DNA of 64,000 nucleotides from an uncultured Bacillales bacterium (GCA_947164155.1 CAMUVS010000002.1:16971-80970); one strand, 5' to 3'; positions 1-64,000 are shown, counted from the first letter of the stretch. Made by a program: numbers and translations. Notes: generated from the sequence alone by a model not told the origin.

Positions 1-475
1 TAATTCTTAATGGATCTTCTTTAATTCTTATAGCAGGGTCACCCACCATACGAATGACTTTATTTTTTAAATCTTTTTGTCCGTTTACAAAATCTAAAAC
101 ATATAAATTTTTATCTAGATATAATGCATTTATTGTTAAGTCTCTTCGAGGATAATCTTCTTTAATATCTTTAGTGAAAAAAACGACATTTGGGTGTCTA
201 GAATCGACATATCCCGCTTCTTTTCTAAAAGTAGTAAGGTCGAATTTTACGTCTTTATATTTAAATTTTACTGAACCAAAACGTTCAAAAGTATAATCAG
301 CGTTATCTAAAAATGCCTTAGTTTCTTCCGGAGTCGCATCAGTTACTAGATCCATATCAGTTAATGGTATATTTAATAAATAATCTCTAGTAGAACCCCC
401 TACTAAAAATAATTGATAACCATGTTTATTAAATATTTCCGCTAGTTCTTGGAATAAAGATATTTTATAGTCCAT
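1..475 (-). CDS. cca: CCA-adding tRNA nucleotidyltransferase / poly(A) polymerase family, N-terminal part (3' end runs off the window)
   Basis: This ORF is not in the supplied track and is open to the window edge, with its ATG at 473-475. The translation is MDYKISLFQELAEIFNKHGYQLFLVGGSTRDYLLNIPLTDMDLVT...RRDLTINAL. It carries the GGxxRD, DxD and RRD-L-TINA head-domain motifs. Confidence 0.8.
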   Translation of the reverse strand, partial: MDYKISLFQELAEIFNKHGYQLFLVGGSTRDYLLNIPLTDMDLVTDATPEETKAFLDNADYTFERFGSVKFKYKDVKFDLTTFRKEAGYVDSRHPNVVFFTKDIKEDYPRRDLTINALYLDKNLYVLDFVNGQKDLKNKVIRMVGDPAIRIKEDPLRI

Positions 476-502
476 ACAAATATTATATTTATTTTATATA
501 AT

Positions 503-521
503 AAAAAAAGACCCGAAGGTC
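503..521 (-). terminator. Putative short intrinsic terminator after hup
   Basis: The minus strand reads GACC-TTCG-GGTC followed by TTTTTTT. The stem is only 4 bp, closed by a UUCG-type loop. Confidence 0.35.
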
Positions 522-536
522 AATTTTTTATGACGA

Positions 537-821
537 TTATTTGTTGAGCTTTGCTTTGAATTCTTTCGCCAAATGAACTGTAACAGTTTTCTTAGGTTTG
601 ATTTCAATTTCAGTGTGTTTTTTAGGATGTGTTCCTTTTCTACCAGCTTTTGTTTTTGGTTCAAACACACAGAAGTTCTTAACGTTAACAGATTCCCCTT
701 TTAGCAAAGCTTCCATAATGAGATCGAATGTCATATCAACTGATGCTTTTGCATCAACTTTTGATAAGTGCGCTTTCTCAGCAACAAGCTCGATTATCTC
801 ATTCTTGTTGAGCTTTTTCAT
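537..821 (-). CDS. hup: HU-family DNA-binding protein
   Basis: The sequence MKKLNKNEIIELVAEKAHLSKVDAKASVDMTFDLIMEALLKGESV...RKGTHPKK is typical HU/IHF. I moved the start to the ATG at 821, which is preceded by AAGGAG/AAGGGG. The track ORF begins at an upstream alternative start. Confidence 0.9.
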   Translation of the reverse strand: MKKLNKNEIIELVAEKAHLSKVDAKASVDMTFDLIMEALLKGESVNVKNFCVFEPKTKAGRKGTHPKKHTEIEIKPKKTVTVHLAKEFKAKLNK

Positions 822-868
822 CCCCTTAACTCCTTGTTTATTTAAATTAATTATAACCAATAAACAAA

Positions 869-2179
869 CTACTTTCTATGTTTTTTTAAACTTATCTTTA
901 TAGGCGTTCCTTCAAAATTAAATGTCTCTCTAAGTCTATTTTCTAAGTAACGTTGATAAGAAAAATGCATGAATTCAGGATCATTAACAACTAATGAAAT
1001 AGTAGGAGGAGCAGTCAATACTTGTGTTGCATAGTATATTTTTAAGCGCCCCCCATTGAAGTCTGGAGCTTGGTTCATAACCTGTGCTTCTTGAATCACA
1101 TTATTTAAAATCGAAGTTTGGATACGTGTATGATATGCCTCATGTACAAGTAATAAAGATTCAAAGAGCGTATTTATCCTTCTTTTAGTAAGCGCAGAAA
1201 GGAAGACAATTGGGGCGTAATCTAAAAATTTATATTCATTACGAATTAGTTTTTCATAGCTAGACATTGTGTTAGTGTCTTTATCCACTAAATCCCATTT
1301 ATTAACAACGATAATAATTGCTTTATGTAGATCAGTCGCGTATTGAATAACGTGTTTATCTTGTTCAGTAATACCGGTTTTTCCATCTAAAACAAGTAGA
1401 ACTATTTCACTTCTTTCAATTGCTTTTAATGCACGTATCGCAGAATATTTATCAATAGCTTCGTATATTTTTCCTTTTTTCTTAAGTCCAGCAGTATCAA
1501 TAACCACATAATTAACCCCATCTTTATTAAATGGAGTGTCAATTGAATCTCTAGTTGTACCAGATACATCGCTAACAATGACTCTTTCTTGACTTAAAAT
1601 TGCATTTGTTAAAGATGATTTGCCAACATTAGGTCTGCCAATTAAACAGAAGGTTATTGTATCTTCTGAAGCTTCATCTTTATGATCTTCAATTTTATCA
1701 ATAATACGATTTAAAACATCTCCAATACCAACACCGTGGCTACCAGAAACAGGAATTGGTTCACCTAATCCTAAAGAATAAAACTCAGCAGCGTTAGCAG
1801 CTTGAGTTCCTTCATCGATCTTATTCACTAATAAAAGAATTGGTTTTTTAATTTTTCTTAATAATTTAGCAACCATGTGGTCGTCACTAGTAACTCCAAC
1901 TTTACCGTCCACTACAAATAAAATAATGTCGGCCTCTTCAATAGCGATGTTGGCTTGCATTCTAATTTGTTCTTGGAAAGGACGATTAGCGATTTCAATA
2001 CCACCTGTATCAATAAGAGTAAAACTCTTACCTAACCAATTAGCCGTGCCATATAATCGATCTCTAGTGATACCAGCTTCATCATCAACGATTGCTCTTT
2101 TATCACCGATGATACGATTAAAAATCGTTGATTTACCAACGTTAGGACTTCCAACAATAGCAACAACTGCTCTAGCCAT
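869..2179 (-). CDS. der: Ribosome-associated GTPase Der/EngA (two tandem GTPase domains)
   Basis: There are two P-loops, GSPNVGKST and GRPNVGKSS. There are also two DTGG/DTAG and NKID/NKWD motifs and a KH-like C-terminus. Confidence 0.95.
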   Translation of the reverse strand: MARAVVAIVGSPNVGKSTIFNRIIGDKRAIVDDEAGITRDRLYGTANWLGKSFTLIDTGGIEIANRPFQEQIRMQANIAIEEADIILFVVDGKVGVTSDDHMVAKLLRKIKKPILLLVNKIDEGTQAANAAEFYSLGLGEPIPVSGSHGVGIGDVLNRIIDKIEDHKDEASEDTITFCLIGRPNVGKSSLTNAILSQERVIVSDVSGTTRDSIDTPFNKDGVNYVVIDTAGLKKKGKIYEAIDKYSAIRALKAIERSEIVLLVLDGKTGITEQDKHVIQYATDLHKAIIIVVNKWDLVDKDTNTMSSYEKLIRNEYKFLDYAPIVFLSALTKRRINTLFESLLLVHEAYHTRIQTSILNNVIQEAQVMNQAPDFNGGRLKIYYATQVLTAPPTISLVVNDPEFMHFSYQRYLENRLRETFNFEGTPIKISLKKHRK

Positions 2180-2849
2180 TGATACCTTTCTCCGCTAATT
2201 TAGCGTTAATTATCTCAATAACTTTGGTGACTACTTCTTCAACAGTCATAAAAGAAGTATCTAAAGTTAAAGCATCAGGAGCGCATTTAAGTGGGGCAAA
2301 ATCTCTATGAGAATCGATGTAATCTCTTTTTCTAACATCATTTTCAATTTCTTCTAGTGTGCAAGGGATGCCTTTAGCGATATTTTCATCATATCGACGT
2401 ACCGCTCTAGTTTCTACAGAGGCAATTTGGAAAATTTTAACATCTGCGTCAGGAAGAACATAAGTGCCAATATCTCTACCATCCATAATAACAGAATGTT
2501 TAGCCGCCATTGCTCTTTGTTGATCAACTAAAAATAAACGAATATCTTTATAAGAAGCAATATAACTTACATTACCTGAAACACGTGGCTCTCTAATTTC
2601 CTTTGTGACATCAAATTCATTACAAAGTACTTGTCCGCTAGGTCTTAATTTAATCGTCACTTCTGGAATTAACGCGCAGCAGGCCGCCTCATTTTGACAA
2701 TCAACGCCTTTTTCCATGCAATACCAAGTGAAAGCTCGATACATTGCGCCAGTATCAATATATGTATATCCTAAGCGCTTAGCAACTTCCTTAGCAACAG
2801 TAGATTTTCCAGCAGCGGCTGGGCCATCAATAGCAACAGTAATTTTCAT
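2172..2849 (-). CDS. cmk: Cytidylate kinase
   Basis: The N-terminus is MKITVAIDGPAAAGKSTVAKEVAKRLGYTYIDTGAMYRA. The stop overlaps the der start by 8 nt. Confidence 0.95.
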   Translation of the reverse strand: MKITVAIDGPAAAGKSTVAKEVAKRLGYTYIDTGAMYRAFTWYCMEKGVDCQNEAACCALIPEVTIKLRPSGQVLCNEFDVTKEIREPRVSGNVSYIASYKDIRLFLVDQQRAMAAKHSVIMDGRDIGTYVLPDADVKIFQIASVETRAVRRYDENIAKGIPCTLEEIENDVRKRDYIDSHRDFAPLKCAPDALTLDTSFMTVEEVVTKVIEIINAKLAEKGING

Positions 2850-2861
2850 AGTTTTGCCCTC

Positions 2862-3089
2862 CTAAAAAACAATTACTCCAAATATTATTAATAAAGCAAT
2901 AATACAAACAATAGCTAAGACAATTGATAAGTTTATTACTCTATTCTTGATTGCAATTTTCTTAAAAAAACCCGCTTCATCAGCATATTCATCGTGAGTT
3001 GAAGGGGTTTTTAAAACAGGGATATTGTCACTTCTTGCGGCAATAGCTTGACGATATTTGCGATATTTCTCAACTCGTGTCCCTGCCAT
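2862..3089 (-). CDS. Small tail-anchored membrane protein, function unknown
   Basis: This 75-aa ORF has a basic N-terminal half and one C-terminal TM helix (LSIVLAIVCIIALLIIFGVIVF). It is tightly packed between lysS and cmk. Confidence 0.5.
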   Translation of the reverse strand: MAGTRVEKYRKYRQAIAARSDNIPVLKTPSTHDEYADEAGFFKKIAIKNRVINLSIVLAIVCIIALLIIFGVIVF

Positions 3090-3098
3090 AATTTAAAT

Positions 3099-4583
3099 TT
3101 ATCTATCTTTCATCATTGGGAATAAGATAACTTCTCTAATGTTTTCTTGATTTGTTAATAGCATTACAAGTCTATCTATGCCCATTCCAATTCCACCTGC
3201 TGGAGGCATGCCATATTCTAGAGCTTCAATGAAATCATTATCCATTTCATTAGCCTCTTCGTCTCCAAGTTCTTTAGCTTTGAGTTGCGCTAAGAATCTT
3301 TCTTTTTGATCAAATGGATCATTAAGCTCAGTATAGGCATTTGCTAATTCTTTGCCGTTAACAAAAAGTTCAAATCTTTCAGTGTAACGTGGGTCTTTAC
3401 CTTTTTTAGTTAAAGGTGAAACTTCAATTGGATAAGAATATACAAATGTTGGTTGAATGAGTTCTGCTTCACAGAATTCTTCAAAGAATTCATTCATTAC
3501 ATGACCGACTGTGTTTTTATGTTTTTCTAATTTAATACCTTTTTCTTCCGCTAATTTTTTAGCTTCTTCAAAGTCATAAATCTTTCTAAAATCAATACCA
3601 GTCTTTTCTAAAATAAGATCAGCCATAGAAACCCATCTAAATGGTTTATGGAAATCGATAACTTTATCTTGATAAGTGACGATATCACTACCAGTAACAT
3701 CCTTAGCGGCTTTTCTAATCATCCCTTCCGCTAATTTTCTCATTCCCTGTAAATCAGAATAAGCTTGATAAGCTTCAATTGTGGTAAATTCAGGATTATG
3801 AGTAGCATCCATTCCTTCATTACGGAAGAGTCTACCAATTTCATATACTCTTTCCATACCACCGACTAATAATCTTTTAAGATTAAGTTCAGTAGCAATT
3901 CTTAAATAGAAATCTTTATCTAAAGCATTCATATGAGCAACGAATGGTCTAGCATTAGCACCGCCCAAAATTGGAGAAAGCACTGCAGTTTCTACTTCCA
4001 CAAAGCCTTGCGCATCTAAATAAGATTGAATGCTTCTAATAAGTTTTGGACGAGCAAAAGCCACTTTTCTAGATTCTTCATTCATAATTAAATCAAGATA
4101 TCTACGTCTACTTCTTTCTTCAACATCCACTAAGCCATGGAATTTCTCTGGAAGAGGATGTAAGCACTTTGTTAAGTGAGTGTATTTTTCTGCTCTAATG
4201 GTGAGTTCACCGCTACGAGTTTTCATCACGCGTCCATAGACACCAACGATATCTCCAATATCAGCAAGTTTAAATAATTCATATGCTTTCTTACCGACAA
4301 CATCAATACCCATATAAACCTGGATATTTCCTGATTTGTCTTGAATATTCATGAATGAGGCTTTACCCATTCTTCTTAAGTTTTTAATACGACCAGCAAC
4401 AGTCACATATGGCTTATTCTTTTCTAAAGAATTAGGGCTCTTTTTATCAAATAGAGAGTGTACTTCACCAGCTAAATGAGAAACTTTAAAAGCTTTTCCA
4501 AATGGATCAACTTTAAAAGACTCATATTTTTTAAGCTTTTCCCTTCTAACTAATTCTTGATCATTAAGATTTTGATTATCCAT
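3099..4583 (-). CDS. lysS: Lysine--tRNA ligase, class II
   Basis: It has an OB anticodon-binding domain plus class II motifs (FRNEGMDATHNPEFT, GGIGMGIDRLVMLL). I set the start at the ATG at 4583, 8 nt downstream of GGAGG. The track start is an upstream GTG that lies inside that RBS. Confidence 0.95.
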   Translation of the reverse strand: MDNQNLNDQELVRREKLKKYESFKVDPFGKAFKVSHLAGEVHSLFDKKSPNSLEKNKPYVTVAGRIKNLRRMGKASFMNIQDKSGNIQVYMGIDVVGKKAYELFKLADIGDIVGVYGRVMKTRSGELTIRAEKYTHLTKCLHPLPEKFHGLVDVEERSRRRYLDLIMNEESRKVAFARPKLIRSIQSYLDAQGFVEVETAVLSPILGGANARPFVAHMNALDKDFYLRIATELNLKRLLVGGMERVYEIGRLFRNEGMDATHNPEFTTIEAYQAYSDLQGMRKLAEGMIRKAAKDVTGSDIVTYQDKVIDFHKPFRWVSMADLILEKTGIDFRKIYDFEEAKKLAEEKGIKLEKHKNTVGHVMNEFFEEFCEAELIQPTFVYSYPIEVSPLTKKGKDPRYTERFELFVNGKELANAYTELNDPFDQKERFLAQLKAKELGDEEANEMDNDFIEALEYGMPPAGGIGMGIDRLVMLLTNQENIREVILFPMMKDR

Positions 4584-4648
4584 AGATAATGCCTCCACAA
4601 TTAAAATAGTATATAAGAATATTTGACCACTTTGTAGTCAAAATTGAT

Positions 4649-5626
4649 TTATATCACAATTTCTTTTTTATAATCTTCAATAATTCGAAGTAAATCATTA
4701 TAAGAATTTAATTCAGTTGATAACCTACACTTCAATGGTTTAGATTTTGGAAACCCATCAAAAAATTTCGATGCTATGCTTCTATAAACTCTCATTCCAA
4801 TAGCTTCACCTTTTTCTTCAATAAGCAATCTTGCTAATTGCAAACAATAATCGATTTGTTTGTCTAAATTTGGTTCACTTAACTCTTTATCATTAAAATA
4901 GTTATTGATGTTAGTGATAAGTAAAGGATTTCCCATACCGCCACGAGCCACCATAACTCCATCTGCACCTGTAATTTTTAGTGCCTCAACAGCATCTTCA
5001 ACAGTAAAAATATTGCCGCTAATTATGAGTGGGACATTTACGCGTTCTTTTAAATTTTCAATTAGTTCCCAATGTGGCTTACCGCCATACATTTCTTTAG
5101 CACTTCTAGGATGAATTGCAATGAGATCAACTCCTGCTTTAATTGTCTCATCGATAACCTTTAAAAATTGATCTTTTGAATTAGCAGCTCCCAGTCTAAT
5201 TTTAACTGTAACTGGTTTATGAGTAGCTTCTTTAATAGCGCGAACTATATCTCCACAAAGAGTAGGATTATTCATTAAACTAGAACCAGCTCCAGTTTTA
5301 GTAACTTTAGGAACAGGACACCCCATATTGATATCGTAAAAATCGATATTTTCATTTAATTTTTCGCAAATTAATGCCGCTTTTGCCAGATTTTCTGCCG
5401 AATTACCGAATAATTGGACTCCGGTTGGAACATCGAGCTTTTCAAAGGTGACATAGGATTTTGTCTCTTTATTTCCATAGATTAAACCCATATCAGAAAC
5501 CATTTCTGTCACAACATATCCAACTCCAAAAGAAGCACAAAACTTGCGATATGCACTAGAGGTAATTCCTGCCATTGGGGCAAGAACAACATTTGATTTT
5601 ATTTCTAAATTTCCAATCTTAAACAT
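4649..5626 (-). CDS. dus: tRNA-dihydrouridine synthase
   Basis: It shows Dus TIM-barrel motifs: VVLAPMAGITSSAYR, INMGCPVPKV and a catalytic Cys. Confidence 0.9.
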   Translation of the reverse strand: MFKIGNLEIKSNVVLAPMAGITSSAYRKFCASFGVGYVVTEMVSDMGLIYGNKETKSYVTFEKLDVPTGVQLFGNSAENLAKAALICEKLNENIDFYDINMGCPVPKVTKTGAGSSLMNNPTLCGDIVRAIKEATHKPVTVKIRLGAANSKDQFLKVIDETIKAGVDLIAIHPRSAKEMYGGKPHWELIENLKERVNVPLIISGNIFTVEDAVEALKITGADGVMVARGGMGNPLLITNINNYFNDKELSEPNLDKQIDYCLQLARLLIEEKGEAIGMRVYRSIASKFFDGFPKSKPLKCRLSTELNSYNDLLRIIEDYKKEIVI

Positions 5627-5643
5627 ATAAGAAAAAGAGGGGA

Positions 5644-7710
5644 TTATTCCCCCTTATTTTCTCCATCAACAGGTTCTGGCTCAACTTGAACGGTTTCTTC
5701 AACCTTTTCTTTTTCAGCCTTTTTAAGATGACGATGTTCGAGCAAATAATCAATCTCTTCTGCAGTGATTTGTTCATATTCAAGAAGGGTTTTTGCGATT
5801 AATTCGACATCATCTTTATATTTAAGAATAATGCTCTTTGCTTCCTCATGAGCCTCATTAATAATCTTTTGAACTTCAGCGTCAATTTTTTCAGCAGTTG
5901 CTAAAGAGAAATTCTTTTGACTTGAAGTATAATCACGTCCAAGGAAGACGCTTCCAGTATCTCTTTCATATTGAATTGGGCCTAAGGAAGACATACCTAA
6001 TTCGGTAACCATCATACGCGCAATACGAGTTGCCATTTCAATATCGTTTTGAGCTCCAGAAGAAATATCATCAAAGAAAACTTCTTCGGAAGAACGCCCA
6101 CCAAGATAACCCACAATTCTAGCAATAAGTTCTTTGCGTGTGAGCAAAAATCTATCTTCTTCAGGTGTCATACGGACATGTCCGCCTGTATTACCACGAG
6201 GAATAATTGTAATTTTTTGAACTTTATCAGAATGTTCTAACTTCAATCCAATAATAGCGTGCCCTGCTTCGTGATGTGCAACAACTTCACGTTCATGTGC
6301 ATTAAGAGAACGAGAAGATTTAGCTGGACCAGCAATTCTTCTATCAATAGCTTCATCGATTTCAGCAGTAGTAATTTCAGTCTTTCTTCTTCTAACAGCT
6401 AAAATTGCAGCTTCATTCATGATATTTTCAATATCAGCGCCAGAGAAACCAACTGTTCTTTTAGCAATGGCGGTAAAATCAACATCTTTAGCGAGTTTCT
6501 TGTTTCTAGAATGTACTTTAAAGATTGCTTCTCTACCTTCTCTATCTGGTAAGGAAACAGTAATTTTTCTATCGAAACGACCTGCTCTTAATAAAGCTGG
6601 ATCAAGAACATCATCTCTATTAGTTGCAGCCATAACGATAATACCAGAGTTATCAGAGAAACCATCCATCTCAACTAAAAGTTGGTTAAGCGTTTGCTCT
6701 CTTTCATCATTACCACCGCCTAAACCAGCGCCTCTTTGTCTTCCAACAGCATCGATTTCATCAATGAATACTAAACATGGAGCATTTGCTTTAGCGTTTC
6801 TAAACATATCTCTAACTCTACCAGCACCAACACCAACAAACATTTCTACGAAATCAGAGCCAGAAATAGAGAAGAATGGTACTCCAGCTTCTCCAGCAAC
6901 AGCTTTAGCAAGTAAGGTTTTACCAGTACCTGGAGAGCCAACTAATAAGATACCTTTAGGCAATTTAGCCCCAAATCTTGTGAATTTTGTTGGATCTTTA
7001 AGATATTCAACAATTTCTTCCATCTCGGCTTTTTCTTCATCACAACCAGCAACATCTTTAAATCTAACTTTAGAATCTTGAATTCTTCTAGCACGAGATT
7101 TATTGAAATCCATAGCTTGTCTATTAGCCCCGCCAATAGAACCAGACAATCTAGAGAATAGGAAGATTACAATAATCGCACTACCAGCAAGCATGATGAT
7201 AGTTGGTCCCCAACTATCCCACCAGCTAACTTGATAGACATCATTTACAGCAATTGCTTCGGTTGTATAATTTGTAACCCAATAATTAACACTAAATGTA
7301 GGGAGTTGAAGAACGTCATCTTTATTAAATTCACCTTTTGGATTTTCACTTGTAGCAAGTTCAGGAACATAAATCTTGGTTTCTACAACCTTAACAGTCC
7401 AACTGATTTCTTTACTTTCATATGTTGCTTCATCAATTGTGCAAACATATTTAGTGCCGTTAGTTAAAACACCACTTAAAGAAAGATAACTTCCTTCAAA
7501 ATGATGAGTAACTACAGTAGTCTTAACTTGCTTATTTACAAGAGCTTGAATATAAGCTTTTGAAGTTAAAGGAGATGAGTTATCTCTATTTCCAAAAATA
7601 CGATAAGCAAAAATAGCAATTAATCCTGCTACTAAAAGTATAGAAAATATAAAACCAAGGGGAATTCTACGTCTTGGGATATTGTTAGAATTATTGTTGT
7701 TTTCTGGCAT
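5644..7710 (-). CDS. ftsH: ATP-dependent zinc metalloprotease FtsH
   Basis: It has two TM segments, AAA+ Walker A GSPGTGKT, Walker B FIDEIDA, the SRH, and the HEAGHA zinc site. Confidence 0.97.
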   Translation of the reverse strand: MPENNNNSNNIPRRRIPLGFIFSILLVAGLIAIFAYRIFGNRDNSSPLTSKAYIQALVNKQVKTTVVTHHFEGSYLSLSGVLTNGTKYVCTIDEATYESKEISWTVKVVETKIYVPELATSENPKGEFNKDDVLQLPTFSVNYWVTNYTTEAIAVNDVYQVSWWDSWGPTIIMLAGSAIIVIFLFSRLSGSIGGANRQAMDFNKSRARRIQDSKVRFKDVAGCDEEKAEMEEIVEYLKDPTKFTRFGAKLPKGILLVGSPGTGKTLLAKAVAGEAGVPFFSISGSDFVEMFVGVGAGRVRDMFRNAKANAPCLVFIDEIDAVGRQRGAGLGGGNDEREQTLNQLLVEMDGFSDNSGIIVMAATNRDDVLDPALLRAGRFDRKITVSLPDREGREAIFKVHSRNKKLAKDVDFTAIAKRTVGFSGADIENIMNEAAILAVRRRKTEITTAEIDEAIDRRIAGPAKSSRSLNAHEREVVAHHEAGHAIIGLKLEHSDKVQKITIIPRGNTGGHVRMTPEEDRFLLTRKELIARIVGYLGGRSSEEVFFDDISSGAQNDIEMATRIARMMVTELGMSSLGPIQYERDTGSVFLGRDYTSSQKNFSLATAEKIDAEVQKIINEAHEEAKSIILKYKDDVELIAKTLLEYEQITAEEIDYLLEHRHLKKAEKEKVEETVQVEPEPVDGENKGE

Positions 7711-7806
7711 AAAATTTTACCTCCATATCAATATTGATACGATATCTTAAAAAGATATATAGATTATATTAGTTTTTGTATATTTTGAAAAGAAAAATAC
7801 AAGTTC

Positions 7807-9018
7807 TTATTTAACATAAAAACTTAACATATCAGATAATTGAAAGTCTTTTCTATAGCGGGGGATATAGATAACTTCACCATTTTTATTTAAGATGACA
7901 GGCCAAGTTAATCTTTTTCTAAACGGCATTTTCCAATCAATCATAAGTCTAGATGCCTTAGCTTTATACCCATTAATAATAATAAAATCGCTATTTTTTA
8001 TATTTCTTATAGTTAAAGGATAATCATCAAGATTAACATTTCGATCAGTAGTGTCTAAGTTGAAATTAAGATAGAAATATGGAGTGTCTAATACTCCAGG
8101 ACACATTAAAGTGTATTGATACTCTTTTCGTTCAAATTTATTAACGCCAAATTCAAAATTCTCATATTCCTTAAATAAATATAGGCCTTTAAAAATCATA
8201 AATTGACCATTAGGTTTAGAAGATTTTAATACTTTGATTATTTGTCCTACATTCTTCTTTGATAAACTATATGATGCATTAATATTTTTAACTAAATAAT
8301 TAAGCGCATAACACTGGGAGATAAAGTCTAAAGAAATAACATAGTCAACTTCATTTAATCTTTTAATATCGATAGAGTTAAATAATTCGGTTATGTTGTT
8401 ATTTTCTTCGTTAATTTTATTAAGAATTTCTTCTCTTTCATCCTCGCTCATTCTTGACACTATATTCTGTCTAATTTTATTTCGTAAAATAGAGATATCA
8501 AAGTTTGTTTTATCAATGGCATAAGGAACATTATTTTCATCGCAAATTGATTGTAGATAAGACTTCTTTAAATGAAGTAATGGTCTAATAACATTAACTC
8601 CATAAATCATCGTTTCTGAGCTAATTCCATAAAAAATTGGGTTATTTTGACGCTCTTTTTGCATTAAATAGGTCTCAATTAAGTCATCTTGATGATGAGC
8701 GATAAGTGTGGCATCAAAGCCAAATTGAACACATAAATCTTTAAAGTACTTATATCTAATTTCTCTACAAGTAGCTTCAACATTTTTATTGATCTTTTCT
8801 TTTACATCATAAACATGAACTTTAATGTTAAATAGACTAGCGTATTTAACTAAACCATCAACCTCAAGATCACTTTCTTCTCTTATATGATAATTAACAA
8901 CCGCGCATGCAAAATTATATTTATTCTTTGCTAGCAAATGAAATAAAGCCATAGAGTCTGGCCCAAAAGAACACGCTAATAAATATTTCTTGTTTTTATC
9001 TAGATTCAAGTTGTTCAT
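7807..9018 (-). CDS. tilS: tRNA(Ile)-lysidine synthase
   Basis: It has an N-terminal PP-loop variant ([17 protein letters not shown]). The size and the position next to ftsH are typical of Firmicutes. Confidence 0.85.
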
Positions 9019-9235
9019 AACTCGCTCTATCCTTTTTACCTACTTTTTCTACTTTTGAAATAATAGAAAACTCATTATCACCAAACTTGATTGAGATAAT
9101 TTCTCCACCTTTAATATCAAAAGACGGCTTAGCAATTTTATCATTCACTTTAACTAAGCCTCTTTCGCAGAACTCTTTGGCGATAGTTCTTCGTTTGATA
9201 ATTCTAGAATCTTTTAAAAACAAATCTAATCTCAT
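8996..9235 (-). CDS. S4-domain RNA-binding protein (YabO/Hsp15-like)
   Basis: [33 protein letters not shown] is an S4 alpha-L motif. The gene overlaps both mfd (ATGA overlap) and tilS. Confidence 0.75.
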
Positions 9236-12200
9236 GCAGTTTCAATAATTTTATTCGTATTAATAATGTTCACTAATGATTTTAATATATTTTCTAAATC
9301 TATTAACCAATTTCCTTTTTTATTCATCACAATTTTAAATTTATGGTTAAGATAACTAATCTTAATAATTGATAAATATGGTATTAACGCTTCAAATAAA
9401 ATATTTCCAATACCTTTAATATTAATAAAGTTATCACCAAGATATAATTCAACATTCATTTTATTCTCTTTAATATCATTTATTTCACATTGTTTGACCA
9501 TTAAATCAATAGCTCGTTTAAAGAATAATAGTTCAACTTCTTCAGGTAATCGACCATAAACATCTCTTACCTTAGCTTTAATCTCATTTAGTGAATCTAT
9601 CGAGGATGCCGCTAATATATCGTGATAAAGTTCAATCTTATCACTATCAGAGGCGTACTCTTTTGGAATATAAGCATCAAAGGCCAAAGAGAGGGTTTTA
9701 TTATATTGAGCTTCTTTATGATCTGCACCTTCCATTTTCTCTTTAACTGCTTCATTTAAAAGCTTGATATACATATCTAAACCAATAGAATCAATAAATC
9801 CAGCTTGCTCAGGTCCTAAAATATCTCCAGCACCTCTAATCATTAAATCTCTTTGAGCAATCTTATATCCACTACCCAAAGCAGTAAAATCCTGCAACGC
9901 TCTTAAACGTTTTTGAGTGTCTTCTTTTAAAGCTTTATTGCCATTATACATTAAATATGCATAGGCAATTCGATTGCCTCTTCCAACTCTACCTTTAATT
10001 TGATATAACTGTGCTAATCCATATCTTTCAGAATCATCAACAATAATCATGTTAGCGTTAGGAACATCAATTCCGTTTTCAATAATTGAGGTACAAACTA
10101 ATATTTGAATATCTCCAGAATAGAATTTGATCATTGTGTCTTCAATGTCGTTTCTAGTCATTTTTCCGTGCGCAACAGCAATAGTCGCAGAAGGAATTGC
10201 TCTTTTTAATCTAGAAGCAATTTCATAAATTGTTTCAATGCCGTTATGTAAATAGAAGACTTGGCCGTCTCTACCTAATTCTCTTTGAATTAGCTCTTTT
10301 ATAACTTGGGTGTTAAAAGGAGTCACATATGTTTGAATTGGCATTCTTTCTCCTGGAGGAGTAGTAATTTGAGACATGCTTCTAACTCCTAATAAAGAAA
10401 TCTGCAAAGTTCTAGGAATTGGGGTAGCGCTTAAAGTTAAGACGTCAATATTAGACTTTAATTCTTTAAGCCTTTCTTTTTGTTCAACGCCAAAACGTTG
10501 CTCTTCATCCACCACTAATAAACCTAAATCTTTATAAGTAATATCATTTGATAATAGGCGGTGAGTGCCAATAATAAGATGGATTTTGCCTTCTTGGATT
10601 TCTTTAATATATTCCTTTTGCTTCTTTTCGGGGATAAGTCTAGAGAAGATAGCAATCTTTATATCAAATTTAGAAAATCTTTCTAAAGCCACTTCATAAT
10701 GTTGTCTAGCTAATAAAGTAGTAGGACAAAGTAACACTGCTTGTTTTCCAGAATTAATACATTTAAAGATTGCTCTAAAAGCAACTTCGGTTTTTCCAAA
10801 TCCTACATCTCCACATAATAAGCGGTCCATAGGATGAGCCGATTCCATATCTGATTTAATTTCTTCTAAAGAACGAATTTGGTCTTTAGTTAATTGGAAT
10901 TCACAGGTATCTTCAAACGCCTTTTGAAACTCATCATCTTTAGCGAAGGCATATCCTTCTATATGACTGCGTTCAACATATAAATTGAACAATCTTTCCG
11001 CTAAATCGTGGATTCTTTCTTTAATTTTAGCTTTAGTCCTCTCCCAATCTTTAGTGTGTAATCTAGATAATCGTGGTCTAGCACCTTCTTTACCTAAATA
11101 CTTTCTAATAAGTTGAAACTGGCTTAAAGGAACATACAAAATCTCTCCTCCATGATAAGCAAGTTTTAAATAATCTTGATGTTTACCTTCAACTTCTAAA
11201 GTTTGTAATTCTAGGAATTGGCCTATACCTTGATATTCATGAACAACATAATCTCCTGGGGTTAAATCTTCATAACTCTTTAATATTGTTGCTTCTTTAA
11301 AACGATTATCGAATCTTGTGATTCTAATTTTTTCATTAAATAATTCTTTGGAAGTCAAAAAGACTACTTTTTCATCATCCAAAACAAATCCGCACGGGAT
11401 ATTTGAAATAGATAAACCTATTTGATGCTTGCTAGGAAAACCATATTCTTTAACCATTTCAAAAGGAATATGAGACGAATCAAGTAAATCAATAATTGTA
11501 TTTAAATGTTGTTTAGAACTTAGCGATATATTAATTTGATAGTTTTGATTAATATATGTATGAATGACATTAATAACATCACTATCTTTAGAAACTTCAA
11601 AAGGAATATTTTTACAGTTAAACACTATATCTTTATCGCTAGATTGTAATAAAGAAGTCCTAATAAGTTTACTGCGATTAAATTTTAGTTCATCAAAGCT
11701 ATAACACATTTTTAAATGTGAAATAGATTTACCGTTTTCAAATAATTCCTGAAGGAATGATATAGATTCTTCTACAAGCATATCTGAACTTGCTTTAATA
11801 GAAGTTTCATCCACAAGTACAGTTGTAAAATCGTTAGTGTAATCTAAAAGTGATTTTAAACGATCATCAAGTAAAGAAAAATATCGGTACGAGCGTGGAG
11901 TATATTGATATTCCATTAGTTCGGTGACATCGTTATCAACTAAATCTCTTAAATTAGAAAAATCAGCAGGATTAAGAACTTCCTTATCTTTTTCTAATTG
12001 TTCATAAATGCGGTTCGTAAGAACTTTTAAATCATCTTTGGAAATAATGAAATCGTTAGCAGGTAATAAAGAAATTTTATCCACATTCTCTTTAGAAGAT
12101 TGGCTAGCTAAATCAAAGAATCTAATTGATTCAATTTCGTTATCAAAAAGTTCAATTCTAATTGGGTCATCATAGTTTATGGTAAAGATATCCAATATGT

Positions 12201-12642
12201 CTCCTCTAGAGGCAAATTGAAGAGATTGGTCTACTTTATTAACTTGAGTATAGCCTGCACTCACTAACTTTATTTTTAAAGATTGTAAGTCAATGCTTTG
12301 ACCAACTTTAAAAGAAAAGCAATTATCTAAAAATAGCGATTTTTCTGGCAAAAACCTGCTAATTGCGGAGATATTTGCAATAACTATATCAACTTTACCA
12401 TTTAAAATATTATCTAAAGTATATATACGATTTGCGCTCATTTCTTTAGACATCGCAAGAGTTTCTGCTCTAATCAATTCATCCGAAACATATAAAGAAA
12501 TTTTCTTATTTGGCAATAAGCTAGAAAGAAAAGTATATAGTTTTTGAGCTTTATATAAGTTAGAGGTAATTAGAAGATATTTATTTTTTTCTTCTTTAAT
12601 AGAAGCGGCAGTTAATAAAGATATTCCTACTAAATCATCCAC
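9232..12642 (-). CDS. mfd: Transcription-repair coupling factor Mfd
   Basis: It has a UvrB-homology N-terminus and a CarD/RID region ([14 protein letters not shown]). Its SF2 helicase motifs are [11 protein letters not shown] and DEEQRFG, and a TRG motif is present. The start appears to be GTG. Confidence 0.95.
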
Positions 12643-12726
12643 GACAAAATGCCCACTTTTTGTTAAGTAGGGGGGTATCGCTTTATTAGATTTTAGTTTA
12701 TCAAATAGGTTCGTCTAGCTGCCTCC

Positions 12727-13281
12727 TTAATGATTATATTTATTCATTGCGCTATCGAAGTTATTCTTCAGAATTTCTTTAAGAGCGTCGACTGCTTTTT
12801 TAATCGCTTCATCAATTAAGACTTGTTCTTCTTTTAATGGCTTTCCTAACACATAATCAATTGTATCGAAAGTTGGCTTACCAATTCCAATTCGAATTCT
12901 TTTAATATTCTCAGTTCCTAACTGCTCTATGATGTTTTGAATTCCTCTATGGCCTCCACTAGATCCAGATAAACGTAATCTAATCTTCCCTGGCTCCAAA
13001 TCTAAATCATCATAGATAACAATGATGTCTTCTTTAGGAATTTTAAAATAAGACACGATTTCTCTAACGGATTCGCCACTTAAATTCATGAATGTTTGAG
13101 GCTTAAGAAGATAAACATCTTCATCAAACACTTTGCCTCTACCAACTAAACCTTTAAAGGCATCTTTATCTATATCGATTTGAGCTAATTCTGAAAATAG
13201 GTCGACAACATCAAAACCCATATTATGACGAGTATGCTCGTATTTCTTTCCAGGATTACCAAGTCCAACAATTAGTTTCAT
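12727..13281 (-). CDS. pth: Peptidyl-tRNA hydrolase
   Basis: MKLIVGLGNPGKKYEHTRHNMGF is the canonical Pth N-terminus. I chose the ATG at 13281 over the upstream ATG at 13317. Confidence 0.92.
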   Translation of the reverse strand: MKLIVGLGNPGKKYEHTRHNMGFDVVDLFSELAQIDIDKDAFKGLVGRGKVFDEDVYLLKPQTFMNLSGESVREIVSYFKIPKEDIIVIYDDLDLEPGKIRLRLSGSSGGHRGIQNIIEQLGTENIKRIRIGIGKPTFDTIDYVLGKPLKEEQVLIDEAIKKAVDALKEILKNNFDSAMNKYNH

Positions 13282-13355
13282 AGCGTCTATTATTTTATCA
13301 AATATATAATTAAACATATATGTTAAATTAAAAAAATGTTATATACTTACAAGGT

Positions 13356-14288
13356 ATGAAAAATTGGTTGAAAACACTTTTATCAGGTATCGCTATCGGA
13401 TTTGGTAGCGCAGTTCCAGGAGTTAGCGGTGGCACTATCGCTGTAATCTTTGGAGTTTATAATCAAATTATTTGGGCTATTAGTAATGTTTTTAAGCATT
13501 TTAAAGAAGCAATTAGAATTGTTCTTCCAGTTTTATTAGGCGTTGTTATTGGCTTTGTTCCAACTTTCTTTTTAATGGATAAAGCACTCAACGGCTTTGT
13601 TTTTGGAGTTATTTGCATTTTCGCAGGCTTTATTATTGGCTCCATTCCAGGAATTAAAGATGAAGTTAAAGATGTTAAGCCAACTAAAAAACACTTTGTG
13701 GCTCTAATCGTATGCGCCTTAATTGCGATTGGATTAGGTGTTGGAAGTGTCTTTGCTAAGGCAGACTTTGAACAGTATTTTGTTCAAACTCCAGTGTGGT
13801 TTTATTTAGTTTTAATTCCAGTGGGATTTGTCGCTTCAGTTGCTTTAGTGGTACCAGGTATATCAGGAGCAATGCTTTTATTACTACTTGGTTTTTATAA
13901 ACCGTTAATGAAATTTATTACTGGTTTTATATTAAGCGACTGGTCCGGATTTGGACATTTTATTGGTATTATTGGTTGCTTCGCTATTGGTATTATTATT
14001 GGATTCTTCTTTGTTTCTAAATTAATGCATTATTTATTGAGCAAATATCACGATGTCACTTTCTATTCTATTTTAGGATTTGTTATTGGAAGTGTTCCTG
14101 CATTATTTTATAACTACACGATTAATGAATATTATATGAAATGGAGTATCGGAGCAACTGGATACACTCCTATATATATTGAGATTCCAATTGGTATTAT
14201 CTTATTAATTGGATTTACAATCCTCTCATATTTATTAGTGAGATATAAAAGAAAAATTGAATCTAAAGAAAATGAGATCGTTGAATGA
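13356..14288 (+). CDS. DUF368-family polytopic membrane protein
   Basis: It has about 8-9 TM helices and a duplicated VPGVSGG / VPGISGA motif. The ORF ends in TGA, which shows TGA is a stop codon in this genome. Confidence 0.7.
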   Translation: MKNWLKTLLSGIAIGFGSAVPGVSGGTIAVIFGVYNQIIWAISNVFKHFKEAIRIVLPVLLGVVIGFVPTFFLMDKALNGFVFGVICIFAGFIIGSIPGIKDEVKDVKPTKKHFVALIVCALIAIGLGVGSVFAKADFEQYFVQTPVWFYLVLIPVGFVASVALVVPGISGAMLLLLLGFYKPLMKFITGFILSDWSGFGHFIGIIGCFAIGIIIGFFFVSKLMHYLLSKYHDVTFYSILGFVIGSVPALFYNYTINEYYMKWSIGATGYTPIYIEIPIGIILLIGFTILSYLLVRYKRKIESKENEIVE

Positions 14289-14298
14289 TCTCATTTTT
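14274..14298. terminator. Putative bidirectional terminator between convergent genes
   Basis: GAGATC-gttgaat-GATCTC is followed by ATTTTT on the plus strand and ATTTTCTTT on the minus strand. The stem is only 6 bp. Confidence 0.4.
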
Positions 14299-14319
14299 CT
14301 TATCAATAATATTTATTTA

Positions 14320-16404
14320 TTAAGCTTTATTTAACTGAATGGTTGCGGAATAAATATCACCAGAAACATTAGAAATGTTTTTAACAGTGAAACTCCATCC
14401 TAAGGAGACACCACTATCAAGAAGCCCATTATTTTTATAGAATTGAGAAGAATAATCCGCCATATTAAATGTGCTATTTTTTAAGAATAAATCATTACTA
14501 CTTAAAGGTGCTTTAGAGACATAGTTCTTAGTAGTGTCTTTTCTAATTAAGTGAAGCATATTAAATCTTTGATAATCATCATAACCAGATAGACTATAAG
14601 AGAATGAATTTCGTCCATTTTCACTTTCTTCTTCTTTCTGATAAGTGTTATTAAAGGCAGTATAAAATGAAGAAGAATTTACACTAGTGGTAAATCTATT
14701 ATTCATTGTATAAAGTCGAGCGTCAACATGCCATAATCTAATACCAACCACATCAGGTCCTTGAGGATAATAGCCGTGATATGTGTAATCGCAATCAAAT
14801 TTATTTAATCCGGTTGGAGTATATAATTCGAGTAATAAATATTCATCAAATGGTGAATTATAAGAATTCCAATGTGGTGATAATAAAATTAAATCATGAC
14901 TAGATTGAAAATCATTAATTGTGATTTCACATGTTTCAGTTGGAATATATGGATCTGACCAGCCAAACGCCATTGTGGAATATGGATCATGTCCACCAAC
15001 ATTATTATCTTGCATAGCAAATCCAGCAATTGGAGAAGTAGATTGTGAATAGTCATAATAATCTTCTAAACCAAACATATGACCCATTTCATGGATATAT
15101 GTATGTCCATCGATTAAACAGTTAGTAGTATCACCATTATGATAAGTTCCACCAGTTCTATAAACTCGGTTAGAACCATATAGGAAATCATAACTTGCCC
15201 AGAAGAAAGCATTAACACCTGGATTACTAGGATTTTTTAATGAAGTTTGTTGGACATAGAAACAATACGCCCACATATTACTTGAAAATGAACTATAACA
15301 TGTATAATCAGGGGCGGCGTAAATAAGCATAACGCCATCTAAATAGCCATCACCATCATAATCATAGTTTGTTCTAGAATCGTCAGTGTGGTTATTAAAA
15401 TACCAATTTACTGTGTTTTTAACAAAAGTCGCTTGAGCGGTATTGCTATATGAACTAGCATTACTAGCACTTATGTTAGTAGGACAATACCATTCACTTA
15501 CTGTACCAGTAAGATGTAATAAGCCCTTACTTTCTTCTTCGTAATACGAACTAACACTATGCCAGCCTGTTTGTTCTTTAGTGCCAAAGAAGGCAGTTTC
15601 AATATCGTTTCTAATATTGTCTTTAGAAGAAGTAGAGACAAAAGAATCGCTATCATTAAACCACACAGGAATAACTAAAAGTTTAACATCTCCAGTAGTA
15701 GGGCATGATGAAGTTTGATAATAATTATGATCAACAAAATCGCCATAGGTTTGTTCGATTTTAACTTTTTGATTTAACGTTACTGTGACATGAAAAACAG
15801 TTTCAAGATATGTAGTAGCGTTTTTTAATGCTTTAAAAGTTAAATCAACCTCACCAATTTCTAAACCTCTAATGAAATAGGAAGTATCGTCAACTTTACT
15901 AATAGAAACAACACTAGGGTCAGAATTTTGATATAGAATTGGAACGGTATATCTAGTTGGAGAAATAGTTAATGTTAAAGAAACATCTTTAGAACTATTT
16001 TTTTCAATCGTACTAGTGGAGTTAACTTGAATATTAGAAACATATTGAGTGCTAGCAAAAACCGAAATTGTTAATGTATTACTAACAATACCCTCAGTAG
16101 ACACTGTTAATTTATAAGATCCTTCTTGCTCAAAAGGAGTATTAATATCTTTTGTGCTTGACCCATAAGTAAGATTAAACGCCACTTGATTTCTTTCAAA
16201 TGTGACTTCGTTACCATTGTTATATTTACCTTTAATTGATAAGTTACACTTATCAAAGAAAGAATCTCCGACTACATAAGCAGAAGTAGAATCACTTAAG
16301 GTGATGGATTTAAGTTTGTTAGTTAAAATACTTATGTAATTACAACTAGAAACACATAATCCAAGAGTTACTATTCCAATAAAAGATAATGTCTTATTTC
16401 TCAT
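14320..16404 (-). CDS. Surface lipoprotein, M6/immune-inhibitor-A-like zinc metalloprotease with N-terminal Ig-like domains
   Basis: The lipobox is LGLCVSSC. Ig-like repeats follow, and then HEMGHMFGLEDYYD, which is an HExxH motif plus the downstream acidic D/E-Y-D motif seen in InhA-type M6 enzymes. Confidence 0.7.
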   Translation of the reverse strand: MRNKTLSFIGIVTLGLCVSSCNYISILTNKLKSITLSDSTSAYVVGDSFFDKCNLSIKGKYNNGNEVTFERNQVAFNLTYGSSTKDINTPFEQEGSYKLTVSTEGIVSNTLTISVFASTQYVSNIQVNSTSTIEKNSSKDVSLTLTISPTRYTVPILYQNSDPSVVSISKVDDTSYFIRGLEIGEVDLTFKALKNATTYLETVFHVTVTLNQKVKIEQTYGDFVDHNYYQTSSCPTTGDVKLLVIPVWFNDSDSFVSTSSKDNIRNDIETAFFGTKEQTGWHSVSSYYEEESKGLLHLTGTVSEWYCPTNISASNASSYSNTAQATFVKNTVNWYFNNHTDDSRTNYDYDGDGYLDGVMLIYAAPDYTCYSSFSSNMWAYCFYVQQTSLKNPSNPGVNAFFWASYDFLYGSNRVYRTGGTYHNGDTTNCLIDGHTYIHEMGHMFGLEDYYDYSQSTSPIAGFAMQDNNVGGHDPYSTMAFGWSDPYIPTETCEITINDFQSSHDLILLSPHWNSYNSPFDEYLLLELYTPTGLNKFDCDYTYHGYYPQGPDVVGIRLWHVDARLYTMNNRFTTSVNSSSFYTAFNNTYQKEEESENGRNSFSYSLSGYDDYQRFNMLHLIRKDTTKNYVSKAPLSSNDLFLKNSTFNMADYSSQFYKNNGLLDSGVSLGWSFTVKNISNVSGDIYSATIQLNKA

Positions 16405-16428
16405 AATTTATAGTTATTATACAAGTAA

Positions 16429-16457
16429 TAAAAAATAATGCCAAATTTATGGCATTA
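16429..16457 (-). terminator. Intrinsic terminator of the 712-aa C11 protease gene
   Basis: The minus strand reads TAATGCCA-TAAATT-TGGCATTA followed by TTTTTTATT. This is a perfect 8-bp stem. Confidence 0.7.
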
Positions 16458-16471
16458 ATTTTATATATTTT

Positions 16472-18610
16472 TTACCAGTTCCAATAGCCCCAATCATCAT
16501 CGTCACCACTACCGCTGACGGTGGATTCAGTACCATAATAGTTATTACTAAGATAAGCCCAGTTAACAAAGTTAGTATCAGTACCAGCAGTATATGGGTT
16601 ATAGTCTTTAGTATCTTTTTCTATAGCCCAGAACATACTTAATCCATAAGCATTACCAGCGCCTTTACCGCAGCTAGAATAAGCAACTAATTTAGAATGT
16701 TCATTTAATATATTTTGTAAATTTGTATTATATTTGCCGTTAGAATTTAAGTTACTAGTCTTAAATTTATTAATGAAATCTTTTGCATCTGATAGACCAT
16801 TTTGATAGTAATAAATATCCTCTGATGTATAATCTGAGAACTTTTTAGTGCTATAAATAAGTTCATTAAATTTTGTTCTATTATTAGCGACTACATTATC
16901 GTTTCTTAACGCTAAAGCAAATTCTTCCCAAGCATCTTTATAACTAGCAGCGTATTCCAAATTTAAATAAGATAAAGTTTGATCGTTACTATAATCATTT
17001 ACACCACCATTATCTTTAATAAATCCATCAACAGCGGCTTTTAAAACAGTTTCTGTATCTTTACCAGCATATAAATCATCAAGCCAAGTATCATAATCCC
17101 AGCCTGTGCCACTTTCTAATTCTTGAGAGCCAAGCATATATTTGAAATATGGACTGTATTGTTCAGCAAGGTCTTGAATTTGCATCATACAAGCATCATA
17201 ACCAATGAATTCTAATTTTTGACCGCTAATGCCGCATTTGCTCATAGCATTAGAAACTGCACTAACTACCTCATAGCCTAATAAACCATCAGAAACACAA
17301 TAACCACTTTTATCATCATTAAAGCACGCTCCTTGCATTCCTCCACCATGGTTCCAAAGAATCAAAGCAGTTTTATCGGCAGGATAATTATTAAATCCAT
17401 ATTCTAAGAAGCTTTGTAAAACGGATTGTTTACCCATATATTCATTTTTGATTTTGTCTTGGCCTTCATCTAAAACAATTTTTCCGTTTTCAACGTGGTG
17501 TCTTTGAATGTATTGATTGCTAATTGAATAACCATTACTATATTTTCCATTTGTATTATTGGTCCAAGTTTGGGCTCCACCAGTTTCAAGGACGATATTA
17601 ACATCATCTGGTTTATTTGGTGTTTCGATAATTTCTCTAATATCACATGTTGCTAATCCGCATCTAGAATAAGGCATGCCTTCAACATATTTGTTAGCGG
17701 ATTCAGTCTCTAAGGTTGATCCACACATATAAATCAACACAGTCCATTCATCTGTAGGTCCTTTTTCTTCAACAGTGACAGAGCAATTTGCAGTAAATCC
17801 GCCATCAGTGGTTGTCGCAGTAATAGTTGTAGTGCCAACTGCATTTGCAGTAATTTCACCATTATTGTTAACAGTAGCAATGCTTGTTTTACTACTTGAC
17901 CAAGAGACAGACTTATCATAAGCATCGCTTGGTAAAACATTTGCAATCAAAGAAGAGGTTCTACCGACTTTTAAAGATAAAGACGATTTATCTAAAGAAA
18001 CGCTAGTAACACGTGTTGGTTCTGTAACAGTAACTACACATGTAGCGGTTTTATGTCCATCACTAGTAGTCACAGTAATTGTGGAACTACCTTGATTTAC
18101 AGCAGAAATAACACCACTACTAGAAATTGTCGCAACGTTTGTGTTGCTACTACTCCAAGAGACATATTTATTAGTTGCATTACTAGGATAAATAGAAGCA
18201 GTCAAAGTTGCAGTTTTGCCCTGTTTAACAGAAAGAGCAGTGCTATTTAAAGAAACGCTAGTAACAGGAACTATTTGAGCAACGACTGTAACAATACAAG
18301 AAGCTGTAAGTTTCTTTTCTACAGTAGTAGCTAGAACTCTAGCAGTACCAGTCTTTTTAGCGGTAACTAATCCTGTATCACTAACAGAAATATAGTTAGC
18401 GCCAATACCTTGAACACTCCATGTCACGCTTTTATTTCTAGCGTTATCTGGTTTGACATATGCTTCTAATTGAAAAGAACTGTTGTTTTCTAAGGTGTAT
18501 GATGTGTAATTTAATTCCACTCCAGTAACTTCCGCAGTATTGACGACTTTCGCACAACCAACTGCAGTTAACGCTAATAGAGTAACAAACAATCTTTTAA
18601 ATAGTTTCAT
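16472..18610 (-). CDS. Surface lipoprotein: three Big_2 Ig-like repeats + C-terminal clostripain-family (C11) cysteine peptidase
   Basis: The lipobox is LTAVGCA. Big_2 repeats are present (VTSVSL...VSWSSSNTNVATISSSGVISAV...). The C11 signature runs WTVLIYMCGS...LILWNHGGG...EFIGYDACMMQ and supplies the His/Cys dyad. Confidence 0.8.
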   Translation of the reverse strand: MKLFKRLFVTLLALTAVGCAKVVNTAEVTGVELNYTSYTLENNSSFQLEAYVKPDNARNKSVTWSVQGIGANYISVSDTGLVTAKKTGTARVLATTVEKKLTASCIVTVVAQIVPVTSVSLNSTALSVKQGKTATLTASIYPSNATNKYVSWSSSNTNVATISSSGVISAVNQGSSTITVTTSDGHKTATCVVTVTEPTRVTSVSLDKSSLSLKVGRTSSLIANVLPSDAYDKSVSWSSSKTSIATVNNNGEITANAVGTTTITATTTDGGFTANCSVTVEEKGPTDEWTVLIYMCGSTLETESANKYVEGMPYSRCGLATCDIREIIETPNKPDDVNIVLETGGAQTWTNNTNGKYSNGYSISNQYIQRHHVENGKIVLDEGQDKIKNEYMGKQSVLQSFLEYGFNNYPADKTALILWNHGGGMQGACFNDDKSGYCVSDGLLGYEVVSAVSNAMSKCGISGQKLEFIGYDACMMQIQDLAEQYSPYFKYMLGSQELESGTGWDYDTWLDDLYAGKDTETVLKAAVDGFIKDNGGVNDYSNDQTLSYLNLEYAASYKDAWEEFALALRNDNVVANNRTKFNELIYSTKKFSDYTSEDIYYYQNGLSDAKDFINKFKTSNLNSNGKYNTNLQNILNEHSKLVAYSSCGKGAGNAYGLSMFWAIEKDTKDYNPYTAGTDTNFVNWAYLSNNYYGTESTVSGSGDDDDWGYWNW

Positions 18611-18628
18611 GAAACACCATCTCAGTTC

Positions 18629-18646
18629 TCTTCGATTTATCGAAGA
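18629..18646. promoter_or_regulatory. Perfect 18-bp palindrome in the leader of the 712-aa C11 protease gene (candidate operator or RNA hairpin)
   Basis: TCTTCGAT-tt-ATCGAAGA lies 19-36 nt upstream of the ATG at 18610. It is downstream of a TATAAT (minus strand, about 18660). Confidence 0.3.
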
Positions 18647-18713
18647 TTTTATATTACATTAATTATACCTATAGTGTAAGTGTTTTTTTATATTTCATAA
18701 AAATATCATTAAA

Positions 18714-21700
18714 TCAGTCTTTTTTCTTATTCTTCAAAGCAAAAAATCCAATAATAGAAATAATAGTTAATCCACTAACAAGAACAATAATAATGCAATT
18801 ATTTCCGTTAGTGATATTAAGTTTCACCACTTTAGCTGAAGATAATATAGAGGTAGCGTTTAAGGAATCACCGTTTTTACTAGCCCAGGTTGATAATCTA
18901 GTCCATTCCACTAGATAAGCACTATTAGAAGTAAATAATTTTCTTTGGTGTTCATTTAAATTGTTAAATGCGTCTTTAGCAGTCGCATAATAATGATGAG
19001 TAGAATCACTACAATAACCTAGGTTATCGGTGTAATCCATATGCATATAATTGTCGATAAATGATTCAAGACCAACACAATCTTCTGAATGTCCGATATC
19101 TTCGCTAGTTGTAGTGTTTACAAAGAACGTAATGCTTTGAATACAAATTCTATTGTTTTTAGAAGAATTAACAGTAATAGAGTTAGTAGCAGAAGTTAAA
19201 TGAACGTTAAAAGTATCATTAGTAGAGCTTGATGTGGTTGTAATTGTTCCTCCATTGGTAATAGTCATATTGCAATTTGCTTCACTATCACTCCAACCAT
19301 GAGCAACAATAGTGACATCTGTGATATTAAAAGAACCAAAGCTAAATGAAACACTGCCACTATTTTTTCCGGTAGCAAGTCTTAGGTATCCATTGTTAGC
19401 GTAAGTATTTGATTTACTATCTGTAGTCGCACCAGTAATTCCACCACTATTTGAATAACAATTCTGGATTGTAGAAGTAGAAGTTATCTCTGAAGTGCCA
19501 CTAAGCTTTGAAAAATCATAAGTGCAATATATTGAAGTTGTTGTGGTTTCAATTACTTCTCTATATGAAGTAACAGAAATTATATATTCTGTAGTTTCAG
19601 TTTTTCCGTTATAAGTATAACTAACGGCAATAGTCTTATTTCCTGTTTTAGACATATCTGGAGAAGAGACGCTAGTAGGAGTTACTACTTTTTGATATCC
19701 ATTAGCAAAAGTCGCAGTACAAGTTCCATCAAAACTAAACGAGGAATTCTTAACATATGACAAGGTCATTCCAGAAACCGATATAGAGGACAAAGTACCA
19801 ATAGCAACATTAATATTATAATTTCGAGTTTTAATTGTTCCCTTATAGGTATAACTTACAGTGACGGATTGGTTTCCTATCGAAGTCATATTATAACCAG
19901 TGAAGTGAGCAGAACTAGTGACATCAGTTGAACTACTATCACTAAAGTGAGCAGTCACTGTTCCTCCATAACTAAATGTATCTCCCTCAACAAAAGAAGT
20001 GGTATAACTACCAATAGTAATTGAGGTTAGAGTTTTTGCAGGAGAGACTGTTATAGCCTGACTACAAGATTTATTTCCATAATAGATAGTAACACTAGTG
20101 TTACTAGTAGATAACTCTGTTGAAGTATTTGGACTAAATTCAAAGCCGCTTGATGCATCAGCATAAGCAATATCTCTGGTTGAATTATCGCTATATGTGG
20201 CGGTTATTACTAATCCTGTTGGGTCAAAACTATCACCTACTTCATAAGATGTTTTTGTCGGAGCAGTTTTAACTGCAATGCTGCTTAAACTTTTTGGAGT
20301 ATAAGTAATTTTAAATTGTGCAATCATCGAAGCACTATTAACATTCTCTTGTACACAAAAATATGAGTATCCGGCAGTTGATGTACCAATAGATGTTGAA
20401 CTGGTTCCAATTGTCACATTGTTGCCAACAGTAGTTTTATTGCTGCCAAATGTTAATGTTGATCCACTGCTAGAGCATGCAGTAGAAGTAACATAAGCAT
20501 TCCATGATCTGTTCGTTCCGGATGCAGTTGTAGCCTCAATCTTTGTGATCGAACCAGGAATTGCAGTTGTATTAAATAATGCAGCAAGTTTATATCCACT
20601 TCCCTTATTAAATTGAAGGGATGTAGTTGTGCTACCATATATTTCACATTTTCCGCTGATAGAATCATTATCAGTTGTTGTTGCTGTCCATGTAGACCAA
20701 CTACCATAATTACCAGATGATGTTATTGACGATCTAGTAATTGTTAATGTTTGAGAAGCTGGAGCTGCCTCCACTGTTACTGTACAAGATCCAGACTTAG
20801 AAGAATCTAATTGAGAAGTTGCGGTAATTGTGGCTGTACCTGTAGCAACTGCAGTAACAACACCTAAAGCACTGACTGTAGCAACACTAGTGTTGCTGCT
20901 AGACCAAGTTACTGTTTGACTTGGATTATTATCGCCATTAACTGTGGCGCTCAAATTGCCTGTATTAGAAACAGTTAATGTTAGAGTTGATGGAGCAACT
21001 GTGACTGATGAAACTGTTGGTGTGCTACCACCACTAGAAGTTACTGTGACGTAAATAGAAGCGTAAATACTGCTATCTGCGTTGCTTTCAATGACAACAT
21101 AGTCACTTCCTTGACCAACCGCAGTAATTCTACCTGAAGAGTTAACACTAACAACGTTAGACTCACCGCTCAATGTATAGAAATTAACAGAATCATCAAA
21201 AGTACCAACTCCATTAACTGTCCAATCTAGATCTAAATAGCCACCAACTTCTAGTTCTAATTCTTCGTCTACTATTTCAGGATTATTAATTACAACTTCT
21301 GTTGGTGCGTCTTCAACATCTACACCTAAAAACTTAGCGACGTTAAGCGCCCCATGTCCGGCCCAATTGTTATATTCAGAATAAGTGTCATCAATTGGAT
21401 CACAACTTGCATATAAAGCTGATTCAATTTGTGCTGGTGTAGCACTTGGATTTTGTTGTTTATATAGTGCAATAGCCGCAGTCACTAAAGGAGCACTAAA
21501 AGAGGTACCTGAAGTATCAACATATGAAGAATTTGAACTTCTTCCCGCAACATGGACATAGCCAGGAGCGACTAAATCAATTGTGTCTCCATAATTAGAA
21601 AAGCCTGCTTTATCTGTACCAGTTTGGTTCAAAGAACCAACATTAATAACATGGCTGTTACTTCCTGGATAAGATGGCTCGTCTGTATTATAGTTACCTG

Positions 21701-22430
21701 CTGCTCCTACTAAAGTAATACCAGCGTTATAAGCAGCATTTAAATAGTCAGATAAGATTGTAGAACATCCAGAAGACGCACCCATAGTAGAGCCATTATA
21801 ACTAACGGCGTTTTCATAACTTTGGAAAGACATATTGATGACATCTAATCCTAAGCTTTTTGCGTCATTTAAAGCGAGTTGAATAGCGCCAAATTCATAA
21901 CCATTATTGGAATTAGTCACTTTATAAACATATAGTTCAACATTAGGGGCTAAACCAAGTCCACCAACACTATTAATTGCGGCAGCCACAGTAGCAGCCA
22001 CATTAGTGCCGTGTCCTAAAGAATCATCGATATAAGAATACCCATGTTGAGAAGCTTTATAATATTCCCATTTGCTTGATGTGGAATTCCAAGCGTAATA
22101 TTTAGAATCCCCTTTTACTTTGGTTGATCCACCAACCATAAAATCTTCGTGGTCATAATTAATTCCAGAATCAATGATTCCAACTTTAACAGAATCTCCA
22201 CGATAAAAATCTAATGTATTTCCTAAATTAAGATATTGGAAAGTTTTACTATTTTGAGTGCTATATTTTGGCTCATTAGTAGGATCGCTAGAATAACTAG
22301 CAGCGTAGGCTACCATTCCTGGAGCGGCAAATTCACTTTTTTCTTTAATATTATTAGCGTTTTTAGGCATAGCAAAAAGACATCCACTTAAAATAGAGGT
22401 AAATAAAAAGGTCACAATCCTATGTCTCAT
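18714..22430 (-). CDS. Surface S8 subtilisin-family serine protease with Big_2/Big_3 Ig-like repeats and a C-terminal TM anchor
   Basis: The signal/lipobox is SILSGC. The catalytic triad contexts are VGIIDSGI (Asp), HGTNVAATVAA (His) and GTSFSAPLVTAA (Ser). There are multiple Ig-like repeats of the YxVGDxF...ATYSD type. The C-terminus is IIIVLVSGLTIISIIGFFALKNKKKD. Confidence 0.85.
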   Translation of the reverse strand: MRHRIVTFLFTSILSGCLFAMPKNANNIKEKSEFAAPGMVAYAASYSSDPTNEPKYSTQNSKTFQYLNLGNTLDFYRGDSVKVGIIDSGINYDHEDFMVGGSTKVKGDSKYYAWNSTSSKWEYYKASQHGYSYIDDSLGHGTNVAATVAAAINSVGGLGLAPNVELYVYKVTNSNNGYEFGAIQLALNDAKSLGLDVINMSFQSYENAVSYNGSTMGASSGCSTILSDYLNAAYNAGITLVGAAGNYNTDEPSYPGSNSHVINVGSLNQTGTDKAGFSNYGDTIDLVAPGYVHVAGRSSNSSYVDTSGTSFSAPLVTAAIALYKQQNPSATPAQIESALYASCDPIDDTYSEYNNWAGHGALNVAKFLGVDVEDAPTEVVINNPEIVDEELELEVGGYLDLDWTVNGVGTFDDSVNFYTLSGESNVVSVNSSGRITAVGQGSDYVVIESNADSSIYASIYVTVTSSGGSTPTVSSVTVAPSTLTLTVSNTGNLSATVNGDNNPSQTVTWSSSNTSVATVSALGVVTAVATGTATITATSQLDSSKSGSCTVTVEAAPASQTLTITRSSITSSGNYGSWSTWTATTTDNDSISGKCEIYGSTTTSLQFNKGSGYKLAALFNTTAIPGSITKIEATTASGTNRSWNAYVTSTACSSSGSTLTFGSNKTTVGNNVTIGTSSTSIGTSTAGYSYFCVQENVNSASMIAQFKITYTPKSLSSIAVKTAPTKTSYEVGDSFDPTGLVITATYSDNSTRDIAYADASSGFEFSPNTSTELSTSNTSVTIYYGNKSCSQAITVSPAKTLTSITIGSYTTSFVEGDTFSYGGTVTAHFSDSSSTDVTSSAHFTGYNMTSIGNQSVTVSYTYKGTIKTRNYNINVAIGTLSSISVSGMTLSYVKNSSFSFDGTCTATFANGYQKVVTPTSVSSPDMSKTGNKTIAVSYTYNGKTETTEYIISVTSYREVIETTTTSIYCTYDFSKLSGTSEITSTSTIQNCYSNSGGITGATTDSKSNTYANNGYLRLATGKNSGSVSFSFGSFNITDVTIVAHGWSDSEANCNMTITNGGTITTTSSSTNDTFNVHLTSATNSITVNSSKNNRICIQSITFFVNTTTSEDIGHSEDCVGLESFIDNYMHMDYTDNLGYCSDSTHHYYATAKDAFNNLNEHQRKLFTSNSAYLVEWTRLSTWASKNGDSLNATSILSSAKVVKLNITNGNNCIIIVLVSGLTIISIIGFFALKNKKKD

Positions 22431-22479
22431 AAAACCTATATTTGTAGATATTATATATCTAATATTGATAATATCATAT

Positions 22480-23187
22480 TTATTTTTTGCTTTGTTTTTT
22501 TAATAATAAATCAATAATGCTTTGTTTAAGTGCAGTTTTTTGTTCAACATTATTATTCATTTTACTTATTTCGGTTTTATTAATATCTTCTTCTACAATC
22601 ACTTCATGGAACAAAGTTTCCCATTTATCGTGTTTTGAATATAAATATATTAGAAAATCACATTCTTCTTTAGAAGGTTCTTTTTTATATAAGTCAATAT
22701 AAGCTTTTTTGATATTCTCTATTTTAATAAAATTCCCTTTTTGCTTTTCTTCTAATAAAATTCCAACAATATCAGATTGATCTCTTTTGTATGATCTAAA
22801 TGATTTTAATTTCATCGCAATTAGATGAATTGAATCAATAATCCTAACCTCAATCAAATTAGAGTATGTTTTATAATACTCGCTATAAATGAAAATGTTT
22901 TTAGAATATGAATCTGTTTTTATAAAGTCGTCATTTAGCCATCCATAAGGAATATTATATTTATCAGCAACAATTCTAATCGCGTGTTTTAAACTATCAG
23001 ATTTATAAGGATATAGTAGACCATCCAAATCTAAAGACATCATTCTAAAAGAATATCTAATAAATATTGCTCCTCCGCCAACCAAAACAATCTGAACAGG
23101 GTGTTTACTTAGTTTTTTATATTCTTTTCCAAGTGCAGTTAGATAGAAATCTAAATTATCTCTATCTAAATAAAAATTAGGCAACAT
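22480..23187 (-). CDS. Minimal Pol-beta-fold nucleotidyltransferase-like protein (DUF6036/AbiEii-like by motif)
   Basis: VLVGGGAIFIRYSFRMMSLDLDGLL fits the hG[GS]-x9-13-DhD NTase motif. The downstream IDSIHLIAMKLKSFRSYKRDQSDIVGIL resembles the (K/R)xKDxxD helix of MNT/AbiEii-type NTases. The start overlaps the upstream HTH gene by 11 nt. Confidence 0.5.
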   Translation of the reverse strand: MLPNFYLDRDNLDFYLTALGKEYKKLSKHPVQIVLVGGGAIFIRYSFRMMSLDLDGLLYPYKSDSLKHAIRIVADKYNIPYGWLNDDFIKTDSYSKNIFIYSEYYKTYSNLIEVRIIDSIHLIAMKLKSFRSYKRDQSDIVGILLEEKQKGNFIKIENIKKAYIDLYKKEPSKEECDFLIYLYSKHDKWETLFHEVIVEEDINKTEISKMNNNVEQKTALKQSIIDLLLKKQSKK

Positions 23188-23737
23188 TTCTTAAATCTCT
23201 TTCAACAATATTAAATCTCGCAAATTCAGGGATTGAATCCTTTAATGCATTTTTTTCAATATTTAAATTGTTATTTAACACTTTGCTCAATCGCAAATCT
23301 TCTGACAAAAGGGTTTTAGTTAAAACATAATTTCTTAAGTCATTATAATCTTCTGCTATTGGTAAATTATTAATTCTTGATAAATAGTCAACAGTAGAAA
23401 GTAAATATAAAGCCTTAGCTTTTTGATAATTATTCCAATATTTCCTAATATCGTCATTTAAATAAGTTTCTATTAGAAATTGAAAATCACCTTTTTCTTT
23501 TAATAAATGCTTAATGTTACTTTTAAATGTTTCAAACTCATCAATATCATTTCTTTGTAATAATGATTCCATATCAATATTTAAAGCCTTCGCTAATCGA
23601 TAGACTGTTTCAGCACTGCATTTATTAATATCAGTTTTCCCATTAACCACCTCTAAAAGAGTGGTATATGGAATGCCGCTTATTTTACTACATTGATAGA
23701 CACTCATCCTTTTGTCATTTAATAAATCAATTAACAT
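23177..23737 (-). CDS. XRE-family helix-turn-helix protein with a ~120-aa helical C-terminal domain
   Basis: MSVYQCSKISGIPYTTLLEVVNGKTDINKCSAETVYRLAKALNIDMESLL is a classic HTH_XRE. I set the start at the ATG at 23737, 5 nt after AGGTGA. The track start is an upstream GTG. Confidence 0.75.
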   Translation of the reverse strand: MLIDLLNDKRMSVYQCSKISGIPYTTLLEVVNGKTDINKCSAETVYRLAKALNIDMESLLQRNDIDEFETFKSNIKHLLKEKGDFQFLIETYLNDDIRKYWNNYQKAKALYLLSTVDYLSRINNLPIAEDYNDLRNYVLTKTLLSEDLRLSKVLNNNLNIEKNALKDSIPEFARFNIVERDLRNVA

Positions 23738-23754
23738 ATATATCACCTAAATAT

Positions 23755-23783
23755 AGTATAACGGTGTAACGTTATATTGTAAA
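23755..23783 (-). promoter_or_regulatory. Candidate sigma-A promoter with embedded inverted repeat (operator) for the HTH-NTase pair
   Basis: The minus strand reads TTTACA-17 nt-TATACT. The inverted repeat TATAACG-n6-CGTTATA (23757..23776) fills the spacer and overlaps the -10 box. Confidence 0.4.
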
Positions 23784-23795
23784 TAATAAGCAATT

Positions 23796-23821
23796 AAAAA
23801 GGATGACCAAATGGTCACCCT
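23796..23821 (-). terminator. Intrinsic terminator ending the nuclease-lipoprotein-C11 operon
   Basis: The minus strand reads AGGGTGACC-ATTT-GGTCATCCT followed by TTTTAATT. This is a 9-bp stem with one G.U pair. Confidence 0.65.
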
Positions 23822-23836
23822 GTTATGTTTTGATAA

Positions 23837-26800
23837 TTAATCTCCGTAAGAGGTTACAATGCTTCGCCAATTAGAGAAGTTGGTTTGACTTGATGTATAA
23901 ACAGTTGAAGTACTACATGTATAGCCACTACCATCTTTCATTGGGAAGAAGCAACATAATCCATACGAATTACCAGCTTTGCTTCCCGCTCTAGAGTAAG
24001 CAACTAAATTAGCGAATGCTGTTAATACAGCGCTAGTTTGAGTTGATGCACCAGAGAATGCAGAAGTAGCTCTTATCTTATTTACCACATCTTTCGCGTC
24101 GATAATACCGAAGTAGCTATATCCTTCACAGTCACTATCAGAACCATAATATTGACATGACTTCATAAGTGTCTGGAAGTTACTCTTTCCATAAGAACTA
24201 ATCATTGAATTGATGGTACTCGCCATTGTCTCCCAAGCAGACTTATACGCAGCCATATAAGATAAATCAAGATATGAGAGTGTTTGATCACTGCTAGAAC
24301 CTTGTTCAGCAAGGAAGCTATCACAAATAGCCTTAAGGATATTTGGTGTGGTCTTCTTCGCATAAGCATCATCTAACCAGTTATCATAATCCCAACCAGC
24401 ACCGGCTTCAGATTCTTCAGAAGCAACCATGTAGTTGAAGTAAGTGCTATTGAATTCCGCAATATCTTGAACCTGCATTAAGCAAGCATCATAACCAATC
24501 CATTCAAATTTATCAGATGTTGGTCTTCCTAAATCGGTGAATGAACCAGAAATCGCATTCTTCACTTTGCTGTTAGTTAAGCAGTCACTGCTATAGTTTT
24601 CGTCATAGCAGACACCACGCATAGCGCCACCATGATTCCAAAGAATCAAGCTGACTCTATCAGCTGGATAAGTTTGAACTCCCCAAGTGACAAAGCTACG
24701 GAGTGTTGATGATAAACCCATGCTTGCTTTAGTTTCTTGACTATCACGTACTAATTTCTTATTTGCAACATGGTATCTTTCAAGATAACTCTTATTAATG
24801 CCATGTGTTGTTTGCCAACATTTTGCACCGCCGGTTTCAATAACAACATTAACGTCATCTGGTTGATTTGCGACTTTCAAAATCTCTGTAATATCACCAG
24901 ACGCATAACCAGCTGCACTACTTGCGCTAGTTTGTCCGTTACTTTCAAGGTCGCTACCACAGATATAGATTAATATTGTTTGATCGTCTTGAGCTTGTTC
25001 AACAACAGTTACTGTACAAGAAGCATAAATGCTTGAGTTAGAACTTAATGTTGCTCTAATAACTGCTGATTGATTTGCAGATGCTCCACTAGCAACAGAC
25101 ACTTTTCCATCGCTAGAAACAGTAATGTTACTGCTTCCACTATATCTAGACCAAGTGACATCTTTATTTTGATTTGCGTTACTTGGTGTATATGTAACTG
25201 ATAAGTTTTTACTTCCTCCAGGGCCTAATTCAACAGTAGAAGGAGTAATGCTAATAGCGGTTGGATCAATTGGTGTTGGAGTACCATATTGAATGGTAAT
25301 AGAGGAGATTGCAGTACCGCTAGAGGCACCTTTAATACGAATATATTCGTATTGTCCGGATGGAGTTAAGGTACCAGAACCAGTAATTGTACCAAGTGAT
25401 GTTCCGCCTGAGTTGCTGCTAAATGCAGTATTGCTACCATAGATTTCAATAGATTTTCCTGATGTCATTTCTGCACTAATTTCAGTAACGATACCATCAG
25501 AAGCTGTGGAGTATAAGTATCCATTTGTGTTCCACTGTAATCCATTGTTGGTGGATTTAGTACCCATGGAGTGAATGTGATAAGTTGCTCCACTAGTTAA
25601 AGTAACCGAGAAGTCACTAGCCCATGCTGAAGAAGCATAGCTTGATAAGTTCCCAGATGTAGCATCATGATCAATGATATCTTGAGCATAAGAGCTACTT
25701 GCGGATTTAACTGTCACTGTACATGTATCAGTTTTATTTCCATCTTGAGTGGTTACCGTAATAACTGCTGTACCTTCTGCAACGCCTCTAACTAAGCCAT
25801 TAGAGACAGTTGCAACACTCGTGTTGCTAGATGACCAGCTAACAGTCTTATTGTAAGCGTTAGATGGAGAAATTGTGGCGGTTAATTGTTCCGTAGCACC
25901 TGCCTTTAAAGCTAAGACATCTTTATTTAATTCAACACTGCTAACTTCGACGTTAGAAACAGTGATTGATTTTGTAGCGCTAGTTGTTCCATTATTTGCT
26001 GTTTCTGCTGTCGCAGTAATTGTTACTGTTCCAGCAGCAACACCGGTTACAATGCCATCACTACTAACAGTAGCAATACTAGTATTGCTTGAACTGAATG
26101 TAACGTGTTTTGTATTAATATCTGATGGTGTGTAATTAACAGTTAATTGCGCGGTTGCTCCAACATCAATTGCAGAATCTCCAGAAAGAGAAATAGAAGT
26201 TGGATAAGTTGGAGTCACAGATACGATATAGTATTTAGCATCCCAAACAATAAATCTCTTACCACTAGTAGTTGATAATGTAATAGTCACATCTGTTGAG
26301 ATGTTAGAAAGCGTAACTTCACAGTAGAATTTAGATAAATCAGATGTGCTTAATGTGAATGGACTATTGCTTGAAGCTCCACTATCAGAATTTAAAGATA
26401 TTGATGACGGACTGCAGGTTGCGCCTGTTAATGAAAGTGTGACACTTTCTCCATTCCAACCAACAGCATAGAAAGCTAACTTGGTTGCTCCAGCACCTAC
26501 AGTTATAGACATATCACCACCAGAATTTCGGTTACCGACTTTAATACCGTCAAGTGTATTAATCTTACAGCTTGTGCCATTCGTTCCTGCTGTCATAGTG
26601 GCTTCAAATTCGCTTTGAGCAGGTTTTGGCGTAACAGTAACATCAATATAGCCATAAACTGCTGAACCATCGTTTGCAGTAGCAGTGATTCTGGCTGTGC
26701 CTTCAGATACACCAGTTACTAAGCCGTTTGTATTAACAGTGGCAATAGATGTGTGATTGCTTGACCAAGTAACAGTTTGATCTGTAGCATTGCCTGGGGC

Positions 26801-28513
26801 AACAGCGACATTTAATTGAAGTGTTTTGCCTTCCTCAACGCTGGTTTCAGAGCCAGTAACAGTTACTGTAGTAACTAAGATTGCGTTTACAGTAATTTCT
26901 TGCTCACCGTAAACAGTATTATCTTCGTTAGAAACTACTCTCACTTTCCATTTTCCGGCTGTGCCAAACATTGCATTAATGTCATGTCCAACACCATTAG
27001 GATCAACAAGCACTAATGAGACTTTATAACCACTAAATGAAGAATATGCTACTTCATAAGCGTTAGATGTAATTTTGTTATATACGAGGTCGGCGGTAAT
27101 TCCGCTTGTGTAATCAGATAATTTTTCTGCAGTATTAAAGATAACTATTCTACAGTTAACTGTGATTTCTGTTAATTTAACAACAAATTTAACGCTAATT
27201 GGAATTTCGATTGGAATGAAGTTTTTATAAGAAACCACAACAGTGTAATTTCCGTCTCTGGTACCACCGAAAGCAACTGATGAATCAATTGCATTTCCGC
27301 TGCTATCTTTAACAACATAGGAATATCCAGTGTTGCCACCTTTAGAGATAGCTTCAGAAGAGCCGTCACTATAGTGAGCTTCAACTCTTAATCCGTTGGC
27401 TGTATCGTAAACATCAGTTGTATTATAAATATTTGCTTTACTATCAGTTGCGGTGAAGCCAACGCAATCTTTTGGTTTGTCGTAGCTTGGTCCAGAAGAT
27501 TCCGACACCTTCTCATAAATCGCAATTGCTTTTTGATTTGTGTAAGATGTAGCCTTGTAATATCTGAAACGTTGACCATTTGGTCTATTCTGATCATCAA
27601 CTGTTTCTGCGGCATTATACCTTAAAACACTTGTGTTCGAAACAATAGAGGCATCGCCATTTTCATCGATAGTAATGGTGTTTGATGTATTTTTGGAAGT
27701 TGATTCATTTAGTTTATTGCTTCCACTGGTTCCGTAAATATATTTTCCACTTGCAGATAGAACATAATTAGAGCCAATTTCAAATTCACTTTGAGCCAAT
27801 GTCGCAGTATAAGCAATTTGATTGTTTTCAATTGTAACACTGACAAAGCTTTGAGCAACATCCAATGTTGATAAGCTACCATCAAAGGCAACACCACTTT
27901 CTTCGCAAACAATTAAACAATGATCGCCTGTATATGATCCTTGGGTAGTAACTTTTTGATAAACAGTGACTTCTTCACCACCTGCATCATTTTCATGCGC
28001 GTCAGGATTTTCAAAACAACCAATTTCATAATAAATTGATGTAATTGTTGTTGTGCCTGTTGATGTGAATTTTAAGAAATATGGATAGCTAGGCGTCTCA
28101 TAACGATGTCCACTTTCAATATCAAAGCCATCGTTATAAACATTTCCGCCATAGGCGGCTTTAACATTAAGGGTACCATTAGAGAAAACACATGTGAATG
28201 CGGTGATTGATCTCATCCAATCTTTGTTAACGAGAGTACCGCCATTATTTAATGTGACGTGTCCGCTAGTGGAACCAGCGACATTTTCATATGTAAAAGT
28301 CACATTGTTGCCCATTGCGGTCTTTTGGACTATGTCACCAACAGATGTAACTTTATTAGTAGAGTTTAAAGTTAAAGAGTAATTGTTGCTGTTTCTAGCG
28401 TTATATAAGGCTTGAGTTAAGCCAGATTTGATTGTGGTTACGCCTAAAACAATCGCGACCAATGCGCCTAATATTCCTAAGCCACCACCGATAAATTTTG
28501 TGTTTCTTTTCAT
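23837..28513 (-). CDS. Giant (1558 aa) N-terminally anchored surface protein: beta-rich modules, Big_2/Big_3 repeats and a C-terminal clostripain-family (C11) peptidase
   Basis: The N-terminal TM is FIGGGLGILGALVAIVLGV. There are at least four Big_2 repeats (...VTWSSNHTSIATVNTNGLVTGV...). The C11 domain at 23840..24982 runs QTILIYICGS...LILWNHGGAMRG...EWIGYDACLMQ. It is a clear paralogue of the C11 domain at 16475..17746. Confidence 0.8.
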   Translation of the reverse strand: MKRNTKFIGGGLGILGALVAIVLGVTTIKSGLTQALYNARNSNNYSLTLNSTNKVTSVGDIVQKTAMGNNVTFTYENVAGSTSGHVTLNNGGTLVNKDWMRSITAFTCVFSNGTLNVKAAYGGNVYNDGFDIESGHRYETPSYPYFLKFTSTGTTTITSIYYEIGCFENPDAHENDAGGEEVTVYQKVTTQGSYTGDHCLIVCEESGVAFDGSLSTLDVAQSFVSVTIENNQIAYTATLAQSEFEIGSNYVLSASGKYIYGTSGSNKLNESTSKNTSNTITIDENGDASIVSNTSVLRYNAAETVDDQNRPNGQRFRYYKATSYTNQKAIAIYEKVSESSGPSYDKPKDCVGFTATDSKANIYNTTDVYDTANGLRVEAHYSDGSSEAISKGGNTGYSYVVKDSSGNAIDSSVAFGGTRDGNYTVVVSYKNFIPIEIPISVKFVVKLTEITVNCRIVIFNTAEKLSDYTSGITADLVYNKITSNAYEVAYSSFSGYKVSLVLVDPNGVGHDINAMFGTAGKWKVRVVSNEDNTVYGEQEITVNAILVTTVTVTGSETSVEEGKTLQLNVAVAPGNATDQTVTWSSNHTSIATVNTNGLVTGVSEGTARITATANDGSAVYGYIDVTVTPKPAQSEFEATMTAGTNGTSCKINTLDGIKVGNRNSGGDMSITVGAGATKLAFYAVGWNGESVTLSLTGATCSPSSISLNSDSGASSNSPFTLSTSDLSKFYCEVTLSNISTDVTITLSTTSGKRFIVWDAKYYIVSVTPTYPTSISLSGDSAIDVGATAQLTVNYTPSDINTKHVTFSSSNTSIATVSSDGIVTGVAAGTVTITATAETANNGTTSATKSITVSNVEVSSVELNKDVLALKAGATEQLTATISPSNAYNKTVSWSSSNTSVATVSNGLVRGVAEGTAVITVTTQDGNKTDTCTVTVKSASSSYAQDIIDHDATSGNLSSYASSAWASDFSVTLTSGATYHIHSMGTKSTNNGLQWNTNGYLYSTASDGIVTEISAEMTSGKSIEIYGSNTAFSSNSGGTSLGTITGSGTLTPSGQYEYIRIKGASSGTAISSITIQYGTPTPIDPTAISITPSTVELGPGGSKNLSVTYTPSNANQNKDVTWSRYSGSSNITVSSDGKVSVASGASANQSAVIRATLSSNSSIYASCTVTVVEQAQDDQTILIYICGSDLESNGQTSASSAAGYASGDITEILKVANQPDDVNVVIETGGAKCWQTTHGINKSYLERYHVANKKLVRDSQETKASMGLSSTLRSFVTWGVQTYPADRVSLILWNHGGAMRGVCYDENYSSDCLTNSKVKNAISGSFTDLGRPTSDKFEWIGYDACLMQVQDIAEFNSTYFNYMVASEESEAGAGWDYDNWLDDAYAKKTTPNILKAICDSFLAEQGSSSDQTLSYLDLSYMAAYKSAWETMASTINSMISSYGKSNFQTLMKSCQYYGSDSDCEGYSYFGIIDAKDVVNKIRATSAFSGASTQTSAVLTAFANLVAYSRAGSKAGNSYGLCCFFPMKDGSGYTCSTSTVYTSSQTNFSNWRSIVTSYGD

Positions 28514-28527
28514 GATGTAGTAATTAT

Positions 28528-29433
28528 TTAATTTAACTCCTGTAACCTATATAAGAACGGTAACGCCATATACTTAGAGATACTATTATCTACATATGCA
28601 GAAAAATAACCTAAGGTTATATTAAACATTATATATCCTAGACTTTCAACATTATTTTCAATAACCGCTCCATCATCGATACTACCAGTACCCTCTTCAG
28701 GGTCAATGTTCGAGTGAATATCCCAGTATTTATTAGTCTTACTAGACGCATCTAATTTAACTTTTCCTTGATGGGTACAAACTAAATATTCTCCAGTTTG
28801 AGCTTCTAAAGTCATGCCTTTATCCTCTAAACCAAGAACAAATTCAATTGATCCTTCACCTAAAGATGTGATTGTTTTTTTATCACTACTAAAGGTAGAT
28901 TCCACTGGATTAAGTTTAGAGTGAAGAGTGTCTAAAGACGCGGTTACTCCATGCTCTGGAGAGGCCAAAACTAAAACATCACCATCACTTAATGAATCAT
29001 AATCATCTACTCTCACCCAAGCTTTTTCTTTGGTTGGTAAAGAGTCAACAATATTCACTGTGCAACGAGCTTTAATATCTGGATTAACAGTGTATGTACA
29101 AGTAATAACCGTGCTTCCTATATTGCTTCCTTTAGAGGATATGCCACCATATTTAGAAACATCTACTAAAGAACTATCAAAAGTAAATGTAAAAGGAAAT
29201 TCACTGACATCAATATCTTGGTTATCCTTATCTTTAATTCCAGGATTTAAATAATGCTTATTTTTATCGTTTTTTAGAATATTAATACGGTAAAAGTCAA
29301 AATACATATATCCTGCATATTCTTCAGGATCTTCACTAGGTGATTCACTAGGAGAAGTAGTATTTTCTCCACAGCTTACCATCATAAATGTCGATAAGGC
29401 TAATAACGATGTCAATCTAAGTATTTTATTCAT
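28528..29433 (-). CDS. Lipoprotein of unknown function; its C-terminal half is the module shared with both flanking genes
   Basis: The lipobox is FMMVSCG. It lies 3 nt after the nuclease stop and 14 nt before the giant protease start. Confidence 0.6.
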   Translation of the reverse strand: MNKILRLTSLLALSTFMMVSCGENTTSPSESPSEDPEEYAGYMYFDFYRINILKNDKNKHYLNPGIKDKDNQDIDVSEFPFTFTFDSSLVDVSKYGGISSKGSNIGSTVITCTYTVNPDIKARCTVNIVDSLPTKEKAWVRVDDYDSLSDGDVLVLASPEHGVTASLDTLHSKLNPVESTFSSDKKTITSLGEGSIEFVLGLEDKGMTLEAQTGEYLVCTHQGKVKLDASSKTNKYWDIHSNIDPEEGTGSIDDGAVIENNVESLGYIMFNITLGYFSAYVDNSISKYMALPFLYRLQELN

Positions 29434-29436
29434 CGA

Positions 29437-32400
29437 TTATTTTCTTTTTTTCTTAATGATTAATAAGGTAGTAAACGCTAAAACGGAAATTGTAGCAATA
29501 ACAACAACAATCATCATTGTTCCGTTTTCGCTCATATCGGTAAATGAATTAGTTATAGCATTATTCATAAATGTGAAATCATTAACAAACGGAGTGGAAT
29601 CTTCACATGCTTTAGCCCAAGCAAGATATCTAGCAAGTTCGGCTTCATAAGTGCTATCGTTTTGTAAAGTTTCAATAATACCAGATTGTTCACTTTCTAA
29701 GGCCAACAAAGCGGTCTTAGCATCTTTATATAAGTTAGCGGTTTTACATGCACCAGTTCCATCTCCGTCATATGCTGGATCACCAATAAATAAGAAGTTA
29801 ACACCCCAGGCAGCGAGTTTATCTTCGCTTGGAGTATGAATCACAATTTGATCAGCAGAGCTTAAAGAGATTTGATTACCATTATGATATGCTGCAACAC
29901 ATCTTAAGAATTCAACAGTATCATCCTCAGTAATAGTTTTTAACTTTTCAACAATTGCGGTTTTAGCAGTAGAGTTAACACTCTTATGAATAAAGATAGT
30001 AACTGTATCACTAGATTTATTTAAATCATATGCTGAGAATGATTGGTCAGCTGTACTAGTTCCAGAGAATCCATCAATCTTTGTAATGTTAGTGCCGTCT
30101 ACTTTAAGATTAAGTAAGGATGTTCTTGTACTTTGATTACCAGCCATAAAGTCACTAACAGAAGTATATTCATTAGCATCTGGTAAAGGATGTGTACCTA
30201 ATTTATTAACAGTAGATGCTGTTGCACCACAATCACATTCCACTAAACCATTATATTTATAGACTTTAACATGTAACATGACATAATCACCAACGGAAAC
30301 CCCAGAATACCAAACTGGATGTTTGGAATCTGAACCATAAACGCAGAAGCCGTATTCACCTTCTTGAATATAATATGTATATCCGTTAACTCCAACAACT
30401 ACGCCTTTAATGTCATACCAACTAGCGCTTGAATATGATGTAGGTAAGGTGATAGTTCCATCATAGAAGCTAGATAAAGGAGTTGTGACTGTAGTATTCA
30501 TAGTCACGTTAATTGAATATGTAGCAGAAACAGTAACTCCGTTTTCTGTATAATAAGCAGTAACTGTTTGATTACCAACTTCTTGCATATTATAGCCACT
30601 GAATGAGGCAGTAGTCACAACCGCACTACTTCCATCATTATAATGAGCGGTAACAGTTGGCTTAACAAATGCATCACCTTGAACATAAGAAGTTTTTTCG
30701 TTGCTAATTGAAATAGAAGTCACAGCTTTTTCCGTAACTGGAGTAGAGCCTGATTGAAGTTTATAAAGTTGAACAGCTTTTTGACCAGCATCCTTATAAT
30801 ATCTAAATCTTGCTTGATCAGAAGCGTTGTTATATCTAAGAGACGCTCCACCTGAACCGACAATAGAAGCATTGCTGCTAGAAATTGTAACAGTATTTTT
30901 AATAGGTGAAGAACTTGTTTCCATACCATTAGTATTTGATGATCTATTTATATAAAGACCACTAGCAGAACGAATAGAAAATCCTGAATCATAACTTGCT
31001 AAAGTAAACTTTGCAGCATTTGTTGTAGCGTTAGATTCAATAACTCCGTCTGAAATGGTAACAGAAATGGTATTTTTAGTGGCGTCTAAAGTTGATAATC
31101 CACCATTAAAAGCAACATTACCTGCTTCATAGACTATTAAATAATCTCCAGCAGTAACGTCACTAGTAGATGTGACTTTAACATATCCGCTTTCACTTGG
31201 AGCAGGTTTCTCACTAATCGAAACTGTATATGTTTCACTTAATCCACCAAAAGACACAGTAATAGTTTGACTACTAACTGCGGTGCTAGAATCAAAACCA
31301 GTAAATGTCGCTTGTTCAGTAACTACTGCAGTTGTGCCGTTATTATATGTAGCGGTAACGGTTGGTTTAACTAAAGAATCACCAACATAATATTCAGTGG
31401 TCAAACCACCTAAAGTAATAGAAGTTAATGTAACTGCTTGAACATTAATCGTGTAGGTAGCAGTCTTAGTAACTCCATTTTCAGTATAACTAACTGTGAT
31501 AGTTTTATTTCCAGCGGTAGACATATCTGGAGTAGATACAGATGTTGGAGTAACATTTTCACCTGCAACAGTGTCTTCATATCTTGCAGTACAAGTTCCA
31601 GTAAAAGTAAATTTGTCTCCAACGTAATAACTCGTTGTTTGTCCATTCAATTCAATAGAGCTTAACACTAGTTGTTTAGCGGCAACGTAAATTATATAAG
31701 ATGTTGTCTTAGTGACGCCTTCTGAACTATATGTCAAAGTGATTGTTTTATTACCACTAGTAGACATATCTGGAGTAGAAACACTGTCAGGAATAACAGT
31801 TTCAATATTGCCATCACTGTAAGTGGCTTTTAATATTCCATCAAAAGAGAATGTATCGCCTACTTCATAGGTTGTAGTCATACCGCTGACAGAAATAGAA
31901 GAAAGAACTACTTCTTCAGGATCAACACCGCCACTAGATGGGTCACCATAAGTAATTGTGTAACTATTAATATATAAGGAATTAGCAGAGCCAGTGATAG
32001 TTAAAGTAATGTTTTCACCAGTACCAGTAATATGAGTGTCATTAGTCAATGAGACATGAACATCTCGATAAGAAGTACCATAACTATCATTATCGTACCA
32101 AGAATTAAATCCACCAGAAGTACTGGCTAAATTAGTGGAACCAGCAACAGCGGTAAAGCTACCTCCGCCACTAGAACCATTAGATTTCATGTTTAATGTA
32201 ATGCCGGTAATAACTTTTCCGTCATATCCAGATAAAGTTAAAATCGCATTTTTACCAGAAGTAATTTGTCCTTTAGTGCTATAAGTTTGACTATAGCTAG
32301 CGCTACTACCAGAAGGAACAGTGCCACTAGAAGTTACAGCACTAGTAGAAGAAACTGTGTAAGTTGCGGTTTTGACATTTTCAACATCGCTAGCATCTCC

Positions 32401-33648
32401 GCCACCTTCTCCACTTCCTCCACCACTAGAATTAACAGTGATAAGAACTTGAGCGGTTGCGGTTTTAGCAGTGCCGTTATCATCGTAAGAATAGGTAAGC
32501 GTTAAAGTAGAAACACCCTCAGAAAGACCTTCAATAGTTACTCCGTTAGTGTAGCTACCTCTACTATAGTAAGTAGAACTTACAACAGAATAATCAGTTA
32601 ATGACCAACTAACTGAAGCGTTATATGCACCATCAACAAATGGTAAGAAATTAACTGTATCACCAACTTTTAATGTATAAGCAGTTGAATTAGTAGTTGC
32701 AATATTATATCCATCATCCACTCTAATTCCAGCAGTATGCGCTACTGTTGGATATGAGGCATTAGAGCACATACTTTTGATTGTACTATTAACATTGCCC
32801 CAAATTTTACAAGCGTATTCTGGGTGATCAATAAATGGGTTTCTATTGCCTTGAAGATATTCAGCGCCTTCGTTTCTATTCTTCTCTCTATCAGAAACAG
32901 GATAATTAATATTCCATTTAATAAGAGTTTCTAAATTACCCATAGTGTGACCGCTACCAAAACTTTGTCCGGTAACGGAGTCAGTGCCACTAGGAGTAGT
33001 GTTATTCGGAGCAAGAATTAATTTAGAGTTAACTAAAGTACAATAGAAAGTAATTCTAGCAGCTTCACCTCTAGATTCAGCACTATATCCAGCGGTATAT
33101 GGATCCCATCCATTTGAAGAATGGTTCATTCCTTCAACAAAGAAGGAGTTACCTCTAGAGCTATTTTCTGCAGGTACTGTAGGTCTAGGCATATGGATAT
33201 CGGCATCTGGATAAGGTGAACCAGCGTCTCCCTTACTACCACCACCATGGCTATTAGGCCAAACGTGTTCTCTATTCCAGCTTGTGGCAGATGTAAATGT
33301 ATAAAAACTTGAAATTTGAGTTCCGTATGGCTGACCATTACTATCATATTTCACATAATTAGGATCATAGTCGGTATATTTATATTGTCCAGAAGGACTA
33401 GTTCCCATAGAGGAATAGCCAACTGTAGATTGTCTTTTAGATAAATTTAAAGATCTTAAATCAGTTAATAAGGCATTCCCGGATTTTGAATCGTCGATGG
33501 AATTGTAGTAAGTCGCTCCATCTCCGTTAGTGTAAGTAGCAAACGCCACTTTAGCTTCATTATTAGTGTGACTAACACCAATAAAAGTTCCCACACTTAA
33601 AGCAAGTGCAAAAGATGATAAAATGAGTGCAATTTTGTTCTTTTTCAT
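29437..33648 (-). CDS. Membrane-anchored extracellular endonuclease I-family nuclease with Ig-like repeats, an OB-fold and a C-terminal TM anchor (1403 aa)
   Basis: It starts with a signal peptide. The Endonuclease_1 hallmarks are WNREHVWPNSHGG, ADIHMPRP, RGEAARITFY and LQGNRNPFIDHPEYA (about 32794..33531). Four Big_3-type repeats follow. An OB-like segment DIKGVVVGVNGYTYYIQEGEYGFCVYG...GDYVMLHVKVYKYNGLVE lies at about 30199..30426. The C-terminus is MMIVVVIATISVLAFTTLLIIKKKRK. Confidence 0.8.
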   Translation of the reverse strand: MKKNKIALILSSFALALSVGTFIGVSHTNNEAKVAFATYTNGDGATYYNSIDDSKSGNALLTDLRSLNLSKRQSTVGYSSMGTSPSGQYKYTDYDPNYVKYDSNGQPYGTQISSFYTFTSATSWNREHVWPNSHGGGSKGDAGSPYPDADIHMPRPTVPAENSSRGNSFFVEGMNHSSNGWDPYTAGYSAESRGEAARITFYCTLVNSKLILAPNNTTPSGTDSVTGQSFGSGHTMGNLETLIKWNINYPVSDREKNRNEGAEYLQGNRNPFIDHPEYACKIWGNVNSTIKSMCSNASYPTVAHTAGIRVDDGYNIATTNSTAYTLKVGDTVNFLPFVDGAYNASVSWSLTDYSVVSSTYYSRGSYTNGVTIEGLSEGVSTLTLTYSYDDNGTAKTATAQVLITVNSSGGGSGEGGGDASDVENVKTATYTVSSTSAVTSSGTVPSGSSASYSQTYSTKGQITSGKNAILTLSGYDGKVITGITLNMKSNGSSGGGSFTAVAGSTNLASTSGGFNSWYDNDSYGTSYRDVHVSLTNDTHITGTGENITLTITGSANSLYINSYTITYGDPSSGGVDPEEVVLSSISVSGMTTTYEVGDTFSFDGILKATYSDGNIETVIPDSVSTPDMSTSGNKTITLTYSSEGVTKTTSYIIYVAAKQLVLSSIELNGQTTSYYVGDKFTFTGTCTARYEDTVAGENVTPTSVSTPDMSTAGNKTITVSYTENGVTKTATYTINVQAVTLTSITLGGLTTEYYVGDSLVKPTVTATYNNGTTAVVTEQATFTGFDSSTAVSSQTITVSFGGLSETYTVSISEKPAPSESGYVKVTSTSDVTAGDYLIVYEAGNVAFNGGLSTLDATKNTISVTISDGVIESNATTNAAKFTLASYDSGFSIRSASGLYINRSSNTNGMETSSSPIKNTVTISSSNASIVGSGGASLRYNNASDQARFRYYKDAGQKAVQLYKLQSGSTPVTEKAVTSISISNEKTSYVQGDAFVKPTVTAHYNDGSSAVVTTASFSGYNMQEVGNQTVTAYYTENGVTVSATYSINVTMNTTVTTPLSSFYDGTITLPTSYSSASWYDIKGVVVGVNGYTYYIQEGEYGFCVYGSDSKHPVWYSGVSVGDYVMLHVKVYKYNGLVECDCGATASTVNKLGTHPLPDANEYTSVSDFMAGNQSTRTSLLNLKVDGTNITKIDGFSGTSTADQSFSAYDLNKSSDTVTIFIHKSVNSTAKTAIVEKLKTITEDDTVEFLRCVAAYHNGNQISLSSADQIVIHTPSEDKLAAWGVNFLFIGDPAYDGDGTGACKTANLYKDAKTALLALESEQSGIIETLQNDSTYEAELARYLAWAKACEDSTPFVNDFTFMNNAITNSFTDMSENGTMMIVVVIATISVLAFTTLLIIKKKRK

Positions 33649-33831
33649 AATGTTGTCCTATAGGCGCAAAAATAACAAAGGGCTATAAAACCTTCCAACA
33701 CAGAGTTATGTCCTATATTTCTTGTGCATATATATATTAATATATAATTCTATATTATGTAATAATTATTTAAATTAACATTTTAGTCAATTATAAAAAA
33801 ATGCAATATACGCTTTCTATGGGCGTTTTTG

Positions 33832-33862
33832 AAAATAAAAAGCCAAGTTTTTTTCTTGGCTT
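33832..33862 (-). terminator. Intrinsic terminator after oppF
   Basis: The minus strand reads AAGCCAAG-AAAAAAA-CTTGGCTT followed by TTTATTTT. Confidence 0.6.
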
Positions 33863-33869
33863 CATCAAA

Positions 33870-35387
33870 CTATTTAAGTTTTTCTTTATATTTTTCTAAC
33901 TCAACTGAGTTCGCTAAGACCCAGTGACCTGGAGTGATCTCAACAAGTTTAGGAGCTTCTTTAGAATAATCATGCTCATTAGCAGGAATATAAACATATC
34001 TAGTTCTCTTCTTTTCACTTAGTGGATCTGGTTTAGGAATAGCGGAAAGTAAAGCGTGAGTATATGGGTGAAGTGGGTGAGCGAATAATTCATCACTACT
34101 AGCAAGTTCCACGATTTCTCCATAATACATAACTGCAATTCGATCACAGAAATATTTAACAACCGATAAGTCGTGAGCAATAAACATAATGGTTAAACCC
34201 ATTTCTTCTTTTAAATCATTTAACAAGTTAATGATTTGGGCTCTAATAGAGACGTCAAGCGCACTAATAGGCTCATCACAAATTAAGAATCTAGGATTCA
34301 TTACTAAAGCACGAGCAATACCGATACGTTGTCTTTGTCCGCCCGAGAATTCATGAGGATATCTAGAAGCATATTCGGGAAGTAAGCCAACTTTAATAAG
34401 AACATCTCTAACTTTTTGAGAGTTCTTGAATTTATTATATTGACCTTGAATATGTAAGCCTTCTTGAATGATATCTTCAACAGTCATTCTTGGGTCTAAT
34501 GAGTCAACAGGATCTTGGAAGATCATTTGCATCTTCGACATTAATTTCTTATCGACGTGTTTGTTGTCATATTTAATTTGAGCAATTTGTTCAATTTGCT
34601 CTTTTTCGACTTCGTCAATAAGGTCTTTAACAGCTTGAATCTTTTCTCTATATTCCGCTTTTAAAGCATCCGCGGTTTGTTGAGTTTGTTCATCAATCTT
34701 TTTCTTTTTAGAAGCTCTAACAGTTGCTTTAAATTCTTTAAGTTTTTCACTTAATTCAAGCATCTTTTTTCTTCTAATTTCGATTTCCGAAGAATGTTCT
34801 TTATTAATTTCTTCGAATTTTAAAGCTTTAGCTTCTTCATCTTCGATATTAGAAGCTTGGTCCATTCTTTCTTTATATCTAGACTTGATTTCTTTAATTT
34901 CTGCTTCTAAGCTAGATAATTCATCATTAATCTTTTCAATTTCTGGAATTAAGCCAGTTGTGTCTAATACTTTCTCTAATTCAGAGGCTAATTCTTTCTT
35001 TAATTCTTTAATTTTTCTTCTGCCTCTAATTTTGGTCCATTTAATTTCTTTTTCATTCCATCTAGATCCAGCAGAAGTTCTTCTACCTTCAAAATAAACA
35101 GAACCAGAAGTAATGTTATATAGTCTAATTAAAGATCTACCAGTTGTGGTTTTACCACATCCAGATTCTCCAACAACTCCAAAACATTCACCCTTTTTAA
35201 TATCAAAAGAGACATCATGAACCGCTTTTGTTTTAAAAGCACTACGACCGTGGCCAAACTTAAAGAACTGCTTTAAATGACGAACAGAAAGTTCAATTCC
35301 TTGTTCATTAAGTTCAGGTCTAAACGTTGGTTTTCTTGGCTTATATTTCGCTTTAATGCGATAAATGGAGCTATTAATAAAATTCAT
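33870..35387 (-). CDS. oppF: Oligopeptide ABC transporter ATPase OppF with a ~175-aa K/E-rich insertion
   Basis: It has Walker A GESGCGKT, Q-loop MIFQDPVDSLDP, signature FSGGQRQR, Walker B LICDEPISALD, H-loop IAHDL and the oligopeptide C-terminal extension. The insertion lies between the Walker A region and the Q-loop. Confidence 0.9.
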   Translation of the reverse strand: MNFINSSIYRIKAKYKPRKPTFRPELNEQGIELSVRHLKQFFKFGHGRSAFKTKAVHDVSFDIKKGECFGVVGESGCGKTTTGRSLIRLYNITSGSVYFEGRRTSAGSRWNEKEIKWTKIRGRRKIKELKKELASELEKVLDTTGLIPEIEKINDELSSLEAEIKEIKSRYKERMDQASNIEDEEAKALKFEEINKEHSSEIEIRRKKMLELSEKLKEFKATVRASKKKKIDEQTQQTADALKAEYREKIQAVKDLIDEVEKEQIEQIAQIKYDNKHVDKKLMSKMQMIFQDPVDSLDPRMTVEDIIQEGLHIQGQYNKFKNSQKVRDVLIKVGLLPEYASRYPHEFSGGQRQRIGIARALVMNPRFLICDEPISALDVSIRAQIINLLNDLKEEMGLTIMFIAHDLSVVKYFCDRIAVMYYGEIVELASSDELFAHPLHPYTHALLSAIPKPDPLSEKKRTRYVYIPANEHDYSKEAPKLVEITPGHWVLANSVELEKYKEKLK

Positions 35388-35389
35388 AA

Positions 35390-37141
35390 TTATTTTTCTG
35401 AACTAACTCCTTTCTTCGCATTCTTTAAAGAATTCTCAATACGAGTTTTCACAATCTTAGGCATTTCCACTTTAGGGGCTCTTGGATCAAGTAACCAAGT
35501 AGCAGCGTAGTGAGTATCGCTAATTTTAAACATTGGTGGCTCTTTTTTAAAATCAATAGCCATCGCATATTTACTACGTAAAGCAAAAGCGTCACCTTTA
35601 GGTGGATAAATCATATTTGGAGGTGTACCTGGAATCGCTTCAAGTTTTTCTTTACTATCAATATCAGGAATAGAAGATAGTAACGCCCAGGTATATGGAT
35701 GACGTGGGTCATAGAAGATATCATCTTCAGTACCATATTCAACAATTTTACCAGCGTACATAACCGCCACACGGTCTGCCATATTAGCCACAACACCTAA
35801 ATCGTGAGTAATAAAGATAACAGAAATATTTCTTTCTTCTTTTAATCTATTGATTAACTCTAAGATTTGGGCTTGAATAGTAACGTCAAGAGCAGTAGTT
35901 GGTTCATCACAAATTAAGATATCTGGATTAGCGGTTAAGGCAATAGCGATAACAATACGTTGTCTCATACCTCCAGAGAATTCAAATGGATATTGTCTAA
36001 ATCTCTTTTCAGGATTAGAAATACCAACTTCTTTCATAATCTTTAAGGCTCTTGCTTTAGCTTGAGCTTTGGTGATTTTAATTGAAGAAATGTAGTCTTG
36101 TTTAGCTTTTTTACAAGTTTCTTTTATTTCAGTTTTATCAGTTAAATATGATTTCGCATAGTTAACTTTATATAAACATTTTTCTTTAACTTCTTTTTTA
36201 TATTCTTTAACTTCTTTTTTCGCAACTTTACTTCTAGCCTTGTATTTTGCTTTATTTTCTTTAATTAAAGGAACGAATTTCGCTTTTAAAGAAGATTTTG
36301 ATTCACTATATTCATCTTTAATTGAGGCATATTCTTTCTGAGTATTAGCCTTAATATCTTTAAGTTTTTGAGGAACTTCCGCTTTTAATTTTGCGTATTC
36401 TTCTTTAATTCTTTTAGATTCAGAATTATACCATTCGCTGACTTTAGCGATTTGCTCATCTCTTTCCGCTTTTAAAACTGCTCCTTGAGAAGCTAATTCT
36501 TCTTTTGAAAGAGATTTAATCTTAGCTTTATATTCCTCATTAATATGAGATTTTTTACCATTATATTCAATTTTTAAAGTATAGAATTGACCGCTTTTAA
36601 ATAAGCCAGGTTCATTTTTAATTTTTGTTTTTTCTTTTTTAGCTTCACCTTTGGTGAATTTTAATTTTTCTTTTCTAGCCGCTAATAAAGATTTATATTC
36701 GGTTTGAGCGTTTTTATAGGCTACTAATTCATCAGCGACTTTATCGTTAAACATTCTCTTAAGTTTAGAGTTATTAATTAACATCGCTTCTGTAATTTGT
36801 TTACCAATACGCACAATTGGGTTAAGCGAAGATAAAGGATCTTGGAAAATCATTCCAATTTTATGGCCTCTAATACGATGGAACTCGTCTTCACTAACTT
36901 TAGTTAAGTCTTCTCCTTCGTACATAATAGAGCCGCCCATAATACGACCATTCGCGCTTAAAATACCCATGATCGCTTTATTAGTGACAGATTTACCTGA
37001 GCCTGATTCACCAACGATACATAAGGTTTCACCTTTATATAAGTCAAAAGAGACACCTCTAACAGCTTGAACATACCCATAGTCTGTTGAGAAATTAATC
37101 TTAAGATCTTTAACGGAAAGCACTACTTGTTTTTCTTCCAT
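35390..37141 (-). CDS. oppD: Oligopeptide ABC transporter ATPase OppD with a ~230-aa K/E-rich insertion
   Basis: It has Walker A GESGSGKS, Q-loop MIFQDPLSSLNP, signature FSGGMRQR, Walker B LICDEPTTALD and H-loop ITHDLG. The insertion lies between the Q-loop and the signature motif. Confidence 0.9.
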   Translation of the reverse strand: MEEKQVVLSVKDLKINFSTDYGYVQAVRGVSFDLYKGETLCIVGESGSGKSVTNKAIMGILSANGRIMGGSIMYEGEDLTKVSEDEFHRIRGHKIGMIFQDPLSSLNPIVRIGKQITEAMLINNSKLKRMFNDKVADELVAYKNAQTEYKSLLAARKEKLKFTKGEAKKEKTKIKNEPGLFKSGQFYTLKIEYNGKKSHINEEYKAKIKSLSKEELASQGAVLKAERDEQIAKVSEWYNSESKRIKEEYAKLKAEVPQKLKDIKANTQKEYASIKDEYSESKSSLKAKFVPLIKENKAKYKARSKVAKKEVKEYKKEVKEKCLYKVNYAKSYLTDKTEIKETCKKAKQDYISSIKITKAQAKARALKIMKEVGISNPEKRFRQYPFEFSGGMRQRIVIAIALTANPDILICDEPTTALDVTIQAQILELINRLKEERNISVIFITHDLGVVANMADRVAVMYAGKIVEYGTEDDIFYDPRHPYTWALLSSIPDIDSKEKLEAIPGTPPNMIYPPKGDAFALRSKYAMAIDFKKEPPMFKISDTHYAATWLLDPRAPKVEMPKIVKTRIENSLKNAKKGVSSEK

Positions 37142-39291
37142 TATTCTCCTTCTCCTTTTAGACTTGGATTTATCGCATCACGTAAGCCGTTACCAAATAA
37201 GTTAAAGGAAATCATCACTAAAGCAATAACTACGGATGGGAATATTAATTGATATGGGTGGTTAGTTAATTCAGATTGGTTATTGGATAAAATAACACCT
37301 AAAGAAGATAAGTTCTTAAAGCCTAATCCTAAATAAGAAATAGTCGCTTCAGAGAAGATAACACTAGGAATCATTAAGACCGCACCAGTGATAATTGTAC
37401 CCATCGCATTAGGTAAGATATGTTTAGCAATTAATCGAGCGTCACTCGCCCCTAAAGTACGAGAGGCTAAAACATATTCTCTTCCTCTAAATCTATAGAA
37501 CTGTGTTCTAGTGGTACTAGCAGTACCAATCCAACCAGTCAAACATAAGGCAAGGGCAAAAGTGCCAAAACTACTACCGGCTTTTAATATGATAATAGTC
37601 ATTAAAACAATCCAAGGGACACCGCTTAAAATATCAGTGACACGTTCCATGATTAAGTCAACTGCACCACCGAAATATCCAGATATCGCACCCCAAATAA
37701 GTCCGATAATAAAGCAAACTACGAAAGTCAAAACGCCAAGTAATAGGGAGTTTCTTAAACCTTCAAAGACATATTTAAACATGTCTCTACCACTTTTATC
37801 AGTACCAAATAAGAATTTTGGCATAGAATCATAACCGAGATAGCGATAATACATCACATCCCCGTAAATTGTATAACCTTCTCTACCACCGCTTTCCGTA
37901 ACGAATACATCTTTGACATCTTCATATTGTGGCGCTTTGATAAATGGGCATTTTGCTTCATTTAAAATTACAAATTCAAATGTGTCAGGATCAATAATTG
38001 GAGTTGAACCATCGTAAATAATATCGATTGTGTAATCAACCCAACCTTTTTTCTTATAATTTTCAACATCATAGCTACTAACTGGAACATTTTCTCTTTC
38101 GCCTAAAGTAGCGAAATAAGAATCATAAGTAAATGAAGCATATACTGCTTTAGCTAAATAAATGTTTTTAAAATTCTTAGTGGAACTTTCAATATTCCAA
38201 TATCCACAGTTACGACGTTGTTTACTACCAGAACCGACTTCGAAACTTCTAACAGACATCTTCATCGCATCTGTAAAGCTAATTCCTTCAATTCCAGTTT
38301 CTTTATCTGCATTAGGGGAGAAATAGACTTGTTCTTCAGCAATATGAGAATCTGTTTCAATAACCATACTCTTAATTAAGGAACAAACATGGTCAGAAGC
38401 AGTAATATCGTCGTCTTTAGAAGTGACAAAACGGAAATAAAATGATTCAAAAGAAGTTAAATGATCTTCATTAGCAAGAATTAAGTCATTTAATTCAATA
38501 GTAGATTCTCCACCATCTATTCCGATTGTATGAGTAAGACTTGGTTCAACTAAATCGATAGCCTTTTCTTCTTCATCATAATAATAGACAAATTGTAAGC
38601 CTGTTAAACCTAACTTAAAGTTTTCAGGAATAACACCATCTTTGCCTAAATCTTCTTTTAACATATCTTCATCCATGACAACAAAATTGGTGAGAGTTAA
38701 ATGAGATTGTTCTAAATTTAAAACGAATTTATTCGTAGCAGAATTGTCCATTGGGTTTGTGGAATATAAATAAGACTTTTCAATACCATATCCACCATAG
38801 AATCCAGTTTGAATATATCCACCTTTACCAAAGGCGTTAGGAACGTTAGTGAAGTGTTCACCTTCTCTAACTAAATCTCTAATACCGCTTTTATAATATA
38901 AAGTTGGATCAGGATAACCTGTCTCATAATCAACTTCTTTATGTCTAACAGTCACAGTTCCATCCCAGAATCCACCACCATTAAATAATTTAGGTTCTAA
39001 GTTCTTTAAAGCAGAGTTAGCAGCGTTACTGACATCGTTAGTGTTAAAAATAGGAACAAAGATTGCTAAAAGAATTAAAATGCCTAAAATAAAGGCAGCA
39101 ACCACTGAACTCTTATTTTTTCTAAATCTTTTTAAAGAGTCTTTTAAGAAAGTAGTTGGTTTAGTTTGGAATTTTTGTTCATGAATTGAATTATCGGCTT
39201 GTTGCAAGACAAAATCCGCATCTGAAATATCAGAAGTAACTACTTCATTAGGAGTTTCAATAAGTTCAAAGTCGTCATTCTTCTTTTTCAT
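37141..39291 (-). CDS. oppC: Oligopeptide ABC permease OppC with a ~430-aa extracytoplasmic insertion after TM1
   Basis: The C-terminal ~200 aa form a BPD-type permease core (EAA-like region ASRTLGASDARLIAKHILPN). I set the start at the ATG at 39291, 1 nt after the oppB stop. The stop overlaps the oppD start (TAATG). Confidence 0.85.
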   Translation of the reverse strand: MKKKNDDFELIETPNEVVTSDISDADFVLQQADNSIHEQKFQTKPTTFLKDSLKRFRKNKSSVVAAFILGILILLAIFVPIFNTNDVSNAANSALKNLEPKLFNGGGFWDGTVTVRHKEVDYETGYPDPTLYYKSGIRDLVREGEHFTNVPNAFGKGGYIQTGFYGGYGIEKSYLYSTNPMDNSATNKFVLNLEQSHLTLTNFVVMDEDMLKEDLGKDGVIPENFKLGLTGLQFVYYYDEEEKAIDLVEPSLTHTIGIDGGESTIELNDLILANEDHLTSFESFYFRFVTSKDDDITASDHVCSLIKSMVIETDSHIAEEQVYFSPNADKETGIEGISFTDAMKMSVRSFEVGSGSKQRRNCGYWNIESSTKNFKNIYLAKAVYASFTYDSYFATLGERENVPVSSYDVENYKKKGWVDYTIDIIYDGSTPIIDPDTFEFVILNEAKCPFIKAPQYEDVKDVFVTESGGREGYTIYGDVMYYRYLGYDSMPKFLFGTDKSGRDMFKYVFEGLRNSLLLGVLTFVVCFIIGLIWGAISGYFGGAVDLIMERVTDILSGVPWIVLMTIIILKAGSSFGTFALALCLTGWIGTASTTRTQFYRFRGREYVLASRTLGASDARLIAKHILPNAMGTIITGAVLMIPSVIFSEATISYLGLGFKNLSSLGVILSNNQSELTNHPYQLIFPSVVIALVMISFNLFGNGLRDAINPSLKGEGE

Positions 39292-39292
39292 C

Positions 39293-40333
39293 TTATTTCT
39301 TTTCTCCCATTCTGATACGTGGGTCAATAAAGCCGTATGACAAGTCTAAAACAATGCCCGCTAATAAACCGACTGTGGTAAAGATTGCCATATCCACCAT
39401 TAAGACGTTATAGTCTTTTTCGTTAATGGATCTGATATATAAGTCACCAATTCCAGGAATGCCATATAATTTTTCAAGAATCATTGAACCACCAAAGATA
39501 CCAATGAATTCCGCTAAAATAGATGGAAGAATTGGAACGAATGCATTTTTTAAAGCGTGTCTAGTGATTGCTTGATTTTTAGTCAAACCTTTAGTTCTTG
39601 CTAATAACAAATATTCACTAGACATAACTTCACAAAGTTCTGCTCTAACAAAACGAGTATAACCACAAATACTGCCAAAGGATAAAGACATCACCGGAAT
39701 GAAATAAGCTAAAATCTTATTACCGATAGTGTCACTCGGATTCGGCCACATCGACGGCAGTAGTTGATTTTTATAACATAAGAAATACATCAAGAATGAA
39801 ATAACAACGAATGATGGGATAGAAATAAAGATCATGACCAATGTGGAAATAAGGTGGTCAACCCATGTATTTTTCTTTAATCCAGCTAAAATACCTAAGC
39901 CGATACCAAGAGGAACAGATACCACAACGGAAACAATATTTATATACATAGATGTAGGTAATCTAGAGGCAATAATATCCGTAGCCTGAGATCTTAATTC
40001 AATAGATGTCGATTCACCCCAGTCCCACGCTGTAAAGATATTCTTTAGCCAAGCAAAATACTGCTCTAAGATAGGGCGTGCATAGAAATATTCATCAACA
40101 CCTTCAATATGGAATTGAGCAAGTAATTTCCCATACCCATCTACTTCATGATCAAAAACAACAACATATCCTAAGTTGAGCTGTTTTAAATAGAAGGCGT
40201 GTTTGACGTTTTCTTTAGCGCCGAAAGTAGTATCTGCAATACCTAATGATTTAACTAAAATAAAGGTAATGGAAAGGATAATAAAAGCAGTAATAAGAGC
40301 AAGAACGATTCTTTTAATTACGTACTTTAGCAT
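39293..40333 (-). CDS. oppB: Oligopeptide ABC permease OppB
   Basis: It is a six-TM BPD permease with MLKYVIKRIVLALITAFIILSITFILV and the EAA loop LLARTKGLTKNQAITRHALKNA. Confidence 0.9.
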   Translation of the reverse strand: MLKYVIKRIVLALITAFIILSITFILVKSLGIADTTFGAKENVKHAFYLKQLNLGYVVVFDHEVDGYGKLLAQFHIEGVDEYFYARPILEQYFAWLKNIFTAWDWGESTSIELRSQATDIIASRLPTSMYINIVSVVVSVPLGIGLGILAGLKKNTWVDHLISTLVMIFISIPSFVVISFLMYFLCYKNQLLPSMWPNPSDTIGNKILAYFIPVMSLSFGSICGYTRFVRAELCEVMSSEYLLLARTKGLTKNQAITRHALKNAFVPILPSILAEFIGIFGGSMILEKLYGIPGIGDLYIRSINEKDYNVLMVDMAIFTTVGLLAGIVLDLSYGFIDPRIRMGEKK

Positions 40334-40379
40334 TACTCTTTTTCCTTTCTAACTTTACTCTAGTGTAAAGTGTTTATTT

Positions 40380-40409
40380 ATTATAGTACAAACGATTAAT
40401 AAAAAGCAA
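40380..40409 (-). promoter_or_regulatory. Possible internal promoter for oppBCDF
   Basis: The minus strand reads TTGCTT-18 nt-TATAAT, about 45 nt upstream of the oppB ATG. Confidence 0.3.
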
Positions 40410-40434
40410 TATAACAATTATTAATAATTGGCAT

Positions 40435-40460
40435 CAAAAAAGAGCGTATTTCTACGCCCT
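40435..40460 (-). terminator. Intra-operon intrinsic terminator/attenuator between the binding-protein genes and oppB
   Basis: The minus strand reads GGGCGTA-GAAA-TACGCTC followed by TTTTTTG. This is a 7-bp stem with one G.U pair. Confidence 0.55.
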
Positions 40461-40478
40461 TAGTTGTGTTGTTAATGA

Positions 40479-41648
40479 TTATAATTCGAAGACATCCTTC
40501 ACTTGATTGTATTTGCTACGATCAGGTAATTGATATGAGAATTCGTCATCTCTATCAAATGAATAGTCTCTAACGATATCAAGAACATAATTATGACCAT
40601 TGATGACATATGAGAGTTTAAAGTTAACACGGTAATATTTAGCATTACCTTGATACCAATAAATCTCAAAGTTGTCGATTTCATCATAAAGAGTTCCGGC
40701 TGGAATATCTAAATTATTTTCTTCGTCAATATCGGCTTTTTGATCTTTGCTTGTGGCTTGGAATTTTCCAAAAACCATATCATCATCAAATCCACCAGCG
40801 TAACACATCTTTCTATATGTAGGTCCAAGAAAATCTGAACTCATAGAATATTCCACTGTGTTTTCAGCAATGTCAGAACCACTATTGAAGAAAGAACCCA
40901 TCATCGCATAAATAACGCCGTCTCTAGTAGTTCCAGTACCTAAATAGAATTCGGTAGGAACATAACACCAGTTATTGACATTATCAGTTTCGTGATAAAG
41001 GAAGCTATGGTAGTCAACATCGGTATAGAAATGATAACCAAATGTAGATCTATGTTCTGGAGCGTCATAATATTTTGACTCCTTGTCTATTCCACCAATG
41101 TAGAAATATGCTTCATCTTTATCAAGGATAAAATCAGCGATTTCAAATGTTTTTTTGGAGACTTTTCCATCGACATATAAAGTTCTAGTTTCAACTTCGG
41201 TTGTTGCTAATTTTCTTGGCTTTTTAACTTTAGTTTTTTGATAAACTAATAGGTTAGCAAGTTTATTTTGAACAACGTCAGCACTTTTATTAGCGGCAAC
41301 AAAGATTTCCATTTCTGTATAAACTTTTGGATCATCTTTGCTACTAACTTTAATTGTTGTGCTTCCTTGTTTTCTAGCCGTAACTAGACCATTAGAATCA
41401 ACAGTAGCAATTTCATTATCACTACTTTCATAAACAAGAGTAGCGCTAGAAGCAAGTAAAGGAGTGATTAGCGGGTTCACTTGAAGGGAATCCCCTACAA
41501 GAAGAGCCTTTTTTCCAGCGTTAAGTCTAATGCTTTCAACAGGAAGAACGACGGAAGCAGTGCTACTAGGAGCCTCACTTCCACCACCACAACCTGTTAA
41601 AGTCATAGCAGCAACTAATCCAATGATAGATAACATGGATTTTTTCAT
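40479..41648 (-). CDS. Lipoprotein with one Big_2 domain and a ~270-aa unknown C-terminal domain, embedded in the opp operon
   Basis: The lipobox is MTLTGCGG. The Big_2 segment is VESIRLNAGKKALLVGDSLQV...SSDNEIATVDSNGLVTARKQGSTTIKV. The start is 2 nt after the oppA stop. Confidence 0.6.
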   Translation of the reverse strand: MKKSMLSIIGLVAAMTLTGCGGGSEAPSSTASVVLPVESIRLNAGKKALLVGDSLQVNPLITPLLASSATLVYESSDNEIATVDSNGLVTARKQGSTTIKVSSKDDPKVYTEMEIFVAANKSADVVQNKLANLLVYQKTKVKKPRKLATTEVETRTLYVDGKVSKKTFEIADFILDKDEAYFYIGGIDKESKYYDAPEHRSTFGYHFYTDVDYHSFLYHETDNVNNWCYVPTEFYLGTGTTRDGVIYAMMGSFFNSGSDIAENTVEYSMSSDFLGPTYRKMCYAGGFDDDMVFGKFQATSKDQKADIDEENNLDIPAGTLYDEIDNFEIYWYQGNAKYYRVNFKLSYVINGHNYVLDIVRDYSFDRDDEFSYQLPDRSKYNQVKDVFEL

Positions 41649-41650
41649 AA

Positions 41651-44600
41651 TTATCTACCTCCTAAACTAGCAAATGACAAAGCCTTAGTTTGTTTGGTCT
41701 TAGTGACTTTATAGTAGTTTTCAGTTGGAACAGAGCCAGAGATTGTAATGTTATAATAAACATCAACCCACCAATAAGCATCATAATAATCGTATGCTAA
41801 TGGATTCTCATATTCCTCTTTCTTTTCAGCATATTTTGGATCAGTTGGATCTAAATTATCGATAACTTTTTGTAATTTTAATCCGTCGAATAACATCTTA
41901 TTGACGTATTTAGAGAATGTCATACCTTCATATTCAGGTTTGACTTCAGTGTTATCAAAGATAATGTTGAATCCAATAATCGCTTTAGTTGGGTCATCAT
42001 CAACGTGTAAGATCTCGATGTTAGATTCATCAATAGTGATAGAACCATAGCCCATTAAGGATAGTTGAACTCTGGTAATTTCAAATTCAACACCAGCATC
42101 AACTTCAACAAATTCGAAGTTACATTTCATGATAGCACCATTAGCTAATCTATTGGTGTCAGCACCACTTGGAGTAGTAGGTTTAGTTGTATAACCAACT
42201 TGAACAGAATCAACAGGTTCACCGTCTTTTACGACTGCGCCATGATCAGCTGTAGCCCAAGCAGAGTCATATGACCATTCTTTTTTAACATCTACACCAT
42301 CTTCTTCGACTTCAAAGACAATTGGGTCATCAGGATCAACTTTAGAAGTATCAGCACCCCAGTTAAGAGTGAATCCTGAAGAGTTATCGCTCTTTAAGAC
42401 TTCCATGAAGTTAAGTGGATTTAAGGTATTACCACTAATAGCACCAAATCCGAGGTCATATACACCAACCATTAAGTGGTCGTTATAAACTTGTTCCCAT
42501 TGAGATTCGGCAAAATGTCTAACTTTTAATTCAACACATCCTTTACCAACATTTTCGTTATTAAAGGCATCTTGGAAGTAGTTTGCAATATCTTCACCAT
42601 AAGTCTTTTCGTCATTTTGATACATCCACCAAATATCGATATAGATAGTGGTTTTGTTTGTTGTTGTACCAAGAGTAATGTCGCCAGAGGCCACTAATTC
42701 ATCAACAGCGTCTGCGAAATATGCAGTTGCTTTTGCTTGGTTAAATCCATAGTTACTAGTTGGTAAACTTGGGTCAAAACCTTTTTCAGCGTCTGCATGA
42801 GCTGTTGATGCGTTATATGAAGTACCAGCAACTGGATCATCTAAGTAAGCATCTGCAAAGTAGTTATAAGAAGGAATAGCGCCTCTTTCTTCAGCAAAGT
42901 CAGATCTATTAATAGACCAGAATAAGCCATTTAAGAAGTTTTTGTTACTCATCCATGGTTTAACAAGATATCTATTTGTTGGTTTTTCAACATCTGGATA
43001 TTTAGTAGACCAGAATAAGTCATCCCATCTATCTTGGTCACAAGAGTTAACATTTAACTTAAATGTTGCGTCGCCCTTAGTTTGAGCGTCAGTTGGTTGT
43101 CTTTCTTCCATTCTTGATACTGGGATACTAGTTTGATCAAGATGGTTTAAGTTAAATTCATCATAAATTGCGTCGTCTCTTTGTTGAGCAGCACCAATAA
43201 CTTGGAAGTGCACACCTTCGATACGATAACGTGGGTTATCAGTACCTTGTGTATTCACATACTCAAACCAATTATCGTTTCTTTTAAAGACGATTTCTTG
43301 GTCGCCAACCCATTCTTCTAGGAAGTAAGGGCCAACACCGATAACGTTATTAAGGATTGCACCTTTGGTGGTACCTTTTGTTTTTGAACCAGTACCAACA
43401 ACTTCACCACCAGCAATCCAGCTTCCTCCACCAATAGATTGTAAAAATTCTTTTGGAATTGGACTATATAAGCTGCTAGATAAAGTGTATTTAGCGGTAA
43501 ATTGATCAATTGGGTTCACAAATTCGAAATCAATATATTCGCCTTGAGCATCTGTTCCGGCAACAATACCTAATTGGTCGTTTTCAGTCATGTCAGACCA
43601 GAATCCTTCAGCTTGTTCATCGTTTGCCTTTTCAGTTTTTCTAAAGTAGGCATATGCACCTTTAAAGCCATATGAAGTATCAGTAGCAAGTTCAGCACCA
43701 CGGCTTAATTTAGAACTTTGAGTTAAAAGTAATCTAAATGTGGTGATGTAGTCTTCTAACGCGACAGGACGATTATCAAATGGAGCACCGTTAATAGAAC
43801 GGTAAGCAATGGAATATTTCTCACCATTTGCACCATCTGGTGTATTACCAGTTTTAACATAAACACGGTATTTCTTGTGAATTGTGTCTGTAGGTTTTCC
43901 ATCTAAAGGAATTGGATCTGGACAGTTTTCCGCAGCTAAAACAGGGTACCATACATATCCGGTTTTAGCGGAATTTAATTTTGTTCCCCATAAGGATGAA
44001 GTCATATATCCATATAAATCACCGATTTGGCTACCAGATGCATTCCAACCAGAAATATTACCTGGATCGCTGCTTTGAGCGGATTGTAAATAATTTTTAT
44101 ATCCAGAAACATCTGGTTGAGGTGCTTTAGTAGGATCAGTTTCCAAATAACCTTCGGTTAATAAACCAAATCCGTAACCAGTAACATAGTTATCTGTTCC
44201 ATAATGGACACGTGGTTTTTTACGGACATAACCACCATTTTCAAATAAGGTGATACCAGTTAAGTAATTCTTCATCGCATATTCTTCAAGTTTTCCTAAA
44301 ATTTCGGATTTCTTTTCAGTATCTGCTGAGAAGTTATAACCAGTATTAGCGGCATCGTATCTTTCACCAACATAGAAGAATTTGGTGAATTTTTTACCTG
44401 AAGTTTGTTCGGTAATACGAATACCAACTTTTTGATCACCACTATCATGTTCAGGGGTAACGGTAAATAATTTAGCAGCACTATCGTAACTAACTGATAT
44501 AAAGTTAGAGGAACCAGAAGTTAAAGTATAAGTGTAAGTACGTGTAACTTCACCAGGATTAACTTCTTTAATTTCTAATTGTTCGTTAGTGCCAACATAA

Positions 44601-44758
44601 ATTTTGTCGGTCTTTGTGCCAATAAATGAAGCACTAAAACTGAATTCGGCAACAGGTGGAACATCGCCACCTCCGCCTTCAGAACCACCACAGGCTGTTA
44701 AAACAACAGCGAATGCTAATGCAGTAGATGATAAGAATAAATATCTAGCTTTTTTCAT
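41651..44758 (-). CDS. oppA: Oversized (1035 aa) oligopeptide-binding lipoprotein, family 5 SBP with N- and C-terminal extensions
   Basis: The lipobox is VVLTACGG. The central region is SBP_bac_5-like (GPYFLEEWVGDQEIVFKRNDNWF). It sits at the head of oppBCDF. Its start codon shares one nt with the stop of the upstream protease gene (TAATG). Confidence 0.8.
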   Translation of the reverse strand: MKKARYLFLSSTALAFAVVLTACGGSEGGGGDVPPVAEFSFSASFIGTKTDKIYVGTNEQLEIKEVNPGEVTRTYTYTLTSGSSNFISVSYDSAAKLFTVTPEHDSGDQKVGIRITEQTSGKKFTKFFYVGERYDAANTGYNFSADTEKKSEILGKLEEYAMKNYLTGITLFENGGYVRKKPRVHYGTDNYVTGYGFGLLTEGYLETDPTKAPQPDVSGYKNYLQSAQSSDPGNISGWNASGSQIGDLYGYMTSSLWGTKLNSAKTGYVWYPVLAAENCPDPIPLDGKPTDTIHKKYRVYVKTGNTPDGANGEKYSIAYRSINGAPFDNRPVALEDYITTFRLLLTQSSKLSRGAELATDTSYGFKGAYAYFRKTEKANDEQAEGFWSDMTENDQLGIVAGTDAQGEYIDFEFVNPIDQFTAKYTLSSSLYSPIPKEFLQSIGGGSWIAGGEVVGTGSKTKGTTKGAILNNVIGVGPYFLEEWVGDQEIVFKRNDNWFEYVNTQGTDNPRYRIEGVHFQVIGAAQQRDDAIYDEFNLNHLDQTSIPVSRMEERQPTDAQTKGDATFKLNVNSCDQDRWDDLFWSTKYPDVEKPTNRYLVKPWMSNKNFLNGLFWSINRSDFAEERGAIPSYNYFADAYLDDPVAGTSYNASTAHADAEKGFDPSLPTSNYGFNQAKATAYFADAVDELVASGDITLGTTTNKTTIYIDIWWMYQNDEKTYGEDIANYFQDAFNNENVGKGCVELKVRHFAESQWEQVYNDHLMVGVYDLGFGAISGNTLNPLNFMEVLKSDNSSGFTLNWGADTSKVDPDDPIVFEVEEDGVDVKKEWSYDSAWATADHGAVVKDGEPVDSVQVGYTTKPTTPSGADTNRLANGAIMKCNFEFVEVDAGVEFEITRVQLSLMGYGSITIDESNIEILHVDDDPTKAIIGFNIIFDNTEVKPEYEGMTFSKYVNKMLFDGLKLQKVIDNLDPTDPKYAEKKEEYENPLAYDYYDAYWWVDVYYNITISGSVPTENYYKVTKTKQTKALSFASLGGR

Positions 44759-47700
44759 TATTCTTTACCTCCTAATTTTCTTTTTTTGCTGAGAATAATA
44801 GCAACGGCTAATAATCCAGCTAAGCTTGATAAGACAATGCTTGTAGTAGCAACATTACCACCACATCCGCTAGTAGCAGGAGTGCTTGGCTTATCAGAAT
44901 CACGTTTGACACGGACATATGCGTCAACTTCATAATCCTTAATATTATATGTTTTGGAGTCATAGGTAACATAATGGATAGAGGTACCTAAGTCTTCAAA
45001 GTCATTACTTAATGTAAATGTGTAATGTTCAACGATAGTGTATTTATCAAAATTGATTGCACCATCTTTTTCACCGAATCTAACAATAATACCGGTTCTA
45101 CCATAAGCTTTATTTTGTAATTCGATGAATAAACGTCCAGAACCATAAACTTCATTGAAATTGTTTTCTAATTCAAACTCAATGTCATCTTTAGTGAGTT
45201 CAATGTAGTTTCCTTTTAATTCTTCTTCAGACATTTGATAGTAGCTTTGTCCGATTTTGACGTTAGTGAGATATTTTTCAGAAATATTGAATCTCACTGA
45301 ATCTTGAAGAACTTGAACACTACTAATGGTTGATTCACTACTACAGAGATGTAATGTATAAGATGAACTTACCCATGTACCCGTCGCAACTAATTTATAG
45401 TTGAACTTAAGTTCGTAATCACCATCAGGGAGACTTGCTCCAGTTTTTGAATCATATAATGGAATAGCAGCGAACGCTCTATGTCCAACATATGGACTTA
45501 AGTAGTTTTCATCAACGTGAGATTTATATAATGGATATCTACCATATCTTTCACCAAAGATCATATCTTCTAATACGTCTTGGATATAAACCTTGCCGCT
45601 TGCCTTATTAGTGATAGTGAAGTAGTTATCATCAACAGATCTAAGAACAAATTGTTGAACGAGTAACGTATTACTAGAGTGTGGATTACCAACATATAAG
45701 TTATTTGCTGGATCACTATAATAATTGCCTTCAGAGTCAGTTCCTAATAAGTGATAATTAGCGTCACTCTTAGCTAAATGGGTTAAGCTTTCATCATTTT
45801 GTAAAATATCAGATTCTTTAAATGATTTACCTGGTTCAACATAAGTTGTGGCCATTATACTACCCATATCGATATTAGTTTTACCTAATAAGCTATAGCC
45901 AATATCATTATTTAATTCACTTGGATAAATGGAAGAAGCATCTTTTTCAAAGTTGAATGGTTCCACTACTGGAGCGGAACTATAATCTTGTCCTTCTCCA
46001 CCGAAGAATCCCATCCATGGCATTGATAAGTTAATGCCTTCATTTTCCGTACTTACAAGGCTCACGAATCCTTCTAAGTAAGTTCCAAATTCATAGAATT
46101 CTAAGATCTCTTGTTTTTGTTCGGTTGTTAAACTGTATTCAGGTAAGACGATTTTATGATCACCTGGGGCAATTTCCACTTCACCAACGTTAACAGTCTT
46201 AATGAGCATATCTTGAACTGATTGATAGTTGCTACCTTCAAGTTCTTCATAAGTAGCATAAGTCCAATTAACGCCTGGAGCGTGTTCAACAACTTGAGTA
46301 TCAGTACATTTATATCTACCAATAGCGATTGTTTGTTTTAATAATTCGCCTTCGTGTCCTGCTCTTTCATCTGGAACGTAATATTCAATTTCTTTTGTGA
46401 CTTTGAATACGTCACCAACGTTGATATCGCCAGTTGCGTGTCTTTCAACAATCTCTTTAGATTCATCTGGGTTAACTTGTTCAACCCAATATGACATACC
46501 TGGGAAAGAAGAGATATTATCAACTTCACCGCGATAATTATATTGTCTAGAAACGATTTCGTTAGATTTTTTAATCGCTGGTCTCATCACAGAATAACTG
46601 ACTTGATATTTCTTAGCAGTTGTACTCTCGTTATGAGCTAAGAAGCTAAGAGAAACAGTACCAGCGTTAATTTTTGAGTTATTTCTTAAGGCGATTTTAG
46701 ATTTTCCAATTGGATTACCTAATAAATCATAACCTTCTAAATAAACATCAGTTTTATAAGCATCTCCAACGTTTGCCATACCTGCACCTTGAATACGTGG
46801 AGAGGTATTGTATTTATGTCCTTCATCTTCTGGACATTCTTCATAATCAAACATTGGAATAGCGGTAGACATAAGTCTCATATCGACAGTTTTGCGATAT
46901 GCGTTATATGCCGCTGAGTTATTTTTTAACTCATTTGCTTTTCTAGAAAGCACTACTGCTTGAGCGCCAGCATAGTTAGGGGCACTCATAGAAGTACCAG
47001 ATAAGAATTCATAAGTTGAATATCTTCTTTGTTGCTTGTCCTCTTTCTTTTGTGGAGGGACAGCACCTCTAATAAAGTCACCAGGAGCAGTAATTTCTGG
47101 TTTCATATCTAAGGCTGCAGTTGCGCCATCAGAAGAGAAAGTAGAAATAGTATTTGCTCTTGGGTTGACATCAACTTCATCTTTAACGATATCAAATTGT
47201 CCTTGGCCATCTCTTTCGAATGTTTGTTTTTCTCTAAATAAGACTAAGGCCACTGGAATAGTTGGTTTTAAATCACCAAAACTACAGTGGAAGTTGAAGT
47301 CAGATGCAGTTGGGTCGTTATTGATAATGACTACACCAATAGCACCTTTATCTTTAGCGGTTGTAACTTTAGTAGCAAAGTCGATACTACCACGATTGAC
47401 AATGGCGATTTTACCAGTGACATCTTTATCTTTATAGTCAGCGCTTGAACCAAAGTTTGGAATATATACCCAGCTAAGTGTTTTAGATTCACCAGGAGTC
47501 AAATCACTCATATGTCTTTCTTCATCTTCCTCATATTCAGAAGAATTACCAGTATTTACAACTTGGTCTTGGTAAGAAATATTCACGCCTTTATATTTAA
47601 ACGCTGAAGCATAGAAAGTCTTAGCAGGTTGACCAGCAGCAATAGACATTGTTGCTTTATTATTAGCGTAACCACCTAAGATACCAGTTTCGACAGTGTC

Positions 47701-48855
47701 TTTTGTCCAGTTTCCATATCCTCCAGCAAAAGCGAATGAGGATTTACCGTTATTACCAGCAGAAATCGATGATAATAAACCAGCGTTACTTAATTTCACT
47801 AAGGTCTTCATGGTAATTGAATCAGCATCGAAGTCATCTAAGTTACTACCAAGAGACATATTAATACCATCAACTCCAAGAGCTATACAGTCTTCTAAAG
47901 CGTTAAGAATTGGTTCATCATAGGCTCCTGAAGAACTTTGGAATCCCATTGCTTGATCAATCTTTTGTGCTTCAAAGTTTGTAAAGACCTTCATACAGAC
48001 TAGTTGAGCTTTAGGAGCAATACCTTTGTAATATGGGTCGTTTCCAGCAGCGATACTAGCAACGTGAGAACCGTGATAAGAGAGTAAACTTGAAACGTCG
48101 AAGTCTTGTTTAGGATCTCCTCCATAGGTATTAGTTTCTCCACCATAATCGAAATAGAATGGAACTTTACTGTTGAAATATAAAGATCCCTCATCTCCTA
48201 ATGTAGCAGCATCAACGGTCGCTTTATTGTTGGTATATGCGATTGTTTTGCTATAACTGCTTGGTCTACTAGCAAATTTGACTTTCACTGAAGAATCTAA
48301 TTCGGTGAATGTAACATGTTTCCATGCATCAGCAGATTTAGTTTTACCACGGAAATAAAATTCATTATCAAGAATTGCGATAACTGTTCCTTCACCATCA
48401 TTTGTGGTTCCAGGAGTAAGATGCATAGTCTCTGCAGAAGCATTTTCTGATCCACCATAATCATGTTCAGGATCTGGGGTTTCACTATCTGCAGTTGTTT
48501 GAAGAGCTTGAGTTTTGACCATATGTAATTTGTTAACGGTCACACTTTTAACTCCAGGTAATGATTTAACAGCTTCCACATATTTGCTATTGATAGAAAC
48601 AACAAATGCGTTATTGAGCACATGGTATTGAGTACCTAATTCGACATTTCTAGTGACATTGTTTCTAATGCTTTCAAAGACAGACAATTGAGTATTTTTG
48701 ATGCCTTCTTCAGTTAACGATTCCAACGAACGATTAACTTCGACAATGATCTTGGTGTCTCTTACTTCTTTAGGAGCAGGATTAGCACCACTAGCAACAG
48801 TTGTACCCATTACAAGTCCGGCAAATAGTGTAGCAAGCATTGTAACTTTAATCAT
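44758..48855 (-). CDS. Cell-envelope S8 serine protease (PrtP/C5a-peptidase-like) with PA domain and C-terminal TM anchor
   Basis: The triad contexts are VIAILDNEF (Asp), YHGSHVASIAAG (His) and LSGTSMSAPNYAGA (Ser). The oxyanion region is SISAGNNG. A PA insert is present (GKIAIVNRGSIDFATKVTTAKDKGAIGVVIINN). The C-terminus is TTSIVLSSLAGLLAVAIILSKKRK. I set the start at the ATG at 48855, after AGGAAGG. Confidence 0.85.
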   Translation of the reverse strand: MIKVTMLATLFAGLVMGTTVASGANPAPKEVRDTKIIVEVNRSLESLTEEGIKNTQLSVFESIRNNVTRNVELGTQYHVLNNAFVVSINSKYVEAVKSLPGVKSVTVNKLHMVKTQALQTTADSETPDPEHDYGGSENASAETMHLTPGTTNDGEGTVIAILDNEFYFRGKTKSADAWKHVTFTELDSSVKVKFASRPSSYSKTIAYTNNKATVDAATLGDEGSLYFNSKVPFYFDYGGETNTYGGDPKQDFDVSSLLSYHGSHVASIAAGNDPYYKGIAPKAQLVCMKVFTNFEAQKIDQAMGFQSSSGAYDEPILNALEDCIALGVDGINMSLGSNLDDFDADSITMKTLVKLSNAGLLSSISAGNNGKSSFAFAGGYGNWTKDTVETGILGGYANNKATMSIAAGQPAKTFYASAFKYKGVNISYQDQVVNTGNSSEYEEDEERHMSDLTPGESKTLSWVYIPNFGSSADYKDKDVTGKIAIVNRGSIDFATKVTTAKDKGAIGVVIINNDPTASDFNFHCSFGDLKPTIPVALVLFREKQTFERDGQGQFDIVKDEVDVNPRANTISTFSSDGATAALDMKPEITAPGDFIRGAVPPQKKEDKQQRRYSTYEFLSGTSMSAPNYAGAQAVVLSRKANELKNNSAAYNAYRKTVDMRLMSTAIPMFDYEECPEDEGHKYNTSPRIQGAGMANVGDAYKTDVYLEGYDLLGNPIGKSKIALRNNSKINAGTVSLSFLAHNESTTAKKYQVSYSVMRPAIKKSNEIVSRQYNYRGEVDNISSFPGMSYWVEQVNPDESKEIVERHATGDINVGDVFKVTKEIEYYVPDERAGHEGELLKQTIAIGRYKCTDTQVVEHAPGVNWTYATYEELEGSNYQSVQDMLIKTVNVGEVEIAPGDHKIVLPEYSLTTEQKQEILEFYEFGTYLEGFVSLVSTENEGINLSMPWMGFFGGEGQDYSSAPVVEPFNFEKDASSIYPSELNNDIGYSLLGKTNIDMGSIMATTYVEPGKSFKESDILQNDESLTHLAKSDANYHLLGTDSEGNYYSDPANNLYVGNPHSSNTLLVQQFVLRSVDDNYFTITNKASGKVYIQDVLEDMIFGERYGRYPLYKSHVDENYLSPYVGHRAFAAIPLYDSKTGASLPDGDYELKFNYKLVATGTWVSSSYTLHLCSSESTISSVQVLQDSVRFNISEKYLTNVKIGQSYYQMSEEELKGNYIELTKDDIEFELENNFNEVYGSGRLFIELQNKAYGRTGIIVRFGEKDGAINFDKYTIVEHYTFTLSNDFEDLGTSIHYVTYDSKTYNIKDYEVDAYVRVKRDSDKPSTPATSGCGGNVATTSIVLSSLAGLLAVAIILSKKRKLGGKE

Positions 48856-48999
48856 GTATACCTTCCTTTCTCGTGTCCACATAGGGCACGTAATAATATT
48901 TGTGTAATACTATATACTATAGTGAAAACGAAAAGCAACCACTTTTCATATAAAGAAAAGCCTAAAAGAGACAAAAACTATGAAAAAATCACTCAAAAA

Positions 49000-49428
49000 T
49001 TAGGCAAAAAGAGGAACGGTGTGATAGATAATTTCTAATACCGCAAAAGCGATAAAAAATAATAACGAAATGAATAAATGCATAAAATATGCATAGCTTG
49101 CAGCTTCTCTTTTTGTGTTTTTATTTTCTTTGTAACCAGCAAAATCGTTATATTTGTTCGCCTTTTTTCCAAACATTGAAGAAAATAATTGAGAAAAGCC
49201 ATAACTCATCGTATCAAAAGCACCATTTCTACTTAACCAGACAAAGATGAATACCGCTAATAAAATAGCCCCAGCAACACCTGTGCCATCAATCGCACCA
49301 ATAAATGTTTTAGCATTTATAGCGAAATAAAAAACTAAGAAAATTGATAAACCAATAACTATGTCAATTAACCCATAGATTATAAATGCTTTATAGTGTT
49401 TTTTTACGCTTAAAATAAATTTGCTCAT
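49000..49428 (-). CDS. Small 3-4 TM membrane protein (DUF3899-like)
   Basis: TM helices flank the motif GAFDTMSYGFSQLFSSMFGKK. This resembles DUF3899 proteins from memory only. Confidence 0.45.
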   Translation of the reverse strand: MSKFILSVKKHYKAFIIYGLIDIVIGLSIFLVFYFAINAKTFIGAIDGTGVAGAILLAVFIFVWLSRNGAFDTMSYGFSQLFSSMFGKKANKYNDFAGYKENKNTKREAASYAYFMHLFISLLFFIAFAVLEIIYHTVPLFA

Positions 49429-49429
49429 A

Positions 49430-50092
49430 TTAGTTTTCTAAATACTCTTTTAAATATTTTAAATCTTCATCAGTGGTGACTTTAAAGTTCAATCTATCTC
49501 CAGGATAAAATTTCACTAAAGATGGATCCACTAAAGAAATATCATCATTAACCTGTATATCTTGTTTTAGAATATGTTTATCTTTAATAAGACCAAATCT
49601 AAAACACTGAGGTGTTTGAATATCCACTTCCACTCCATTTAACTGATATTTTCTTCCAGAATTAGAAATTTCCGGAATTCTGTCTTCAATAGAAATAAAA
49701 GGACAGGTAGCTTCAAATTCATTTAAATATTCTATTGCTTGATTAATAATCGCGTGGCTCACTAAAGGACGATCTCCATCATGAATTAAGACGTTATCTT
49801 TTTCGTCTAATTTAAGAGCTTCTAAACCTAATCTAACAGACTCTTGTCTAGTCTCTCCACCGACGATAACTTTATTAATTTTTTCTAGGGAATATTTCTC
49901 TTTAAAACACTCAACATAAGGAATAAATTCCTTAGAAGTTACTAAATTAACCTCATCAATATGCGGGTTATCATTGAACTCCTTAATCGCGTACACAACT
50001 AAATCAATATCATTAATTTTAATGAATTGTTTTGGGATGTCGGAGTGGATTCTACTACCACTTCCTGCAAAGACAATAAGCGCAACGTTCAT
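49430..50092 (-). CDS. ispD: IspD/TarI-family cytidylyltransferase (2-C-methyl-D-erythritol-4-P or ribitol-5-P)
   Basis: ALIVFAGSGSRIHSDIPKQFIKI is the signature N-terminal glycine-rich loop. The size is 220 aa. Confidence 0.75.
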   Translation of the reverse strand: MNVALIVFAGSGSRIHSDIPKQFIKINDIDLVVYAIKEFNDNPHIDEVNLVTSKEFIPYVECFKEKYSLEKINKVIVGGETRQESVRLGLEALKLDEKDNVLIHDGDRPLVSHAIINQAIEYLNEFEATCPFISIEDRIPEISNSGRKYQLNGVEVDIQTPQCFRFGLIKDKHILKQDIQVNDDISLVDPSLVKFYPGDRLNFKVTTDEDLKYLKEYLEN

Positions 50093-50119
50093 GCGTAAAT
50101 GATAAACTCTTTAATAATA

Positions 50120-50149
50120 ATTAGCAAAATAAATTAGGCAATAGTATAA
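50120..50149 (+). promoter_or_regulatory. Candidate promoter of the ferredoxin gene
   Basis: TTAGCA-18 nt-TATAAT lies about 30 nt upstream of AGGAGG and the ATG. Confidence 0.35.
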
Positions 50150-50181
50150 TAAACCTAACAAAACCTAGGAGGTAAATATCA

Positions 50182-50361
50182 ATGGCGAAAAAGAAAGTCA
50201 GAATCGATCAAAGTCTTTGCATCGGTTGCGGATGTTGCGCAGGTACATACCCAGATGATTTTGCAATCGGCGATAGCGGATTAGCAGAAGTTGTTTCTGG
50301 AGAAGGCGAAGAAGACGCCGTTAGTGTCTGCCCAGTTGGTGCAATCTCTGTAGAAGAGTAA
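50182..50361 (+). CDS. Small (59 aa) single-cluster 4Fe-4S ferredoxin
   Basis: It is not in the supplied track because it is under 60 aa. The translation is MAKKKVRIDQSLCIGCGCCAGTYPDDFAIGDSGLAEVVSGEGEEDAVSVCPVGAISVEE, with the CxxCxxC...CP cluster motif. An AGGAGG lies 9 nt upstream. Confidence 0.8.
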   Translation: MAKKKVRIDQSLCIGCGCCAGTYPDDFAIGDSGLAEVVSGEGEEDAVSVCPVGAISVEE

Positions 50362-50369
50362 TGATATAG

Positions 50370-50403
50370 AAAAACCAGGTTAATAAAATAATCTGGTTTT
50401 TTT
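50370..50403 (+). terminator. Intrinsic terminator after the ferredoxin gene
   Basis: AAAACCAG, a 14-nt loop, then CTGGTTTT followed by TTT. Confidence 0.5.
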
Positions 50404-50464
50404 ATGCTCGAATATTATAAATCAAAGCATTTTGTTCACAATTTACTATGTTACTTATTGTACA

Positions 50465-50496
50465 TAAAAAAGACCAAAGCCGTTAGGCTGAGGTCC
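50465..50496 (-). terminator. Intrinsic terminator after the ribU-like gene
   Basis: The minus strand reads GACC-TC-AGCC-TAAC-GGCT-TT-GGTC followed by TTTTTT. Confidence 0.55.
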
Positions 50497-50534
50497 TATC
50501 AACAATAATAGAGTAAACTGCTACAAGGGAAATG

Positions 50535-51287
50535 TCAAGATTGCTGATATGATGCTCCCTCGCTTCTTTGGCCAATTCGATTGATTAAAATGTGTAATCT
50601 CTTATATAAGAGAAGAACAACAACAAAAACAATCGCATCCTTAATTAGATTCATTGGTCCAACCATAATTAAAGCGTACATCCAAACCCAATTTTCTCCA
50701 CTAACTGCTGGAACAATTTTTGAACACATTGCTTCAAGTGCCGCAAGAGGATAACCCATAACGTTAGAATAAAACGGTACTAAGGCATAAACATTAAAGA
50801 TCATGGCAAAGATGATATGAGCTACTGTTGAAATGCTAACTCCAATAAATACTGATGAAAGTTTTCTTCTTCTTTCATAAAGAATAATAGCTGGGATAAC
50901 AAATATTAAAGAAAAGACAAAATCACCTAATTCACCAACAGCAGCGGTTGTGGTCATTGGTAATTTAATAAAAGTCTTAATTAGATTAACCATAATTGCA
51001 GATAATGGTCCATACATATAGCCTGCTAAAAACATTGGTATTTCATCTAAGTGAACCTTAAGCCAAGGAGGAGTAAAACCTAATCCAAAATCAGGAATTA
51101 CAATGTATAGCAATACTGATATCGCGGCAAAGATTCCAGTTACAGAGATAAATTTAACTGGATTAATGTTTTTCTTTTTGAAGTTTCTAATTGAAAAGAA
51201 CACTAATAAGATGACCGCTACAATCATTAGTGCAAATAATAACCATTTAAACCAGCCCATAAAGGCTTTTACTTCTTCTGGTGTCAT
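50535..51287 (-). CDS. ribU: ECF-type S-component-like membrane protein, probable riboflavin transporter
   Basis: It is a polytopic membrane protein directly downstream of an FMN riboswitch. I set the start at the ATG at 51287; the track start is a GTG inside the riboswitch terminator stem. At 250 aa it is longer than typical RibU. Confidence 0.6.
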   Translation of the reverse strand: MTPEEVKAFMGWFKWLLFALMIVAVILLVFFSIRNFKKKNINPVKFISVTGIFAAISVLLYIVIPDFGLGFTPPWLKVHLDEIPMFLAGYMYGPLSAIMVNLIKTFIKLPMTTTAAVGELGDFVFSLIFVIPAIILYERRRKLSSVFIGVSISTVAHIIFAMIFNVYALVPFYSNVMGYPLAALEAMCSKIVPAVSGENWVWMYALIMVGPMNLIKDAIVFVVVLLLYKRLHILINRIGQRSEGASYQQS

Positions 51288-51290
51288 AAA

Positions 51291-51448
51291 AAAATAGCCC
51301 TCCACTTCAGGGGCTATTAAATAGAAAACAAATTTCTACATACTTCTTTCATCCAGACTTTACTGTCGCCACTAGAATTACACTAGTTCCTGCTATAAAT
51401 AGCTCGCGGGGTATACCGCCGGTCGCGTTAATTCGCTGCCCTGAAGTA
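51291..51448 (-). promoter_or_regulatory. FMN (RFN) riboswitch: aptamer 51341..51448 plus terminator / RBS-sequestering hairpin 51295..51318
   Basis: The minus strand reads TACTTCAGGGCAGCGAATTAACGCGACCGGCGGTATACCCCGCGAGC...GGCGACAGTAAAGTCTGGATGAAAGAAGTA. This matches the conserved RFN core (CUUCAGGGCAG, GACCGGCGGUA, CCGCGAGC, GACAGU-AAGUCUGGAUG-AGAAG). It is followed by ATAGCCCC-TGAAGTG-GAGGGCTAT, TTTTTTT and the ATG. The hairpin contains the GGAGGG RBS and a CCCCTGAAG stretch complementary to the aptamer 5' arm. Confidence 0.85.
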
Positions 51449-51453
51449 ATTAC

Positions 51454-51482
51454 ATTTTAAGTATTAATAAATTAGATATCAA
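51454..51482 (-). promoter_or_regulatory. Promoter driving the FMN riboswitch
   Basis: The minus strand reads TTGATA-17 nt-TAAAAT, ending about 6 nt before the riboswitch P1 arm. Confidence 0.5.
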
Positions 51483-51540
51483 TAAATACACAAAAAAAGT
51501 TAAGAACTTTTGCAAATATCATAAGTGTTAACTTTGTTAA

Positions 51541-52227
51541 TTATTTAATTATCTCGTTATATGGACGAGGATATTTAAGATTAGTTTTCTTTATTTTTTT
51601 GATGATGATATTAATTCTTTTTTCTTTAGATTCAGGAAGTTCATATTCATCAGTTAAATATACTTCTCCGCCTAATTTCTCTAACATTTGTTTAGAAGAT
51701 TTTAGTTCATCTATTCCCTTTAAGCCTTTAAGGGCAATAAAGTAGCCGCCAACTTTAAGTAAAGGAAGCACTAATTCAAGAAGAACCTTTAAATCAGAAA
51801 CTGCGCGAGCTACTGCAAAGTCATATTCTTCTCTATGTTCTTTAGCGTAGTTTTCAGCGCGTTCCACTACGGTATTCACATTAAAATAGCCGCGCTCCGA
51901 CGCGTAATTACTAATAAAATCAATCTTCTTTTTAGTAGAATCTAATAAAGTAAATTCTCCCTTAGATAAAGTGGCTAGCACCATTCCTGGATAGCCAGCA
52001 CCTGTACCAATATCAATCACTTTCTTATTACTAAAATCAAAATATTTAAGTGGATAGGCGCTATCTAGAATCATCAGTTCTCTAAATTTATTTTCATCTT
52101 TAATCGCAGTTAAATTAAAAGACTCATTAGCCTTTAAAGTCGCTAACATATATTCTTCTAACTTATCTACTTTAGAGGAATCTAAATTTAGTTTCTCTAG
52201 TTCCACTACTAATTCTTGCTTAGTCAT
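51541..52227 (-). CDS. rsmG: 16S rRNA (guanine527-N7)-methyltransferase RsmG/GidB
   Basis: It has the SAM motif VIDIGTGAGYPGMVLA. It is adjacent to mnmG and overlaps it by 8 nt. Confidence 0.9.
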   Translation of the reverse strand: MTKQELVVELEKLNLDSSKVDKLEEYMLATLKANESFNLTAIKDENKFRELMILDSAYPLKYFDFSNKKVIDIGTGAGYPGMVLATLSKGEFTLLDSTKKKIDFISNYASERGYFNVNTVVERAENYAKEHREEYDFAVARAVSDLKVLLELVLPLLKVGGYFIALKGLKGIDELKSSKQMLEKLGGEVYLTDEYELPESKEKRINIIIKKIKKTNLKYPRPYNEIIK

Positions 52228-54094
52228 GATTAAGAATCTTCTTTATATTTAATATTAACATTGAAATATCACTAGGATTTACTCCTGAAATTCGACTTGC
52301 CTGACCGACTGTCAAAGGTCTAACTTTATTTAGTTTTTCTCTAGCTTCTAATCTAATTCCAGACATATTGGTATAATCAATATCATTAGGTATTTTAAGT
52401 TCTTCTAACTTTTGATGATTTTCTGCGTCACGTTTTTGTTTAACAATATAGCCTTCATATTTTTCAATGATTTCAATCTCTTCAATAGTCTGCTCATCTA
52501 AATCATATTTATCTAATTCAGGGATAAATTTAGCGAGTTTAGAATATTCCACTCCCGGACGTTTAAGTAGTTCAGAGGCTAATATGCCACCTTTAAGTTC
52601 ATTAAAGCCTAAAGACATGATATATTCTTCAACATCTTTTCTTTTACCTAAATAAGTTGATTCTAATATTTCACATACTTCTTTAATATTTTGTTTCTTT
52701 TTTAAGAAGTAGTTATATCTATCTTCAGAAATTAAACCAATTTGATGACCAATATCTGTTAATCTTAAATCCGCATTATCGTGTCTAAGAAGTAAACGAA
52801 ACTCCGCTCTAGAAGATAATAATCTATAAGGTTCTTCAGTACCTTTAGTGACTAAATCATCAATCATCACTCCAATATAAGATTGATCTCTTCTTAAAAT
52901 AAGTGGTTCTTTACCTAGAATCTTTAAAGAAGCATTTATCCCTGCTAATAAACCAAGTCCAGCTGCTTCTTCATAGCCAGAAGTGCCGCATATTTGACCC
53001 GCTATATATAAGCCTGGCCACTTCTTTAATTCAAGAGTTGGACCATATTCAGTAGTTTTAATTGCATCATATTCAATCGCATAAGCATATTTAAGAAAGA
53101 CAGCGTGCTCAAATCCTGGTAAAGATCTCACCATTAACTCTTGCACTTCTTCACTCATACTAGTGGAGAAACCCTGTAAATAAATAGAGTCGGTATATCT
53201 AGATTCTGGTTCTAAGAATAATTGATGTCTTTCTTTATCCTTAAAAGTCATGATTTTAGATTCTATAGACGGGCAATATCTAGGACCAACTCCAACAATA
53301 TTTCCGCTATATAAAGCAGTCTCGTCTAAATGTTCTTTTATAATATTATGAGTAGTTTGATTTGTATATATTAAATAACATGGTTCTTGTTCTTCTAAAG
53401 GAATAAATTCCTTTGTGGTATAAGAAAACGCTAAATGACCTTTAGTGCCTGGTTCTAATTTGGCTTTAGAAAAATCAATCGAATCTTTTTTAATTCTAGG
53501 AGGGGTGCCAGTTTTAAGTCGATAAGTTTCTATACCCATCTTTCTTAAATAAGGTGATAAACCTAAAGAGGGCTTTTCTCCATCAGGACCTTGTTGAATC
53601 TTTTTATGACCTCTAAATATATAAGATTCCATATATGTTCCTGTACTTAAAATAACTGCCTCAGAAGTATAGCTTCTTCCATCAATTAATTTAACTCCAA
53701 AAACACGATTATCATCATGAATTAATTCGTTTACAATTCCTTCAACAACAGTGAGGTTTTTACAATTTAAGGTGGCCTCCTGCAGGAATTTTGGATATTC
53801 TAGCTTATCTTGTTGAGCTCGTAAGCACTGCACCCCTGGACCTTTACCAGTATTAAGCATTTTCATTTGTAAATAGTGATGATCAGCGGCAATTCCCATC
53901 ATCCCACCAAGAGCGTCAATTTCTCTGACAACAATACCTTTAGCGGACCCACCAATAGAAGGATTACAAGGCATATTACCCATCATCTTGATATTAATGG
54001 ACACTAAAAGTGTTTTCATACCCATATGGGCACTAGCAAAAGCCGCTTCTAAGCCAGCATGACCTCCACCAACAACAATCACTTGATAGTCCAT
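52220..54094 (-). CDS. mnmG: tRNA uridine-5-carboxymethylaminomethyl modification enzyme MnmG/GidA
   Basis: MDYQVIVVGGGHAGLEAA is the FAD-binding motif, and the conserved GidA core runs throughout. The ATG at 54094 lies 1 nt after the sufB stop. The track start is an upstream TTG. Confidence 0.95.
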   Translation of the reverse strand: MDYQVIVVGGGHAGLEAAFASAHMGMKTLLVSINIKMMGNMPCNPSIGGSAKGIVVREIDALGGMMGIAADHHYLQMKMLNTGKGPGVQCLRAQQDKLEYPKFLQEATLNCKNLTVVEGIVNELIHDDNRVFGVKLIDGRSYTSEAVILSTGTYMESYIFRGHKKIQQGPDGEKPSLGLSPYLRKMGIETYRLKTGTPPRIKKDSIDFSKAKLEPGTKGHLAFSYTTKEFIPLEEQEPCYLIYTNQTTHNIIKEHLDETALYSGNIVGVGPRYCPSIESKIMTFKDKERHQLFLEPESRYTDSIYLQGFSTSMSEEVQELMVRSLPGFEHAVFLKYAYAIEYDAIKTTEYGPTLELKKWPGLYIAGQICGTSGYEEAAGLGLLAGINASLKILGKEPLILRRDQSYIGVMIDDLVTKGTEEPYRLLSSRAEFRLLLRHDNADLRLTDIGHQIGLISEDRYNYFLKKKQNIKEVCEILESTYLGKRKDVEEYIMSLGFNELKGGILASELLKRPGVEYSKLAKFIPELDKYDLDEQTIEEIEIIEKYEGYIVKQKRDAENHQKLEELKIPNDIDYTNMSGIRLEAREKLNKVRPLTVGQASRISGVNPSDISMLILNIKKILNHD

Positions 54095-54095
54095 A

Positions 54096-55496
54096 TTAAC
54101 CAACGCTTCCTTCCATATCCATTTTAATGAGTTGATTTAATTCAACTGCGTATTCCATAGGAAGTTCTCTTGAGAATGGTTCAATAAATCCCATAATAAT
54201 CATTTGCGTGGCATCTTTTTCTGAGATACCTCTACTCATTAAATAGAATAATTGGTCTTCATTAATCTTACTAACTGTGGCTTCATGTTCAATATAAGAA
54301 GTATTGTTATGAACTTCATTAGTAGGGATGGTGTCACTCTTAGATAAGTGATCTAAAATAAGCGTGTCACATTCAACGTGACTTCGGCAATTTTTCGCGT
54401 TAGCTTTATGTCTTACCGTACCACGGTAATTAGCGACTCCACCATTTTTAACAATGGATTTAGAAATGATTGTAGAAGTTGTATCTTCTGCTTCATGAAT
54501 CATTCTTGCTCCCGCGTCTTGATATTGTCCTGCTCCGGCAACGGCAATGGAAATACAAGTTCCTTTCGCGCCTTTTCCTTTTAAGATACAAGCCGGATAT
54601 TTCATATTCACTTGGCTACCGATATTGCCGTCAATCCACTCCATAGTAGCGTCTTCATAGCAGACTGCTCTTTTAGTCACTAGATTAATAATATTTGTCG
54701 ACCAGTTTTGCACTGTCGAATATCGACATTTTCCGCCTTTAAGAACAATAATCTCCACTACTGCCGCGTGAAGCGATTCTTTAGAATAAGTAGGTGCAGT
54801 ACATCCTTCTACATAATGGACATCCGCTCCTTCATCGACAATGATTAAGGTTCTTTCAAATTGACCAGACTTTTCGTTATTAATTCTAAAATAAGATTGA
54901 AGAGGCTTATCTAAATGCACTCCTTTAGGAACATAGATAAAGCTCCCTCCAGACCACACCGCTCCGTTAAGGGCAGAGAATTTATTATCCGCCACTGGAA
55001 TAACAGTGGAAAAGTATTTTTTAAATAGATCAGGATATAACTTTAAAGCCATATCAGTAGATAAGAAAATAACTCCCTTATCTTCAATTTCTTTAAGCAT
55101 ATTGTGATAAACTACTTCTGATTCATATTGAGTGGAAACACCTGCTAAATATTTTTGTTCAGCTTCAGGAATTCCTAATCTATCAAAGGTGTTTTTAATT
55201 GTATCAGGAACTTCGTCCCAGTTTTTCACTTCTTTTTCACTTGGCCTAATAAAATAAGTAAAAGAATCAAAATCTAAATCTTTTAAATTTGGTCCGTAAT
55301 TTGGTAAAGGCATAGCCTTAAAGCTTTTTAAAGCTTTTAAACGAAATTCAAGCATCCATTCAGGTTCATTTTTATATTTAGATATCTTTCTAACGATATC
55401 TTCGTTAAGACCTTTTTCCGTTTTTAAAATAGAGACATCTTCGTCTTTAAAACCAAATTTATAATCGCTTTGAAATTTAATATCTTTAGTGGCCAT
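54096..55496 (-). CDS. sufB: Fe-S cluster assembly scaffold SufB
   Basis: The 466-aa protein begins [21 protein letters not shown] and has the beta-helix core and C-terminal [19 protein letters not shown]. Confidence 0.95.
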
Positions 55497-55927
55497 TATT
55501 TTTTATCCTCTAATAATTGAGAGGCTGCGTTCCAGCCAATAGTCGCACATCTAATACGTGCAGCCTGTTTAGATGTATTAATAAAAACAATCGCATCTTC
55601 AAGAACGTCCGCATCAAAATCTTCCTCGTGCATCATTTTTTGATATTGTTCGATCATATATTCTGCTTCTTTTTTAGTTTTTCCTTTAATTAAGTCACAC
55701 ATAATATCCGTGCTACTTAAAGAAATTGTACAGGCTACGCCTTCAAAACAAGCATCAGTAATCTTATCGCCTTCAACTTTAAAATAAATATCTAAATCAT
55801 CTATGCAGTTATCAGAATGCATATGGACTTTATCATATCCTTCCCCATTAGGAAGGTGCTTATTCATTGGGTTAGAGGAATGATCCATAATAATGGATCT
55901 CATCATATCATTACTTAAAATAGGCAT
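55496..55927 (-). CDS. sufU: SufU/IscU-like sulfur-transfer protein
   Basis: It has [11 protein letters not shown]...NCIDDLDIY...[10 protein letters not shown]...RIRCATIGW, with three Cys ligands. I set the start at the ATG at 55927 after GGAGGAG, which overlaps the sufS 3' end. Confidence 0.85.
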
Positions 55928-57143
55928 CCAAAATATCTCCTCCATCAATTAAATTATCAACGAATACATCAATATCTTTTTTAGAAGTATATAAATAAAA
56001 GCTTGCTCTAACAGTAGCGACAGTATCAATAACTTCATCAATCATTTTTGCACAGTGTTGTCCGCTTCTAACTGCAATACCTTTAGAGTTAAGTAAAGTC
56101 GCTTCATCTTGAGCAAAAACACCTACTCGATTAAAAGCGATAATTCCAGATTTAGAATCTTTATTATAAATAACAATGTCTTTACATTTTTCTAATTTAG
56201 AAAGAGCGTAATCCGCTAGTTCTAATTCATATTGATGAATGCTATCAATACCAATGGAGTTAATAAAATCAATCGCGGCTCCAAAGCCAATAATACCAGC
56301 AATATTTAAAGTACCAGCTTCAAATTTATACGGAGCATCTAAAGGAATAACATTCATATCTTTAGAAAATTTAACATTCATTCCTCCACCAGTCTTAAAT
56401 AAAGACATCTTTTGGAGTAAATCATATTTGCCGATTAAAGCTCCTACTCCGGTAGGCCCACACATTTTATGAGCGGAGAAAGTAATAAAATCAACGTCTA
56501 AATCTTTAAAATCAGTTTTAATATGTGGCACGGATTGAGCGCCATCTAAAACAAAGATAGCGTTATGTTCATGAGCTACTTTAGCTATACCTTTTGCGTC
56601 TATTTCATATCCCAGTACATTACTAACATGGGCAAAAGACACAATCTTAATATTTTGATATTTATTAAATGCTTCTTTAACTTTGTTAACAGTAATCTTT
56701 TTATCTTCTAATTCTACAAATTTTACTTTTGCCCCAGTTAATTCGCAAATTCGGTACCAAGGTAAAGTATTAGAAGCATGTTCTTCTAGACTTAATAAAA
56801 TAACATCATCTTTCTTTAAATTAGATAAAGCATAACCATAAGCAATCAAATTTAAAGCTTCAGTATCTCCAGAAGTAAACACCACTTCATTAACATCAGA
56901 ATTAATAAAATTAGCAATTTTTCTTCTGACTTCTTGGACTTTCATATCCACTTTATAGCAAAGATCATAGTCTCCACGATGATGATTAGCGGTGTAGTCA
57001 CTATAATATTCTTCAATTGCTTTAATAACGGAATATGGTTTAAAGGTAGTTGAAGCATTATCAAGGAACACTAAAGGCACACCTTGCATAGTCTTATTAT
57101 TTAGCATTGGAAATTGTTTTCTAATTTCGTCTAACTTATACAT
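55911..57143 (-). CDS. sufS: Cysteine desulfurase SufS (group II)
   Basis: It has FLDNASTT, the PLP-Lys context FSAHKMCGPTGVG and the active-site loop RSGQHCA. I set the start at MYKLDEIRKQFP (57143). Confidence 0.92.
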   Translation of the reverse strand: MYKLDEIRKQFPMLNNKTMQGVPLVFLDNASTTFKPYSVIKAIEEYYSDYTANHHRGDYDLCYKVDMKVQEVRRKIANFINSDVNEVVFTSGDTEALNLIAYGYALSNLKKDDVILLSLEEHASNTLPWYRICELTGAKVKFVELEDKKITVNKVKEAFNKYQNIKIVSFAHVSNVLGYEIDAKGIAKVAHEHNAIFVLDGAQSVPHIKTDFKDLDVDFITFSAHKMCGPTGVGALIGKYDLLQKMSLFKTGGGMNVKFSKDMNVIPLDAPYKFEAGTLNIAGIIGFGAAIDFINSIGIDSIHQYELELADYALSKLEKCKDIVIYNKDSKSGIIAFNRVGVFAQDEATLLNSKGIAVRSGQHCAKMIDEVIDTVATVRASFYLYTSKKDIDVFVDNLIDGGDILDAYFK

Positions 57144-57909
57144 TAGAAAGTCTCCTTTCAATAAGACTATCAATCTCATTTTGAATAGAGTCATTAAATC
57201 CTTTTAAGATTGGTTTTAAATAGCCTAATGTAATAAGCATTTTTGCTTCTTCTAAATTTAAGCCTCTAGAGGTTAAATAAAATATATGCTCATCACTCAC
57301 TTTTCCAACACTTGCGGCATGGCTTGCTTCGATATCATTTTCATCAATTTTTAATATTGGTTTAGCTTTAGCCACACACTCATTATCAAAGACCACAATT
57401 TTCGCGTTTTGATGGGATTTAGATAAGTGACATCCTTTGTTAATATAAGAAATACCTGAGAAAGTTAATTGACCCTTATCTTTACAAACTCCATAATTAT
57501 CAATTCGCCCAAAAGTAGATGGGTGATTATGATAAATATTAACCACAATATCTTTATTATCATTATTAGAAGATAAAGAAGCTAAATGCCATTCACAAGT
57601 CGCGCCTTCTTCATTTAAATTTATCGTCGCGTCTAGTTTATTTTTTAAGACACTAAAATCAGCAAAATATACAACAATTTTCGAATTTTTTCCTAGATTT
57701 GCAGTGATTTTACAGTTTTCAAGAGCTTTATCAGAGAAGATTGATAAATATAAAACACTATTCTCTAACACTTCAAAAGATAGCTCATTATCACTTTTCA
57801 AATTATGTAGATATAAACTAGATTCATTTTTAGAAACAGTAAAAGAAAGTTGACTATCCAAAATGGATAAATCTAAACTAGCGTTTTCTTCTACAATAAT
57901 CTTATTCAT
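57136..57909 (-). CDS. sufD: Short SufD-like Fe-S assembly protein
   Basis: It has beta-helix repeats and the C-terminal HAASVGKVSDEHIFYLTSRGLNLEEAKMLI motif shared with SufB/SufD. At 257 aa it is shorter than typical SufD. Confidence 0.75.
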   Translation of the reverse strand: MNKIIVEENASLDLSILDSQLSFTVSKNESSLYLHNLKSDNELSFEVLENSVLYLSIFSDKALENCKITANLGKNSKIVVYFADFSVLKNKLDATINLNEEGATCEWHLASLSSNNDNKDIVVNIYHNHPSTFGRIDNYGVCKDKGQLTFSGISYINKGCHLSKSHQNAKIVVFDNECVAKAKPILKIDENDIEASHAASVGKVSDEHIFYLTSRGLNLEEAKMLITLGYLKPILKGFNDSIQNEIDSLIERRLSNV

Positions 57910-57911
57910 AC

Positions 57912-58733
57912 TTATTTTTTAATCGATTCTCTAACAGCACAACTACCAATAGAGACTTCATTCATTTTACTTTCTTCTTTTTCGATACTAATTCCAAGTT
58001 CAGTTTTAATGAATTCATATCCGGTTTGATCAATTCTCTTGATGAGACTTGGATCACCATCTAAAACGATTTTTCCATTCACAATAACAATCGCTCTTGT
58101 AGGTTTAATTAAATCAAATAATCTAGCATAGTGAGAAATAACTAAAAATCCCTTGCCTTGAGCTTCTAATTTATTGATCACATCGGCGACTGTTTGAATC
58201 GCATCAACATCTAAGCCAGAATCAATTTCATCAAGCATCGCGATTTTTGGATTTAATAACATCAATTGAAGTATTTCGTTTCTTTTCTTTTCTCCACCAG
58301 AAAATCCTTCATTTAAACTTCTAGTGGCTAAATCAAATGGCATCTTTAATTCTTTAGTCGCATTATCAAGTAACTTATAAAATTTATAAGTCGAAATTCT
58401 TTCCTCGCTAGTCGCGTTAACTGCCGCTCTTAAGAAATCACTATTAATAACTCCTGGAACTTCAGCAGGATTTTGTAATCCTAGAAATAAACCTGCTCTA
58501 GCACGTTCATCAGTGGATAAATTTGTTAAATCTAAGTCGTCTAAATAAATGCTACCCTGAGTAATCTTATATCTAGGATGACCCATAATCGCGTTAAATA
58601 ATGTGGACTTACCGTGTCCATTAGGCCCAAGTAAAGCCACAGTTTCTCCTTCAGAAATGCTAAAAGAGACACCTTTAAGGATTTCTTTTCCTTCAACTTG
58701 GACATGTAGGTCATTAATTTTTAAAGTTGCCAT
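57912..58733 (-). CDS. sufC: Fe-S cluster assembly ATPase SufC
   Basis: It has Walker A GPNGHGKST, signature FSGGEKKR and Walker B AMLDEIDSGLD. Confidence 0.95.
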   Translation of the reverse strand: MATLKINDLHVQVEGKEILKGVSFSISEGETVALLGPNGHGKSTLFNAIMGHPRYKITQGSIYLDDLDLTNLSTDERARAGLFLGLQNPAEVPGVINSDFLRAAVNATSEERISTYKFYKLLDNATKELKMPFDLATRSLNEGFSGGEKKRNEILQLMLLNPKIAMLDEIDSGLDVDAIQTVADVINKLEAQGKGFLVISHYARLFDLIKPTRAIVIVNGKIVLDGDPSLIKRIDQTGYEFIKTELGISIEKEESKMNEVSIGSCAVRESIKK

Positions 58734-58922
58734 GCTAATACCTCAATGCTGAAATATTGTAATTTTTAGCAAAATAATATGCAAACGATATAGTAATAAA
58801 AATGTAAATAATGAGTTTCTTGCGTATGTGCTCATACAAAAATAATTAAAATTATTATTGCGCGCAAAAATGAAGATATATAAAATATATTCGCTATGTA
58901 TTCAAAAAGGAGAAACAATTAG

Positions 58923-61031
58923 ATGAAAAAAAGTAAGCTATCTATCGGTTTAGTTACTAGTTTCATCGGCGCTCTTGCGTTAACTAGCTGTGGAGACGCA
59001 GCAACAGTTACCCCAAGTGACAAATCTGTTGTTGATTTTATCGGTTATAACAGTTCAACTGACCGTATTGAAATCAACGTGGATGAATTGTATCGTGAAT
59101 TTGGAGAAGGAAAAGATGGCACAACCAAATACTATAATGCCATCCTTGAATCTTTAATCAGATACGAATATCCAAAACTTGCCGCAGATGAGAATCCAAA
59201 AGAACCTGATCTCAAAAAGTTTAGCAGAATTAAGTCAGAAGCCGCTGATAAAGTGAAAGCAGCTAGACAAACCGCTAATGATAATGCCACTAATAACGGC
59301 ACTGAACCAGAGGATGAATGGGCAAAGATTTTAGAAAGTAACAATGTCGATTCCGAAGAAAACCTCAGATTAAAATACGTCTACGAATTAGAAAAAGAGG
59401 CGATGACTGATTGGTATTTCAAAAAACACTTTGAAACAAGTGAAGATGACACTGTTGTTGGCTTAAGACAAGAATATATTGGAGTGTCTGCTACTACAGA
59501 TGAAACAACCGGTTTAACCAAAGACTGGACAGAAATTGAACCAGCTACTGAAAATGTTGAACCAGTCTTCCCATATCACGTTATTCACATTTTAGTGAAA
59601 TTAAGCGCTGATGCTGGTGATTATAGTCACGCGACAATCTCAGAATCTGAAGCTGAAAAATTATGGGATATTGTCAGACACTTAGTCGACGGACAATATA
59701 GTTTCGAAGAAACTGCTAAATTATCTGATGATACTTCTAGTAGTGAATTTGGTGACGTTGAATTAATGAGCACCAGAACTTCATTCTATAACGAATTCAA
59801 ATTAGGTACTTATGCTTATGACGCTATCTTAAGTGCTAATAATAGCGAAACCGCTGATGTAAACGATAACATTTACAAAGCGTTTGGTATTGATTCCAGC
59901 GCTGAAATCGTCACTAAGACCATGGCAGAAGTTGATTCAACTACTGGAGTGGAATATAGAGTGGAAACTAAAGAAAAAGTTGTCGATTTAATTAAAGAGA
60001 CAATGTTAGATGAAGTTAATGTCCATTTACAAGATCCACAAACTTCTTTACCAGCTATTCCATTTGATGTCTTTAGACAAATTGGTTTATTAGCTAGAGA
60101 AGATAAGATTGGAACCTTCTCTCCAGAAGGCGGCCAAGCTTCCTTACCAAGAAACGTTTTATTCAACGCTTTCTTAAACTTCCGTTCACCATTTGTTATT
60201 ACAAATGAATTATTAAAGCAAGACTCTGTGGACTTTACTAATGATCAAATTGCTACTGAAACATATAACTTCGACGATGAAGAAGTCTTAAAACTTCAAA
60301 GCACCAACTTCCAAGAAGGTAAATTAGGTAATCCAGCCTTCACTAAGAAAGTCTTATGTGACACTAATGGTAACGTTGTTATCGGTGTGAGAAGTACGGC
60401 TGGTATCCACTTCATGGTCATGAGAAAATCAGTCTTTGAAAACACTAATAAGAAAGCTTATGAAAAAGTTGTTTATAAAGCTGATGGTACTATTGATGAA
60501 GATGCATCTATTTTAAAGACACATACATCTTTAGAGGATTATTACTACACTGCTCAAATCCCAACCGATAAAGATTATGATCATGATCATGAAACATATG
60601 TTAACATTAAAAATGTTAATGATAGCTCCTATTATACAAATCGTGTAAACACTATCAAGAACGACGTTAAGTCCAGCAACTTCGATGCTGCTTATGACTA
60701 TCGTCTATATGAAACCTTACTTAACTATCCTCTAGAAGGCGGAGCCTTAAAAGATAGAATCCACTTCTCTGATGAAGTTGAAGGTAAATCTGTTATCAGA
60801 GCTAATATCGAAAGAACTATTAGCCAACTTAGAGAAAGTGCAAAACTCTCTCAAGAAGAATCCATCAATAAAGCATGGACTGAATACCTCATGCAATTAA
60901 TTAACCAAAACGAATTAAGAAGCGATGAAGGTATGTATAAAGATGCATTTGTTCCAACCACTTGTGCCTTCTCATTCAAGAAAGGTAATGAGGACTTATG
61001 GAAAGAAGGAGGAGAGTGCTATGTCAAATAA
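58923..61031 (+). CDS. Large lipoprotein with a parvulin/PrsA-like foldase segment
   Basis: The lipobox is LALTSCG. The segment FPYHVIHILVKLSADAGD...FEETAKLSDDTSSSEFGDVELM...FYNEFKLG resembles the PrsA parvulin core (HILV...S.D...G.lg...f). Confidence 0.55.
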   Translation: MKKSKLSIGLVTSFIGALALTSCGDAATVTPSDKSVVDFIGYNSSTDRIEINVDELYREFGEGKDGTTKYYNAILESLIRYEYPKLAADENPKEPDLKKFSRIKSEAADKVKAARQTANDNATNNGTEPEDEWAKILESNNVDSEENLRLKYVYELEKEAMTDWYFKKHFETSEDDTVVGLRQEYIGVSATTDETTGLTKDWTEIEPATENVEPVFPYHVIHILVKLSADAGDYSHATISESEAEKLWDIVRHLVDGQYSFEETAKLSDDTSSSEFGDVELMSTRTSFYNEFKLGTYAYDAILSANNSETADVNDNIYKAFGIDSSAEIVTKTMAEVDSTTGVEYRVETKEKVVDLIKETMLDEVNVHLQDPQTSLPAIPFDVFRQIGLLAREDKIGTFSPEGGQASLPRNVLFNAFLNFRSPFVITNELLKQDSVDFTNDQIATETYNFDDEEVLKLQSTNFQEGKLGNPAFTKKVLCDTNGNVVIGVRSTAGIHFMVMRKSVFENTNKKAYEKVVYKADGTIDEDASILKTHTSLEDYYYTAQIPTDKDYDHDHETYVNIKNVNDSSYYTNRVNTIKNDVKSSNFDAAYDYRLYETLLNYPLEGGALKDRIHFSDEVEGKSVIRANIERTISQLRESAKLSQEESINKAWTEYLMQLINQNELRSDEGMYKDAFVPTTCAFSFKKGNEDLWKEGGECYVK

Positions 61032-63018
61032 GAAATTTCCTAAATTAGCAGTTTTATCCTTATTAGGCGTCTTAGGCTTAACTGCCTGTGGTAGTTCTAC
61101 TGAAGAAGTTAAATCTTTACCAGGTAACTACAATGGCCCAATCATCACCATCGATGATGAGACCGAAGAGATCCATAACAATATTATTAAAATTATTGCG
61201 GATCAACTTCATGATGAAGATCTTCCAAGTAAGACCTTAGACAAAGTCTTATATAGATACGCTCAAAGTGTCTATGGTGCTTATAACAAAGTTGCTCTTG
61301 CTGATGGCGACACCAGTGTCACCTTAAAAGAAGCAACCAAAATTGCTAGAAGCAACAATGCTTCTACTGAAGAATTAGAAAAACTCTATAAGTTCATTAG
61401 AGCTCATAAAGTCTATTGGACCTATAACGACAAAGGCGAACATATTAATGATGATGACGCTGATCCTAGTAAATGGACTAAAGTTGAAGATGATAAAACT
61501 TTCATTCCATGTAGTTCAGAAATCATCAGAATGACCTCTAGATTTGATGATATCGAAAAAAGAATCGCCGAGAATATGTTTGCTAAAGTTTCTGGTAGTT
61601 CCTATACCAGCAAGCACTTCTTTAAAGAAGCTGACTATCTTAAATCTTTATATGAAGCTGGCCAAAGTGTGAAAAAATACACCGAACAAGCTGTTAAAGA
61701 TGTGAAGCCATTAATCATTGATTACACTGTTGAAGAAGATGAAGTATTTACTGCTGGAATTCTTCATAGAGAATTCTATCAATCAAACTTCGACTTAGAT
61801 GAAGATGAAACTGCTGGAACAGAAAAATATCAATATATTGAAAAAGAAATCATTCCACAAATCTATAGCGATTTATTAGTCGAACAATATTTATTAGATG
61901 AAGAAAGTAACGCGGTTAAACAATCAAGAGCAAGATTAATCAACGTTATTAAAATCGAAAAATATTCTTCCTTCCACATTAACGCTGACTTATTAGTTAA
62001 ACAATTAGTAAGAGAAATCTATTCTAAAGCTCCAACTGGCGATTACCTCGCTTATGTTGATGAAACTAATAACCCATTTAGAGAAGTCTTTGAAAAATAT
62101 GAAGAAATCTCCAAAGGATTAAAAGTCTATGACCCAGCAACAGTCACCCCTGTTACTGATGAAACAAGCGCAGAATATTGGAATGCTGAACAAATTATCT
62201 ATAGAATTCACGAATCTCGTTCTGACGCCTTCAAATATGCTGTCAAACAAGGCAAAGCATATTATGAAAACACCACCTATGGTGATTTAGTCGAAGACTA
62301 TGATGAATTCTTATCCGCTGAAAGCTTTGAAGAAATCGATACCTCTTTAAGAAATAAGTTCACCTCTAGTGGCACTGTTTCTCCAGAAGAAGGATTCGAT
62401 CAAGAAAGAATTTCCTTAAGTCAAGTCGAAGCGATTACTAAAGGCTGGTACGTCCAAAAAAGCGGACCATCATTAGATAGTAACGGCACCATCAAATCTA
62501 ACTTATTCCAACTCTCAGTTGCTAATAACAAATTAGAAGCTAAAGACGCTACTGATGAAATCCTTAAATATGATAATGTCTCTGGTTTAGCCGCCACTGA
62601 TAGATATGTCAAAAATGAAGGTGTCTGGGAAGTTAGAGAAGAAAAAGCTAAAGCAGAAAACAAATACATCTGCTCTATCAACGGCAGCTACTTCCTCAAA
62701 TTTGAAGGAAGCTACGCTGGTAGCGAATATACAAGTGATATCGTCTACGACGATGGAAGTGCATATTATATCTGCCAAGTCATCGAAGCTGCTAAAGACG
62801 TCAAGTTAAGAAATTCTGAATCCGAAGGTAGCTATGCTAACACCCGTGGACAAGAATTCTTAAATGAAGTCATCTCTGAAGTCACCACTAAAGTCGCTGA
62901 AACCGGTAGCTATTCTTCTTTAAGTAAAGAATATTGGTTAAAGAAGATGGACATCGTCTATCACGATCAAAGTGTCTATGATTACTTCAAGAGTAATTAT
63001 CCAGACTTATTTGAATAA
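61021..63018 (+). CDS. Large lipoprotein, function unknown (possible chaperone-like partner of the upstream gene)
   Basis: I set the start at the ATG at 61021 after GGAGGAG, which gives MSNKKFPKLAVLSLLGVLGLTACGS with a lipobox. It overlaps the upstream gene by 11 nt. The track ORF start at 60925 would lack a signal peptide. Confidence 0.55.
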   Translation: MSNKKFPKLAVLSLLGVLGLTACGSSTEEVKSLPGNYNGPIITIDDETEEIHNNIIKIIADQLHDEDLPSKTLDKVLYRYAQSVYGAYNKVALADGDTSVTLKEATKIARSNNASTEELEKLYKFIRAHKVYWTYNDKGEHINDDDADPSKWTKVEDDKTFIPCSSEIIRMTSRFDDIEKRIAENMFAKVSGSSYTSKHFFKEADYLKSLYEAGQSVKKYTEQAVKDVKPLIIDYTVEEDEVFTAGILHREFYQSNFDLDEDETAGTEKYQYIEKEIIPQIYSDLLVEQYLLDEESNAVKQSRARLINVIKIEKYSSFHINADLLVKQLVREIYSKAPTGDYLAYVDETNNPFREVFEKYEEISKGLKVYDPATVTPVTDETSAEYWNAEQIIYRIHESRSDAFKYAVKQGKAYYENTTYGDLVEDYDEFLSAESFEEIDTSLRNKFTSSGTVSPEEGFDQERISLSQVEAITKGWYVQKSGPSLDSNGTIKSNLFQLSVANNKLEAKDATDEILKYDNVSGLAATDRYVKNEGVWEVREEKAKAENKYICSINGSYFLKFEGSYAGSEYTSDIVYDDGSAYYICQVIEAAKDVKLRNSESEGSYANTRGQEFLNEVISEVTTKVAETGSYSSLSKEYWLKKMDIVYHDQSVYDYFKSNYPDLFE

Positions 63019-63035
63019 TTAACAAAACAAAACTA

Positions 63036-63066
63036 ACCAGGTGCAATATTAAAGTGCCTGGTTTTT
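63036..63066 (+). terminator. Weak candidate terminator
   Basis: ACCAGG, a 15-nt loop, then CCTGGT followed by TTTT. Confidence 0.3.
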
Positions 63067-63111
63067 ATATTATAAAAAAGGATATATAATTAAATAGAGG
63101 TAGTAATTATT

Positions 63112-63522
63112 ATGGAAAAAGATATTTTTTGCAAAATTATTGATGGGGAGATCCCATGTCATAAAGTCTATGAAGATGATGATGTACTCGCCTTCTTAGA
63201 TATTTCTCAAGTCACTAAGGGGCACACTTTAGTAATTTCTAAAAAACATTACGATAATTTCTTAACAATCCCACAAGAAGAAATGCATAGAGTCATGGAT
63301 GTCGCTCAAAGGATTGGTCAAGTCGAAGTGAAGCTACTTGGCGCTAGAGGGGTGAATATACTCACTAACTGCTATCCTGCTGCAGGACAAACAGTGATGC
63401 ATTTCCATGTCCACGTTATTCCTCGATATAACTCTGAAGAAGGATTTATCTTAGAGATGAAAAATAACGCAGAAGGACTTAATCTTCCAGCATTAGCGAA
63501 AGAGATTAAAAAGGAATTATAG
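63112..63522 (+). CDS. HIT-family nucleotide hydrolase (HinT-like)
   Basis: It has IFCKIIDGEIPCHKVYEDDDVLAFLDISQVTKGHTLVISKKH and the histidine triad HFHVHVIP. Confidence 0.9.
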   Translation: MEKDIFCKIIDGEIPCHKVYEDDDVLAFLDISQVTKGHTLVISKKHYDNFLTIPQEEMHRVMDVAQRIGQVEVKLLGARGVNILTNCYPAAGQTVMHFHVHVIPRYNSEEGFILEMKNNAEGLNLPALAKEIKKEL

Positions 63523-63526
63523 TTAT

Positions 63527-63548
63527 AAGGCTCAATAAGAGCCTTTTT
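63527..63548 (+). terminator. Intrinsic terminator after the HIT gene
   Basis: AAGGCTC-AATAA-GAGCCTT followed by TTT. Confidence 0.55.
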
Positions 63549-63557
63549 AAATAAACT

Positions 63558-63580
63558 AAAAAAGCGGATTTCCGCTTTTT
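63558..63580. terminator. Bidirectional terminator between the convergent HIT and yhaM genes
   Basis: AAAAAA-GCGGA-tt-TCCGC-TTTTT. U-tracts are available on both strands. Confidence 0.5.
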
Positions 63581-63593
63581 CTATGTCTTAATA

Positions 63594-64000
63594 TTATTCT
63601 TTTGGTTTATAGAACATTCTGCCGTCAAGCGCGAACACCTTTTGAGAGAATTCTCCAGAAGCGACATCTATAAGCGCTTTATCTAGCACTAGCATCTTAC
63701 TATCTAAATTATCAATCATAGATAATAGTAGAGCTTCTTTAGTAAGAGGAAGGACAGGAGAGCCAAATTCTAATTGTCCGTGATGAGATAACACCATATG
63801 TTCTAATAATAGAGGGACTTCACTAGTTAAGCCTAATTCTTTAGTGGCGATTCTAAGCTCTCCACACATAATAGAAATATGACCAAGTAGCTTGCCTTCT
63901 AAAGAATAGTGATAAACCGCTGGACCTTCTAATTCAATCATCTTTCCAAAGTCATGGAGTAAAGCGCCTGTAACTAATAAATCTCGATTAATATCAGGAT
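63594..64000 (-). CDS. yhaM: HD-domain 3'-5' exoribonuclease YhaM-like, C-terminal part (5' end outside the window)
   Basis: The ORF stays open to the window edge. The translation ...DINRDLLVTGALLHDFGKMIELEG...LEHMVLSHHGQLEFGSPVLPLTKEALLLSMIDNLDSKM carries HD-domain motifs typical of YhaM/CBASS-unrelated HD exoribonucleases. Confidence 0.75.
   Translation of the reverse strand, partial: PDINRDLLVTGALLHDFGKMIELEGPAVYHYSLEGKLLGHISIMCGELRIATKELGLTSEVPLLLEHMVLSHHGQLEFGSPVLPLTKEALLLSMIDNLDSKMLVLDKALIDVASGEFSQKVFALDGRMFYKPKE

Follow-up and report, generated by a model that had tools for sequence, protein, structure and literature searches.

A predicted beta-trefoil module as an interchangeable cassette on surface hydrolases encoded beside an Opp transporter in uncultured rumen Bacilli

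The locus and its gene products

The window, i.e. the whole stretch of 64,000 nucleotides that was analysed, belongs to a low-GC rumen Bacilli/'Erysipelotrichaceae' lineage within an uncultured rumen Bacilli clade. It harbors an island with the order S8+PA subtilase, giant OppA, OppBCDF, nuclease, lipoprotein, giant C11 protease, S8 and C11. The genes of the nuclease, the lipoprotein and the giant protease lie on the minus strand, as do all features given below, and the junctions, which were read directly, revealed gaps of 3 nt (nuclease/lipoprotein) and 14 nt (lipoprotein/protease). These three ORFs, both gaps and the hairpin downstream of them are present as described in the initial annotation.

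Two terminator-like hairpins, each with a 9-bp stem followed by a T-run, bracket the three genes. The first (33839..33863) ends oppF and forms the upstream border of the unit, the second (23800..23821) the downstream border. Read along the coding strand (33863..33839 and 23821..23800), these are the two best terminator-like hairpins within 22-36 kb and they are placed exactly at the unit borders. In the 190-nt intergenic region 5' of the nuclease gene, two promoter-like hexamer pairs are present (33762..33819; TAGAAA-18-TATAAT and TTGACT-17-AATTAT), which are consensus matches only. The genes share one strand, short gaps and promoter-like as well as terminator-like flanks, and no terminator lies between them. 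Because of the tight gaps, the bracketing terminators and equally tight junctions in relatives, the claimed co-transcription of all three genes is plausible on sequence grounds. In the related locus L007 the junctions are a 0-nt gap and a 4-nt overlap, and tight junctions are kept in L008 as well.

The first gene (29437..33648; ORF call and Pfam) encodes a surface Endonuclease I of 1403 aa, which consists of an N-terminal signal, the catalytic domain, Ig-like repeats, the trefoil module described below, an OB-like region and a C-terminal TM anchor. The Endonuclease_1 domain (aa 117-277; 32818..33300) reaches 75.3 bits in Pfam at a cut-off of 25, and the motifs NREHVWP, NREHVWPNSHGG and NRNPFIDHPE are present, which places the protein in the Endonuclease I family (PF04231). 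From knowledge of Vvn/EndoI, we take NREHVWPNSHGG and NRNPFIDHPE to be the His-Me finger catalytic motifs. Furthermore, Big_3 was matched by Pfam. The hydrophobic C-terminal anchor with its KKKRK tail (29440..29520) was read from the sequence, and no NCBIfam sorting-signal model matched at this end of the protein.

The third gene (23837..28513; ORF call and Pfam) encodes a giant membrane-anchored protease of 1558 aa of the C11 (clostripain) family. Here, the Peptidase_C11 catalytic domain (aa 1199-1514; 23972..24919) scores 120.4 bits in Pfam (cut-off 25.8), and four Big_2 domains were also matched. LWNHGG and GYDACLM can be read in its sequence and presumably contain the clan-CD His/Cys dyad. 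The setting of the module-bearing enzymes is probably wall-less or membrane-anchored.

Between both enzymes, a protein of 301 aa is encoded (28528..29433), for which sequence, conservation and model indicate a lipobox Cys21, an Ig-like domain and a divergent beta-trefoil. Its N-terminus, MNKILRLTSLLALSTFMMVSC followed by G, is a signal peptide ending in a lipobox, and across 22 homologues Cys21 is conserved to at least 90%. Judged by these features, signal peptide and lipobox Cys, it would be a bacterial lipoprotein. The initial annotation regarded this protein as essentially the module on a lipid anchor; this has to be corrected, since the Ig-like domain (aa ~40-130) precedes the trefoil.

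The module and its family

The nuclease copy of the module comprises aa ~815-966 (30751..31206; alignment, profile, AF2 and Foldseek) and the protease copy aa ~182-339 (27497..27970; pairwise alignment and a profile score of 163 bits). Nuclease aa 822-~965 and protease aa 185-~336 are 35% identical (E 7e-19). The lipoprotein copy (aa ~134-300; 28534..29034; profile, hhalign and predicted fold) is weakly related to the other copies in pairwise alignment (E 0.022). A small family profile detected it with 14.5 bits (E 3e-4; hhalign E 2.8e-4), and a profile of 311 copies, built without any lipoprotein sequence, with 29.7 bits (E 7e-9). With this larger profile, the next-best ORF of the window scored 5.5 bits and reversed sequences at most 6.2 bits, and the lipoprotein homologues among the matches listed all lay at 21-35 bits. 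By hhalign, lipoprotein trefoil and 311-copy family are collinear end to end (82% probability, E 1e-5). The C-terminal half of the lipoprotein is, at the sequence level, a divergent but significant member of the module family, and the proposal of one module common to all three products holds. A fourth copy was not detected when the ORFs of the window were searched with the 311-copy profile.

The AF2 model of the module (pLDDT 94, pTM 0.89) is all-beta with 15 strand segments. A beta-trefoil is recognised by about 12 beta-strands in three pseudo-repeats and by superposition on known trefoils. The best 50 Foldseek matches in the PDB are essentially all beta-trefoils (TM 0.4-0.6) and include the lectins PPL, CCL2 and MPL, FRG1, fascin, HA33/HA17 and FGF. 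The module is therefore predicted to adopt a beta-trefoil fold resembling fungal ricin-B-type lectins, FRG1/fascin and HA33. For the lipoprotein model (pLDDT 87), the Foldseek matches were the trefoils of lysenin, fascin and HA33. The module had initially been considered unplaceable in any named family: no Pfam or NCBIfam model covers the nuclease and protease copies or describes their family, whereas at the fold level it can now be placed. Likewise, the match to a generic binding fold, which the initial annotation named as a point that would speak against it, exists at the level of the fold (a trefoil like CBM13, CBM92 and ricin-B) and not at that of the sequence family.

The ricin-B-type lectins/CBM13 (PPL 9kl2, CCL2 2lie/4uso, MPL 4ion, botulinum HA33/HA17) share the predicted fold and are the best Foldseek matches of the module (E 7.5e-4 to 1e-2, TM 0.5-0.6). 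As in CBM13, a non-catalytic domain is appended to secreted hydrolases. However, sequence identity to these lectins is 12-18%, the module has no obvious three-fold sequence symmetry, and neither a Pfam match to Ricin_B_lectin or RicinB_lectin_2 at E<=0.1 nor (QxW)x3 was found. FRG1 (2yug, 8i0w_2) gave the highest TM over the module query (0.59-0.61), and fascin recurs among the Foldseek matches. Pfam Fascin (PF06268, cut-off 23.1 bits) is the only sequence model with weak matches to the family: it weakly detects two members (E ~2e-6), one of the 57 other members scanned reaches 26.7 bits, and the lipoprotein trefoil remains below the cut-off with 15.8 bits. On the nuclease and protease module it gave no match at E<=0.1, and fascin in the PDB was matched at E ~0.6-0.9.

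Another bacterial trefoil appended to secreted enzymes is CBM92 ('bacterial fascin-like domain'), whose three subdomains each end in the defining motif WExF and whose ligands are beta-1,6-glucan or carrageenan (PMC11039641). The nuclease copy is devoid of any Trp, WExF occurs in neither enzyme copy, and no CBM92 structure is among the best 50 structural matches. Furthermore, CBM92 is partnered with CAZymes, whereas the partners here are nucleases and proteases. The trefoil thus lacks the sugar-site signatures of both CBM13 (QxW x3) and CBM92 (WExF x3), a point against the ligand-targeting role discussed below. A second such point is the lack, in contrast to CBM13, of any glycoside hydrolase partner in the 124 module-bearing proteins that were scanned; for a classical CBM this would be uncommon.

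The family itself is large. An exhaustive profile search of public data yielded 4,679 clusters at E<=1e-3 and 2,127 at E<=1e-30, counted at 50% identity. At least two copies are present in 129 of the 146 best-scoring proteins, 2-4 per giant secreted protein being usual. The partner domains are all extracellular: Big_2, Flg_new, CHB_HEX_C_1, Fn3_assoc, BACON, dockerin, Endonuclease_1, Endonuclease_NS, M6 and C25. The module represents an unnamed family of a known kind, a widespread, swappable, lectin-like trefoil cassette most often found on secreted nucleases.

Exchange of the cassette between related loci

Related rumen Bacilli genomes retain the order of the genes, while the presence of the module varies. 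L007 keeps the order Opp-nuclease-lipoprotein-giant C11-S8-C11, although its lipoprotein is only 45% identical. The nuclease module is a cassette that has been exchanged between the window and L002 with sharp breakpoints. Outside aa ~815-980, both nucleases are 92-100% identical; within this region, identity drops to 22-26% for the protein and 47-57% for the DNA, compared to ~80-100% in the adjacent DNA flanks and 92% on average in the rest of the gene. In the S8 subtilase of L004, the module is located exactly where the S8 protease of the window has another domain, and the flanks are 74-96% identical. The module is absent from the giant C11 protease of L003, L005 and L007 and from the nucleases of L003 and L007. 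The module behaves as an interchangeable accessory cassette: depending on the strain, it is fitted to a nuclease, a C11 or an S8 scaffold, and divergent alleles or unrelated domains take its place with sharply defined borders. A module dedicated to these three proteins, as initially suggested, is not supported, given the family size, the low mutual ranks of the two enzyme copies (see below) and the exchange or absence of the module in orthologous enzymes while gene order and lipoprotein persist.

The exchange of alleles at sharp breakpoints between otherwise near-identical genes, together with the mosaic exchange of other domains of the module-bearing proteins, would also fit a module that mainly decorates the surface, exposed and variable under diversifying selection (phage-receptor or predator/host-recognition avoidance), and that has no specific ligand. 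Nevertheless, 313 copies from distant taxa share ~25 positions with a conservation of at least 80%, polar and charged residues included, which points to a conserved function and not to free variation, and renders such a decoration improbable.

The presence of a homologous domain in three adjacent, probably co-transcribed products, one of which, the lipoprotein, is encoded in every related locus, could suggest an assembly device that joins nuclease, protease and anchored lipoprotein in one surface complex by homotypic or heterotypic contacts. This is highly improbable in view of L003 and L007, which keep the three-gene order with the module in neither enzyme, and of L001 and L002, where the nuclease alone carries it. 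Furthermore, the nuclease and protease copies of the window are, by sequence, not each other's closest relatives. Their mutual ranks are only 227 of 289 and 143 of 266, so a co-evolution signal is lacking, and hundreds of unrelated copies are as close to them as they are to each other. In addition, most occurrences of the family, across phyla, are tandem copies within one giant protein.

Possible functions of the module and the lipoprotein

The three genes would form one transcription unit in a conserved surface-hydrolase island beside an oligopeptide (Opp) ABC transporter, and this island would likely serve to break down protein and nucleic acid from outside the cell at its surface, so that the products can be taken up. 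Here, the module would most likely bind a ligand non-catalytically and thereby target the membrane-anchored enzyme to, and hold it on, substrate-bearing material. Fold, modularity and partner domains suggest this role by analogy to CBMs and lectin domains on other hydrolases. As a whole, the reading of an interchangeable ligand-targeting cassette on surface hydrolases within an Opp-linked scavenging island stands, in our judgement, slightly above even chances.

The nature of the ligand may be approached via the catalytic partners. Those recognised among the 124 proteins were 16 Endonuclease_1 and 2 Endonuclease_NS domains versus 2 peptidases, in a census biased by its top-150 list, which was ranked by summed score and seeded from the nuclease copy. 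OB-fold nucleic-acid-binding domains occur in 4-5 further proteins, and one module is encoded as a gene of its own ~1.5 kb away from an Endonuclease_1 gene, near LTD-containing giant proteins. Together with the lack of glycosidases and the conserved residues K824, R947, R949, K963 and several Tyr, this argues for a nuclease-associated domain recognising DNA or DNA-containing material (eDNA matrix, nucleoprotein debris), which would direct nuclease and protease to the same nucleoprotein substrate. On the contrary, the copies are acidic (median pI 4.8, net charge -4), those of nuclease proteins alike (median pI 4.76), unlike a non-specific DNA binder. In addition, most family members lack a nuclease domain and no DNA-binding trefoil is among the best 50 Foldseek matches. 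DNA recognition is therefore unlikely, though it is to be reckoned with. The common substrate targeting initially offered, possibly of DNA-containing material, gains some support from the strong nuclease association and loses some through the acidity.

Across related loci, no element is as stable as the lipoprotein, and its trefoil is much better conserved than the accessory domains of the neighbouring enzymes. Its copy is far more acidic than the family and lacks the conserved RFRYY arginines, and the gene directly downstream encodes a large protease (C11 or S8) in the window, in L001-L005 and in L007. Because of these features, the lipoprotein probably acts in its own right, as a binding or accessory protein of the surface, and does not merely duplicate the module of the enzymes in stand-alone form. 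Serine proteases and clan-CD cysteine proteases are both inhibited by certain beta-trefoil proteins, e.g. legumain by mycocypins. Together with the conserved trefoil and the adjoining proteases, this would also suit a membrane-tethered inhibitor or guardian akin to Kunitz-STI or mycocypins. Such a protein would keep the neighbouring C11 or S8 protease from attacking the surface of the cell itself, and the enzyme modules would be unrelated in function. However, neither Kunitz_legume nor a mycocypin family was matched in Pfam, and no inhibitor structure is among the best 50 Foldseek matches of module or lipoprotein. L006, the most distant lipoprotein homologue, has no recognised protease adjoining, and the adjacency may simply reflect island synteny. 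An inhibitor of this kind is thus of low probability.

A bolder reading is conceivable. The trefoil family would be a dedicated targeting module for extracellular DNA and nucleoprotein matrix, with which gut and rumen anaerobes equip secreted nucleases and, in this locus, a clan-CD protease as well. A conserved Lys/Arg/Tyr site on an otherwise acidic domain would bind DNA or a DNA-associated ligand. The lipoprotein, through its divergent copy, would serve this scavenging system as a receptor or adaptor tethered to the membrane. This reading is quite unlikely.

One cassette on several catalytic scaffolds that are encoded close together, and its shuffling, is likewise found for cellulosomal CBMs/dockerins and for the LTD and OB-fold domains of ExeM/NucH-type extracellular nucleases. 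As in such shared-accessory-domain systems, some members of the module family carry dockerin, BACON, CHB_HEX_C_1 or OB-fold domains. In contrast to them, the cassette belongs to an unnamed family and is placed on a nuclease and clan-CD or S8 proteases beside Opp. Loci with surface nuclease or protease and ABC transporters for scavenging are present in Mollicutes. These resemble the island in the membrane- or lipid-anchored nuclease and proteases beside an Opp transporter with unusually enlarged subunits. Here, however, the enzymes are giant multidomain proteins (1,400-1,560 aa) of other nuclease and protease families in an uncultured rumen Bacilli clade.

The nuclease-lipoprotein-protease unit

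The nuclease (29437..33648, 1403 aa), the lipoprotein (28528..29433, 301 aa) and the giant protease of the clostripain family C11 (23837..28513, 1558 aa) are encoded head-to-tail on the minus strand, and the junction sequences bear out the three ORFs and the gaps of 3 nt and 14 nt reported in the initial annotation. The two strongest terminator-like hairpins within 22-36 kb lie on the same strand exactly at the borders of this unit, one 3' of oppF at the upstream border (33863..33839) and one 3' of the giant protease at the downstream border (23821..23800). Since promoter-like hexamers are also present on this strand in the 190-nt spacer upstream of the nuclease gene, a single transcript for all three genes is plausible on sequence level.

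The nuclease harbors an N-terminal signal, an Endonuclease_1 domain (aa 117-277; Pfam, 75 bits), Big_3 repeats (Pfam) and, at its C-terminus, a hydrophobic anchor followed by the tail KKKRK. The giant protease displays an N-terminal membrane anchor, four Big_2 domains (Pfam) and a Peptidase_C11 domain (aa 1199-1514; Pfam, 120 bits), and the lipobox residue Cys21 of the lipoprotein is kept in at least 90% of its homologues. The nuclease ends in a ~430-aa stretch (aa ~970-1403; 29440..30740) that comprises a Big_3 domain, an OB-like region, a helical part and the transmembrane anchor with its KKKRK tail; this stretch is 58% identical to the C-terminus of subtilase family (S8) proteases at two related loci, L001 (10867-14592) and L002 (5640-9368). 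This region is thus an anchoring cassette common to both enzymes, in which neither an LPXTG motif nor an NCBIfam sorting-signal match was found.

The module copies of the nuclease (aa 822-~965) and the protease (aa 185-~336) share 35% identity (E 7e-19). For the lipoprotein, BLASTP gave a pairwise E of 0.022, a 33-sequence profile without lipoprotein sequences gave 14.5 bits (E 3e-4) and hhalign against an alignment without the lipoprotein segment gave E 2.8e-4; an hhalign E of 4e-19 for the lipoprotein family was disregarded, since the target alignment included the lipoprotein segment and was biased. A broad profile was then built from 311 copies of the family together with the nuclease and protease copies of the window, with zero lipoprotein sequences included. 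It matched the window lipoprotein with 29.7 bits (E 7e-9), with the next window ORF at 5.5 bits and reversed sequences at 6.2 bits or below, and among the matches listed all lipoprotein homologues scored 21-35 bits. Furthermore, hhalign aligned the lipoprotein with the broad family collinearly across all strands, at 82% probability (E 1e-5). The reciprocal search of the lipoprotein-trefoil HMM against the nuclease matched the correct region without significance (E 0.76), so the homology claim for the lipoprotein rests on the broad family profile and the fold. The lipoprotein is therefore a real, more diverged copy, as had been proposed. It is not, as also proposed, essentially the module on an anchor, since an Ig-like domain (aa ~40-130) precedes the trefoil (AF2, pLDDT 87); its relatives contain one or two extra Big_3 domains.

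An unnamed family of the beta-trefoil fold

Coverage of the module region by Pfam and NCBIfam is zero, in agreement with the initial view that it lies outside any named sequence family. The AF2 model calculated from the family alignment is confident and all-beta (pLDDT 94, pTM 0.89). Foldseek against the PDB returned beta-trefoils almost exclusively (TM 0.5-0.6, 11-18% identity), namely the fungal ricin-B-type lectins PPL, CCL2 and MPL, FRG1, fascin, botulinum HA33/HA17 and FGF, while the lipoprotein model matched the trefoils of lysenin, fascin and HA33. Pfam Fascin is the sole sequence model with any signal (lipoprotein 15.8 bits, one family member 26.7 bits); PDB sequence searches with both profiles revealed nothing significant, with fascin at E ~0.6-0.9.

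Two carbohydrate-binding families had to be considered here. CBM13 carries a (QxW)x3 signature. CBM92, the 'bacterial fascin-like domain', is defined by three WExF motifs (PMC11039641). In contrast, both signatures are missing from the module family, and membership in CBM13 and CBM92 was ruled out by these motifs; the nuclease copy contains no tryptophan at all. With both signatures lacking, the module represents a sequence family that is unnamed, within a binding fold that is well known. Judged from the models, the module appears to be a new member of the beta-trefoil binding modules in an ordinary modular arrangement, and no description of Endonuclease I or C11 proteins with a trefoil was found in the literature searched.

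With the lipoprotein-free profile, 1.84 billion cluster representatives were searched exhaustively by HMMER; 4,679 proteins matched at E<=1e-3, of which 2,127 reached E<=1e-30. The family thus comprises more than 4,600 clusters (50% identity) that lack a Pfam or NCBIfam model, and it occurs in giant proteins secreted by gut and rumen bacteria. Two to four copies per protein are present in 129 of the 146 best matches. A word-indexed search additionally revealed many short secreted proteins composed of a signal peptide and one module, one of them labelled Paludibacteraceae; two of 16 short proteins read (P0043, P0045) have tails that by eye resemble type-IX-secretion sorting domains. Stand-alone module genes also occur on two other metagenomic contigs (L010:8001-8651, 216 aa; L011:8001-8771, 256 aa), where they adjoin giant LTD/Flg_new proteins; on L010 a 411-aa Endonuclease_1 gene lies ~1.5 kb away. 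The irregular C-terminal tails of both module proteins may reflect truncated or frameshifted gene calls.

Partner domains were counted by Pfam scans of 124 module-bearing proteins, a sample biased to top scores. Many carry extracellular repeats (Big_2, Flg_new/Flg_new_2, CHB_HEX_C_1, Fn3_assoc, BACON, dockerin, PKD). Catalytic partners were Endonuclease_1 (16/124), Endonuclease_NS (2/124) and the peptidases M6 and C25 (one protein each), and an OB-fold as nucleic-acid-binding partner is present in 4-5 of the 124. An independent phmmer check found Endonuclease I in 15 of the best 146 matches and neither C11 nor S8 among them. Non-specific nucleases are so far the only frequent catalytic partners, and this bias would fit the DNA-associated target suggested initially. 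However, simple binding to DNA is difficult to reconcile with the acidic composition of the module (median pI 4.8; 4.76 for copies on nuclease proteins), for which reason non-specific electrostatic binding was down-weighted. Within the window, the pI is 8.1 for the nuclease copy, 4.7 for the protease copy and 4.5 for the lipoprotein trefoil. Glycoside hydrolases were found by Pfam in none of the 124 proteins, and this lack of glycosidase partners speaks against a classical CBM. Conservation reaches 80% or more at about 25 positions, among them K824, T826, E841, N859, N907, N940, R947, R949, Y951, Q956 and K963; the lipoprotein trefoil lacks the arginines R947 and R949.

Exchange of the module between related loci

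In comparison to its L002 orthologue (265-4533), the nuclease is 92-100% identical per 50-aa block except for aa ~815-980 (22-26%). On DNA level, identity falls to 47-57% over precisely the module (~31210 to ~30710), against ~83-93% in the adjacent 60-nt windows and a mean of 92% over the remaining gene. Compared to L001 (5798-9994), the module is 94-100% and the middle 90-100% identical, but identity is only 38-64% in the catalytic domain (aa 51-250) and 38-70% in aa 1051-1250, both of which have been replaced. The gene has a mosaic structure; with respect to L002, the trefoil module is its only replaced part. A similar swap is seen between the S8 orthologues of the window (18714..22430) and of L004 (7562-11314), which are 74-96% identical except for aa 551-700 (14-26%), where L004 contains the trefoil module (61.5 bits) and the window a different, unassigned domain. 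These sharp allele swaps show that these uncultured rumen Bacilli remodel their surface hydrolases via domain-cassette exchange. Furthermore, the window nuclease and protease copies are not nearest relatives (mutual ranks 227/289 and 143/266); unrelated metagenomic proteins are closer, with 63% identity to the nuclease copy and 48% to the protease copy.

Further ~130-150-aa segments without a Pfam match are present in the nuclease (aa ~425-570), the protease (aa ~630-765 and ~945-1075) and L003:10744-15372 (aa ~195-350), with endings that look alike by eye ('TITYG', 'TIQYG', 'LTLTYG'). In the giant C11 proteases of L003 and L005, one such ~150-aa segment fills the trefoil slot of the window protease; BLAST and jackhmmer gave no significant link between these replacements and the window segments.

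Homologues of the lipoprotein, in 47 clusters with identities down to 30%, stem from MAGs of uncultured rumen 'Bacilli / Bacillales / Erysipelotrichaceae'. The window order is S8+PA, giant OppA, Big_2 protein, OppBCDF, nuclease, lipoprotein, giant C11, HTH + DUF6036, S8 and C11, with the module on nuclease and giant C11. L007 contains Opp, nuclease, lipoprotein (45% identical), giant C11, S8 and two C11 genes, with junctions of a 0-nt gap and a 4-nt overlap; L003 contains nuclease, lipoprotein and giant C11; L005, L008 and L009 contain Opp, methyltransferase, lipoprotein, giant C11 and S8. The enzymes of these five loci carry no module. In L004 (lipoprotein, giant C11, then S8) both enzymes carry it, and in L001 and L002 (nuclease, lipoprotein, two S8, small C11) only the nuclease does. 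Co-conservation therefore holds for gene order and the lipoprotein, whereas the enzyme-borne modules come and go.

The observation made initially is confirmed overall and its interpretation partly, since a device reserved for the assembly of these three proteins does not agree with the data. The data fit an interchangeable targeting cassette, non-catalytic and ligand-binding, which would direct membrane-anchored hydrolases to material that carries substrate. The large proteases are accompanied by the conserved lipoprotein, which has its own divergent trefoil; a role of the lipoprotein as inhibitor or guardian is possible, although no sequence or structure match supports it.

The hydrolase island

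The cassette-bearing hydrolases would be part of a conserved nutrient-scavenging island coupled to the oligopeptide ABC transporter Opp. Taken alone, the locus is an ordinary case of modular surface enzymes with an accessory binding domain in common; the interest lies in how large the unannotated family is, in its association with nucleases and in the clean cassette swaps. With a name for the family and a known ligand, thousands of regions labelled 'hypothetical' would be annotated, and the targeting of extracellular nucleases in anaerobic communities might be explained.

The island ends downstream with a 694-aa ORF (14320..16404), for which neither Pfam (E<=1e-3) nor the trefoil profile gave a match. 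The Opp transporter (33870..48882) has unusually enlarged subunits, namely an OppA-like SBP_bac_5 protein of 1035 aa, OppC of 728 aa and OppD of 583 aa, whose ABC domain is split. An S8+PA subtilase (1374 aa) and a conserved Big_2 protein (389 aa) precede the transporter, and L007 and L008 show synteny over the whole block. A two-gene insert (22480..23746) separates the giant C11 gene from the S8 gene; it encodes an Xre-type HTH protein and a DUF6036 nucleotidyltransferase and lies in the block with the lowest GC content of the window (28%). It is absent at the corresponding position in L005, L007 and L008, where S8 directly follows C11, and may represent a toxin-antitoxin or defence-type insertion.
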